Assembly (NCBI GenBank): GCA_035221665.1
Contig: CM069134.1
Span: 23,064,001 to 23,128,000, forward strand
Direction: 5' to 3'
DNA: 64,000 nt
Source of the DNA: Okamejei kenojei
Taxonomy: Eukaryota
In this document: one piece after another, positions 1 to 64,000 of the stretch
Layout: each line of letters begins with the position of its first letter
Numbering within the stretch: the stretch's first letter is position 1
Notes under the pieces: generated by a model
The model's input: the letters and a program-made list of their open reading frames with translations, nothing else
Databases searched by the model: none
Told to the model about the DNA's origin: nothing
Position numbers and translations under genes: made by a program

Positions 1-2982
1 GTTCATTGGTTAGCTCCCTTCTTTCATTGTCTTTAGTATCTGCTTGGTTCTCGAAACTCTTTCGGGCTTTCTGACGGGCATTTTGGAACCACACAACAAT
101 TACTCGTGTAGGTAGGTTTAGAACTGTGGATAACTGTTCTATTTCATCATCTTTTGGATAAGCATTAGTATCAAAAAAGTCCTGCAGAACCCTCAACTGG
201 TAGTCAGTGAATCGAGTCCTGGATGAGCGTTTATTTATTGTACCGTCAGTCCTGTAGTATTCTCCCGGACTAAAATAAGTATCATTTCTGGATTCTTCCA
301 GTGTGGTTATAGGTGGATTGTTGAAGTTGTATGGTGAATCCTTGTTTCTTTGTCTCTCTTTAAAGAGAGTGTTGCGAAACCAATGTTTAATGACTTTCTG
401 AGGAAGTCCTGATTTTTCAGACATTTCTTGGATCTGTTCTTCAGACGGTGAATTATTAATGTCAAAATAATTCCGCAAGATCTTGAGTTGGTCATCTGTG
501 ATTCTCGTGCGTGGGCGTTTGAATTGGTGATGCCTCAGGAAATTAGGGTCCAAGCCCAACTGCTGTTGGCAAAGCTGAGTGAGGTCTGCAGATAGAGACT
601 CCATGGTCGGTAGTTGCAACGTGAGCTGGGGTGGCAAAGAGGAATGCTGCATCATGACCGGGGAGAAGAGAGGCAGATCCAGGGCCATGGGCATCTGAAC
701 CTGGGATTGAGAGGAAGGAGGAGGAGGAGGGGGGGGTGGGGGAGGTGGAGGAGGTGGTGGCGGTGGGGGTGGTAATGGAGATGGGACGGACGTTTGGAGT
801 TTGCCACTCCCCGTTGAGGGAGGTGGTGGTGGTGGAGGAGGAGGAGGAGGAGGAGGAGGAGGAGGAGGAGGCGGTGGAGGTGCTGGCGATTCCGGTGAGG
901 ATGGTATTACCGGATATAGCTTATCATATGCTTCCCTATAGTGACATGCAAATATTTCCAGCTCTCCAAATGGGAAAAACTGACAATGTATATGCTCCTG
1001 GTGACTCTTCAGAATAAGTATGTTTGAAAATAGTTTGCCGCACGCCTCACATTCAAGTTTGTCTGTCCTCTCACTCTCGCCATTCTTGTTTCTCTTCTGG
1101 ACTTTCTGCTTATTTTCATTGAACTGGATGACCAACTCAAAGCCAAAATTTTCCAGTAAAGCCTTTGCTGCATTGCCTCTCACACCAGATGGAATACGAG
1201 GTGGTGGAAGCATCAGTTCCACTGACTTCTGCTTTTTAAGCTCTTTGTTCTCTTTGGAAGCATCGCATTCACTTAAAAAATCATGGTGCACCTTACTGTC
1301 TATTGCTTCCATTTGTTCCTCACCGTCTTTCTGCGAATAAGCGTCTTTCTGGGTTCCTGTTGAATTGAAAACATTTTGTTCCTGCTTTGTTGGTTTAACT
1401 ACTTGCTGCTGCTGTTTTTGTGACAGTTGCTGTGACTGCATGGCTTGGTGTTGTTGGCCATACTGTTGCTGGATTTGCAGCAAGTGTTGTCCTTGTACCT
1501 GTTGCTTCAGGTCGTCCAGCAATGATCCTGTCATCGCAGATAATCCAAAGGCCCCAGTGCCAGGCAAACCCGGCTCTGAGTTTAGATTGAATTCAGTGCC
1601 TGGCAGGTAAAAAGGAAAGAGGAACTGTGGCTGTTGTAACTGCAGCAAGGCTTCGGCTGTCATTGGGAAGTGCGGCAACAATGCTGGGTTTAGGAACTGA
1701 GGCTGAAAGAAAGCAGCTTGTTGCTGCAGCTCGTGGTGCAGATGCATTTGTGCCTGTGCTTGTGCCAGGGCCTGAGCTTGTGCCTGGGCCTGGGCCTGGG
1801 CCTGAGCCTGAGCCTGAGCCTGGGCCTGGGCCTGTGCTTGGTCCTGGGCCTGTGCTTGTGCTGGTGAATGAGGGTGATGGTGGGCAGAATGGGGTGAAGT
1901 AGTATCACTTAACTGTTTCTTGATTGTTTCTTTGATATCTGCATTGGTGTCTTTATTACTAACTGATGCCTTCCCGTGAGAATCTGCAGTCATTTGACCA
2001 GTGGCAGGCCCGCTGGTGCTGTTGCTAACACTACTGTTTCCACTTCCAGTGCCACAATTGCTAGCTTCCAGTTTGGCTGCCCTTGCTTTTGTCTGGTGGA
2101 GCACAGATCTCATATGTATTTCCAATGTTGAGCTTTGGCTGTAAGCAACATTACAAGTGTTGCACTTGAAGGGCTTGTTATCTACGCTGTTGCTGGATTC
2201 TTGTGGAACTGGACTCGATGCCTCTTGGAGAACTTTTTTTAGTTTGTGCAGATGAGATACTGAATTATAGTGAACCAAGAGAATGTTCTTCTGAGTGAAA
2301 GACTCTTTGCACACCGTGCACTTATAAGGTCGAGAAGGATCTAAAAACTTTTCCATTGTAAAATTTGGACCTTTACGGAAAGGCAGTGTTCGCTTTGGTT
2401 CTGCACTTAAATCATCTAGAATGGAGCTACTGTCACTTCCTGCTGGGCTGACTTTCCCATCCTGCTCCATTTCTTCCTCTTTATCCATTTCCTGTCCTAG
2501 GATGTTATCGTCCTGACTGATGATGTCATTTTCTGACCAGAACTCCCCATTCACGTGATAACTCCCACAAATCTGTTGTACCTCTGACTCGCTTAGTTCA
2601 GGATGACTGGTTTCTAAATGTCTCTTTAAAGCCAGGAAAGTACGGAAGCTGCGCTGACACAAGCTGCACATGGTGGCAGCCCGGATGGCATGATACTGAG
2701 AATGAATCTGAAGTTTCTGCATGGTCTTGAAAGCCAGACTGCATTGACTGCAGCGATACTTGTACACATGCCGATCAGATACGGGCAACTGTTGCCTTTT
2801 CTGAAGTTCGTTGAGTTGATCTTGCAAAGAATCGGAAATTTTAAACCGTTGACTTCCATCCTTCTTCCAATCAGCTGGATCTGAAGATTCCTTTGGCACT
2901 TGCTGCTCCTCGGGTTTTGACTCACTTCCAGACTTGGAGCTGTCCGAGACCATATAAAACCTTCCCTCTGATGAAAATTCAC
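1..2982 (-). CDS. ZFHX4: ZFHX4 large coding exon (partial; continues beyond window start): 5 C2H2 zinc fingers, AQ repeat, poly-Pro, homeodomains 1 and 2
   Basis: Acceptor ttttattgaacag|GT at 2982 (phase 1). Manual translation gives [192 protein letters not shown] and [47 protein letters not shown] and [14 protein letters not shown] match ZFHX4 rather than ZFHX3 as recalled. Absent from the ORF track because no stop lies inside the window. Confidence 0.96.
53..232 (-). other. ZFHX4: Homeodomain 2 coding segment of ZFHX4
   Basis: [59 protein letters not shown] with WFQN motif. Confidence 0.93.
341..520 (-). other. ZFHX4: Homeodomain 1 coding segment of ZFHX4
   Basis: [60 protein letters not shown]. 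Confidence 0.93.
716..880 (-). repeat. Two coding poly-proline tracts (P19 at 716-772, P21 at 818-880)
   Basis: (NGG)n triplets on plus = CCN codons in the ZFHX4 frame. Confidence 0.92.
1748..1861 (-). repeat. Coding hexamer repeat, 19 units, encoding (AQ)n
   Basis: Plus-strand units ctgggc/ctgagc/ctgtgc/ttgtgc; in frame 17 AQ + one DQ + one AL. Confidence 0.93.
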
Positions 2983-3799
2983 CTGTTCAATAAAAAAAAA
3001 TATTGTAAGATGTGATTCCAAAACACTATAACTCTCCCTAAATTTCCCACCAGAGGCTGAAAGTGAGTTCCACGCCTCTTTTTATGCAGAAACCATTGCA
3101 AATGTCTCAAGAACAACATATTATTGTTTACTGTGATATGGCTATAAGTAACGACACAAGCTCATTCCCTGTCATCTTTCAAACGATTTAAGGACATTGA
3201 TTGATTTATAGAGTGGAAACTAAGCCTGAGAGAATGGCAAGAGAGATTGTTCAGATCGAAAAGGGCAAATTTCAAGCCTTTTTGTGCCTGTTCCTGGAGG
3301 CTTTTGAATTTTTGCTTTGAACAGGACATGACTGCTCATACCTAATATGGATTGGTTTACAAGGGTAATTTGAAAACTCTCCAGTCAATGAGTTGAAAAT
3401 GTGGGGACCCAAATTTTATCCCAGATTACAATTCCACTTTTAGGGTAGAATATCTCTATTGTAATATTTGATATCAATTAAAAGCTCATTTGCCAGTTTC
3501 ATCAAAAGGCTCTAGTTGGTACAAATGCAACAAACCTTCATCCTTGCCAGTTGTGAATTGTGGTTTCAAAATAGAACCTTCAAATTTTAAGGCAATAGTG
3601 AAATACAAATATATTGAAAAAAATAATTGTTTAAAGATGTCCCAAGATTTTTCATAACCCTTAATAATTTTGGTTATGTGACTCTAAAACCCAGGAAGAA
3701 TATCTTGTGATTTTGTTCAGCAGAATGTTGCTCTTCTTACCCTCATAATATGCATGAAGCACGGAACCTTTAATTTACTTCAAACAAATTCACTTTCCT

Positions 3800-4250
3800 C
3801 ACTCTGGGACAATATCGTCTTGTTGGAACTGACAGTGCCGTGGGAGGACGGTCTGGAGGTTGCCCACGAGAGGAAGATGACCAAGTATGAAGGGCTGGTC
3901 ATAGACTGCCGTAAGCAGGGCTGGAAGGCAAGGTGTATGCCCATTGAGGTTGGCTGCAGAGGTTTTGCAGGGCAATCGCTCCACTTGAGTGCAATGGGCA
4001 CCAACGGAGTGGCGAGCAGAATAGCCATCAAGAACACCACAGAGGCAGCGGAGAAGGCTTCGAGATGGCTTTGATATATCAGGAGAGAAGGTCCATGGGG
4101 AGGAGCGAATGCCACCTGAACACGTCATGGTCTGATCAATCGCGGCTGGGTCGCCTGGGCGAGGGTGTCTGATGCTGAAAGACCCGAAACACCCAATGAC
4201 CCCAGGTTACATCACTGATGATGTGTTCATGAGCATCACTAGATGTATTT
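3800..4250 (+). mobile_element. 5'-truncated RLE-type (HERO/NeSL-like) non-LTR retrotransposon 3' end
   Basis: ORF 3754-4074 contains IVLLELTVPWE..AHERKMTKYEGLV..C..GWKA..PIEVGCRGF, a restriction-like endonuclease C-terminus, followed by a structured 3' UTR. Confidence 0.8.
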
Positions 4251-4660
4251 TTTTAATCAAAATGAGGTGCATTTCTAAATTATCGGTGGAAAGCAAGTAA
4301 CCATATCCACAATGTCTTACTCATTGGTAGCACCATATAATAGAGGAATCCAAAAAAGTAAACAAAAAGACTCTTTCGTATTTTGAAACTTTGACAGTCA
4401 ACTCAAACTTATACAAAAAATGTGAAATCTACAAAGTATTTACTTGAATACAGAGAAGTATTGAATAGGAGCTGCCAAAATGAGCAAGTCTCTAAATATA
4501 TTATGTAACTTTATGAAATGCAACTATTTAGTATTTAGGTCAAGTAGAATGATATAAAGACATTAGTAATCTCTAATTCAGGCCCATGCTTATGTTCTTG
4601 GCCATTGGTAAACGAGAACCTGATGTATGGCTCACACATAGTGGCAATTGTCAATAGGTG

Positions 4661-4962
4661 GGGCAGCGCAGTAGTGTAACGGGAGTGTTGCTGCCTTACA
4701 GCGCCAGAAACCAGGATTCAATCCTGACTACGGGTGCTGTCTGTAGGGATTTTGTACGTTCTCCCTGAGAACGCGTGGGTTTCCTCCAGATGCTCTGCTT
4801 TTCACCCACACTCCATAGACGGACAGGTTTGTTGGTTAGCTGGTTCCGGTAAAAATTGTAAATCGTCCCTGATGTGTAGGATAGTGCTAGTGGGCAGGGT
4901 GATCGCTGGTCAGCGCGGACTCGTCGGGCCAAAGGGTCTCTTTCTGTGCTGTATCTCTAAAG
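4661..4962 (+). mobile_element. V-SINE (HE1-like)
   Basis: tRNA-like head (B-box-like ggattcaatcc), V-domain ttgtacgttctccc..gcgtgggtttcctcc, CR1/HER1-like tail gggccaaaggg..gtgctgtatctctaaa. Confidence 0.8.
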
Positions 4963-5158
4963 TATAAAAGTACAGCAAAGCATATCTCTTCCCACTTAAA
5001 TATATGTTGTTGAAGCGCACCAGAGGGATCAGTCATGGCAGCGAAAGATGTTAAACATCTAAGATCATAATTCTACCAGCTGGCTTATTTATTACACTGC
5101 TCTCATACAAGCCATTTACGATGTAGAAAGCTGGCATCTGTTTCATAAAAGAGCTTAC

Positions 5159-5279
5159 CAGATGGTTGACATGATTCTTCCGCTGTCACTGTTGCAGTAT
5201 TGCTGAGGAAACACTGCAGTTTCTCAGAACCAGTGGAGGGCAATATGCTGGTGGAGTTCATTCCATCTGGAAGAGATAC
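5159..5279 (-). CDS. ZFHX4: ZFHX4 internal exon (121 bp)
   Basis: ttttttaaag|GTA...TCT G|gtaagc; VSLPDGMNSTSILPSTGSEKLQCFLSNTATVTAEESCQPS; phases 0/1 fit the neighbouring exons. Confidence 0.88.
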
Positions 5280-5340
5280 CTTTAAAAAAGACACGAGATT
5301 ATGTGATATATCAACATAAAGACATTACACAAACAACTGA

Positions 5341-5526
5341 AGGTAGACACAAAATGCTGGAGTAACTCAGCGGGACAGACAGCATCTCTGGAGAGAAGGA
5401 ATGGGTGACGTTTCGGGTCGAGACCCTTCTTCTCTGCAGAGATGCTATGCTGCCTGTCCCGCTGAGTTACTCCAGCATTTTATGTCTACCTTTGATTTAA
5501 ACCAGCATCTGCAGTTCTTTCTTACA
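5341..5526. mobile_element. Inverted pair of Penelope-derived short repeats
   Basis: gtagacacaaaatgctggagtaactcagcgggacag... mirrored by ...ctgtcccgctgagttactccagcattttatgtctac; same sequence as the 3' end of the Penelope fragment at 55640-55770. Confidence 0.75.
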
Positions 5527-6247
5527 CAAACAACTGTGGTATTTATTGATGGGAAAACCTTTTACATCTGGATGACACATTTTTCAGGAAATCATTCCAT
5601 GCGTTCTTTTATCAAAGGAAAAGTCACGGATTGGATTATTTTTTGCCAATGGAAAAGATGGAAAAAAATTCCATTGATTCTACCTTCATGTAAAACATCA
5701 ATCAAAATATCAACTAATGGACTTTGTATAATTTGAGGGATTCAAAGAAGGGTATTAGCACTGATAGAACAAATGAGCTAACCAGCTTTTTTGTTGCCTC
5801 AATATAGACTGGATATAGATTTGGAAATAGAGTAGACATTGGTCCCACCCATTGAATAACTATTTTTGGCAATTAGTTCCTAGATTTTGTGGGTGGAATG
5901 CAGATGGTGTTATAAGGATGAGGGGTGGGGGTTATTTGTTGGATAGGCGATTATGTTACTTTTTATTGTAACAGAGAACTATAAACGTATCCTCTGAGCT
6001 GATGAGTTGAAAGTGTCGTTCAGTTCACATTTGACCAGGAGGCGTCACATATTTTATTTTCATAATCTACAGCCTGCAACTATAATGCTTTTCCCTTCAC
6101 AAGATACCATTGCAGCTGTTGTGCCAATCATAACAATTTTTCATTATTTATTTTGGGGATCTGGGCGTTGCTGGTATGGTTAATATTTATTGGTGGCGGT
6201 GAGCTGCGGCCTTGAACTGCTGAAGTTGTGATAAAAGCGGTGCCATT

Positions 6248-6560
6248 GTCAAAGAGTCAAAGAGTCAAAAGAGTTTATTGTCATGTGTCCCTGACAGGAC
6301 AATGAAATTCTTTCTTTGCATAGCACAACAGAACATAGTAGGCATTGACTACAGTTATATACCTAAATACACACATTAATTAATAAATTAATAAAGTGCA
6401 AATAACAGATGGAGGGGTATTAATGTTCAGAGTTTTGTCCGAGCCAGGTTTAATAGCCTGATGGCTGTGGGAAAGTAGCTATTCCTGAACCGGGTTGTTG
6501 CAGTTCTCAGGCTCCTGTAGGTAGCAGGGAGATGAGTGTGTGGCCAGGGAGGTGTGGATA
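6248..6560 (-). mobile_element. LINE 3' fragment (Rex1/L2-like) with short tandem tail
   Basis: (gtcaaaga)n tail next to tttattgtcatgtg; related tails at about 8170, 9260, 34300 and 36815. Confidence 0.55.
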
Positions 6561-7195
6561 GGAAGTTCCACGGTTTTGACCAATTTTTTTACTTGCAATG
6601 CTTTTACTTATTATCACGTAAAGGAAGGAATGTCCCCTGATTACCAAGTTACCACCAACCTTTTCTAAAAATCCTGAGAACCCTATTTAGTAATAATCAC
6701 ATGAATCTGCCTTGTTAGGTACTAAGTCAGCAAAGGGCAGCTGCAAGGCATTATCCACTATAGGTACCTGTAGCTATGTACCACCTGTGTAAAGAGACAA
6801 TGGTAATCAGCTACAATTTAGCCCCACTTCATTACCAGCTCGCTAGAGTCTGAAACCAAGTTCACCACTTCTCTATGGTTTCTGCCTCTTATCTCTGCTC
6901 TTGCTGCTGCTTCTTATTTCATCTACTGACTTCAATTTTGAGACAACATTTATAAATCCCATTTTATCAACTACCCATTGAAAGTCTATATTCACAAAAT
7001 CAACCAATCCAGCTTTACCAGCAATCGCTTAATCAAAGTATTCTATCAAATTTGTCAGCAGAATTTGCCTTCAACATGTCTGTTATGGCAGTCATGATTG
7101 TGTGTATGTTCACATACTTTTGGTTATTAAAATAAATGAATAATTGTGTTACTTTGGTGGGTTTTCAGTCCAACCATCAATTAATTACTCTGCAG

Positions 7196-7196
<1 letters not shown>

Positions 7197-7233
<37 letters not shown>
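7197..7233. repeat. Poly-G run (37 nt)
   Basis: Direct reading. Confidence 0.95.
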
Positions 7234-7234
<1 letters not shown>

Positions 7235-7429
7235 GTAAAAATCTCTATGTTCAGACCAAGTCATTAACCTTTTTAATTGGAATATATCACATTGCCAGAA
7301 AGGATTTAAAAGCATGATTGGAATTTGTTTTGAATTTCCCAGTCTACAAATTCTATTTGATGATACTGTAGATGAATCTGCTGTATGTACAGTCAACAAT
7401 GATATAACATTCACTTGTAAAAAACCCAC

Positions 7430-8192
7430 CCGGTGGCTTCAGCATTGGCTACCTCGCCAACAGTCTGTCCTTTCCTTCTTTGTGTTTTAATTGTATGTGA
7501 TAAATGTACGCTTTTAGTGTTCTTTAGCTTTTTTTACGTGGTGGGGGGGGGGTTGGGGGAAACCTTTTCGAATCTTTTACCTTGACGGAGGTGCGATTTT
7601 TTTCCATATCGTATCTCCGTCCACACTGTGGGCCTGACATCAAGGAATTGGCAGCCTTTGCTGGAGACCGACTTCTGAGAGCTCCACCGCGGTCGCCTGT
7701 GGACTTACCATCGCGGAGCTCACGATCCCTTTGCCAGGGGTTAACCTCGGAGCTTGCAATCCCTTTGCCAGGAGTTAACCTCGGAGCTCCAACCGTGCTT
7801 GCAGACTTAACATCACAGAGCCCTCGACTTCAGAGACCGACTTCGGGAACTCCAAGTCGCGAGAGTTTCGACCGCCCCGACGCGGGAGTTACGATCGCCC
7901 CGATGCAGGAGTTTTAATCTCCACGACACGGGGGCTTCAACCGCTGGCTGCGGGAGCTTTGATCGCCCATCGGATGGTTCGACAGCACCGAACGCGGGAG
8001 AATAAAGAGGAAGAAGATTGGAATTTTTTGCCTTCCATCACAGTGAGGAATGTGGGGAATCTGCCGTGGTGGATGTTTATGTTGACTTTTATATAGTTGT
8101 GTGCCTTGTTGCTTTTTTTTTTCATATGGCTCTATGGTAATTCGCATATCACTGCACCTTAAATGGTACGTGACAATAAAAGACCTTTGAAA
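7430..8192 (+). mobile_element. GC-rich non-autonomous retroelement with internal subrepeats and LINE-type tail
   Basis: CpG-rich body with repeated atccctttgccaggrgttaacctcggagct and gagaccgacttc units; ends gtgacaataaaagacctttga. Confidence 0.55.
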
Positions 8193-8399
8193 CAAGTAAC
8201 AAACATTTTCTTGTATAAATATTTCAAGTTAGAAATTATGTTATATGGTATAGGAACTGTTGGTTTTTTGTGGGTTCTGCAGTAGAAGTGTTGGTGTGGT
8301 TTCTTGGCTCGGGGTTGGTCCAGAACAATTTGCTGAAGATATTTATGCTTCCAGTTACTAGGCATAAATGTCACCAATGTGTCCTGAACCAACAACTTT

Positions 8400-9270
8400 A
8401 CAACATTGAAACTACAGCCAAGATAGAAAACCCGACACCTCGTCTTGCTCAGAAGACTAAAGGGCCTGTCCCACTTGGGTGTCATTTACATGACACCATT
8501 TATGCGTCACAAGGCACGATGCGTGCATCGTGACACGCATGTGATGCGCGCATGGCGTGCATTACGCGCGCATGGCGCGTGGTGAGGCGTGGTGGCATAG
8601 GCAGCGTTGCACGGCCGCCCCCGGATTTTGGGATTCACAAAATCTTCGTGCGCCACCTGCGCAAATGACGCCCAAGTGGGACAGGCCCTTGAGGAAGTCC
8701 AGCACGCCTCCAATGACTCTTACTAACCTCGACAGGAGCACAGTAGAAAACGTCCTATCGGGATGCCTTGTAGCTTGGCTCTGTCCAACACTACAAGAAA
8801 TTGCAGAGTTGTGGATGTAGCCCAGTCCTTCACACAGACCGGACACCTCGTTCGTATCCCAGTGACACCATCACGCTGCCTCGGGTAATCAGCCGACATA
8901 ATGAAGAACCATTTCCAACCCAATCACACCTTTTTCTTCCCTCTCCAGTCAGGCAGAAAATATAAAAGCTTGAAAATATGTACCACCAAGAACAGCTTCA
9001 TCCACACTGTTAGGAGGCTACTGCACTGTCCTCATAACTCGGGTGTAGTCCCAGTCTCCCTCCCTATCTCACTGCAGGCCTTGCAATGTACATTTATCTG
9101 CATGTTCTTAATGCTATAAATGGTGTACACCTGATTCTGCACTCTGATAATTTCCTTTTTGTTTTCTCTATTGTACTTGGGTATGGCTTCATTGTACTCG
9201 TATGTATGATTTGACTGGATGACACATGAATAAAAGTTTTTCACTGTATTTCAGTGCATGTGACAATAAT
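8400..9270 (+). mobile_element. Decayed Rex1/L2-like LINE 3' region, interrupted by a MITE
   Basis: Reads LLRRL|RK..MTLTNLDRSTVENVLSGCLVAW, later LQSGRKYKSLK..TTKNSF; ends gcatgtgacaataa. Confidence 0.65.
8461..8689. mobile_element. PIF/Harbinger-type MITE
   Basis: TIR agggcctgtcccacttggg ... cccaagtgggacaggccct; flanks taa/tga. Confidence 0.8.
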
Positions 9271-9330
9271 CAACCAATCTACCTATCTACCTACCTACCT
9301 ACCTATCTATCTGTCTACCTATCTATCTAT
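9271..9330. repeat. (CTAC/CTAT)n tetranucleotide microsatellite
   Basis: Direct reading. Confidence 0.85.
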
Positions 9331-10359
9331 AACCAAAACTCTGATCTTGTTATCTTCCGGTTTGGCGGTCTTTCTAATTGCGCAAAAACGATTTGCGATA
9401 ACGCTACGATTTTTCGCCCGTTCACTCACCGTTCTCCTGTGCTGCGAGTCCACCAAGTTTTGTTCTGATCAGTTGAATGTTGTAAAAGTTAGCGAAGTTT
9501 AAAAATCTTAAAAACCACGCTTGCGCAGATCGATCTCTTCTCCTGCCAGTCAGCGCTGCACAGATTGGTCTCTTCCCCGTCACTTCCCGGGACGGTCCGC
9601 CCCTTCCTACGCCATTGCGTCTTTACTGGAGCTGAGGAAAGCCGGTGGAAGTTTCCAACCGGACCTTCGGAGAAACCCGAAGCAGCCCAGCCCAGCCCAG
9701 CCCCAAGCAGCCCAGCCCAGCCCAGCCCCAAGCAGCCCAGCCCCAAGCAGCAGCACAGCCCCAAGCAGCAACCGGAGACCCGACCCAGCCCAGCCCAGAC
9801 CAGCCCATAGTCGGAGACCCAGCCCAGCCCAGAGTCAAAGATGTCACCAATGTCGCCAAACAGAAAGTGGAGACTCTGATCGGAGTAGAACGGAGTAGAA
9901 TGGCCAACGCCCAATGTGAGTCCCATCGCACCGCCAACCACCCACTACCCCTCTAGTCCCCCTCGCTGGCTCCCCCTGCCCATCCCCCACCCCACATCCC
10001 CCCGCCACCCCCCCACCACACCACACCATCCTCTTCCCCCCGTACACCTCCCCGACCACACACACCGCTCTTCCCCTCCCCTCCCACCCCACACCCCCCC
10101 CCCCCCCCCCCCCCCGCTGCACACCCTACTTCCCTCCCCTCCCCTCCTCCCCACTACACATGAAGAGGAGGGGGAGGGATTGCTTGGGAATGAGGGGAAA
10201 TGAGCCGCACCTGCGCAGTTCCGGGCTCTGGGTGGAATATTACGTTGGGTGAATGGTTGCGTTGGGGGAACGGGTGAGTGGTGGAATATTGCGCTGGGGA
10301 AAGGGGTGCGTTGGGGTACCAGGCCTCCTGTGTGAGTGGGACCCAACGGTCTAGTCTAG
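9326..10359 (+). mobile_element. Non-autonomous Helitron-like element
   Basis: 5' tctat..aaaa start, 3' gggacccaacggt ctagtctag|t end, no TSD; CpG-rich body with (CAGCC)n at about 9683-9830 and a C-rich tract at about 9940-10155. Confidence 0.6.
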
Positions 10360-10493
10360 TGTAAACTAATTCTAATAGCAATTATTGGAAAACATTATAC
10401 GTTGGTGTAGTTTTATAAATTACATTCAACCTATAGTTCACAACCACTAATATTAAATATTTATTCAATGTCATGTGATTAAAAACATTATGT

Positions 10494-10772
10494 AATCATA
10501 GAGTTATACAGCATGGAAACAGGCCTTTTGGTCCATGTCATCCATGTTGACCAAGATGCCACATCTAAGCTAGTCACATTTGGCCATGTTTGATCCATAT
10601 GTCTCTTAAAATTTCCTATCCATGTACCTATCAAGAAAAGACAAGATGAAATTGTAAGACGAACCCAATGATAGAATTTGTAATTATGATTGGGGATGAT
10701 CAGCTATGATCACATTGAATGGCGGTGCTGGCTTGAAGGGCCGATGGCCTACTCCTGCACCTGTTGTCTATT
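10494..10772. mobile_element. Two CR1/HER1 3' fragments (minus 10494-10635, plus 10695-10772)
   Basis: Tails tacagcatggaaacaggcc and gaagggccgatggcctactcctgcacct. Confidence 0.7.
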
Positions 10773-11019
10773 GAAAAATGGAAAGCCACGTAAAGCTTGT
10801 ACTTAATTTCCTGTGGTTTCACTTTGGAAATGGCATATAATCCTTCCAAGAGTGAATTAGTGTTTGTTATCCTTGAACACCTAATAGTACGATGTTATAA
10901 GTTGAAATAAAATTAAGTAGTTGTAGAACATGTATGAAAGTGCTATCGCCTCTAGTTTGCATTGAGCGACTTGCTTTAGTTTCCTCTTCTATTTCTTCTT
11001 CGTAGAAACAAAGAACTAC

Positions 11020-11305
11020 ATTCATTGATTAATATACAAAAGAACACAAAGTGTTGGAGTAACTTAGCAGGCCAGGCAGCATTTCTGGACATGGATAGGT
11101 GACATTTTGGGTCACCCTTCTTCAGACTGTTTGTTGGAGGGGGTTCGAGAAAGCTGGAAAAGAGGAGAGGCGGGACAAAACAAGGCAACATAGGAGTGGG
11201 TTTTTTTTTTTGTTCTTCAAAATGTAAAAACAAAGAACTGCAGATGTTGGTTAATGATAGGTGGATTAGATGGGTGGATGTTTCAGGTGGGGACCCTTCT
11301 TCAGG
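11020..11305 (-). mobile_element. Two Penelope-derived short repeats
   Basis: gtgttggagtaacttagcagg..cccttcttcagact and gaactgcagatg..tttcaggtggggacccttcttcag. Confidence 0.65.
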
Positions 11306-12392
11306 TCTTCTTGGTTCTCTCCATGTAAGCGCTGCCAAGGGGCACGGAAGTTGGGTCGGCTTTCTGAACAATTTTGCTGTTCGCTTTTCCTCTTAGTTCC
11401 ACTCCACAAAATTGGCCAGTGGGTACAGTGATGAAAATCAGGCCAAAATTCTGCAAATGGTGGCCTGTGGTCCTTCATTTTGTAACTCCATGTTTTTGGG
11501 CCTCAGTCTCAAACTAGTTAGTGTTGGATTATGTACATGGACTGAAATAGAACAGGAAAGCTGACTCACATCTCACATGGAAATGTTTAACAAACCTAGC
11601 CAGAACTATCTCAACCTGTTTTTGATAAAATTAAATTTGTTTGAATTAAGAGACTGTTATTTTGCTAGAACGGATAGTGGGTTTTTGTACATGATGAGGA
11701 TCCATAAACACCAACGAGATAAATGGATGGTTGTTTTGTTTGGGTGGGGTGGATTTAAAGTTATCCTGTGCTATATTTGCTACCGGGAGATCTATATAAA
11801 GCTCATTTCAATGACTGGAACAAGCATTTGTGGCTTTGATGTAATATTTCTGCTAAAGGACAATTCTTCAAATAATAGAGTACTCCCATTGTGCTAGATT
11901 ATCAGATTAGTGACTGCACAAATCCTGGAGAGAGGCATAAAGGCAAGATTAAGAGCGATTCAACCCAATTGATACAAGAATACCTCCAGACACAGAGAGG
12001 AGTGTGAAAACAACGCTGTACTGTAAATTGTATGCATGTAATTCTCTGTGACTGCTTAAAAATCAATACAATTTTGAAGATACAAATAAACTGAGGGCGA
12101 AGCCATGTGTCTATTACAACCTATATCTCTCAATTATTTATTTAAACAAAACGGACAATAGGAATATTAGAAATTACAGGATCATAGAAGACACTGTAAT
12201 TCACCCAAAAACCTGCGCATTGTAATTGCTCACATAATCAAATACCCACCTGCTCCTCCTGCGACCCGGCACTATGATCTATGAATTTATTCTCATAACA
12301 TCGACAAAAAGTACTGTAAATTTAATCGAGAGTAGTGCAAAATTGCAGTCATCAGGCCTCCACACATGCAAATTTGACCCCTAACATTGTTT

Positions 12393-12590
12393 AGACTTTA
12401 GAGATACAGCGTGGAAACAAGCTCCTCACCACATCCACTAGTTTTACCCTACACTCTAGGGACAATTTACAATTTTACCAAAGGCAATTTACCTACAAAC
12501 CTGTACGTCTTTGGAGTGTGGAAGGAAACCGGAGCACCCAGAGAAAACCCATGTGGTCACAGGGAGAAAGTACAAACTCCGTACAGCATC
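12393..12590 (-). mobile_element. V-SINE fragment
   Basis: ctttagagatacagcgtggaaaca tail; gtgtggaaggaaaccggagcacccagagaaaaccca V-domain. Confidence 0.75.
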
Positions 12591-13189
12591 AGTTATTGGT
12601 ACTAGACACATACCATATAACCATATAACCATATAACAATTACAGCACTTGGAGCATACATCTCTCTAAACAACAATGAATGTGTGGCACCCAATTTGTC
12701 ATATTAAGTGTCGTTTTCAATGTCACTTGCTTGAGAAAAAAACAACTCCACAATCATATTTTACTAGCATTATTTCTCACAAACCATATTATTTAAAGGC
12801 CAAATCCCCAAACTGAATTGTTTGCCTGGCTGCTCCATGGCACTCTGTAGCCTCAATGTTTATTCCACATTCTGCTCGCTCTTTAAAACTATCTTCCTTT
12901 CACCCTCAGCAACAATTATGCCCTCAAAACTAATCTCCAAAGAGGGTTTACAAATTAACATTTCTCATGCTCAATGGTATGGAGGAGGATCATAGATGAC
13001 AGAGGCAACCATGGAAATAGCATGAGAGGGAAGGCATAAGGTCCTTTAATCCACCCAAAAGTTGTAAGGAAACTAACTCATAGCTGGATCATACTAAGGA
13101 GCATCATCAATGCAGGCTACACTTCATAAACAGAGCCCTCAAAACTAATTGCCACATGCCACAACTTCAAATACTGGTTCATCCATAAT

Positions 13190-13690
13190 GTCGTAGAAAC
13201 AGGATCTTCAGCCCACCTTTTCCATGCCGACCAACATGCCTGCTTTTGACCAATATCACTCTGAACTATTCCTGTCTATAAACCTATCCAAGTGTCTTTT
13301 AAATGCTTTCATGATACCTGCCTCAACTACTTTGCCTGGCAGCTCGTTCTATATACTCACAACCCTCTGTGTGAAAATGTTGCCCCTCAAGTTCCTATTA
13401 AAACTTTCTCCTCTCACCTTAAAACTATGACCACTAGTCTTAATTCCTCTGCCGGGGGTAAAAGACTGCACATTCCATCTATTCCCCTTATGATTTTATA
13501 AACACCTTGATAATATTGTTCCTCAGTCTCTTGCGCTCCAAGGAATAAACCCTAGCCTGCCTATCCTTCTCTGGTAACTCAGGCTTGTGAATCTTGGCAA
13601 CATCCTCATAATCGTCCCTGCACAATTTCCAGCTTAATGACATCCTTCCTGTAGCATGGTGACCAAACTGCACACAATACTCCATGTTGC
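13190..13690 (-). mobile_element. CR1/HER1 LINE 3' fragment
   Basis: MEYCVQF.. remnant; ggcagctcgttc..caaccctctgtgtgaaaa. Confidence 0.75.
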
Positions 13691-13786
13691 AGTCCTTTCA
13701 CAGCTCATCAAAATCACAGGCATTTTCCATTTCCTGACACTAGGGTCATCCTGTCTTGCTGCCACTAATCTGGCGCATGTCACTAA

Positions 13787-14256
13787 AGGGCCTGTCCCAC
13801 TTGCATGCGATTGCATGCATTTGGCGCGACCAAACGGAAGCGGAGTTCGCGCTAAGTTCGCGCGTGACGTCATTCGTGTCATGCTCACCAATCAGCTGGG
13901 CAGGAGGCCGACTGAATTTGGGCATCGCACGGCGTTGGGCGGTGACGTCATCACGCAACGACACGCCGGGCGGTGACGTCATCGTGCGACGCCACGCGCT
14001 AGGCATACGCCGTCAAGACGCTGCGTACGCCCGTACTGCGCCTGTGGGCCGACAGTCCGTTGGCGTGCAAAATTTTCAGACAGTGCAGGGTTTTCGGAGC
14101 CCCGTGCGATGTAGGGACCAGCCCCGCACAACTCCATACGTCTCCGCGCTTCTAAGTGGTACCGGCCTCACGCGGCCATACGGTGCCCGTACGCCTCAAG
14201 CGACCACGTTTGGTCGTGCCAGACGCATGCAATCGCATGCAAGTGGGACAAGCCCT
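13787..14256. mobile_element. PIF/Harbinger-type MITE, 470 bp
   Basis: About 50-bp TIR agggcctgtcccacttgcatgcgattgcatgc ... gcatgcaatcgcatgcaagtgggacaagccct with TAA target duplication on both sides. Confidence 0.85.
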
Positions 14257-14449
14257 TAAGTTTATTTTTCTCATTGAGATGGTCACCCAAGGAGAGAAGA
14301 CTTTGGCTGACAAAAGCAGGCGGAGTGGGCAAGGGAATTTTCTCCTATTGTAGACCACAAGACATAAGACCTTTGGCCGTAAACGTTGCCTAATTCCTTC
14401 GCTCCATAGATGCTGCCACACCCGCTGAGTTTCTCCAGCAATTTTGTCT

Positions 14450-14782
14450 ACCATAAGACCTTAAGACAAAGGAGCAGAATTAGGACATTTGGTCCATCGA
14501 GTCTGCTTCACCATTCGACCATGGCTAATCTATTTCCTTTTCAACCACATTCTCCTGCCTTCTACCCATAAAACGTTGATGCCCTTACCAATCAAGAACC
14601 TATCAATTGCTGTCATAAAAATACCCAATGACTTTGCCTCCACCATCATCTGTGGCAATTAATTCCATAGATTCACCACCCTCTGGCTAAAGAAATCCCA
14701 CCTCATCTCCAGTCTGAAGGCACATCCTTTTATTCTGAAGCTGTGCCTTCTGGTCCTAGTTTCTCCCACTACAGGAAACATA
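14450..14782 (-). mobile_element. CR1 LINE 3' fragment
   Basis: ggagcagaattaggacatttggtccatcgag.. atctgtggcaattaattccatagattcaccaccctctggctaa. Confidence 0.75.
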
Positions 14783-15540
14783 CAGAGTTCCCCAAAACGC
14801 AAGCATGCATGGACAGGCCTCATTGGGTATTACTCCTTCCTTGAGCCGTGGCCCTGGAGTGTCTCCATGGTCCCCTAGAACAGAGAATATCTCTGTTGTA
14901 ACAAACATTCTCCATCATCCGGTCCTGATCGTTCCCTGAGGCCTGGGAGCTCTATCCTTCCCCTCCTGCACCCAATATTCATGAAGGAGCTTCATTCTCC
15001 AGCATTTGAAGGAGTGCTGCTCATGTTCTTCACGTGTCTCTATAATGGCAGGTTTCCATTGTCACAGCTGAAGGGCTAAGCAATGACTTTGAATAACATG
15101 CTCTGAAACCGAAACAGTTCCTCACTACATCAGGAAACACAAAGATGTTGGGGAACCTCTATGCAAGTTTACAATTTGAATGCTACTTAAAAAGGTGTTA
15201 GTGGCCACACAACTCTGTTTAATGCACAAGGAGTTTCTACCATAACCTGTCCATGCCCTTTAATACAGCCACTTTCACATTTTCATCAGGTAGTTAAATC
15301 TAAACTAGATTTGAACCACCTTCCAAATGTTCCCATCACAAGCTGACTCCTCTCCAGAGCAAATTCCAAGTTCACCAACTGTCTCCAAAAACACGAGTGT
15401 TTTTTGGATCTATTTGGCAGTATATTCAGTAATTATCACAAGTTTCTTCTCCGCTTTGCTCTGAGTATTCACTTTCACTTTTCATTCTTACTACATATAA
15501 CATCTGCTTTAAATATTTACCCATAGCTTGCAATATATTT

Positions 15541-15748
15541 TAGAACATAGAAGAGTACAGCGCAGGAACAGGCCCTTCGGCCCACAATGTCTGAGCTGAA
15601 AATGGTGCAACGACCAACTCTTATCTGCCTGTATATTTAATCCATATCTATTCCCTGCATATCCATGTGCCCATCCAGAAGTCTCTTACATGAACTACTG
15701 TACAAGCCTCTGCCATTCCAGTGCCTTCCAGGCACCCACCACCCTCTG
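15541..15748 (-). mobile_element. CR1 LINE 3' end
   Basis: tagaacatagaa tail, gtacagcgcaggaacaggcccttcggccc. Confidence 0.75.
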
Positions 15749-16640
15749 TATAGAGGAAGTAGAGGAGGGGGCTCAGCACACCGCCTTGTGGAGCTCCTGT
15801 GCTGAGTGTCAGAGTGGGGGATTGATGGGGTCCCATCCTGACTAACTGCGGCCGGTCCGTAAGGAAGTCCTTAATCCATAGGCAGATGTTGTGTTCGAAG
15901 ACGAGGTCGGACAGCTTGGAGACCAGTCTACTGGGTACGATTGTGTTGAATGCAGAGCTGTAATCCACAAATAGCAGTCGTGCGAATGCTCCCCTACGTT
16001 CTAGGTGGAGCAGTACAGTATGGAGGGCAGTGGCAATGGCATCGTCTGTTGATCTGTTTGCTCTGTACGCATATTGGTGTGGATCCAGGGTTGTTGGGAG
16101 AGCGGCCTTGATGTGCTTAAGGACCAATCTCTCCAGGCACTTCATAATTATTGGTGTTATGCAACCGGCCTATAGTCGTTGAGGCAGGTTATGGCTGTCT
16201 GCTTCGGAACTGGTACTATTTGTAGCCATGTGGGGACCATGCATTGTGCCAGGGATTGATTGAATATTTTTGTAAATACGTCAGTTAACTCATCAGCACA
16301 GTCTCTGAGAACCTGTCCTGGGACTCCGTCCGGAGCGGCTGCCTTCCGTATGTTAACATTCTGGAATGTGTGTGTGACATCTGCAGTCCGTATGATGAGT
16401 GTCTGGGTGTTGGGTGGTGGAGTTAGAGTAGTGGGCATGACCGTCTCTCTCCTCTCATGGCGGCCAAAGATGTTCTGCCAGAGAAGCACTGTTGCTGGTG
16501 GATGAGCTGGCATTGTTTTTGTACTTGGTGATGTGCCATATACCTTGCCATATGCGACGGGAGTCTGAGTTGTTGAAGTAACCCTCGATCCTTCGCTTAT
16601 AGGCTGCTTTGGCCCTTCAGGTCAGACCTGGTCGCACTAT
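15745..16640 (-). pseudogene. Reverse transcriptase fragment of a Rex1/Babar-like LINE
   Basis: AAAPDGVPG..LNDYRPVA*TPIIMKCLERLV..LDPHQYAYRANRSTDDAI..LFVDYSSAFNTI..GAPQGGVLSPLLYFLYT; in-frame stop, truncated before the catalytic YADD. Confidence 0.85.
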
Positions 16641-17164
16641 ACAGCTCTGTGTAGCCGGACCAAAATGTCATATTGCGGGCTTATCAAAGGAGTCGGACGC
16701 CTTTGGTCATCCATGGTTTTGTCTACACAGCTTTCCGTGAAAAAAGGTACAGTGGAGGTGTAGGTGTCAATCTTAGAAGGCACTAACCAACCTTCTAAGA
16801 TTGCGAAAGTTATTCCAGAATACAAGTGTAACTTTTTATATTTTCAAACAATATTGAGGTTCTCAGTACTACGGATTTTAATTGGACGGGAAAATAATTT
16901 TCCCAAAGGCTTATGCTTCTTGCCATCCAAGTTATTATCCAAGCCATGTTTAGGTTTAAATACACAATACCCTATCATCATTTTTAAGAGTAGCACATGT
17001 TTAAGTCTAAGCCATACCATTGTAATTCTTCGAACTAATCAAGGCATAATCTCGTAATTTATGAATAAACTCACGGGTTTTTCCTGAACTGGACACAAAT
17101 AATAATAATAATAATCCATTTTGGAGGAGTAAATATATTCAGGGGAATATTTGCTGGATTGATT

Positions 17165-17456
17165 GAAAGATACAGCATGGGAACAGGCCCTTCGGTCCAC
17201 CAAGACCACAGGGACCCATTTGCACTATTTCTATGTTTTCTCACTTTCGCATCCACTCCCTACATAGTGGGGTCCATTTACAGAAGCCAATTGACCCACA
17301 AGCCCACATGTCTTTAGGATGTGTGGGGAGAAGGTACCCAGAGGAAACCCACCCAATCACAGAGAGAACGTGCAAACCACACAGAGAGCACCTGAGGTCA
17401 GGATCGAACCCGGGTCTCTGGTGCTGTGAGGCAGCAGCTCTACCAGCTGTGCCACT
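17165..17456 (-). mobile_element. V-SINE (HE1-like)
   Basis: Tail gatacagcatgggaacaggcccttcgg; V-domain; head ggatcgaacccgggtctctgg. Confidence 0.78.
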
Positions 17457-19157
17457 ATTAACCCAGATATCAGGCCATTAGTATGTTCTGCAATTCAATT
17501 ATGAATTATAATTAACTTTTTCACTCAAGTTCCCAAACAGAGTCGAACAGGAGTCCAAAAAGACCCCAAATTGTCTCAGGTACCCTTTATGCAATGAATT
17601 TGTCAGGATATAGAAAGCAAATACAAACCTAACCTACTGCAGATAATCTCTGCTATTTTAGTTAGCTTTATTTTACCCTCATTTCGATTAAAACTCACTA
17701 TACTTACAGCAACTGTTTATTGTGTCCAGATTCCTTTCATTGCTATTACATTTTTCGCACTGGTCAGTTTGCATCACTGTTGATATAGCTGGTAAGTGTG
17801 ATAATATTTCTGCATGTAGCCTTTCCATAAACAGCTGGGGACCAGGAGAACCTCACACAGGAGTCCATACATCAGCGACCTCAAAGTGGAGGCTTTCCAT
17901 CACCTTTAGCTTCCTTTTGGTGCATTTTAAATCAGTTAGTTAATTTGTCATTAATGCCCTCAGACTAGAAATTTCCTCCGAGCTGCTCCTGGGGTTTCTG
18001 CAAAGTTAAAACACAAGAGTGGGAACAGCTGCAAGGAAATTCCCAGTCCTAATCTTGGCCAACAGCTTTAGATGTGGAACATTATGAAATTCTTTCTTAA
18101 AATCCAATTATCTTAATAATGCATACCATCTAAATTAGTTAATTCCTTATAGGATAGTGGACCTGTTGCTTTTAATTTAAGTTGACTATTCATGATGACC
18201 CGTCATTGACAGTGTTCATATGATGCTTCGCAATGGTCATTCTTTAACAACGCTTGACCAGGCAACTACGCTTCATGCCAACTTTTAAAAATATGGCGCA
18301 TATATTGCCGATATTTACAAAACGTTTTAAAATTCCAACTTATTTGAGGATTTTAAAAAGTATCGTGTTGGTTTGTGGAGTCCAGCAACATTTCACATTT
18401 AGTGCATTTCCAAAACATTGCCCTTTCAATACTGCACTACAAGTCAACCAAGCATGTGCCGAGGTCTTTTGGAAGGGGACTCTAACTCATAAACCTCTGG
18501 CAGAGGCAATTATGCAGCCACTGAGACAAGAGCAACACCGAAAGTATTCACACCACATATCTGTTTACTCTTGTTCCTCCAATTAGTCTTCTATATAAAT
18601 AGTTTCTTTAGAAATCCATTTCATCTTCAAAGTAGGTTTCCATCTCCACAGCTAAAATATTTCATTTAAACAGTGTTGCTGAAGTCTATGTTCCTTTTTT
18701 AAAAAAATAATCTTTTACTTCCTTGTGAAGCTAGTGTTCATGAATTTATATTTACTGCTATTTTTATACAATTGTGTTCAACACCCAGATAGCTTTTGAC
18801 TTGCTGCACCACCATTACCTCTTGTGCCGTTCTCCTTTGGCCATGTTCTCCTTTAAAACTTGCTTTTCTCACAATCATTTTCTTGAAATACTATATAGCA
18901 TATAGAGATCAGAAATGTTTATTCTTAATGCACTGGGTTTATACTTTTGCTTCAAAGTAGGGAAACGTGGAACTTTCTGCGAACTGGCAGTTAGTCAGCA
19001 ATTATTATACAAAGTAAATCATGATAGAATTACATCGTGTTCTGTGAGAGGCAATACGTTCCCTGCTGGCGGAGTTGTATTTTAAAATGTGGATTGATTT
19101 TAATGTCCAGTTCTGAGGGAAAGGCCGGTTTATTGAGGTAGATTTTAAAGTGCTTAC

Positions 19158-19358
19158 GGTTGTGAGTAGCTTCTCCACACAGTCAGGTGTCACGCTGTGC
19201 AAGTGGGTCAGGTGGAGCTGGAGATGTATCTTGTTGCTGAGAACATCCTGACAGAGAGGGCAGCAGATGACGGGCTGCATGGAATGCTGGGACATGACAT
19301 GCATCTGGATCCTGTTTGCATCCTTACTGTTATAATTACAGTAAGGGCACTGGTAAAG
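19158..19358 (-). CDS. ZFHX4: ZFHX4 internal exon (201 bp) with two C2H2 fingers
   Basis: ttttgatttcag|CTT..ACC|gtaagc; [67 protein letters not shown]. Confidence 0.95.
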
Positions 19359-19880
19359 CTGAAATCAAAAAGCATTTAATACAATTTATATTAAAAACCG
19401 GTGGTACATAACAGGAAAACCTACTGTGCTCTGCATTTTTTTAAAGTAAGATGTGCATATAATTTCATTCTGTAGAGAGATAGACCAGCACATTCATAAA
19501 ACATGAACTCAAATTGAATTCAATGTTTCTTCCTTCATTTCAACAGGGCCAGTAGCGCACTGATAAAAGAAAATAGCTCATCAAATTGAATGAAGTGTAT
19601 TTCTTTCAAATTGTCTTTGCATTGTGAAAAATTGGATTCACATGTAGTCTGCCATTTTGCAATACTTTGAAATGAGCCTGTTTTCAATGCAACAATTTTT
19701 GGCATCCATTTCAAAAATTAAGACAAATTCCATTTAACTAATTACTGAAACTGAAGGATTGACATCAACTTATGGCGAGGGCAAAATGTCATCATTGTCA
19801 GGGTACCTTGATCTGATAATTTGCTGAAGTGATTGCAAAGAATAATAAGCAAAGCTTAAAAAAAACATTTTGTTTCTTAC

Positions 19881-20014
19881 CTGCTCCTGATTTTGTTTAC
19901 TGTTACCAGATGAACGAGGTCTCTTGGAAGGAAAGTCTTCATCTCCCCCATGCGGCAGCAACCGTTTTTCCACCAAAGGGCTTTCTTGAGATTCTGAATA
20001 TATCACATTAGTTC
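19881..20014 (-). CDS. ZFHX4: ZFHX4 internal exon (134 bp)
   Basis: ttctcttcgcag|GA..CAG|gtaaga; TNVIYSESQESPLVEKRLLPHGGDEDFPSKRPRSSGNSKQNQEQ; phases 1/0 fit. Confidence 0.88.
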
Positions 20015-21565
20015 CTGCGAAGAGAATATAAATTTATCTGCATGCAAAGACATGAACAAATCAACAAAAGGAAATCAAAGAACTTCTATGTAATTATCCA
20101 TGAGATTTACTTCTGAATACTGGTGGAAAGACCATTTAGACTTAGCTTGTCATTTAAAAGGACGCACTTGCAAATGATTTCCATTCCTACAAAGAAACAC
20201 TCAGAATTTAAGATTTTTAAATGAAAGTGAAAGTTCTATTAACACAAAGCAGAATGATGGCATATTCAGTTTGCTACTCATCTTGAAACAGGAAGAAACA
20301 ACAACAAAATACAATGGTTAAAATGGTTTGTTTCTCTCGGATGAACGACACTTTGTCTTTAATCTATATTTATTATATTTATTCGGTCTCAACTCTATCA
20401 GTAACTCATTTGTATGTAGATAATAGATCATAAACACGTCCACATGGATGAAAAGAACAACCCCGAATTTGTCACTTGTTTACTGGGTTCTCATCCAGAA
20501 AGATATCACCTTATAGTCAACAATATGATTCTAGTAATTCAGACCATTACTGCACTTGATTCCTTGCTTTGATAGTGTGTTTAAAATAAAACCTTCCTTC
20601 CAAGTCTGTTTTGTTTCTATAGCCTCAAAAACAGAGATGTACTCTTCAGTTCAAGAAAACTGCACTCAACTAAAATAATGGGAAACGTGCAGATATTTTT
20701 GTGCCAATTTGAAAAAAAAAAATCCATTAGCCAATATCGTTTTTATACACATGGAGCAAGGGATTATGCAACAATATGAAATAGAATTTCAACCAACCAA
20801 AAAATTATTCTTGTTTCAGTAAATTTAAACAAAAATTGCAAACCAGGCCAACTTGATAAATCTAATAATTACTTCTTGGCTGTTTAGATAACCTCTTGCT
20901 AGCTTGAAAGATTAATCAATATTAGTCTTTGACCAGCTCAGCAGTCTGGATTCCAATCTGCTTCAGTTCACAACACTACATTTGACAAAAAGATCTGCCT
21001 ATGTAAACATTAACTGCGTTTTACGTGCTAAACAGAATTATATGTGTATGTCTGCTGTGCATTCCTACATCATTATTGATGGTCTTTTTTTTAGCTACAG
21101 TAATGAATGCCACTCTATTTCACTCAAATGAGATTTAAGCCAAATTTACTCTACCTGTGATACAAACATTTGGAATAAAAGTCAAGCCAACTAACTGCAC
21201 ATTCCCCAAAAAATGCAGACACGTCAGAGACAAGGGTACAGTGCTGATTTCCCAGTGTATCACTGTATTCTTTCAACAACAAATTACCAGATAATCTTTT
21301 ACTCCAGTTGGATATTACACTGCTGTTGGGTAGGCATGTCACATACATCTCATGGCAAACAGAAAACCTAATTTACCAGCCTTTCCAATCTCATCCCTGC
21401 TCAGCACCATCTGACATTTTTCAGCTGTTTATTATAAGCACCTCTAATTTTAACTTTCAATTTTCGCCATCTTCCAGTCAATTTGAAACTAAATTATCTT
21501 GAAATTGACGATAGCATCACTGGACAATGCCGTAAAAATATATCTTATAATGCAATGAAGATGGG

Positions 21566-21792
21566 NNNNNNNNNNNNNNNNNNNNNNNNNNNNNNNNNNN
21601 NNNNNNNNNNNNNNNNNNNNNNNNNNNNNNNNNNNNNNNNNNNNNNNNNNNNNNNNNNNNNNNNNNNNNNNNNNNNNNNNNNNNNNNNNNNNNNNNNNNN
21701 NNNNNNNNNNNNNNNNNNNNNNNNNNNNNNNNNNNNNNNNNNNNNNNNNNNNNNNNNNNNNNNNNNNNNNNNNNNNNNNNNNNNNNNNNNNN
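21566..21792. other. Assembly gap (227 N)
   Basis: Direct reading. Confidence 0.99.
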
Positions 21793-24700
21793 GTAAATTA
21801 TTTAAATGAAACATGGGAGCAAAACTATTATAAATGGATGACAGTATGCAAATTCTAATATATGCAATTTCTATTACATGCTCTTAGAACTGTCTTCATG
21901 ACAAGAGCTATCGTTAGTGGAAAAATTTGGACATTTGTCTGCAGACAAATACTTTTTACCTCATAAACGGTATATTTTGACAAGCAAGTTCTTAAGCAGC
22001 ACATATTACATTTATGGCTGACATTTAATTTTTATTAACATTATGTTTAATACTCAGCTCTGGAGCTTGCTGTCACATTCCTTAACATAAAATTGTTTCT
22101 GCTTATGTATGTATTCTGACCTCATTTTATTTTCACCTATAAAATAAAGCACTATTCTAAGTAGCTGCCACACAATATTTCTCAGAATGACACAGATTTT
22201 TTAAGATCCCAGGAGCTTGGTCAATTACAACAAAACACAATGCGGTGTGTGATATTTGCTCGGCACAAATCTAGTCGACAAGTCAGACAATTAACCTGGC
22301 TGTTGATTGCAGGTGTCGGAGAGATTTGATTTTCAAGAATCATCCTGACATTGCTTATCAACGTGAAAATAATATGGCACTATTAACATAGAATAATCTA
22401 GTTAGTATACTGTTCAAATTATTGCCTAGTGGTTGCAAATTAAATGCATTCCTCTATTATGCCTCCTATCCAAATGCTTAAAATTATTAAATAAATGTTT
22501 TAGCTTGTGTCTAGGTCTCAGCCATCATTTTTGTGGAATGTTTTTGTTGTTAGTAATAATTAGTACTAAATTATCCACATGCAATAAAAGTGTAAGGAAT
22601 GAAAAAAACAGTATGATCTTACATAATATGTAAAAATGCATTTGATCGATTCCAAACGTTAATAATCTTACTGTTAACAAGAAATGAAAAGGACTCAAAA
22701 TAAGAGAAACAAAATAGCACGTTTAAATGGCAAAAAGAGAAAATAAAGACAAGGAAGCACAATTCTGGAGACCAATCAACTGTCTTAAAAAGCACTGAAG
22801 ATGCCAAATAGTGGTTCTGAAATGTTGGCTACTTGCATTCAGTGAAATCATTAATATTGTCCTTGACATATTCTTAAAAAAAATATTGAAGATCGCATAT
22901 TTGTACTAATTTGTAATTCTAAACAGGTTACTGACACAATCAGGAATTATAGTAAACCTATTTTACGTGCAGTTGGCAGTGTAATGTAGATGGGTACAGG
23001 CATGTTTATGTTCAATCCTATGTAACCATGAGAATTAACTATGCAATAAATGTCCCAAAAAATGAATTTAGAGTTTTGCCAATTTCAATGTTTGGTATTG
23101 GTTAAGTCAGGGAAGAAGTGGAGAACATATTAATAACACATTTACAGATCACCTACTTCATATTTGTAACTTACTAAGTTATTATTTGTATGCTACATCT
23201 TTGAGATTCAAAAATAGGAATAGATTCTTGTGTATTCAACAATATGAATATAGGGCTGCAACAATAACAATCTGTATTTTTCTACTGGTGAATGTAAATT
23301 CCACAGATTTTCTGATTCGGAGGACTATTCTTAATCTGCAGGATTAAGTAGTACAATTTCTAAAATTAAAAACTTAGCTCAATATTATTTTTGTCCTATA
23401 TGTGCAGTTGAGCCCTAACTGAGTTAATCGGCTTCAAACATTGGAAATGACTAGAGTTGAATGAAAAATAAAACAATAGCAGAAATAGTGCTTTTCCATT
23501 ACATTTTACATCTCTTGTCATTGACGTGAAATACAGAGATTAAAAAGTAGGTTAACCATTACTGACCCTTAGTTCAAATGGCAACATTTAAATGTCAAAC
23601 TAAGTCATGCATCAAGCCCTAAGCTCAAACTTTGCACTAATATGCCTATGGTTGAATAAGAATACATTTTGCAGCAATATTCTGATTAACTAAAAGAAAA
23701 AGCTTTAAAAATCAAATTGTAAATTATGATACTTGATGTTTTGATTATTTCAATGCACTTATCAGGAATTAAGTTTTCATTGCTTAGCAAATTTTAATAT
23801 TATATTAAAACAATAAAAATAAATTAGTCATTGTGATTAAGGAAAGTTTGCTTATAAATGAAGATACATCCATGGTAATATTACTTGAAATAATGAAGGT
23901 TGATTTACATCTTACTTGTGTTTACTGTATTATTAAAACTGTTTCTTTTACTATGTCAGAGACACATTACACTTATGCAATGAAGAACTAATATGGAGTT
24001 TATCCAGATTAATACATTTGCATAGAAAATGTAATTTTGATTATAATTAATCTAAAGTGACACTAGATTAAAATGACAATATAAATGAGATATGGGCGAG
24101 TTCTGCTTCAGCAGATGTATTTTCAGTCCAGTAAAAGCTACTTGTACTTAGGGTCTTAAATTCTGCATCCTGATTATACCTACGTACCAATTATTGAGAT
24201 AAACTAATGTATGTCACAATGCAGTCACACAAGAATTCTAATACTGAGAAAAAATGACAAGGTTTAACTATTAACTGGGCTTTATTTTCCTGGAGCTCAT
24301 ATTGCATAATCTAGAGTGATTTTGATATTATGGGAAGTGAAAATCATTTTTTTCTGATGCACCGTTAATCTGGCCAGATTTGAGCCTCTGTAGTGGTGCA
24401 AATAAGCAAAACGGCTGTAATATGCTTACTAAAATACTCCAGTAATCTTCATAAAAAATGTAGTGCTTTCTTTGTGAAAGAAAGGATATTTATTTTCACA
24501 GATTCATTGTTAGAGTCCATGCTTCTGTGTATGAAAATAAATATACACTTCAAACCAACAGTCTTTAACCTATGTCAGTGCCCTCCCTCACTACATCTGA
24601 CATTATGTGACTATGCCTAGCGTGCTGCAATGAGTGCCAACATATTAATATGACAGTGGTTTTGTCTTTGATACAAAATGTAAAAAAAAATACAAACTAA

Positions 24701-25302
24701 GAAACAACAACGGCAAATCATGCACCAAGCATTGTCTGCCAAGGAAAATATGGAAAAGACTATGCAGTATTTATACCAGATGCTGGTTTAATGCAAGATG
24801 CCATTAAAGTCAGACAATTACTGCAAAATGTATTAATGCAGAATTTATTGCACAGGTAGAGACTGCTTTGTATTACTGAAGAAAATGACTGAAGAAAAAA
24901 AGACCGAAGGCCTCTGGTCAACGATACTGATATGCCTTGGCATAATGGAAAAAATACATGATTGGTATCTAATCCTGGGCTTAAACAAAATTAATATGTC
25001 ATCAGAGGAATCACAAGTACAGCAAAGATTAATGAAAGGCGCTTAAAATTACAAGCACGCAAACTTATTTGATTAAAAAATAATCTTACTGGCCATTCTG
25101 TAATATTCTCCAACTTATCCTCATCTATCCTGTCAGATGGTTATGATTAAAAATAGGTCAGCATGAGGCTACTGATAGAAATCACATGTAAAACACACAT
25201 GTGATGAATACGATTGAGGCGGGGGGGAGGGGAACTGGGCACTTAATTTTAAGATCAAAAGAAAATTTAATATGGAAAAATGACAAAATTTACAAGTATT
25301 AC

Positions 25303-25422
25303 CAGAGTCTTTGTCAGACTTCTTGTTTTCGTTGTTGTCTTTTTCACTGGTGTCCTTGTTATCAGTAGCAGCAGCTGCAACAATGGTTTTACTAGGACCT
25401 TCAGAGTCTTCACTTTGCTCGT
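25303..25422 (-). CDS. ZFHX4: ZFHX4 internal exon (120 bp)
   Basis: ttttaattacag|AC..TCT G|gtaata; EQSEDSEGPSKTIVAAAATDNKDTSEKDNNENKKSDKDS, resembling recalled human EQSEEAEG..KDTSERDNSEGKNSNKDS; phase 1/1; not in ORF track. Confidence 0.85.
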
Positions 25423-28145
25423 CTGTAATTAAAATTATAATGGAGGTTAGGACAACAGATTAAAAACGGTTCAGGATTTGTTTAGGGGAAATGATTACTG
25501 CATTCTGTACCTTGTACTTCACAGAGAGTTAAAAAGAAACAAAATACAAAATGTGCTCCAGTATTGATTTCAATGCTTCCACTTTGCATTGGAAGATGAA
25601 CTATTTTCTAAATACTACTCGCCACTTGTAAATCTGCATTAATATTTAATTGCATGCCAGGATGCAAAATCTTATTAATGTTGAGCTTTAGATGTTTTTG
25701 CATAACAATCATTAAAATGATTATTGAACATATATCTACATGTGTTCAGATAAATAGCAATAGAGAATTGATAGTTTAATTGTTCACAGTATTTTATTGA
25801 TCTTGCATAATTGAACATAGCCAAGCCCAATATTTACAGAATGCCAAAATTTAAAATTGAAACCTTTTAGCTCTCAGGTAATATTGATCTGAGAATGTAT
25901 GATAAATTTCAGAGTACCTATAGGGGGCAGTCTTTTAGATATAATGTAATATTTCTTCAAACGCCGCACCGTTAACACCCTTTTAAAATGTTTGCTAAGG
26001 AACGATTACACTGCATACTTCCATTCATATCTTTATTTAAATCTATAAATACAAAAGCCGACACCAATTTAAATAGTTATGCGTTCTTCCAAGCTGTAAT
26101 GGTGCTGGATTAATCAGTTTATGCAGTTAGCTGCACAGCTAAGGTTATGCAGCACTAATCCATGAAATGCCCACTGTTCCTTTTCATCCTGTGATCATTT
26201 GTCTCTCACTGTGTTGATGTCACATTTTAATGAATTTTTAGCAGTCTGAGTAATGCCAGATAACCAGGCCTGCAACTCCCACAGCACTGCATGCTGCGTT
26301 CATCGCATTGCAAAATAAAAATCATATTTGCAGGTCCCGGTAGGAATTAAACAAATTGGGAGATGGAAGGAAAATGGTGCCATGTCCTGTCGATCACGGC
26401 AAAAGACTGCACTCATCAGATTCATAAAAACTTAATAACCATAAGAATTGACCCTGAGGAGGCGAACAGGTCCCGAGCACACTGACATATAGCCCCCCAG
26501 TCCTTGTTTGATAAGCAATGCCTTTGTTAACTGACTAAGACAAGTTAACCCCTTAAGTTCCATATCACTGTATCATTTTGCATTTAAGCACAATGCATCA
26601 ACTCAGGAATAAATATAATATAACATTTTCATTGCAAATGCTACAGTGATTGAAGAGGGGAAAATGAGCACAGTCTGAATGCTATGTTTTATTGATAGTG
26701 TTCTGACAGCAGGATGAAATATTCCCTGTTATATGCAGCAGATGGTTGCAAAAATTGCTAGTTTAGCATTAAGATGACTTTTGGGTGACAGCATTCCAAA
26801 ATTCTGAAATGCAGAAATAATAAAGCTGAGTGCTGTGCTCAATCAACGGATTAAAAATATTCTACACGGATATAAAATGCTATGTTTGCTTTTACACACA
26901 AGCACAGATTGTTTAATTTTCCTTTAGCAATCTGAAATCACTTCGGTTTATTTGCTGTACATATTAGAAATGATTCAAGTAGGTTTTGCCTTCACACAAA
27001 GCCAAGGAATGGGATAATTTTAAACTGATCTCTTTTAATCCATCTCAAGGGTATGTTAAAAACAGATTGATCTAAATTGATTTGTACCTCGATGTGCACA
27101 GATTAACCCGGTTCAGAGTGATTAGAATTGGTTTCCAAACTCTATTAGACTGCATGTGCATCCTCCTATTTGCCTCTATGGCAGCATCGTTATATTATAC
27201 CAATCCTGATTGTTAATCAAAGAGAAGATTCTGCAAGCTCACTGGTCACAGTAGGTGGACAGGGATGTATTTGTAAAGGTGGTAGGGGATCACAGTTTGG
27301 AATGCTGAGTCTCTCTGATCATACCTGATAGTGCTGTTTAATACCGAGTGTACACACTGCTCACATCCAGCATCGGGGCCTGGAGCCTAAGCAAGCTTGC
27401 AAAAAGACCTTTCTTTCTCATCCTCGGGAATTTGCACATTGTTCTTTCACTGGATTTACTGACCCATTTCCCGTGGGCGAGGAAATGAAGTGTCACAAAG
27501 TGTCCCTACCTTCAGGGGACATGAAATTTTCAAGGCGATCACGCCACACATTAATAAAACATGGTGTGTTAAAAGGCAAATTATGAACCCAGTAAGAGTG
27601 ACTATCATCTGGGTCTCATCAGTCAGTTTGCTCAGCCCTCTTCTGCCTTTCTGGTATGTGTTTTAAGAGCAAGAGAAATTCCCAGACATATTCTCCTATA
27701 CATCATCATGGAGTCTGACCCTGGCCTGACCCTCACAACAGTTTGACTAATCTTAACGTGAACAAAGACTCTGTATCAACAGCACAGAGCAACTGTGGGA
27801 TAGACTCCCCATCAACTTAATAGCAAACAGCAGTGCTGAGGCTATAACTTTACAAGGTTCCTGCATGCCACAAACAAATAAAACGTCTGAGGCAAACTGT
27901 CCACCAGATACATACTTCTGTCCTTTCAGTGCTCAAATGCACTAAAGGAAAAACATTTGTGAAGGAGCAGCTGAGGCTCGATAGAAACTAAAAGCTGTTT
28001 ACAGAAAAGCAGGCGTATTTTGAACCCTAAACCCATTGTTCAGTTATTGTTAATTCAACACCATGTGTATCAAAATGTTAAATCCTGCTAGTGAAATATT
28101 TTTATAATCAGGAAAGAAATATCTCATCTGGATTGGTAATGAAGT

Positions 28146-28610
28146 GCGTAGGAAGGAACTGCAGATGCTCGTTTACACCGAAAGACCGAAAATGCTGGAG
28201 TAACTCAGCGGGACAGGCAGCATCTCTGGAGAGTAGGAATGGGTGACGTTTCGGGTCGAGACCATGACCCCACAGATGAGCACCAGGCCGTAATCTCTCA
28301 GACAATTTCTGATTTTATCACTTCCAGCTGTCTGCCCTCCACAGCCTTATAGTTCCCCATCCCCCATCCTCGTTCTCCACCTAGTTTCACTGTACTCATT
28401 AAATTTCACTGATTCTATGCCTCGTTGTCAAACTTCCCCTCAGCAAACAATGATCCATGCTACATTTTCTTTGATCATCGTCCCCTAATATCCCTATTTC
28501 TCCCTCTCCCCTAAATCTTAGTCTGAAGGGTTTTGACACAAACGTTATCCATTCTACAGAGATGTTGCCTGTCCTGCTGAGTTACTCCAGCATTTTGTGT
28601 CTATCTTTTG
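28146..28610. mobile_element. Inverted pair of Penelope-derived repeats
   Basis: Minus copy 28146-28262 and plus copy about 28320-28610 similar to 55430-55770. Confidence 0.7.
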
Positions 28611-28887
28611 GTAATGAAGTGTTCAGTTCTGACATCTAAAAATAACCCTGATTTTTCTCATTGTGTTGACTACTTAATGCGAGGTTATGTGCTGCACAAA
28701 TGAAAAAGAAAATGGTGGTCAAGTAATATTTCCTTGACTGCAAGGAAAAGATTGAAGTGTATCAAATTATTGGCTGAAGAAGGCCATGGCAATTTATATG
28801 CCTAATACGGTTCTCTTTAGAGAGTTGGAGTCTATCAAGGCCACAGACCCAAAAAAGAGTTGAGAGTAGTTTTCAATGCAACAACAC

Positions 28888-29900
28888 AATAGGAACAGGA
28901 ATTTGCCACCAGGCTCCTCTTACCCGTCCCTCCATTCAATCGAATCATGGCTGATCGATGCTGGCCTCACCACCTCTTCATCATGACCCTAATTCATTGA
29001 TTTTTCAAATACTTAACTATCTCCAGCTTAAATGCATCTAATAATCTGGCCTCCTCCTTCCTTGGGGACAGATAATTCCAGGGATTCGCAAGCCTCTGAG
29101 AAGAAATTTCTCTGAATTGTCGTTTCGTGTGACTGGAACTTTACTTTGTAGCCATGACTCTCTCGCTAGAGTGAACATCTCAACATCTCCCCTGTTAAAT
29201 CCCTTTAGGATCACATACGTTTGAGTAAGGTCATCCTTCATTCTACTAAACTCCAAAGAATACAGACTCAAACTGTGAGGATTCTCTTGATCAGCCAACC
29301 CACTCATCCCAGAAGTTACCTTGGGGAAACTCCCTTGGTCTGCCTCCAACATTACTATATCCATTTTGTAGGTAAGGGAACCAAAACAATGAACAGTAAT
29401 CCAGGTTTGACCTCACCAACACCGTCTACAACTGAAACAAAGCCTAGCTGTTCTTAAATTCTAATCCTTTTGCAATAAACTGCTGGTTGAACCTGCCTGC
29501 TAACTTTGTGATTGATGCCCTGGAACATGGACCCTCTGAAATTCACTTATTTACAGCCTCTCTCTCCATTTAGATAATAATCCGCCTTTTTAATCCCTGT
29601 ACATTCCTCTTCATGACCTCGCACTTCCCCACATTAAGCTCCATTTGACATGTTTTTGCTCAATTACTCAATCCATCTATATCCTGCTGCAGAATTACAA
29701 TATCCTCATCATAACATGCCCTTCCACTTATTTTCGTATCAGCAGCAAACTTGGAAATCTAACATTTCGTCCTTTCTCCAGGTCATTAATGTAAATGGAA
29801 AACAATTGTGGGCCAAGAAAAGATCCCTGAGGCATTCCACTGGTTACATCCCTCCAGCCAGAAAACAACCCATTTATTCCAACTCTTTGTTTTCTATATG
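28888..29900 (-). mobile_element. Old decayed CR1 LINE fragment
   Basis: aggaacaggaatttgcc tail, DLTQTYVILKGFNR remnant, RT-region remnants. Confidence 0.65.
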
Positions 29901-31039
29901 ACAGCATAAGAGTTTATTACACGCATGGGAAAAATATACACACACTGCCATGTTGAATATTGAAGCTTTCGATTCTCTTAATTATAATTGAATTTACTTA
30001 ACAAAGCTATGTTAGGTGATCTCCAAAGCGAGTTTAATGATATTATGTTGTCCTTTTTTTAAAAAAAACAGTAATCACATTCTCACAAATGTACCCATCA
30101 TCGTGAGCTTTTGCTTTAACAGTTATTTAAAAAACATTTTTTAATGTAATTAGGAAAACTGATGGTTTATGTACATATTATTCTCAAGATAAAATGCACA
30201 GAAAAATGAGATTTGAGGAACTTTGATGACAAAAAGGGGCCCCAAAACATATTCCGATTATGCCTACAGAACCACAATAGTAAATATCAAAATAACATTA
30301 ACATTTGTCTTGTTAAGTTTAACAATGTGAACAATTTCAACAACTGAGTTCTAATTAGTTAATTGTGAAAATCCAATTCTAACTAATTTCAATATTGTTA
30401 AACTATTTTTCTGCGCATGTTATTGGGAGGAAATGCTCAATTAATTTACAAAGATAGACACAAAGTGCTGGAGGAACTCAGCGGGTCACACAGCATTTCT
30501 GGAGATTTTACAAAGTCCACAAGTTTAATTATAAAGATTTGAAAGATTTTCCTCTCCTTCTACACATTTAACTCTGCACCCACACCCCATATACCCTCAA
30601 TCCAATCACCGCTCAGTGTCATTGATCAATGGGAGATAAATTTCTAGAGGCTGGCGGTTGTCCCTCTGCCCTCAAGGTACTCCTCCCGTTATAGACAGAA
30701 CACTGTAAAACAGCAAATGGTTCGATCCTTGGTCACAATCAACAATCTTCCTCTTTCCACCAGATACTGATCAATAGCTCCCTCAGGAGAATCAAGTTCA
30801 AATGTCATCTTCATATGAAAATTGCTCTGTATTCTGACCCCGTGAATGAATATTCTTCTTCCCTTTGTAGTTTTAAGGACCTTCCACAGCACGACATTCT
30901 TTTAAACACAGCATCTTTGTTTTTTGTTGTCAAAGATGAATAACAGGACAAAGACTGGAATACAACCACTATACTGACATCTAGAAAATGCACTGCAACG
31001 ACTTGCCTAGTCTTACTGCAACAACATGTCCCAAACTGA

Positions 31040-31402
31040 TGGACACAAAGTGCTGGAGTAACTCAGTGGGTCAAGCAGCATCTCAGGAGAACATTAGTAG
31101 ATGATGTTTTGGGTAGGGACCCGTATTTAAACTGATGCAGAAGATGGACACAAAAAGCTGGCGTAACTCAACGGGATAGGCAGCATCTCTGGAGAGAAGG
31201 AATGGGTGCCGCTTTTTGTGTCTATCAGGTTTAAAGCAGCATCTACAGTTCCTTCCTACACATTTAGACTGATGCAGTTTGAAGTAGTCTGAATCAGACT
31301 AAAACTTCACCTGTCCATCTTTTCCCTAGAGAAGATGCTCGACTCAGAGTTACTCCAGCACTTGGGTCCTTTTGTGTAAACCAGCATCTGCAGTTCCTTG
31401 TT
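31040..31402. mobile_element. Cluster of Penelope-derived short repeats in both orientations
   Basis: Repeated gacacaaa..gctgg..taactca..cagcatctc and reverse complements. Confidence 0.65.
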
Positions 31403-31696
31403 TCGGCATGTCTCAAACCCGCAGGGACTCCTACCGTTAAATAGGACAAAGGCACCAGGCATCTGGGTACACCACCACCATTTGATTCCCCTCCATGTCC
31501 TATCCTGACCTGAGCATATATTACCGGTGCCAACATCCTGCAATTGTCTACCTAAAGCCACTGTGGCAACACCTTCAGTTGAATGACTATAGCTGTTTGA
31601 AGAGGAGACTTGACACCACCTCCTCATGGGTTATACGAGATGGGCAATAAATGCTGGTCTTCCCAGTTACAAATGAATTATAACTTTACAAGATTA

Positions 31697-32240
31697 TCAT
31701 AGAATCATAGAAAATAGGTGCAGGAGTAGGCCATTCGGCCCTTCGAGCCTGCTCCGCCATGCAATATGATCATGGCTGATCATCCAACTCAGTATCCTGT
31801 ACCTGCCTTCTCTCCATACCCCCTGATCCCTTCAGCCACATGGGCCACATCTAACTCCCTCTTAAATATAGCCAATGAACTGGCCTCAACTACCTTCTGT
31901 GGCAGAGAATTCCACAGACTCAACACTCTCTGTGTGAAAAATGATCTTCTCATCTCGGTCCTAAAAGACTTCCCCCTTATCCTTAAACTGTGACCCCTTG
32001 TTCTGGAGTTCCCCAACATCGGGAACAATCTTCCTGCATCTAGCCTGTCCAACCCCTTAAGAATTTTGTAAGCCTCTATAAGATCCCCAATCAATCTCCT
32101 AAATTCCAGTCAGTACAAGCCGAGTCTATCCAGTCTTTCTTCATATGGAAGTCCTGCCATCCCAGGAATCAGTCTGGTGAATCTTCTCTGTACTCCCTCT
32201 ATGGCAAGAATGTCTTTCCTCAGATTAGGAGACCAAAACG
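31697..32240 (-). mobile_element. Relatively young CR1 LINE 3' fragment (ORF2 C-terminus)
   Basis: GDLIEAYKILKGLDRLDAGRLFP..RTRGHSLRIRGKSFRTEMRRSFFTQRVLSLWNSLP; tail atcatagaatcatagaa. Confidence 0.88.
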
Positions 32241-32367
32241 TTGTTATGTGGTAAGGTCATGGAAATGATTATCTTCATGCAAGTAATAAATAAATTAATG
32301 TTTTAATGCAAAATCCTGAAGATCGTATTTATTCCACCTTCAGAGGGGAAGAGTTAGATTTAACTCT

Positions 32368-32510
32368 TAGGGATAAAGGAATCAAGGGATATGAAGAAAA
32401 AGCAGGAACGGGGTACTGATTTTAGGTGATCAGCCATGATCATATTGAATGGTGGTGCTGGCTCGAAGGGTCGAATGGCCTACTCCTGCATCTATTTTTC
32501 TATGTATCCA
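32368..32510 (+). mobile_element. CR1 3' tail fragment
   Basis: gatcagccatgatcatattgaatggtgg..gaatggcctactcctgcatctatttttctatg. Confidence 0.75.
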
Positions 32511-33711
32511 TGATTCTAAGATCTATTATTGCACTGGCTTCATTTTTTATTCTTAATTTTATAATAATGCGTGATGCTACACCTCAAACTATTAAAGCTA
32601 CAGTTTTCTGTCTCCAAAGGCAAACTCTGTTAAGGTCGAGGGCTTACTGTCGAAAGCCAATGATAAAAGTTACAACTTCCAAGTGAATGTTATTCCTAAT
32701 ATACACCTCCATATTATCTTTGGGAACAGTGAATTGCGTGAATTATGATGAAGTTCATGAATACATGAATCCACATAACTTAGGGTTTTTTTTAAAGATA
32801 CAAGCAATTTTTGGTCTTCAACATTATGTGACTGCTTCTTATCGATGATAGTTTAAAGGATGTACTCCACAAATTACATCTGACAACAAAATCCACTAAT
32901 GATTTTCAATACTGCAGTCACTTACTATCATGCTGAATCCATAGCTCAGAGATCATGACACAGGTTTTCAAAGGAACAAGTCTTGAATCTTTGCATTCAG
33001 ATTTACTGAATTTTTTACACTGAATTGAACGAGGACGATTTCGGACTTTGATGTAGTGCAATACTATTAGACAGAGAATACTAAATTGGTTGTTCTATCT
33101 AACCACCAAATTTCAAAGAAACTGAAATCAGAAGCACTACAAAGGCTGCAGATTCACCATCACCCATTGTACAACCTCCCACAAAGTCAAAAGCTAGCTT
33201 TGGTCTCAGAGGAACCTGGGAATGAATAATATTTGGCAGTTTTGCATCATCGACACACGTCATTCTTTCAGTGCAGCTACTCCAATGAATGTGTTAGATG
33301 CAGCTACACTCAAAATACATTGGAGTTATCAGGAAGATTTTTCTGTTTGTTCAAAAAAAAAAAATCAGCTGAGATTCAAGGTAATTGCAAAGGAGGGTTG
33401 CAATGGTGAACAAACAAATGATAATAATGCAAGCATTAGGTATGCACATAATGCTTTAAAAGTTCAATCTTTGTACAAAAATGTTGACAACAGGATAAGA
33501 TTTCTTAAGTCAATAAGCTCTAGATTCCCCAAATCTGTGCACTTATTTTCAAAAGAAATATCACTGGCATTATCATAGAAAATCATACTTCAAAATTCTT
33601 CACTTTCCCCATTCAAAAGTAACTGGGTGGATATGGTGGCATGCCAATTTGGGGGGGGTGGGGGTGTCGGGGAAGAAATATACGTTGATATAAACAAGTA
33701 CACAAATAAAG

Positions 33712-33915
33712 TTATAGACATACAGCACGGATATAGGGTCTTTACCCCCAACTCATCCATGCTGACCAAGATGCTCCACCAAGCTAGTTTTCCCGCATAT
33801 GACAAATATCCATCTTCCAACCTTTCCTATCCATGTACCTGAGTATCCGCTAAATGCTGTTATAGTACCTGCTTCAAATATCTCCTCTGGAAGCTCCTTC
33901 CATATACCTCCCACC
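33712..33915 (-). mobile_element. CR1/HER1 3' fragment
   Basis: catacagcacggatatagg..cctatccatgtacctg. Confidence 0.7.
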
Positions 33916-34179
33916 AGATACTGGATATATACTTTGTAATTTTGTTGTGGTTTGATTTACTTTGCTCAATTGCCTTTGGTGATATAATTGCAGAATCTAT
34001 AACAAGATTCAAAAGCTAAACCAGTCAGCATTATATCAGTGCTGTTACTTCGAGAGAGTACTTTTAACTTTAGCATGATACTGCATTTTTTTATTACCAT
34101 CGGATTTTCACAGCAGAGGCAAATCAATAGTTTGGGATGGTGGCTCCATTCAAGATCATAACTTTAGAGTCATAGCTGA

Positions 34180-34640
34180 CAGCACAGTGGGACTGCTAGA
34201 TGAGCTGCTTGCCTCACAGATTCAAAACCCAGGTTCATTCCTAACCTCTGGTGCTCGCTAGACGGTGTTTGCACGTTCTCCCTGTGAAGACGTAGATAGA
34301 TAGATACTTTATTGTCATATGGTACAGTGAAATTCTTTGTTTTTGTATGCACATTACACAAAAGAGTCGCCACAAGGCGCAGACAAAGTTCCCTTAAATA
34401 TTGTTGGTCCCTTCATTGTCTTTGGATCTCCTCCCAGTGCTCCAGTTTCCACCCACATCCCAAAGCCATGCAAGTTGGAAGGTTAATTATCCACAGTTAG
34501 TTGCCCCTACAGTGTAGGTGAGTGGTAGAATCTGGAGAGAGCTGATGGGAATATGGTGAGCATGTTGAGATTTCTGCCAATGGGTAGAAAGTGTTGAGTG
34601 TTCACTCAAAAGTTCTATTTGCATGCTCTATGATTCTATA
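34180..34640 (+). mobile_element. V-SINE interrupted by a minus-strand LINE-tail insertion (about 34292-34420)
   Basis: V-domain split between ttgcacgttctccctgtg and ctcccagtgctccagtttcc; insert begins (taga)n ctttattgtca. Confidence 0.65.
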
Positions 34641-35209
34641 CTTTGATAGCCTAACAGCCTTATTAATTTGGAATTTTATACTGGAGCAGGCTGATCTATG
34701 ATATTATGATTAAGTGAGAGTTTTCCCTGGATATCTCAGATTCTTTTTACTGAAATATCCATAAGGTGTGTGCTTTTCTTTTAATAAAATTGCACATTGG
34801 AAAAAAAAAAATCAGTTGCTGCAAATGAATATATATCCTAATGGCTTAGAAACAAGAGCGATACTATTAACTTCAGCAGATCCTTCAGCTGAAAAGAAAT
34901 AAGAAAATGTCAAATAAATTTGTATATTTTTCTCCTAGATATGCAGTTTGCAGTGAAAGGTGTCTAGAAACAGATGGGCTAAATTTGGAGAGGCGTCAAA
35001 AATGGACCTTGGGTTGGCAAAGCATGTTTAAAATCACACCTGTCTATTGTACTGCACTAGTGCTCCAATTTCATGTTAGCTGCTCATTTACATCCTTGCT
35101 GAACACAGCTCATGCTGACTGTGCTGTTCATAATCCAATATTGTGGATTAGTACCAATTAAAGACAGACTGCTGAATTTAAAATCATCTACAGCGAGTGC
35201 TGACTGATG

Positions 35210-36222
35210 GAGTCATAGAGTGATATAGTGTGGAAACAGGCCCTTCCGCCCAATTTGCCCACACCAGCCAACATGTCCCAGCTACACAAGTCCCACTTGC
35301 CAGCATTTGGTCTATATCCCTCCAAATCTGTCCTATCCATGTGCCTGTCTAACTATACTTCTTAAATGCAGGAATAGTCCCTACCTCAACTACCTCCTCT
35401 GGCAGCTTGTTCCATACATCCACCACCCTGTGTGGGAAAAAGTTACCCCTCAGATTCCTATTTTATCTTTTCCCCTTCACCTTAAAATAGTTTCCCAATC
35501 GCATTGGACTTGAGGAAGTGTGAAAACCTTGTTGCACAGGACTAATGGACATCCCTGGCTTTTGAATGTTGTAATAAAGGCATTGGTAGAGAAGGTGTAA
35601 TGTAGGCGAGGGGTCTCAAAGTCCTCACTGGCCGGGACAGCCTGCAGAAGACCATTGCATCGGCAGTGGGAAGAGACATAATGGAGTCAATAACCGGTAT
35701 TAAAGCCAGAGCAACAGGTGGACAAAATACTTCCCAAACACCCTGGTTTGGAAAAGTGTCCTGATGAGAAAGCTGGAAAGGATGCAGAGAAGATTTGCAT
35801 GGATGTTGCCAGGACTCAAAGGCCTGAGCGATAGGGAAAGGTTGACCAGGCTACGGCTCTATTCCTTGAAGCACAGGAGAATGAGGGGCGATCTTATACT
35901 GTACCAAATCCGTGAGAGGAATAGATTTGGTAAATGCACAGAGTTTCTTGTCCAGAGTAGGGGAATCAAGAACCAGAGGACTAGGTTTAAGGTGAGGGGG
36001 GAAAAAAATTAATAGGAACTTGAAGGCTACCTTTTTCATAAGTGTACGGAACGAGTTGCCATAGGAGGTAGTTGAGGCAGGTAGTATCGCAATGTTTAAG
36101 AAATATTTGGACAGGTACATGGATAGGACTGGTTTAGAGGGATATGGGCCAAATGCAAGGAGATGGGACTAGTGAAATGGGACATGTTGATCAGTGTGGG
36201 CAAGTTAGGCTGATGGGCCTAT
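35210..36222. mobile_element. Head-to-head CR1/HER1 3' fragments (minus 35210-35485, plus 35755-36222)
   Basis: KLERMQRRFAWMLPGLKGLS..RMRGDLI on plus; complementary tails. Confidence 0.8.
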
Positions 36223-36329
36223 GAGAAAACTCAGTCTCCTCTTTCATATTTCCTCTTCCAGTAGTTTGATTAATCACCCATTTATGCTGCATACAGTACC
36301 TCAAGAAACACCCATTAACCTCTTATATT

Positions 36330-36800
36330 AGGGATCAATTGTTTTTCTTTCCATACCTTATAATGTATTGATCTCAGATATGAATGTAATCAATGACTGG
36401 ACTTCCAAAACCCCCTAGAGTAGAGAATTCCAAATGATTCTGCATCTTCTTAGTAAGGTAATTTCTCTTCATCTCAGCCCCAAATGGACTACCCTCTATT
36501 TTTGAGACTCTAACCCACAGACCCAATTACCCTTGACAGAGAAAAAATAGTCCCGGCATCCAGCTTGTGAAGTCCTCAAATATTTTACATGTCTCAATTA
36601 GGTCACCTCATTCTTCTAAACTTCGGAATCCATTTGTGGCACTTGATGCACAGATGACAGACTAATCATCTTGAAAACCAACCTGGTGCATCTTCATTGC
36701 ACTTCTTCGACATCAAGTATATCTATTTTGTTTGTCGAGGAGACTAGAATATTAAATAATACTCCAACTGTGGACCCATCAAGCCCCTAAGTAAGTTGTA
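36330..36800 (-). mobile_element. Old CR1 fragment
   Basis: tagagaattccaa..atttctcttcatctcag..ggtcacctcattcttctaaac. Confidence 0.55.
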
Positions 36801-39800
36801 GCGGGTATCAGGTGTCAAGAGTCAAGAGTGTTTTATTGTTATATCCTGAAACGGAACAATGAAATTCTTACTTGCAACAGCACAACAGATATGTAAATAT
36901 AGTCCTCAGTAGATACTATAGTAACCTTGTATACTGAGACATGTTATGGAGTCAAATTTTTGTGTTGTTTTGGTTACTCATACAAAGAGTTTGCTTAGAA
37001 AAACAGAACATTCCCTTCCTCCCATCACAACATTAGACTTTATTAATTTTTAATCCTTCGCTCCATAGATGCTGCCTCAACCACTGACTGTCTCCAGGAT
37101 TTTTGTCTCCCTTAGACTATTAATTTATGCTTAGAAAATTTGAGGGGCAAACTTAAGATGAGGAGTGCTGATCTGCACTAGTTTTGAGATGCTTTTGTGT
37201 GAAATTCTTCCACATAAAGATATTAACCCACACTTGTTTAAACAGTGAGCAGTGCAATGTCGCCTGAAAGCATTAATCGATTTACTTTAATTAATGTATA
37301 TAGGCATCTCAACTTGCTTCAGAAATCTAATGCTTCAAGCAACCTACACATTCCTTCAATGTCGATTCCTTCTCTCATATTGATTTTGCTGAGAATTTGT
37401 ACAGATATACTAATAATGTGCGTTATACATCAGACTGAAAGACTGAAAACCCTCCTTGAACCAAATGTGTTCACTTCAGGTCTTTTTAACGGGACAGGGA
37501 GGATAGCTGGGAGTGATTACAAGGCCGAGATCTCATTTTTGCTTCAGACAATGCCATCAACCACGAGAATGAATTCAAGCAGTTTATAACAATAATTTAA
37601 ACTACTCAATTAAATTGCAACCCTGAAATCCTTCCTCAGTATTTTCCATTATTTGTAAGTATCATTTCAATTTTGTGGGGGTTTAATTCCGGTTTTGGTT
37701 ATTGCTTTTGCTGTTGGTTTTGCCTTCTCAAGCCAATGCCGATAGTTATTATGATTCCTCTACGATCCTTAATATTATTTAATATACCATCATGCTAATT
37801 CATAGTTATTAACAATGACAGCAATTTGCATTCATGTAGCACTGTTAACAAATTAAGAAGGCCCCAATGCACCTCACAGGAATTTTATCAAACAACATTT
37901 GACACTGGTCCAGAGTGAATACACTCAATAAATATTAAGCATAAATATTATATTAAGCATTAGGAACTAATTATTTAGTTTGTTAGTTGATATAAACAAA
38001 GAAGTGTGTTTTTAAAAATATATATTGCATGTCCTTATCCGTTAGATCAGTTTGGCTTCATATTCTGCCCTTTAATAAAAGGTATAATGCATATGGATCA
38101 GGTGATATTTGGTTGTGTATCTACAGTTTTAAGACTTCATTTGTGTTGCTGTTTTTCAGTTATATTTCATCTTGATTCATATATTCCACAAAGTTTTTAC
38201 ATAATAATTACTGTGATGGTAATTGAGAAGACAGATGTGAGTGTTTTTCTCCATTTAAAAAAAAAATGCTACAAAGAGATGAAATGAAAACCCACACATA
38301 AATAATGCAGTAAGGAACTACAGGATTGGGAATACCTCCTGCACACATACAGTATTTGGTCTAAATATCTTTCAGGATTGAGCGACTAGATCTATGGGGA
38401 GGAGCGATAATATTGATAGACAGAAAAGCATACAACTGATCTGATCTGCGATCTGTCAGTGGGTGAACTGAATTTCATATAACTATATTATATAGTCCAC
38501 ATCTACATCTGTACTGTATGCTTTCTTCACTGCACAGTACAGCAACTGATTATCCCAGCCACAACAAGTGACCACATCCATCACTAAGTGCTTCAATTTC
38601 ATTTAAGGTCACAACATTAAGGCAGCAATCACTAATCAGCCATTTTTTTATGTGCACCTCAGAGAAACTAGCCTAACATATCGTGTTCCAATTGAATTAT
38701 ATAAATGCATTTTAAACAGCCTCACAGGTGTCTAATTTGAATAATTGCAGATTATTTTCCCTCAGAATTTTTCACTGAGCTAATGCTTGGCTCAAAAAGG
38801 CTAATTATGATTAATTAACCAGTTAATCCACTATTTGTGGCACGAAATAGCAAATATTCATTTGCCATGCACTGCATTTTTGGGCCAGATCGTTTGAAGA
38901 TTGCAAGATGCCCCTCTGCCAATGTCATAAAAACAGGAGATGTATTTTTGAATGGATGGAATTATTTTCACCACTCAAGCAGCAAAGGAAGAACAAATGA
39001 TCCAAAAACTGCATGCAGTGTCGATGTAATACCTTAATATTCCATTGGTAAATATTTCTGATATCATTGTCCTTGTAATAGAGCAAGTGCCCTGATGGAA
39101 ACAATTATTGCCCCCATACAAAATAAAATCCTTTCTATTTTGATATTTTCTTCCTTCTCTTTTTTTTATTACAGCATGATTTTAAACATCTGTCTTTTAA
39201 TTGTTTCATCTATGCAGAAGCCGAAGGGTAAAAATTCCCACGTGCCCTCCAACGTGACCTGTGGTTAGACAGAAAGCAGTTTTGCCGGTCATCATGCAGT
39301 TTCCTGTCTTTAACTTCTGAAAGCACTGGAAGCCGAGGTTAATGGCCTTTCCAATCTCTGTGATAAGAATTCATTTTGTTCTATTACCAGCAGTTATCGT
39401 GGAGCATGCTGCACCACTTCAGCACAGTTCAATCAATGAGATAACCTAATGAAGTAACCAGCTGTAGCTCTATTTCCCTGGTCAACTCTATCAGACAAAT
39501 AAAATCCATCAGCCAAACGCCAAGCCCTTCCTCCGCAACATCATCTTCATATGCAAAACCCATATGCATCAGAAAGCATAGGTCCTACAGTTGTATTTTA
39601 ATTTTATTTTAGTTGGAATTTTTTTTAAAGAAAGGGGATGCTGAACAAAATGAACTTGACCATGCAGCATCAAAAGTGACAATAGTGCAATGGAAGTTGG
39701 AGAGATGCAAATATTGTCACACCACAGATTTACTTTACTCAAAAAATCTATTGTATTTCATTTTGTTGAAACTATTAATGAATGATAAGCCTGTTTCATA

Positions 39801-40261
39801 TTTCAGAAAATCCAGGTTGCTTATTATTCTATGCTTTGAAACTGCTTATATATCATCCATGTTGATTGATAAATTAATGCAAAGGTTTGTCATTTTTAGA
39901 ATATTTAACTCCGAGTATATTTTAATTTTAAAGATATGTTTTCTTTGCTGGAATAACAAAGCTGTACTTCACATTTTACCCGTGATTTAATGTAATTTGT
40001 AGAAGCAAGTTTCCAAAATGAAGAGATTTTCTTATACCCAAGGCAGGCGTGTTGACATCCTGTTGTGCTGAACACCTGATGAAATGCAGCACAATAATGG
40101 ATGAGTTACTTCACTGGAAGTTGTAAAGGTGTCTTGGAATGAAGAGTTATGTTTGTTCTTTCCTGATCCATGTTCTGCTCAACTTCTACCCCCTGTATTG
40201 TCAATGGGTGTGGAGCATTGCCATATCCAACCAAGTCACATCAGCCAGCTTTATGTTTGAA

Positions 40262-40450
40262 ACCTAGAAACATAGAAAATAGGTGCAGGAGCAGGCCATT
40301 TGGCCCTTCGAGCCAGCACCGCCATTCAATACGATCATGGCTGATCATCCATAATCAGTTCCTGCTCCTGCAGTCCCCGTTCCTGCTTTCTCCCATATCC
40401 CTTGATTCCATTAGCCCCAAGAGATATATCTAACTCTCTCTTGAATACAT
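40262..40450 (-). mobile_element. CR1 3' tail fragment
   Basis: tagaaacatagaaaataggtgcaggagcaggccatttggccc. Confidence 0.75.
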
Positions 40451-40544
40451 CATATCTTGAATACATAAACTACATGAAAGCAATATGTGGCTTTACTTCC
40501 CTCATTCTGTTAAACAAGACAAAGTGTCCCACAATATGATTTAT

Positions 40545-40672
40545 TTAAGAAAGAACTGCAGATGCTGGAAAAATCAAAGGTAGACAAAAAAGCTAGAGAA
40601 ACTCAGCAGGTGAGGCTGCATCTATGGAGCAAAGGAATAGGCGACGTTTCGGGTTGAGACCCTTCTTCAGAA
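40545..40672 (-). mobile_element. Penelope-derived short repeat with intact hammerhead-like core
   Basis: Minus strand reads CTGAAGA A GGGT CTCA ACCC GAAAC GTC (40670-40643). Confidence 0.7.
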
Positions 40673-42080
40673 CTCAATAGGATTTGTACTCTTTTAACTA
40701 GATTAGCTGGTTCTTCAAATCCAAATTAAATGGAAACAATGGCATTTACTTTTGAATGGAAAATAGCACAGGAGAAACCAATAAAAGCTATTATTGGAAT
40801 TCAATTCCATAAGCACATGTAGAAAATGCCTATTTTGTTAAAAGCTCGAGGAAACCAAACAGAACAAAATATGCAATGTGGCTAAAGTCTGGTAGACAGC
40901 TTAGGTAAACGGCACTTTTTTTTTGCCTAATGCTTTATACAATAACATTGTTCTTTCTCCACAGTTAAGGCTTGTCTGAATGAAAACAGGTGTCAATGCC
41001 ATTAGTTCATTGAATGAAGAACAACATCTACTCAACTCTTATTATGTTAGTTTATGTGGTTATTGAACATAATTGTAGCTCTTTCCAATAATAATGAACA
41101 TACCATACAAATTAAACTGAATGTAAACCCATGTTTCTGCCACTATTTCATGAGTTATCCAATTGTGCAAATAGTTAAAAGCAACCACTTGTACTACCAT
41201 TGTACGACTGCAAGAATCTTTGCATGCTTTACCTTCAAATTCAACTAATTGGCCTAAAATTACATTTGCACCATTATCTTCAGGGGGCATTAAAATAGCA
41301 AATCAACCTCCCCACAGCTTCAAAAAGCTCTTTTAAAAAGTATCATGTCATTCATTAATGTCAATTTAAGAACAGTGCTATCAGGCTCCCTCGTGTGAAG
41401 CTAATTTGTTTCAAGAGCTGCAGGCATTGAAAGTTACATTTCTCATGTTAGTTTTAAGTATCATAACAGCAGGAAACAGCTCTTAAAGGGTTAAGCAACA
41501 GTACAAACCACACACTTCCAGCCACTTGGAGAATGTTGATAAGAAATAGGTGTTTGCTCCAATGACGTGAAGAGCTAGTCGCGTCCTGTGGGGAGGGAAC
41601 TGAATGGTAAATGAACAGGCTGATGAAGAGTAGTGCATGCATCAGCCATTTTCTTTTTGCAAAGGTACTTCTGGCTGGAAGTGTCTCGGAAGGTGAATAC
41701 TGTCACATCCTGGCCTCAGATGTGGAATAATGATGATACTGACACAATATTTATAGGTTACATTCCTTGATCTCAGAGTTTATTATCTCACTCAGTCTCG
41801 GCTTACTCAACGCACATGCGTCATGACATCCCTCCTTTACCAGAATTAAACTTTAAATTAATATGTGTTCTTTCTAATATACTTTCCAATTCAATTCTTA
41901 CAAAACATATTTGTGTTTTCATTTGTGTTCCATTAACTCACGAAACAGATGCATTACAACCACAAAACAAATGCAATTTTTTACACTATTGTAACCTTAA
42001 TAAACTCCTTGCTCGTAATAAAAAGTATTATAATAAATAGTATCATAATAAACAGTATCATACTAAACAGTATCATAATC

Positions 42081-42740
42081 TACAACACAAAATCATATCG
42101 CTTGGGGACTCTCCTTTCACGGTTCAGGTCTACCAGCTGGCACAGAAGCATCAGAGCCTGTTGAATCTGCCAAAGAGTTGTCACCCAGACACCTTCTCTG
42201 CTCACCACCTGCATTGCAGTGTGCTTCCTCTGGAACTCTGGTCACCAGCTCGGAAATGTCGTCTGGCCCCTCTGAATCAGTAGCTCTTTGTGGATTTTGG
42301 GCTACCTTGTTTTGAGTGTCCCTGGATATGTACTTTTTGACACTCGATACATTTCTCTTGTAGATACTACCTTCTGGAGACTTGACTGTCACCATGCTGC
42401 CACTCCTCGATACAACATTGTATGGTTGGCAATGGTAAGGAGTGTCTATCTTACCGCCATCATCTCGACTCACTGGCACATCATCCACAGGAATTATTTC
42501 AGAGTGCCTGGCTCGTCATTTCAAGTCGGCATACCATGTTGCCACACCTTTCTTTTCGCCACCACAGTCGCTCAGCTCCTCGTCTTCCATGATCTCACGC
42601 ACTTCTGGTATTTTAGTGCGAATTTTCCTTCCAAACAAAGCTTCTGCTGGACTTTTCCCTGTCATTGAGTGAGTGATCGCCCGATATACAGCAACGTATG
42701 CTAACAGTGCCTCCTTCCAGTTTCCCGTCGGCATGGGTGA
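42081..42740 (-). pseudogene. Gypsy-type LTR retrotransposon integrase C-terminal relic
   Basis: WKEALLAYVAVYRAITHSMTGKSPAEALFGRKIRTKIP..ADLK*RAR..PYNVVSRSGSMVTVKSPEGSIYKRNVSSVKKY; no LTR seen. Confidence 0.75.
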
Positions 42741-45039
42741 TTCGTAATGCAATGGTTTAGTTGCGGTGTATGGATATATACCACCCACCACCCTCACAGG
42801 GAAAAAAAACTTATTGAAGAGGAGAGATATGTCTCAAAAATATACATTTTTGAAGCCTTCCGAGTTAGAAGATGGTTCTTTTGTGACTGAACACCACCAT
42901 GGTTCCATGAACAACACCAGTCAGGTGGAAAATTGTGCTGGAGACAAATTATCTCCATCACCCTCCTATTGACATCATTTAGATGAGTAGGAAGCAAAGA
43001 AAACAGTGGCAGGGTACAAGAAAATCCCACTTAGAAATATCACACAATATTAATGAATGGTTTCAACTCTCCCTGAAACATCCACTAAATTCTTCATATT
43101 TTACAATGCTATTTTCATCGACACAATGGCTCTTTTACTTTGCACAAGTGAACTCGAGGCCGATTTAAATCTTTGAAATGTAAAGATTTCATTCGGAAAG
43201 CTAAAGGATCATGGACATTCCAGGCCATACATGAAAGCAGATGAGATTATTATACCCAGAAGGCATTTTAAAAACATCTGTCAATTTTCTTTTATGGAAT
43301 GTACTGATGATGTGCTATTGATTGCATCTTAAACAAAGTTGTTACAAAACCCAACCATTAACAATTCACATTGATAGGGACAATCAATATTTAAATGACT
43401 CTCTTCATTGATTTAAAATTAATTTTCAATTAAGAGATCCATATTACTTTCAAATGCAACACTTATCCATTCCAGCAAAAAGGTACATTTATTGATACTT
43501 AAACAGCAGCGGCTGCTTTCACATCGATTTGGTAATTTGTGCAGTGATTCGTTAGCGTCACCAGCCTTCCAAATATGTACCACAGCCTTACGACGCCTTA
43601 TAGCACTTGAAGACCCGAGGAAGAGTTTGTTAAATCAGCAGGCTATCACGATTCCACGTGAAATGCAAGGAGCTTGGAAAATAACAACAGGTAGGACTAT
43701 TGAAGCTGCAGGAATTTTAAAAATGCATCTTTGTACAGTTTTTCTAAAATAATGAACACTTCAATGGCGCTAGCTTGCACTACACATGATCCTTTATTTT
43801 GTCTAATTAGACGGCTGAAACCTTTTGTTTCTCTACATGCAATGGATGAAACCTTTTATCAGGCATATTGATTCCTCCAGATCTAAACTATATCTTTTGT
43901 CTCTGAGTGGCTTCTGTAAGATGTCTCAGGGTGTATCATTTAATATAACCCTTGATGCTGTTGCCTCACAGTTGGTGTTACATCTTAACATGAAACTCAC
44001 TGTCTCAACAAAGGGAAATGCTGCTTAGATCTTATTAAGTACAATACTGCTAAAGTGCAATTAAAGTTATTATCACTATTTACATGCCGCCTTGTTAATT
44101 TGCAAATAATTAGAACCAATGCCAGTTTCTAATTAAGACTTGCTGCTGAACAGAGCTGTGTGGTTAATTTAAGGGAACTGAAGAAGTATGCCCTTTAGCC
44201 TGTCAATTTCACAGCACTTTGTAACACACTTCATGTTGCACCAGTAACAAAAGCATTTAGATCGAGTACAGTTTAATACCAAGAGCAGCATATTGTAAAG
44301 TCATGCAATATGTGTACCCTATAAACGTAGCTATTATTTTTATTTGGCAAGATTTGAACAGTAACCAAACTAAAAAAAGAAACAAAACATCATAAATTGG
44401 ATGCATGAATTTAATTGCAATTAAAATAGAAAGGAAGGGTAAATATTTTGAACTAAACAGGTTTATAAGAAAACGGTTTAATGAATAGTTTAAAATTCTG
44501 TTGGAACTGGTTCAACTGGCTTTCTGGATCCTAATTTTCTCTGTACACACAGACCAAAGTTTGTATTGTAATATTCTCAGTTTCAAACCTGGGAAACTTG
44601 GATGAAGGATGAGAAAATCTATTACAAATAGGGATGGTCAGGTATAGTCTCCAGGTGTAGTCTCCTTCCAACTGACTTCTTTTAAAAGCTTAGCACCTCA
44701 AATAAGCATCAATATTTGCAAGTGAACAAATTTAAAGCAGACAACATACCTAGTTTTGGTCGCAATCAAGAGCATGTTATTGGAGGAGAGGTTTGAGGAG
44801 GTATACTTCACATCACCACCCTATTTGGTCAAACCCCCAAGAGGCACAAAGACAATTGAGGTCAATTGGTATAAATAGGAAAGTGTCCAATGTCTAGAGT
44901 CACACCTGATGATTGTAGTGACAGAGAACATGTATTGTTGCCTCACAACATCTCTGCAGGAGTTACACAGTGTGGCCTCTATAATTACAACCTTTTTCAG
45001 CCAGTTCATCACAGATCTTTTCTTTCCTGTGGCCATTCT

Positions 45040-45290
45040 CAGCTGTGGCTCAGTTGGTAGTGTGTTTGCTTCTGAGTCAAAAGGTTGTGGGAGTCCCTCT
45101 GCAGAGATGCGAGTGTACACGCTTTATTTGCCGCTGCAGTGATGCACTTTCAGATGAAGCTTTAAACTGAGGCCTTTTATTGCTTCTAGGATGTAAAAGT
45201 TCCTTGTGGTATTATTCCGGAGTAGGGGAGCTATCCTTCGTGTCTTGGCTTATGTCTATCCCTCACCTAACATGCCTTAAAATAGATTGA
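45040..45290 (+). mobile_element. Deu-domain SINE (SacSINE1-like)
   Basis: tRNA-like head gtggctcagttggtag; Deu-like core ctttcagatgaagctttaaactgaggcc..gatgtaaaag..gagtagggg..gtgtcttggc. Confidence 0.6.
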
Positions 45291-45439
45291 GAATAGATAC
45301 AACTCAGTGGGACTAGCAGCATATCTGGATAGAAGGATTGTGTGATGTTTTGTGCTGAGACCCTTCTTCAGACTGGTACCCAGTCAGTATTTCAGCAAGG
45401 AAAGCCTAATTAACACCACAGACCTAATAAAAGATTATG

Positions 45440-45835
45440 TCGTCATACAGTGCAGAAACAGGCTCTTCGGCCCAACTAGTCCATGCTGACCAAACTCCCA
45501 TCTATGCTACTTCCATTTATCCACATCTGACCCAATGCCCTCTGAACCTTTCCTATCCAAGTACCTGTCCAAATGTCTTTCAATTGTTGTTATTGTACAT
45601 GCTGTAACTACTTCCTCTGGAAGCTTGTTCCATATACTCTTCAACTGTCCTCAAGTACTCTGAATGAAACCAGTTGTCCCTCTGGTACTTATTAAATCTT
45701 TCTCCTCTCAACTTAAACCTATGCCCTCTAGTTCTTGACTCCTCCACCCTGAGAGGAAAAAAAGGCACTGTGGATTCACCCTATTTATTTCCATCATGAC
45801 TTTATACACCATTATAAGATCACCCCTCAGCCTCC
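45440..45835 (-). mobile_element. CR1/HER1 3' fragment
   Basis: ESRTRGHRFKLRGERF remnant; catacagtgcagaaacaggc tail. Confidence 0.75.
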
Positions 45836-46439
45836 TTGGGTTACAGCAGCTTTGTGGTTCAGTTTATGGACTGCTGCTCCATATTCACAAAATCAAGTTA
45901 TGTGTAGACTTTCAGTCCATGTAAAAAAATCTCGACTTAAATCAATGTAGTCCAAGTAAAAAGAACCATAAAACTATTGGATTGTCATCAACATTCATCT
46001 GATTTACAATTGTCCTTTGGATGGAAATCAGCCAGCTTTTTGCAGACTGGATTACGGACCTACCAATGTGATTGACTCCTAACTTAAATGCCTTAAATTT
46101 TAGGGCATTTAAGGATGGGTCTTGTCAGTACATTCACATTCTGTGAATGAATGAATACAAATTAAAATTAATCATTCCTATTAACCAGTTTCCATTATCA
46201 GTATCCTCATTGGGATTCAGAATGGCTTAAACTACAATTGTAGAATTATTTTAAAGTATTTTAAAAGTCTTTTATATCACTGCAGCAGCCATATGCAGCA
46301 ATAAGATTTTTTTCAACAGTTAGTCAAGGCTAACAGTAGGTCTCAGTGGGTCTCCATTAGCCTGGCTTTAGTGTCAATGGGAATGGCGTAACCCTGGCGA
46401 TTCTTGTACTATTCATGCCATGGCAATGGTTTCATTGGG

Positions 46440-46890
46440 TCATATGATAGGAGTAGAATTAGGCCATTCGGCCCATCAAGTCTAATCCGCCATTCGATCA
46501 TGGGTGCTCTCTTTCCCTCCAAACCCAAATTCTTCTGCCTTCTCCCCATAACCCCTGACATCTATATAAATCAAATATCTATCTATCTCTGCCTTAAAAA
46601 TATCCACTGACTTGGCCTCCACGGCCTTCTGTGGCAAAGAATTCCACAGATTCACCTCCAAAACTAAAGAAATTTCTCCTCATCTCCTTCCTAAATGAAC
46701 ATTCTTTAATTCTGAGGCAATGTCCTCTAGTCCTAGTCTATCCCACCATTGAAAACATCCTCTCCACATCGAATCTATCCAAGCCTTTCACTGCACTGTC
46801 AGGGTTCAATAAGGTTCCCCCCTAATTCTTCTAAATTCCAGCAAGTACAGGCCCAGTGCCGATAAACACTTATCTTAGGTTAACCTACAC
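46440..46890 (-). mobile_element. CR1 3' fragment
   Basis: ggagtagaattaggccattcggcccatc..gtggcaaagaattccacagattcac. Confidence 0.75.
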
Positions 46891-49619
46891 ATTCGTGGTT
46901 CTGTGTTCAAATCTTGAGATGTTAACATTGTCCCTTCAATGTAATAATTGAATTCACAAAGGGATGGCTCACCACTCTCTCAGAGCAACAAGAATGAGCA
47001 GTAAGTGCAATCTTGCCAGAATGCCAGAAACACATTTGATAAAAATCATCTTTTTGGTTCAGGTTGACGTTTGATCATGAATGTATTTTGCTGTGACATT
47101 GGTGCTCTGGATTTTGCTTGGCGTGATAGTGAGACCGAGAAGGGAAACAAAGAGTGAGCGAACAAGTGAAAACATGGAACAGATTTTTTTGCATAAAATG
47201 ACTTGTCTGTTCCACTTTTCCTTTTTACAACAATTAACAACAATTTTAATTAATTGTTGCATCAAGGCCCAATAGTAAAATAGTAAGTTAGGTTTGGTTA
47301 GATATCTCACAACCTTCTCTGGAAAGATTAATGAAACTATTCCTCACTGGTTTTCAGAATAGCTTGTTACAATTGCAAAATTATTTTAAAGTATTTTTAC
47401 CAGTAGTGCAGTTAAATGTGAGCAGTGTCAAGACTGCCAATTAGAGTCTGCCTCAGCCTACTTCACTTTGAAATTCATTTGAGCTTTAATGCTCAACCTA
47501 CACTGAAAACTATGACATAGAAGGAAGCAACTTTCTACTCCACATAGATGATAACTGTGTAGGCAGCGACTGCACAGTTTGTATTATTTTCATTCACCAC
47601 AGTTTTGATCCAAATGCCTCATTTCACAGTGGGACAGGAAGCTAGTATAAATGTTTAATTCAATATCAAGACAAAACACCAATATATATATTGTTGCTCT
47701 TTCTGCTCAGGAAGAAAGCCAGCATCAAAGAGAGAGACTTCTCTAAGACAGTACATGTTTGCAATTACCATAGACTTTTCAGCAAGAAAAATTTAATTGG
47801 TCTAATTTAGAGCTATAGAAAATTACCTAGTCCTTGAATGGCTGAATACCATTTTAAAATGTAGCATTATTTGGAAAATTCATGGTATATCAAATAGTTG
47901 CATAATTTCCAACAACCAATTGTAAAATTGTAATTTACATTTTTATGCAAAAATCATCTTGCCTGGACAGCAACACGCATTTTCAATTAAAAACCGCAGC
48001 AAACAACAGACATCGAAGATACTGAAGAAACAGTTACTCAGGAAATACAGTACATCTATACGAATCTGGAAATCATAGTCTCCTTGTCAATAGTGCTTGT
48101 AGCATGGCTGCCCATTATAATGCAATTACACCAGTCTCGACATGAACACGAGCTCAGACCACTCACTCGCCTGCTTGCTGTTTTTTTAATATGCTTTGGT
48201 TCAGTGCTGTCTGTTCAACTGGAGTTAAACTACCTCAGGCTGACCCATTCATTACCTACAGGTACCAAGTTATATAATCCCTGAGAGTAAAATGCAAGGA
48301 AACTAATTATGTAAAGCATCAAGTTTTTTTTCATACTTATAATCTGCCTGCTTCTACCTCACCCATCAGCACACCTACTGAATACTGTAAATATTTAAAG
48401 TCCTCATTATATCTGATGATTATGACCGTCACATTAATGCAAGGCAAATCCTTGATGAGCTAATGAGTGTGGGATATATCGCAGTTAGTTTAAGTGCTGT
48501 GCAATTAAGACATTTCATGTAAGTGCAAACACAAAGCATAAACTTCACTATGTCTCAGAAGAATTTGTGATTTATGTTTTTTTTCTCCACCTTAAAACAT
48601 TCTATAACAGTTTAACTTTTAAATTGCAAAAGGCTTCTGAAGTTTATTTTTATTGGTTAGTATCGCGGCCAAGATCAAAGGTACTGATGTGTGAATTTGA
48701 TGCCTTAGCCACCCCCTGAAATGTCTAATCATATAACACAAGTGTCACATAATTCAGCATATATTATGACAGTAGCAATTACAGAAAAGTGCATGACACT
48801 ATTATTTCCAACTGGAAATTAGATGATTATGCTAATTAAGTGATAGATAGCAGGTGGCACAAAGCGGCTGTTAGATGCCTGTCTGATCCATAGAGAGACT
48901 CACAGTCGAAGTCTGCATGCCCTGCTTTGGCAATGACTGCTTCAACTGCTGCTTGGTTTGTCAGAAAGTGCTTGGCATTTGCTTTGATTTAGCACTTCCT
49001 TATCACATCAAAGAGGTGAAGAAGGTAACCTTGTAAGTCTGCCATGAAAAATCCACTGGCAATTTACCAACTCAAACTGCTGGATTTGCACGAGTATTAG
49101 TATATTTCCAACGTTATTTTATAGACCAAAATAAAAGTGAAAAAAAAATGAGGGAAACACTCAGCAGGTCAGACCACATCTGCGGGAAGAGAAACTGAGT
49201 TAATATTTCAAGGCAAAATCTTTAGACTTCAAACATGAACTCTGCTTCTCTTACCACAGATGTCACATGACTTACCAGGCATTTGCTGTGCTTTCTGTGT
49301 TTATTTTAGATTTAGTGGGATATGTGCCATATACGGACATGTGAGACTATTGTAGAAGGGGTATTATGGTCAACATGGGCGAGTTGGGCTGAAGGGCCTG
49401 TTTCCATGTTGTATTACTATTTACATACTTTGCAGGTTTTTTAAAATTTTCTTTTACTTTCTCAACATAGCCAACCAAAGATGAATGATTATAAAGGGAT
49501 GCACTATTCAAGTCAACAACATTTTGGATATTGAAACCCACTTAGATAAACTGCAACTCCTTTTTTACAACTAAAAATACACCTTTAGTTTAGTTTATTT
49601 TACAAGTACAGCATGGGAA

Positions 49620-49855
49620 CAGGCTCTTGGGTGTCCTTGTACATCAGTCACTGAAAGTAAGCATGCAGGTAGAAAACTAATGGCCTTCATAACAAGAGGA
49701 GTTGAGTATATGAGCAAAGGGGTCCTTCTGCATTTGTATAGGGCCCTGGTGAGACCACACCTGGAGTATTGTGTGCAGATTTGGTCTCCAAATTTGAGGA
49801 AGGACATTCTTGCTATTGAGGGAGTGCGGCGTAGGTTCACGAGGTTAATGCCCGG
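49620..49855 (+). mobile_element. CR1 ORF2 fragment
   Basis: AFITRGVEYMSKGVLLHLYRALVRPHLEYCVQIWSPNLRKDILAIEGVRRRFTRLMPG. Confidence 0.85.
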
Positions 49856-50348
49856 TGTAGGAGCCATTAAGCTAAAGTCAGTATATTATAGCCATGTCTA
49901 ACATTTTTGATATTTTGGTTTTTATTTGTCTGTATCTTTGTAGGTGGGATTTGATATGTAAATGTGATATGTCTACTTCTAGAGGAGACTAGTGCAGACT
50001 CATAGATTTGGAGTCAGTTGGGTCTCGGGGGGGGGATGGTGAGAATACAGTTTTTTACCCATTCACACACACCACATGATCACGGTGCACCCACGTTAAT
50101 GAGATGAAATACTTTTATAAGAAGAAACTTTCATATGATTATAACATGAATGGAACCGATTAAGAACAGATAGTGACGGATTATTTATTTGGTATGTACT
50201 ACTTCATAAAAGATCAATGAATCAAGAATCAATGTTTGGAAGATTAGTTTTTGATATCTTAAGTGTGTCGTGAGTGAGTAAAATGTACCTCCTAACCATC
50301 ATCCGAGAAGTAATGGCTATCCAAGTTGGGCTCTGAGAAGGCCGTAAA

Positions 50349-50626
50349 GATTTTTTTGGCTATTTGCCGGCACCCGTCATAGTCGCAGCAGGTCGCCGAA
50401 AATTTTCAACGTTGAAAATCCAGTGGCGACCAGAAAAACACACGACTCTTTGGGCCACTACTCATGACATGTGACGCCTGTATGGTTGTGAGTAGTCGTC
50501 TAAAGAGTCTTACCTTTCACTGGTCGCCGCTGGATTTTCAACATGTTGAAAATTTTTGGTGACCTGCTGTGACTATGACGGGTGCCGGCAAATCGCCAAA
50601 GAAATTGCATAAGTGGGACAGGCCCT
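50349..50626. mobile_element. Fold-back Harbinger-type MITE lacking its left terminus
   Basis: Ends aagtgggacaggccct|taa like the MITEs at 8461 and 13787; whole body is a long imperfect palindrome. Confidence 0.75.
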
Positions 50627-51819
50627 TAACTGAATAGCATAAATACACACCCCACTTATAGTGGATATATAAACTCAGATATTTTATGTCTGGCTATACC
50701 CATCACCTGTACCCTTCTCCCGCACAAGTCCCCTGCCTGTACTGACCTATTGGGGCTAGATAGTTCCCAATGGTCTGACAGCCTTGGTTCCACAGACAGC
50801 AACCCCCTCCCACCCCAACACCACCTTGATGGCTTATGCTATCACAGAATATTTCACTGGTTTTAGATACGTCTGATGTCTAGAAACAACTTTACATAGT
50901 CAATATTGATTTTTAAAGATTTAGATAACTAGAAATTATTTTTGTGGAAGATCCACTTTCTGTTGTGGTTAAGTAGGGCACAAATATGTGCAAATGAAAA
51001 CTGCAGAAGAGGCATCCAGAGGCATTACAAGACACAGGATGCAACAGCACAAATCCTGCACTTAATACATTAGTGCAGCAATTCCTTGCAGGACTCAGGA
51101 ACAAAAGTCACAAAATGCCACTCTGCAACAAACATCAAATAAATCATTAAACTAAATTACAGCAAGAATACACAAATGAAATTGACATTCTCATCATTAT
51201 CTTTTCGTATGATTCACAACATAGGCATGAATAGAAGACCCAGCTCTCTCCCTCTCTGGACCCATTTTTATCCATCACTGCCCTAAAATATACAAAACAA
51301 CTTCATTCAAAAAAAGTGTTCTGAAATTTAAATACAGGAAATTATTTTTGGAGAAGTGTGCAATCAATTAACGACACGTTGCCCATCTGGTAAAGAATAT
51401 TTTACATCAATTTGAATTTTGTGACTGAGCTACTGTTAAGATTGCAATTATTTTAAGTTCAGCTGATAACTAACTGAAACTAAAGTAAAACTCACTAATT
51501 TCTTTTATTTCTCTAAATTGTCAATACTAATCATAATTTGTTAAAAGCAAATATAATGCACTAACACCATCCATTAGCAGTTGACCTGCTTGTAATCTTA
51601 TTATTCACAAGTTAAACACAAAACTCCATCACAATTAAACAAAATAAACAAATGTTCTCCAGATACTGCAAATGAAGAGCAATGTGTACTGAGTCATTTG
51701 GACCAAAGGATTCCAGGTTATTTTGTTGTTGCTTTGGATTTAGTTGATCGCCAGAATCCACCTCAGCATTGACAGGGAGGGAAGCCAAGTCTTCACCCCC
51801 TTATTATGACCCAGTGATT

Positions 51820-52120
51820 TAGAGTTTAGAGATACAGCATGGAAACGGGCCCTTTGGCCCATCAAGTCCATGTCGACCATCAATCACCCTTACACTAGTT
51901 CTATGTTATCTACTTTCGCATTCAACACTGGAGGCAATTTACAGAAGCCAATTATCCTACAAACCTGCACGTGTTTGGCTTGTGGGAGGAAACAGGAGCA
52001 CCCAGAAAAAACCCGTGAGGGGATAGGGAGAATGTACAAAGTCTGCACTGACAGCATCTGTAGTCGGGATCGAACCCGAGTCTCTGGTGCTATAAGGGCG
52101 CAACTCTACCTCCCCGCCAA
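51820..52120 (-). mobile_element. V-SINE (HE1-like)
   Basis: Tail ttagagatacagcatggaaacgggcc; V-domain; head gggatcgaacccgagtctctgg. Confidence 0.78.
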
Positions 52121-53094
52121 TATGCCGACAAAAACACAATGTGTGTGAGTATGTTTGTACACACAGTGGAATGTTAAATGTAGACATAATTGCATGTAAC
52201 TATGCTGCCTTGTCACAATCACAAAAGAATGGCACAAGCTAACAGGTAACCAGGACCTTACCTCAGCGCCGGTTCACACCATCAGAGGAATAAAGGAGAT
52301 TTTTTTCCCAGTGAAATGCATTGTCTAAAGAATGTTTGGGAAAAATGCTATGCTAAAAAAAAATTCACAATGTCTGAAATTCATTCCTAATTTATGGTAA
52401 CAGCTGCTCATTGTCCTCCTCTCGAGAAAATTGGTTCCCTTGAATGCAGTTCAATTTCAGGAGCAGGGTACAACATAAAGACTATAGCCATCACCTAGGG
52501 ATAAATATCTAGGCAAATATTTATTTTGGTCATCCTTTTATCTTGCCATTCCCAAAGGAAGGGAATTCACTTTCAAGAGACTGCCAGCCAGCCTGAGACC
52601 TCAGACACTGAAATGGCTCTGTTTAGCTTCTCTTTCAGGTCATTATTTAGGTTGCTTATTTACTTATTTAACCCCACTTTCTTTTTCCAATCCAAGGCCA
52701 CTGGTGACCACTTCAGCCCAGGACTGACAATAAAACTGTCAGTGCATTTCCATTGCCAACACGCAAGCACAGATAGCAGTAGCACAATTCTTTGTAGATT
52801 GTAGGAAAGTCTCCAGTGGATTAAATGTGCTCATGTGCTATTCCACATGGAGTACTGTGCAGCCAATGAGAATAATGAGTGCACTGATAACAGGAGGGAA
52901 GGAAGCTTTACCAAGGTCACGAAAATCAAACATAAATCAAACTAATAAAGGACTGCTTAACCAATTACAAAAAAAAATCTCCCCGAGTTATTCTTCCTGG
53001 TAGGTTCTTAACTCCAAATTATTTGTATTGTTTTCCTGGAATATAGGCAAAATGTAGATTTAATATATATTCTGCTTTTACAGTGCCCATGTTA

Positions 53095-54724
53095 CAGTGC
53101 CCTCCATAATGTTTGGGACAAAGACCCATCATTTATTTATTTGCCTCCGTACTACACAATGAGATTTGTAATAGAAAAAAAATCACATGTGGTTAAAGTG
53201 CACCATTGTCAGATTTTATTAAAGGGTATTTTTTATACATTTTGGTTTCACCATGTAGAAATTACATCTGTGTTTATATATGGTCCTCCCATTTCAGGGC
53301 ACCATAATGTTTGGGACACATGGCTTCACAGGCATTTGTAATTGCTCAGATGTGCTTAATTGCCTCCTTAATGCAGGTATAAGAGAGCTCTCAGCACCTA
53401 GTCGTTCCATCACATTTGGAAACTCTTATCGCTGTTGATCAACATGAGGACCAAAGTTGTGCCAATGAAAGTCAACGAAGCCATTATGAAACTGAGAAAC
53501 AAGAATAAAACTGTTAGAGACATCAGCCAGACCTTAGGTTTACCAAAATCAACTGTTTGGAACATCAAAAGAAGAAAGAGCGCACTGGTGAGCTTACTAA
53601 TCGCAAACGGACGGGTAGGCCAAGGAAGACCTCCACAGCTAATGACAGAATGATTCTCTCTATAAGAAAGAAAAATCCCCAAACACCTGTTCGACAGAAA
53701 CACTCTTCAGGAGTCAGGTGTGGATTTGTCAATGACCACTGTCCGCAGAAGACTTCATGAACAGAAATACAGAGGCTACACTGCAAGATGCAAACCACTG
53801 GTTAGCCGCAAAAATGGGATGGACAGGTTACAGTTTGCCAAGAAGTCCTTAAAAGAGCAACCACAGTACTGGAAAAAGGTCTTGTGGACAGATGAGACGA
53901 AGATTTACTTATATCAGCGTGACGGCAAGAGCAAAGTGTGGAGGAGAGAAGGAACTGCCAAGATCCAAAGTATACCACCTTATCTGTGAAACACGGTGGT
54001 AGGGGTGTTATGGCCTGGGCATGTATGGCTCACTTATTTTAATTGATGATACAACTGCTGATGGTTGTAGCATGATGAATTTGTATACATAATTGAAGTG
54101 TATATACAAATCTTATCTGCTCAAGATCAAACAAATGCCTCAAACCCATTGGCCAGCGGTTCATTCTACAGCAAGACAATGATCCCAAACATGCTGCTAA
54201 AGTAACAAAGGAGTTTTTCAAAGCTAAAAAATGGTCAATTTGAGTGGCCAAGACAATCACCCGATCTGAACCCAATTGAGCATGCCTTTTATATGCTGAA
54301 GAGAAAAGTGAAGGGGGCTGGCCCCCAAAACAAGCATCAGCTAAAGATGGCAGAAATACAGGCCTGGCAGAGCAGCACCAGAGAAGACACCGAGCAACTG
54401 GTGATGTCCATGAATCGCAAACTTCAAGCAGTCATTGCATGCAAAGGAAATGCAACAAAATACTAAACATGACTACTTTCATTAACATGACATTGCTGTG
54501 TCCCAAACATTATGGTGCTCTGAAATGGGGAGTAACTATGCGTAAACACTGCTGCAATTTCTACATGGTGAAACCAAAATGTATAAAAACACCCTTTATT
54601 TAAATCTGAAAATGTGCACTTTAACCACATGTGATTTTTTTCCGATTACAAATCTCAAATTTTGGAGTACAGAGGCAAATGAATAAATAATGGGTCTTTT
54701 TCCCAAACATTATGGAGGTCACTG
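53095..54724 (+). mobile_element. Full-length decayed Tc1-family transposon (IR/DR type), 1630 bp
   Basis: TA|cagtgccctccataatgtttgggaca ... tcccaaacattatggaggtcactg|TA; about 220-bp TIRs each with two cataatgtttggga direct repeats. Confidence 0.93.
53444..54466 (+). pseudogene. Tc1 transposase pseudogene
   Basis: MRTK..ISQTLGLPKSTVWNI (HTH), GRPRKT, TVRRRL, VLWTDETKI, LQQDNDPKH, WP..SPDLNPIEH, ..ATKY*; several frameshifts. Confidence 0.9.
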
Positions 54725-54939
54725 TAAATACACCAAAGAATCCAGAATTAGTTGACTTGTACAGGGCATATTTTGTTTATTTATAATGCAATTTATTAGG
54801 CTAATATTCAAATTACTTTGTTGCAGATTCCAAGGACCCAAATTTAAGATGTTCAAAATATTTACAACGATGTCAGTAAATGGCTAACCTCGAGTGGATC
54901 TACCATTAGGGATGTATATCCCATTCAGAAGCAGAAATA

Positions 54940-55770
54940 TATCCGCAACTCCCTTGTCAATTCTTCCCTTCCCTCCCGCTCTACCCCTTCCCCGGGCACT
55001 TTCTCTTGCAACCGCAAGAAATGCTACACTTGTCCCTTCACCTCCCCCCTCCACTCCTTTCAGGGACCCAAGCAGTCCTTCCAGGTCCGACAGAGGTTCA
55101 CCTGCACCTCCTCTAACCTCATCTACTGCATCCGCTGCTCCAGATGCCAGATAATCTGTATCGGTGAGACCAAGCGGAGGCTTGGCGATCGTTTCGCCGA
55201 ACACCTCCGCTCGGTCCGCATTAACCAATCCGACCTCCCGGTGGCTCAGCACTTCAACTCCCCCTCCCATTCCATATCCGACCTCTCGGTCCTGGGCCTC
55301 CTCCACGGCCAGAGTGAGCAACACCGCAAGTTGGAGGAACAGCACCTCATATTCCGCTTGGGGAGTCTGCATCCTTTGGGCTTGAACATTGAATTTTCTC
55401 AATTCTGTTAACCCTTGCTGTCTCCTCCCCTTCCCACCTCTCCCTCAGCCCTCGGGCCCTGGCATTCCCTCTCTCTCTATCTCCCTCCCCCACCCTAGTC
55501 GCACCATCTTCTCATTTTCACACCACAAACAGCTTACAATGGCTTGTTCCCTTTATCATTGATACTTTTTTGCATATCTTTCATTGTTCTTTATCTCTCC
55601 ACATCACCGTCTATATCTCTCGTTTCCCTGATCCCTGACCAGTCTGAAGAAGGGTCTCGACCCAAAACGTCGCCTATCTCCTTCGCTCCTTAGATGCTGC
55701 TGCACCCGCTGAGTTTCTCCAGTCTTTTGTGTACCCTCGATTCTCCAGCATCTGCAGTTCCTTCTTTAAC
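54940..55770 (+). mobile_element. Penelope-like element 3' portion: GIY-YIG endonuclease remnant plus terminal repeat
   Basis: CNRKKCYTC linker, then FTCTSSNLIYCIRCSRCQIICIGETKRRLGDRFAEHLRSV..VAQHFN..RKLEEQHLIFRLGSLHPLGLN..F C* (stop about 55410); terminal repeat has a hammerhead-like motif at 55644-55671. Confidence 0.88.
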
Positions 55771-56117
55771 ACATATATTCTGCACTGTTCCATTTGTGTA
55801 GTGGTTCTTCAACAACAATGCAGAATATGGAGAATATATTTGATAGCAGTGTACAAAGGGCGATAAATATTTGGTATTTAGATGACCAATGTTTGCTAAA
55901 CCTTATATTACGTATCACAAGTTTCCAATCATGTATCTTTAACTTCAATCTTATAATATTTAATTACTGCTTGGAATACTGACATGCATATTTTCCTGAG
56001 CCCCATCTTAATAGCTGCTTTATGAATGTTATTTTCATGGTTTTGCTAACTTTTGTTTCTTTCCTCTTCTCTGCCCTTTACAAATCTTATTGCAGATTGC
56101 CTTTAAGGGACCATATG

Positions 56118-56315
56118 AGTCTGAAGAAGGGTCTCGACCCGAAACATCACCTATTCCTTTTCTCCAGAGATGCTGTCTGACCTGCTGAGTTACTCCAGCG
56201 TTTTGTGTCTATCTTCAGTTTAAACCAGCATCTCCAGAGATGCTGTCTGACCTGCTGAGTTACTCCAGCGTTTTGTGTCTATCTTCAGTTTAAACCAGCA
56301 TCTGCAGTTCCTTCC
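56118..56315 (+). mobile_element. Penelope-derived short repeat with hammerhead core and exact 70-bp tandem duplication
   Basis: CTGAAGA A GGGT CTCG ACCC GAAAC ATC at 56121-56148; 56161-56230 identical to 56231-56300. Confidence 0.8.
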
Positions 56316-58477
56316 CATACATATGAGAGAAGAGATCTCCATCCAATGATTCCCTTCTTTGAAAGCGACATTGTTGAAATAACCTATCTTGGACTCAAGT
56401 TTCCTCTCTTGCTATGGTCTTTCCATACTTGGGAATTACAGAAGGCAATCTAACCTCTTTTTTATTTGTACATATTTTAAACATGCACCATGATTAACAT
56501 TGGATCCATGCTCTATTTTTGCTCACTGCTGTTTGGAATAGCTCGTTGCTCATTCTTGAACATGGATAGGAAAATGGCCCAGAATTTACTGGGATTTCCC
56601 AATAATCCTGCTGGAATAAAGCTACTGGAATTTACACTTATGGGGAACAACTGACCCAGGACTCCTGCATGACTGGGGATGTACAGAACCTCCCAGCCAA
56701 ACACCTCCACTGGACACCACAAGGAATAAAATAATAGATTTCCCACACAACTTTCATCAGGCGAGCTCTAGGGCACCGATTGAATGTGGGTTTTTATGCC
56801 TGTGAGTTGAATGCCAAGAATGAGGTAAGTTACTCTTTCCCTTCACCATGTGCGTTTGCTGTAATGTTTTTTGATGTTTTTGTTGTCGTGCAGGATCTTG
56901 CTGATTAGCTCAAGGTTAGCATCAAAAATGTTTCCCAAACTGCAGATGTCAAAAACCTGAAATAAAAACAGAAAATGCTGGGTAAAAAAAAACCCAGCAT
57001 GTCAGTCAGTCAGTATGGGGGAGGAAGTTGTGTTAAAAGGTTTGCTAAAAGGTTGTTGACTTGAAACATTTTTTGTAGATGTCCATATGTACATGCTGAC
57101 CTAATGAGTATTTCTAACATTTTCTGTTATTATTTTTAGTCTGTATCATTATCTTTTTGAATGTGAATAAGACAGTGTATAATAATATATTTTTGGAGCA
57201 GTAATTCCACTCAGCAACATAATGGCCTTTATTTTTAAGAAAGACTATTATCATGGGCATTCACCATTCCAGCACGCTAATTGATATGTGATTAATTGAG
57301 GGAAACTTGAGGTAAAACGTTATTTTGTGAAGCAAGTGCTGAAGTTGCTACACTAGAATAGGATTCAATTATGAGCAATTCTAACAAAACAAACACATAC
57401 TCTAATGGCATGTGCAGGCAATTATCGTTCTTCCATTTTCCTGATGAAACCACTTAACCATATAGTATCTCAGTAAACTAGCTTTGTATCTGCCTGTTTC
57501 TCATCCTTTGTTGTGCATCAGGGCATTAAACCCAACAGAAGGGCATTAGCTCTATAACTGCCTTGAGGCAAAGGGGATGATTTCAGTATGTTGCCTGTAC
57601 CTGTAGGTTAACTAGGTTGGATCATTATTAGACCTTCAACAAATCCTCAGCTGCAATTTACTTGTAAATATATCGGAAAACTCGCAGAAACCTTAAGATT
57701 TACTTTCTGTGCTTTTAATATATCTTTCTTTTTCAGAGCAAGGGATACTTTAGTAACTTTTTTAAAAATAATTCCCAATTTTCCATAATGATAGTTTAAA
57801 AATATAATTATACTTTGACCTATTAATCACTGGATCTTCTTTAGTTTCCAGTCTGTTTACTGGACAATATAATTTCCACCTTGTGTTGCTCTGACATTTA
57901 TTTTTCCCTTTTTACTCTCTGTTTGTTCATTTCACTTCATTTGTCTCCTCGCCTGTAATCTCTTACTGGTCTTTTATTTCAGCTTCTTGCTGCCTTGTTG
58001 TTTCAGCTGGAGAGAAAGTGGGCGATGGATTCTTGGGCTGCAGTTGTTTGGCAGTGCAGTGGTTCCTTGGCTATCAGTTCCTCTGGCATGGTCAGGGAGT
58101 GCTCGGTTTAGCAACATTGAAAAGGGACCTAAAAAGTTGGAACCAAAATAGTAACTGGGACTAAATTGAAAGCATTTACGAAAGGAATGTAATTACTGCA
58201 GCTGCTTAAGAAGTAATAAGTACATTTGTGTTTTCAAAAGTCTAAAAATGGGATTGCAGATGAAGTAAACGTCAAGCACGGTTATGGGGAATGGGTCAAA
58301 ATGTAAGGTAGGGCTTGGGCTCAGTAGTAACAGAATAGCCACTCTGCCCAAGTCCAAGGTGGGAATGATGAAGACCGTGAGTTTGAGTTGGGTTACTACC
58401 TCCAGACCTACTGTGAAGTCAGCAGTGAAAAATATAACATCATAGCCAGCTGTTAAGTAGATCAAACTATCTGTTAT

Positions 58478-58570
58478 AGGCACAAAAAGCTGGAGTAATT
58501 CAGCGGGGCAGGCAGCATCTCTGGAGAGAAGGAATGGGCGATGTTTTGAGTCGAGACCCTTCTTCAAACT
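58478..58570 (-). mobile_element. Penelope-derived short repeat
   Basis: cacaaaaagctggagtaattcagcggggcaggcagcatctctggag..tcgagacccttcttcaa. Confidence 0.7.
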
Positions 58571-59614
58571 ATCTGTTGTCTTTTGAAGACTCACTTGTAG
58601 TCCACGGCAGAGTAAATGGATGAAGCCAATAAAGTGGCTTTTTGTATCTGTGTTCCGTGTATTGTTCTTCATTTTTCTCTCCAAGCACTCGAGCTCCCTG
58701 TGTCCAAATCTGGCAAATACTCTCCATTGCATTTACCCTCTCAATGGCTCATGTGTCTCCTCATTGGTCTTCCATTTCCTTTACAGATCTGCAGCTATTG
58801 AAATTCCCAATCATACCTCACCTCCACATCTCAGGCACTATTTTTTGAGAACTCCGTCTCTTCTAACTTTTTTTGCACATTCACCCATCAAACTAAGAAA
58901 ATGTATTCCTTTTGTTTCTTAGGAATTCCTTCACCCTCCATTTTATTTATAAAGACCTTTAAATAAGGCTAAATCTTTACTGTGAGCTATTTCTCGGATA
59001 TCTCCCAAAATATTTTACTGTTTCCCTTTCAATTACATGCAGGGCTTTATTCATACCCCTCTGTTAACTTTTCTGGTCTTTATTTTCTGCTTCCATTTAT
59101 ATATTTGTTTATTTGTTTTTTGCATTCATAGTCCCTTGATGCATTTTTCTTTGGGTCCTGAGAAATGGGGAGAAACAGATGGCCACATAGGACCATCTGC
59201 CCATCCAGTCATTCAATAAAGTAATGATGCTGTTGACTTTAGACCTTTCTTGCCTGGATAATCAACCTGAAAACATTGACTGCATTTTTCTGAGTAACTC
59301 TAGCATTTTCTATTTTTATTCCTTGATTCACCCATTGTTTAAAACTCGGTCTTTTACAGCAATTAATTTTCCAATCATCAGCATGCATGGCCCTCTGTGG
59401 TAGACAGTCCAAAGGTCTGAAAAGCTTCAAGAAGAAAATTCCTCAATATTCCAGTCTTTAGTTGCCAAAGCCCTCTCGTTAAATCTCCAATTGTACAGTC
59501 CTCCAATTTGTGTCCTTCACATCTTCATAGCATCTCATTCAAGATACTTTTTACACAGTCCGCCTTCGATTGATTCATTTTCAAATTTTAATGCCTTTCA
59601 CATGCACATAACAG

Positions 59615-60150
59615 GAAGAAGGAAGGATGTGCTCTCTCAGGAGGGATGTGCTGGGTCTGGAGAGGGTCCAGAGGAGGTTTACAAGAATGATTCCTGGAAT
59701 GAGTGGATTAACATGCGATGAGCGTTTGACGGCACTGGGCCTATACTTGTTGGAGTTTAGAAGAATGAGGGGGACCTCATTGAAATGTACAGAACAGTGA
59801 AAGGCTTGGATAGAGTGGATGTGGAGAGGATGTTTCCTCGAGTGGGAGAGTCGAGGACTAGAGGTAATAACCTCAGAATTGATGGATGTTCCTTCAGGAA
59901 GGAGATGAGCAGGAATTTATTTAGTCAGAGGGTGGTGAATCTGTGGAATTATTTGCCACAGATGGCTGTGGAGGCTGTCAATGAATATTTTTAAGGCAGA
60001 GATTGATAGATTCTTGATTAGGTGTCAGGGGTTATGGGGAGAAGGCAGGAGAATGGGGTTAGGAGGAAGAGATAGATCAGTCATGATTGAATGGCAGAGT
60101 AGACGATGGGCCGAATGGCCTAATTTTGCTCCTTTCACTCATGACCTTAT
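59615..60150 (+). mobile_element. CR1 LINE 3' fragment
   Basis: KGLDRVDVERMFPRVGESRTRGNNLRI..FSQRVVNLWNYLP; tail gggccgaatggcctaattttgctcct. Confidence 0.85.
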
Positions 60151-61577
60151 GATAGTCACTGTTTCTGAGATGTTCTCCAACCTGTAAATGGCACAAGTTC
60201 CTTTTCTGGAGCACGGCTTTCCTTCAAGGATGAAAATAAGCAGATCTAGGAAGCAGTCCCAAGCATATGGCAGTGATTTCTTAAATGTCTTGTCAGTTAA
60301 ATATTGCTTTTACCTCAATTTATTTTTTGATAACTGAAATCACAAATTAATGTTACTCAATTTTCACTAATTAATCTACGTTCCCTTTTCTATCTCCTGT
60401 CCTGCAGCTCTGCGATGTATAATTTTATTCCAAAACACTAATTATTCCATTCGTATTCCCCAACTGTGACCAAACATATTCTGTTTTTGGACCATGTCCA
60501 GTATGATTCCCAAGATCCAGTGATGTAATTGAATCGCTGAATAATATTGCCACCGCCTTCCTTTCTTCCTACCCTGTCCCTCTATGGAATACCCTGCACC
60601 AGCTCAAGTCATGCAGACTTATGATATCAAACCCACGTTACTTTTACTGGTCCCGTCATTAAGGAAAGTGAATCCTGCCCTCATATGCCATCTTATCATC
60701 ACACATTTAATCCATTAATCCATTGAATATTAAGATCCTCCAGTTTATGCTCCTTAATGCAACTAATTACCAAAACTTTAAAAATTTCTGCATCATTTCA
60801 ACAACTTCAATCAACTTCAATATGTTTGATTGCCTCGACTAAAATCTATGGTCTGTGAAATTCCTTGATCTGACATTTCGTATTCTAACATTTCTAAGAC
60901 ATTTCTTTGAGATAAGGGCTCCTTTAACAATAGAGTGCCCTCTTTCATAAATATTTTAACCATAGCCACTAAAATAAACAGATTATGAGTGGGGATAGAG
61001 TTAATTGGCTGGAAGTGGCCGAGTCCACTTACTTGCAGCAATATTTTGTTTTGTTTTTCTCCAGAAGCCACTTTCGGCTGTTTGGAGACATATCACCTGG
61101 GATGTGCAGCACAAAAGATAACCATGGAAGAACAACTCATTGTGTGTAGTCCACGTTTTAAATATATCCAATTTGGATTAACAAAATGTTCACAAAAGTG
61201 ATCTGACTGGCTCTATTTAGTTTTTTTTTTAATATACTTGGATTTCAGGACTGTTTTACTGGCAAGTACTAAAATTTGCAGGATGAATTTGTTTTCTGTT
61301 TGCTTGGCTCTGTTTTAACTGGCCAACAAATGCATTCAATTTTTTGGAAATTATGTATGAAAATGCTTACACAATATTTCTAGTTGTAATTGTTTTCAAT
61401 TGAGCTTTTTAATTTTTTTTACCCATTTTAAAGTTTACTTTCTCCTCTCTTTCCCATTCTGTCCTGGGGGTTGAACAGGTGGCTAGCTGGCTGTCGGGTC
61501 CCTGCCAGAGGCTTTGTACCTGAGCAGCAGTGTTGATCTCTCACACAATTGTCCCATGAACTTTTTTTTTAAAGTGC

Positions 61578-61792
61578 AGAAAGGAACCGCAGATGCTGAT
61601 TTATACCAAAAAAATAGACACATAGTGCTAGAGTAACTCAGCGAGTCAGGCAGCATCTCTGGATAAAAAGCATGGGTAACGTTTTGGGTCAGGACTGTGT
61701 GAAGAAGGGTCCCGACCCGAAACATCACCCATCCTTTTTCTCCTGAGATGCTGCCTGACCCGCTAAGTTACTCCCGCACTTTGTGTCTATTT
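61578..61792. mobile_element. Palindromic inverted pair of Penelope-derived repeats
   Basis: aaaatagacacatagtgctagagtaactcagcgagtcaggcagcatctc mirrored by gagatgctgcctgacccgctaagttactcccgcactttgtgtctatttt. Confidence 0.75.
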
Positions 61793-62689
61793 TTTAAGTG
61801 CTTAAATGTCCCAGTCACCCTGCTTAAGAGGCTTGGATGACAATAGCTCTTTGCTGTAGCTGTTTCAAACAGATGGCTACTCTCTAAACGGCTCATCTGG
61901 AATTAACGCACAGTCCTCAAAACCTCTAACTTGTAGACTTCTTTTGTAAACCTGCTCACATTCATTTGGTTTTAAAGTACAACCTTAAAGCATGACCCCA
62001 GTGCCAAAACTTCTGTGAAGAGAATGACCATCGGAAATCTTGAGCTGCCTGACTGCTCTCGAGCCAGTTGCTAAGAAGTAACTGATAACTTAAATTACTC
62101 GCTTTCCAATCTCAAGCCCCTTTGTGGTAAAGAGAAAGGTTTTACCACAAGACCTCCTCCATGCAAGCATTTGAACCTGGGTGTCAGTTTTAAGGAGAAT
62201 TATGCAGGAGAAAATGCCTAATTTCAAAGAACATAAAGCAGGATGCTGAATTATTAAATTATGTATACTATGCCCATACAGTGCATCTTTAACAAATAAT
62301 TAGCAAGCTACCAGCTGCTAGATTCATATCCTACATGGGTCATGGATCACACAATGGAATTATGTACAAGGCCTTATCTACATAATGTCTGCTGAAAATA
62401 AATATTTTCTAATGCTCATTTCAGTCGTAATAAATGAGCCATATAAAAACATTTATTTCACAGCCAATAAAAAGAGGAGCAGAATAGACATAAAAATCAG
62501 GGACTTGCTTGCACTTTTTTTAATCTTGCAAATTCTCCTGGATGCCATATGCCATGAAACATTAATCCTCATTCGCCCAGCAGAATAAAACATGAGCAGC
62601 ACATGCTGGCCAATGTATAAGTACTGCATATTGTTTGAGTCAAAAACTGGGCTTACAGAGGTTTAATCTATTAGAATTATACTATTTAC

Positions 62690-62767
62690 CTCTTGCTGTC
62701 GACGTACATTGCTCTGTAACATCTGTGTAACATAATGGGTCAATGGCTGCAGGACATTTGAACCCAG
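62690..62767 (-). CDS. ZFHX4: Candidate small ZFHX4 exon (78 bp; alternative acceptor at 62746 gives 57 bp)
   Basis: ttttctgaag|CT..AGA G|gtaaat, phase 1/1, open: GFKCPAAIDPLCYTDVTEQCTSTAR; CxxD[VL]TEQ matches the recalled small human exon (TCDDDLTEQ); acceptors are weak. Confidence 0.4.
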
Positions 62768-63599
62768 CTTCAGAAAACTATTGATGTTTTAATGTCTTCA
62801 ACTCAAATGTTTATTCAGCCTCCAATGATGTAATGTGATAGAAAGAACTTTCGTAATTTGTGAAATGAATATTCATTTCGAGATACATGGAATCACTAAA
62901 TATCCATTTCGCACACTGGGAAAGTTTTCTTTAGCATTTCTTCAATGGTGATATCTCTATACATGGCAGCGGCAATGAATTTAATTTTCAATTGCAATTT
63001 ACAGCATATGGTTGTGATTAATAACACAAACTTTGCGTAATGGCAGAACACAGCAAGTGAAAGTCAATAAGAATTGTTTGAACTGATTGTGTGACCTAAG
63101 AAAACAATAACACTGGCTCAAGGCCAAGATTATTACTCTGTGTCCCTGATTATTTCAATATCATGATAATATTAAATTATTTTGCATTTATGGAAGAAAA
63201 CTGGTGGAAGGGGGAGGGGTCATTGGCGTGTGGAATCTATGGAATCTGTTTTTCCATCAAAGCTCAGGAGATTTGAACAAAATCAATGCATGTACATCCA
63301 AAGCACTTTTAAAGGTTCTGTAAAACAAATCTTTCAAACAGGCATTGGTTTAATGTTATTAAGCTTTACTTCGATCTGGTGAGTAATGCAGAAACGGGCC
63401 AGTTCCCTGTGCTCACACTCCTGGATGAGCTTATCATGTGAATCTTTCTGCAAATACAGCCCAAGAGCTAAATGTTGCAACACTCAATCCAGAGTTACAT
63501 GCGGAAAATAAATAGCTCAGCCTTCACCACTGCAGCCTTTCTTTAACTGCACTCCATTCGTGAAGCATTGCAATGAGTGTACAAAATTATGAGAGGAAT

Positions 63600-63930
63600 A
63601 GAATTGGGTAAACGCACAGAGTCTCTTGCCCAGACTAGGGGAATTGAGAACCAAAGGACATCGGTTTAAGGTGAGGGGGGGAATAGGAACCTGAGGGGTA
63701 ACTTTTTTTTTTAACGCAAAGGGTGGCGAGTGTATACAACGAGCTGCCGGAGGAGGTAGTTGAGGCAGGTACTATTGCAAAGTGTAAGAAACATTTAGGC
63801 AGGTACATGGATAGGACAGGTTCAGAGTGATATGGGTCAAACGCAGGCAGGTGAGACCAGTATAGATGGGACATGTTTGTCGGTGTGGGCAAGTTGGGCC
63901 GAATGGCCTTTTTCCACACTGTATGACTCA
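63600..63930 (+). mobile_element. CR1/HER1 3' fragment
   Basis: gagctgccggaggaggtagttgaggcagg..gggccgaatggccttttt ccacactgtatgactc. Confidence 0.8.
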
Positions 63931-64000
63931 ATGGCCCATATTCTATTCATTTTTTAAAGCCCAACAGGTTTAACTCTGCAATTTAGACTCGACAGCGGGT

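Follow-up and report, generated by a model that had tools for sequence, protein, structure and literature searches.

A minimal hammerhead motif in the terminal repeats of abundant Neptune-type Penelope-like elements, with likely inactive copies in a ZFHX4-like gene

Introduction

The terminal repeats (pLTRs) of metazoan Penelope-like elements (PLEs) contain minimal type I hammerhead ribozymes (min-HHRs) with an extra nucleotide after A9, a palindromic helix III and, at the lower end, a helix I of about 2 bp (Cervera and de la Pena 2014, PMC4209133). These are the very features that the original prediction assigned to the motif studied in this work, and all of them were already in print for PLEs. 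A 2-bp helix I is found in the Culex, Drosophila and Oikopleura rows of Fig S3 of that paper, which describes single min-HHRs as not cleaving and their dimers as weak; among the rows of Fig S3 and Table S1 that we examined, none is chondrichthyan. Two clades of PLEs, Neptune and Nematis, are marked by a Cys linker and a CCHH motif (PMC8557442), and truncation, inverted pLTRs and an optional tail constitute the standard pattern of PLE copies (PMC8969392, PMC3846280). For a PLE of the anole, the tail has been explained by two internal start sites of the reverse transcriptase (RT); its hammerhead needs protein, hammerhead mutants were without effect on insertion in vitro, and no RNA-seq read ended at the cleavage site (PMC11167929).

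Hammerheads also occur outside intact PLEs. For retrozymes, an origin from pLTRs has been reported, with one chondrichthyan among the hosts, and one of nine Xenopus dimers cleaved in the same study (10.64898/2026.07.22.740005). Conserved intronic hammerheads are known in amniotes, and G12 acts as the general base of the ribozyme (PMC6155905). PLEs have expanded in whale shark introns (10.1101/443036); beyond the one chondrichthyan in the retrozyme preprint, our literature searches returned no paper on PLE hammerheads of cartilaginous fish. Here, we analyze a hammerhead-bearing repeat in a 64,000-nt stretch of Okamejei kenojei DNA, referred to as the window, in which all positions are counted from its first letter.

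Results

A truncated Penelope-like element of an abundant family

Positions 54942..55772 on the plus strand hold a 5′-truncated Neptune-type PLE, delimited by contig depth and protein homology, that consists of the end of an ORF, the 3′ UTR/pLTR, a hammerhead and a tail. The ORF end (54942..55411, +) encodes the remnant of a GIY-YIG endonuclease (EN) with a C-x4-C-xx-C linker and a CCHH motif, as seen in the ORF list, in the alignment and in PF01541-bearing relatives. Homology confirmed this remnant, which had been predicted from the letters: It is 58–64% identical to proteins of whale shark, Mobula and Hypanus, its closest named relatives, and matches a profile built from 78 full-length RT+EN relatives at E=1e-57; a Pfam scan called no family on it. 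The tyrosine position of the YIG is occupied by Cys, and the linker cysteines C54-C59-C62 are invariant in the protein alignment with relatives. In the close relatives P0001 and P0009 the RT lies upstream in the same ORF; here it has been lost by the 5′ truncation, and we encountered no full-length element of this family. On these motifs and relatives, rather than on a tree, we assign the element to the Neptune type. No ORF start could be placed downstream of the hammerhead.

A single DNA run from the same or a near-identical organism contributed 321,224 contig pieces to a 1.4-kb stretch. Summed contig depth, which is not equal to copy number, amounts to 9–23 on the unique flanks and to 0.6–2.6 million over the ORF and 3′ UTR, rising from about 20 to more than 600,000 in the bin from 54942 and dropping in the bin from 55770. 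It reaches 4.7–6.4 million over the hammerhead bins (55632–55723) and up to 10.6 million over a second copy whose core starts at 56121. The PLE family is extremely abundant, which is all that depth shows; the Penelope origin that had been proposed, supported by GIY-YIG, Cys linker and CCHH motif, and the very high copy number are both borne out. One contig of an RNA library spans 55244–55722 with 4 differences and 4 gaps and crosses the cleavage site. All sequencing runs consisted of contigs; two of them, X16 and X17, are RNA by assumption only, and X17 is probably DNA. An RNA library (run X19) contains contigs of related but different PLE families with a summed depth of 3,500–4,700 over the tail (56161–56228), some of which run into a GT repeat; the hammerhead 3′ strands of these families differ and could give a longer helix I.

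Anatomy of the hammerhead and its copies

The hammerhead lies 232 nt past the EN stop (55411) and, by sequence reading and fold, occupies 55642..55673 (+). Its helix I comprises 2 bp (55642-43 with 55672-73) and encloses the first core box CTGAAGA (55644-50), an extra A (55651), a 4-bp helix II GGGT/ACCC (55652-55/55660-63) with the loop CTCG, the second box (55664-66), the palindrome that provides the 4-nt helix III stretch (55667-70), and C17 (55671). At both 55644 and 56121 we found the boxes, the extra A and the 4-bp helix II as originally described. In the copy behind the GIY-YIG remnant, G12 is changed to A at 55664 and the core is therefore broken. Helix I of this motif amounts to 2 bp (GU/AC or GU/GC) with a mismatch next to it, and the extra nucleotide between A9 and 10.1 is accompanied by the G10.1-C11.1 pair (GC in 13 and GU in 1 of the 14 rows of the covariation alignment described below). 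The majority row of the aligned window copies reads ACGU-C, the palindrome being broken in 6 of 14. In the DNA run, G is the majority letter both at 55664 (G12; 3.88M of 5.55M summed depth) and at 56146 in the palindrome (4.33M of 7.57M).

All 11 positions named in the original prediction carry the repeat. The three sites it had singled out for an intact core (40670 and 11304 on the minus strand, 56121 on the plus strand) do have both boxes intact, and no other site in the window does. The two AUC copies among these, 56121 and 11304, do have intact boxes but read ACAU instead of ACGU, which breaks the palindrome needed for a helix III between dimer partners. A loose hammerhead pattern matched the window 8 times against 1.43 expected, a number reached by none of 100 shuffles; 3 of the 8 matches fall within the repeat. 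An Rfam scan of the window at E<=10 returned no hammerhead family. Two other Rfam matches were rejected: Plastid-psbJ-4 (E=0.0015, below gathering) corresponds to an inverted pLTR pair at 5361–5472, and Hairpin-meta2 is noise (17.6 bits vs 210).

In total, 20 repeat segments were scored in the window. The solo pLTR at 56120..56319 (+), with both boxes intact (56121–56148) and ACAU, is flanked by an 8-bp target duplication and contains a 70-bp internal tandem duplication (56161–56307) that excludes the hammerhead. The solo pLTR at 40543..40674 (−; 11-bp target duplication, 1 mismatch) is the only copy that keeps both boxes and the ACGU palindrome (40643–40670); a single helix I pair is in register. 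G12 is changed in the solo copy at 58478..58563 (−), whose 16-bp target duplication (1 mismatch) has an end similar to the 5′ terminus of the element, and also in the decayed copy at 45301..45377 (−), which has a broken helix II and for which no target duplication was found. A short copy at 14374..14451 (+; 11-bp target duplication) is devoid of the first box, and two fragments, 30454..30504 (−; 11-bp target duplication, 1 mismatch) and 37052..37117 (+; target duplication), stem from the part downstream of the hammerhead. The only same-strand pair, 179 nt apart at 11040..11304 (−), is damaged in both members: The 11304 copy has both boxes, ACAU and no helix I, and in the 11125 copy G12 is changed and helix II shortened. 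The remaining insertions are head-to-head inversions. The pair at 5340..5521 has a truncated first box and a perfect 15-bp target duplication, the pair at 61578..61789 has lost C3 and reads ACAU (12-bp target duplication, 1 mismatch), and the compound insertion at 31037..31406 is composed of four pLTR segments that face in either direction (12-bp target duplication, 1 mismatch). Finally, 28147..28607 (14-bp target duplication) combines an inverted pLTR (−), a PLE ORF piece and a direct pLTR with a damaged core (28523); its positions 28260–28409 weakly match the pre-RT part of a PLE ORF (tblastn E=2e-4 with P0016, profile E=0.05), and it is an internally deleted element.

The hammerhead in distant relatives

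For comparison, 80 loci with related EN genes (38–58% identical at the protein level) were taken, of which 15 with less than 150 nt downstream were dropped from the motif count. Among the remaining 65, 27 carry the motif in sense orientation no more than 700 nt downstream of the EN gene and 1 carries it in antisense orientation, against a letter-shuffle mean of 0.06. All 80 loci together yielded 33 motif matches with a helix II of at least 4 pairs; 32 of these have the extra nucleotide, 16 end in ACGUC, and 26 have a helix I of 3–6 pairs. The commonest motif has the same helices I and II as those printed for the Neptune element of Acropora digitifera (PMC4209133, Table S1 and Fig S3). A covariation alignment of 14 rows, composed of 3 window copies and 11 hand-picked relatives that pass the helix II filter, is paired in 95.7% of its cells (slid controls, 7–47%) and contains compensatory changes in 4 of 5 tested pairs, including both pairs of helix I. 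The pairing of helix II is partly by construction, because the rows had passed the helix II filter; pairing of helix I was not demanded by the filter, and both of its pairs still covary. Moreover, three window families share the hammerhead, although alignments of the 120 nt upstream are no better than those of shuffled sequences. This conservation indicates that the hammerhead is real at the level of families. Exact DNA patterns had no match in metagenome or viral contigs. One locus (L032:1988-2042, −) has a hammerhead-like motif on the strand opposite its EN gene that is unlike the PLE minimal form, with a longer helix III-like stretch and no extra nucleotide.

The comparison also bears on the reading that the hammerhead is a vestige in this lineage, with a helix I shrunk below function and the segment kept as a promoter or for binding of the RT protein. 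The 2-bp helix I with its adjacent mismatch is in line with it, and so is the poor predicted dimer: In folding calculations, which leave out Mg2+ and tertiary contacts, the active dimer with the 55644 pairing reaches -6.9 kcal/mol vs -26.6 for the best fold, and that of the 40670 copy -0.1 kcal/mol, compared with -12 to -26 kcal/mol in 4 of 5 relatives tested (the fifth, with a broken palindrome, gives -1.7). Because the dimer folds worse than in relatives, the master motif itself may have little activity or none. The anole mutants that still insert in vitro and the lack of RNA-seq ends at that site (PMC11167929) agree with a vestige, as does a related family of the RNA run (loose ends at 56163) with a different 3′ strand that could pair further. 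On the other hand, the boxes, the extra A, helix II, the palindrome and both helix I pairs have been kept with compensatory changes relative to distant relatives, and PLE hammerheads with a 2-bp helix I have been published (PMC4209133). We regard a vestige as unlikely.

Origin of the short copies

With insertion boundaries set by eye, target duplications scoring at least 10 were found for 9 of 13 insertions compared with 0.9% of 992 random pairs. The 3′ ends, likewise read by eye, fall into two groups at about 90–100 and 130–140 nt after C3. At least three families contribute to the short copies, which are pLTRs in truncated, solo or inverted form. Long forms that extend into upstream PLE sequence occur as well, in the window as the 55644 copy (with EN) and the 28523 copy (with the ORF piece of weak similarity), and also among the contigs of the DNA run. 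The separate non-autonomous ribozyme family that had been postulated is hence not upheld. Given the pattern of truncation and inversion as well as the ORF piece in 28147–28607, the short copies are best explained as having arisen from autonomous families rather than as a separate SINE or retrozyme.

A self-propagating SINE- or retrozyme-like element made of hammerhead and tail and mobilized in trans by the PLE enzyme would account for several observations: Summed depth over hammerhead and tail is 2–5 times that over the EN region, the copies have a common start (see below), solo copies have target duplications of their own, and pLTR-derived retrozymes have been reported, one chondrichthyan included (10.64898/2026.07.22.740005). 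However, 5′ truncation alone enriches the 3′ end, the short copies come in at least three family flavors for which long forms exist, and the window contains neither two intact copies in tandem nor tandem units that each have a complete hammerhead, the sole tandem duplication (56161–56307) being the one without it. Such an element thus appears rather improbable, and descent of the short copies from autonomous families remains our preferred reading.

The 5′ edge of the ribozyme

Directly before the core, a pyrimidine-rich tract ends in YAG-T (55600..55645, +). This arrangement is common to three otherwise unalignable families (YAG-T at 55639–55645, 28517–28524 and 11124–11130; tract 73–80% C/T), which suggests a function. 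The initiator consensus is YYANWYY, and the tract with its YAG-T fits an initiator or a 3′ splice acceptor. In 12 of the 20 segments, alignments start within -6..+2 of C3 (one of them ambiguous, -3 or -11). For three of the 12 (55644, 28523, 11125) this point is only where family-specific upstream sequence begins; for three others (56121, 40670, 58565) the target duplication abuts the start, which is a true insertion end, and another 2 mark the junctions of inversions. At 56119 and 56120, respectively, 1557 and 1122 contigs of the DNA run leave the reference and continue into AT-rich flanks with 0.32–0.33 agreement; none among the rows listed leaves at the cleavage site, and the contig reference itself ends at 56119–56120. 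These contigs lend moderate support to a start there. One copy of the 20 (31222, −) starts to align near the cleavage site when one of three references is used and, as a single case, was not counted as a signal. By eye, solo hammerhead copies in three related loci (L023:3414-3467, L078:3571-3624, L058:4376-4429) seem to start 6–14 nt before the core. A bacterial promoter scan, a method not applicable to animal DNA, had no match. An Inr-like TCACT has been described in a rotifer pLTR (PMC3846280/PMC8969392).

From the motif and the copy ends, YAG-T is likely a transcript start about 3 nt before the core, with a splice acceptor as the rival. The start site is favored by short copies without a shared upstream exon and by the unspliced RNA-library contig at 55244–55722. 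With a transcript starting there, helix I of the 5′ repeat could reach 3 bp at most, and its length would thereby be explained. If YAG-T were instead a 3′ splice acceptor, splicing would supply a 5′ strand that lengthens helix I and switches the ribozyme on or off. Apart from the tract and YAG shared by the three families, this reading can draw on the D. virilis Penelope intron, whose 3′ boundary coincides with the 5′ end of a 2-bp helix I; in that element, however, helix I stays at 2 bp in both forms (PMC4209133). Moreover, among the joints listed, which come from contigs only, none leads into 55643 or 56120, the RNA-library contig is unspliced at this place, short copies abut target duplications, the loose contig ends at 56119–56120 are AT-rich and agree poorly (0.32–0.33), and distant relatives mostly lack an AG at the equivalent place. 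We regard splicing at YAG-T as unlikely.

Host gene and decay of the copies

A homology search placed all coding exons of a ZFHX4-like zinc-finger homeobox gene in the window on the minus strand: one at 19152..19361 (−; 84% to platypus ZFHX4, 67% to a fish ZFHX3) and, by protein homology, further ones near 25295–25429, 19878–19994, 2570–2986 and 2–1330 (−). The first of them in the gene's direction aligns to about residue 930–1010 of a full-length relative, and no exon upstream of it was found within the 64-kb window; 25430–64000 is therefore likely one long intron. The window has one assembly gap of 227 N (21566–21792). It also hosts other repeats: a Tc1-type transposon remnant at 53092–54727 with long terminal inverted repeats and a transposase piece (Pfam HTH_Tnp_Tc3_2), non-LTR reverse transcriptase fragments at 15648–16621 (−; Pfam RVT_1 E=3e-15), and MITE-like short elements at 13782–14261 and 50350–50605 with terminal inverted repeats of 55–61 bp, the former with an AAGGG-CTGTCCCAC-like end and the latter beginning similarly. 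The ORF at 3688–4074 (+), for which Pfam returned nothing, resembles the restriction-like endonuclease end of an R2-type retrotransposon, and we take the ORF pieces at 42117–42833 (−; no significant Pfam match) to resemble the integrase end of an LTR retrotransposon. At 31711–32498 and 35238–36220, 3′ fragments of CR1-like LINE/SINE type are arranged as inverted pairs.

Among the 15 aligned window copies, an A replaces G12 in 6 of 13 and G16.2 in 6 of 14. Both positions lie within CpG sites, which supports the CpG-type decay noticed at the outset. The absence of excess conservation in the core had been named in advance as an argument against a functional ribozyme, and in this small window sample no significant excess was detected: Over all columns of the 15 copies, divergence is 16/127 in the core vs 108/776 downstream, and outside CpG sites it is 9/114 (7.9%) vs 102/748 (13.6%; p=0.10), where the downstream figure includes family differences. 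Relative to the host pre-mRNA, 11 segments are sense and 9 antisense (p=0.82); of the 11 sense segments, both boxes are preserved in 2 and the palindrome in 1. Since the ZFHX4-like gene is on the minus strand, the copies at 55644 and 56121 lie antisense to it. As judged from their sequences, the scattered copies are most likely not functional as ribozymes, and the traits of a domesticated intronic hammerhead of the RECK type, such as sense orientation combined with a full three-helix motif, are not seen in the window, where copies are antisense or damaged and decay looks neutral. That intronic copies act as self-cleavage sites affecting the ZFHX4-like pre-mRNA, as the original prediction had it, is very improbable: Conserved intronic hammerheads are known in amniotes (PMC6155905) and the sense-strand copy at 40670 keeps both boxes and ACGU, but this copy has a single helix I pair in register, no intact partner nearby and a predicted dimer of -0.1 kcal/mol, the other sense copies are mostly damaged, strand bias is absent, and published monomers do not cleave while dimers are weak (PMC4209133), 8 of 9 Xenopus dimers did not cleave (10.64898/2026.07.22.740005) and the anole hammerhead needs protein (PMC11167929).

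Discussion

We consider it very probable that the repeat is the terminal repeat of very abundant Neptune-type PLEs with the known minimal type I hammerhead, which is likely selected in active master elements, and that the copies in the ZFHX4-like gene are likely inactive by-products of transposition undergoing CpG decay. The following sequence of events would be consistent with our data: Transcription of the PLE likely initiates at an internal promoter, about 3 nt ahead of the hammerhead core. The RT-endonuclease would then nick AT-rich DNA, and reverse transcription would proceed from sites about 90–100 or 130–140 nt past the core; the mechanism of two RT start sites has been shown for the anole PLE (PMC11167929), and here the corresponding 3′ ends are seen. 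Priming on the 3′ repeat would give 5′-truncated copies such as 54942–55772, and priming on the 5′ repeat, or early truncation, the solo and inverted copies of 50–200 bp. The templates were uncut, because copies span the cleavage site. By analogy with published PLE hammerheads, cleavage would occur only as a dimer via the ACGU palindrome, probably with the help of protein. After insertion, decay would strike first at G12 and the palindrome, where G-to-A changes are seen and methyl-CpG is the probable cause.

These findings do not suggest gene regulation by the ribozyme: In the copies, either the catalytic guanine or the palindrome is damaged, and both lie in CpG sites. Specialists may rather ask why the 5′ edge of the ribozyme is the common starting point of three families and many short copies, since this edge bears on what PLE hammerheads do. 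As a tentative and on balance unlikely idea, the hammerhead might be the very 5′ end of the retrotransposon mRNA in this cartilaginous-fish lineage: A start 3 nt before the core would cap helix I at 2–3 bp, protein-assisted cleavage would remove a 31-nt capped leader and thereby switch the RNA between translation and packaging or decay, and the short copies that run from hammerhead to tail would have arisen in large numbers by internal priming on the 5′ repeat; alternatively, YAG-T would be a splice acceptor and splicing would complete helix I. Either version, if true, would give PLE hammerheads a testable role.

Compared with known systems, the retrozymes that do not belong to LTR elements are equally non-coding, pLTR-related, hammerhead-bearing dispersed monomers, but they are defined by tandem units each with a hammerhead (10.64898/2026.07.22.740005), of which the window has none; among 15 joints listed, all from contigs, no circle joint falls at the cleavage site. 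The retrozymes of the chondrichthyan in that preprint may include the PLE family of the window. Penelope of Drosophila virilis has the same 2-bp helix I and an AG-ended tract just before it; there an intron has been shown and helix III bears a small insertion (PMC4209133), whereas splicing at our motif is putative. With Poseidon PAc of Anolis (Frangieh et al. 2024, PMC11167929) the element shares two 3′ end points about 40 nt apart, the tail and copies of uncut RNA, although PAc belongs to another clade and its ORF starts at stem II, a start that has no placeable counterpart here. Neptune EN+ PLEs (Craig et al. 2021, PMC8557442) have the same C-terminal GIY-YIG, CX2-5CxxC linker and CCHH motif, a canonical hammerhead located close to the 3′ end, and inverted pLTRs as well as a tail; only the 3′ end is available here, Nematis shares the linker and is a candidate too, and the insertions lie in AT-rich unique DNA with 8–16 bp duplications, not in microsatellites. 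Closest of all are the min-HHRs of metazoan PLEs (PMC4209133), with which our motif has in common CUGANGA with one extra nucleotide, G10.1-C11.1, GAAA, the palindromic 15.2–16.2 without a helix III loop, a short helix I, the position in the pLTR downstream of the EN gene and thousands of single dispersed copies; within the published list, its helix I is on the short side (2 bp, of which not both are G-C) and its helix II has 4 bp. The known minimal hammerhead of PLEs, whose presence was to be expected, is thereby extended to a very abundant family of a cartilaginous fish.
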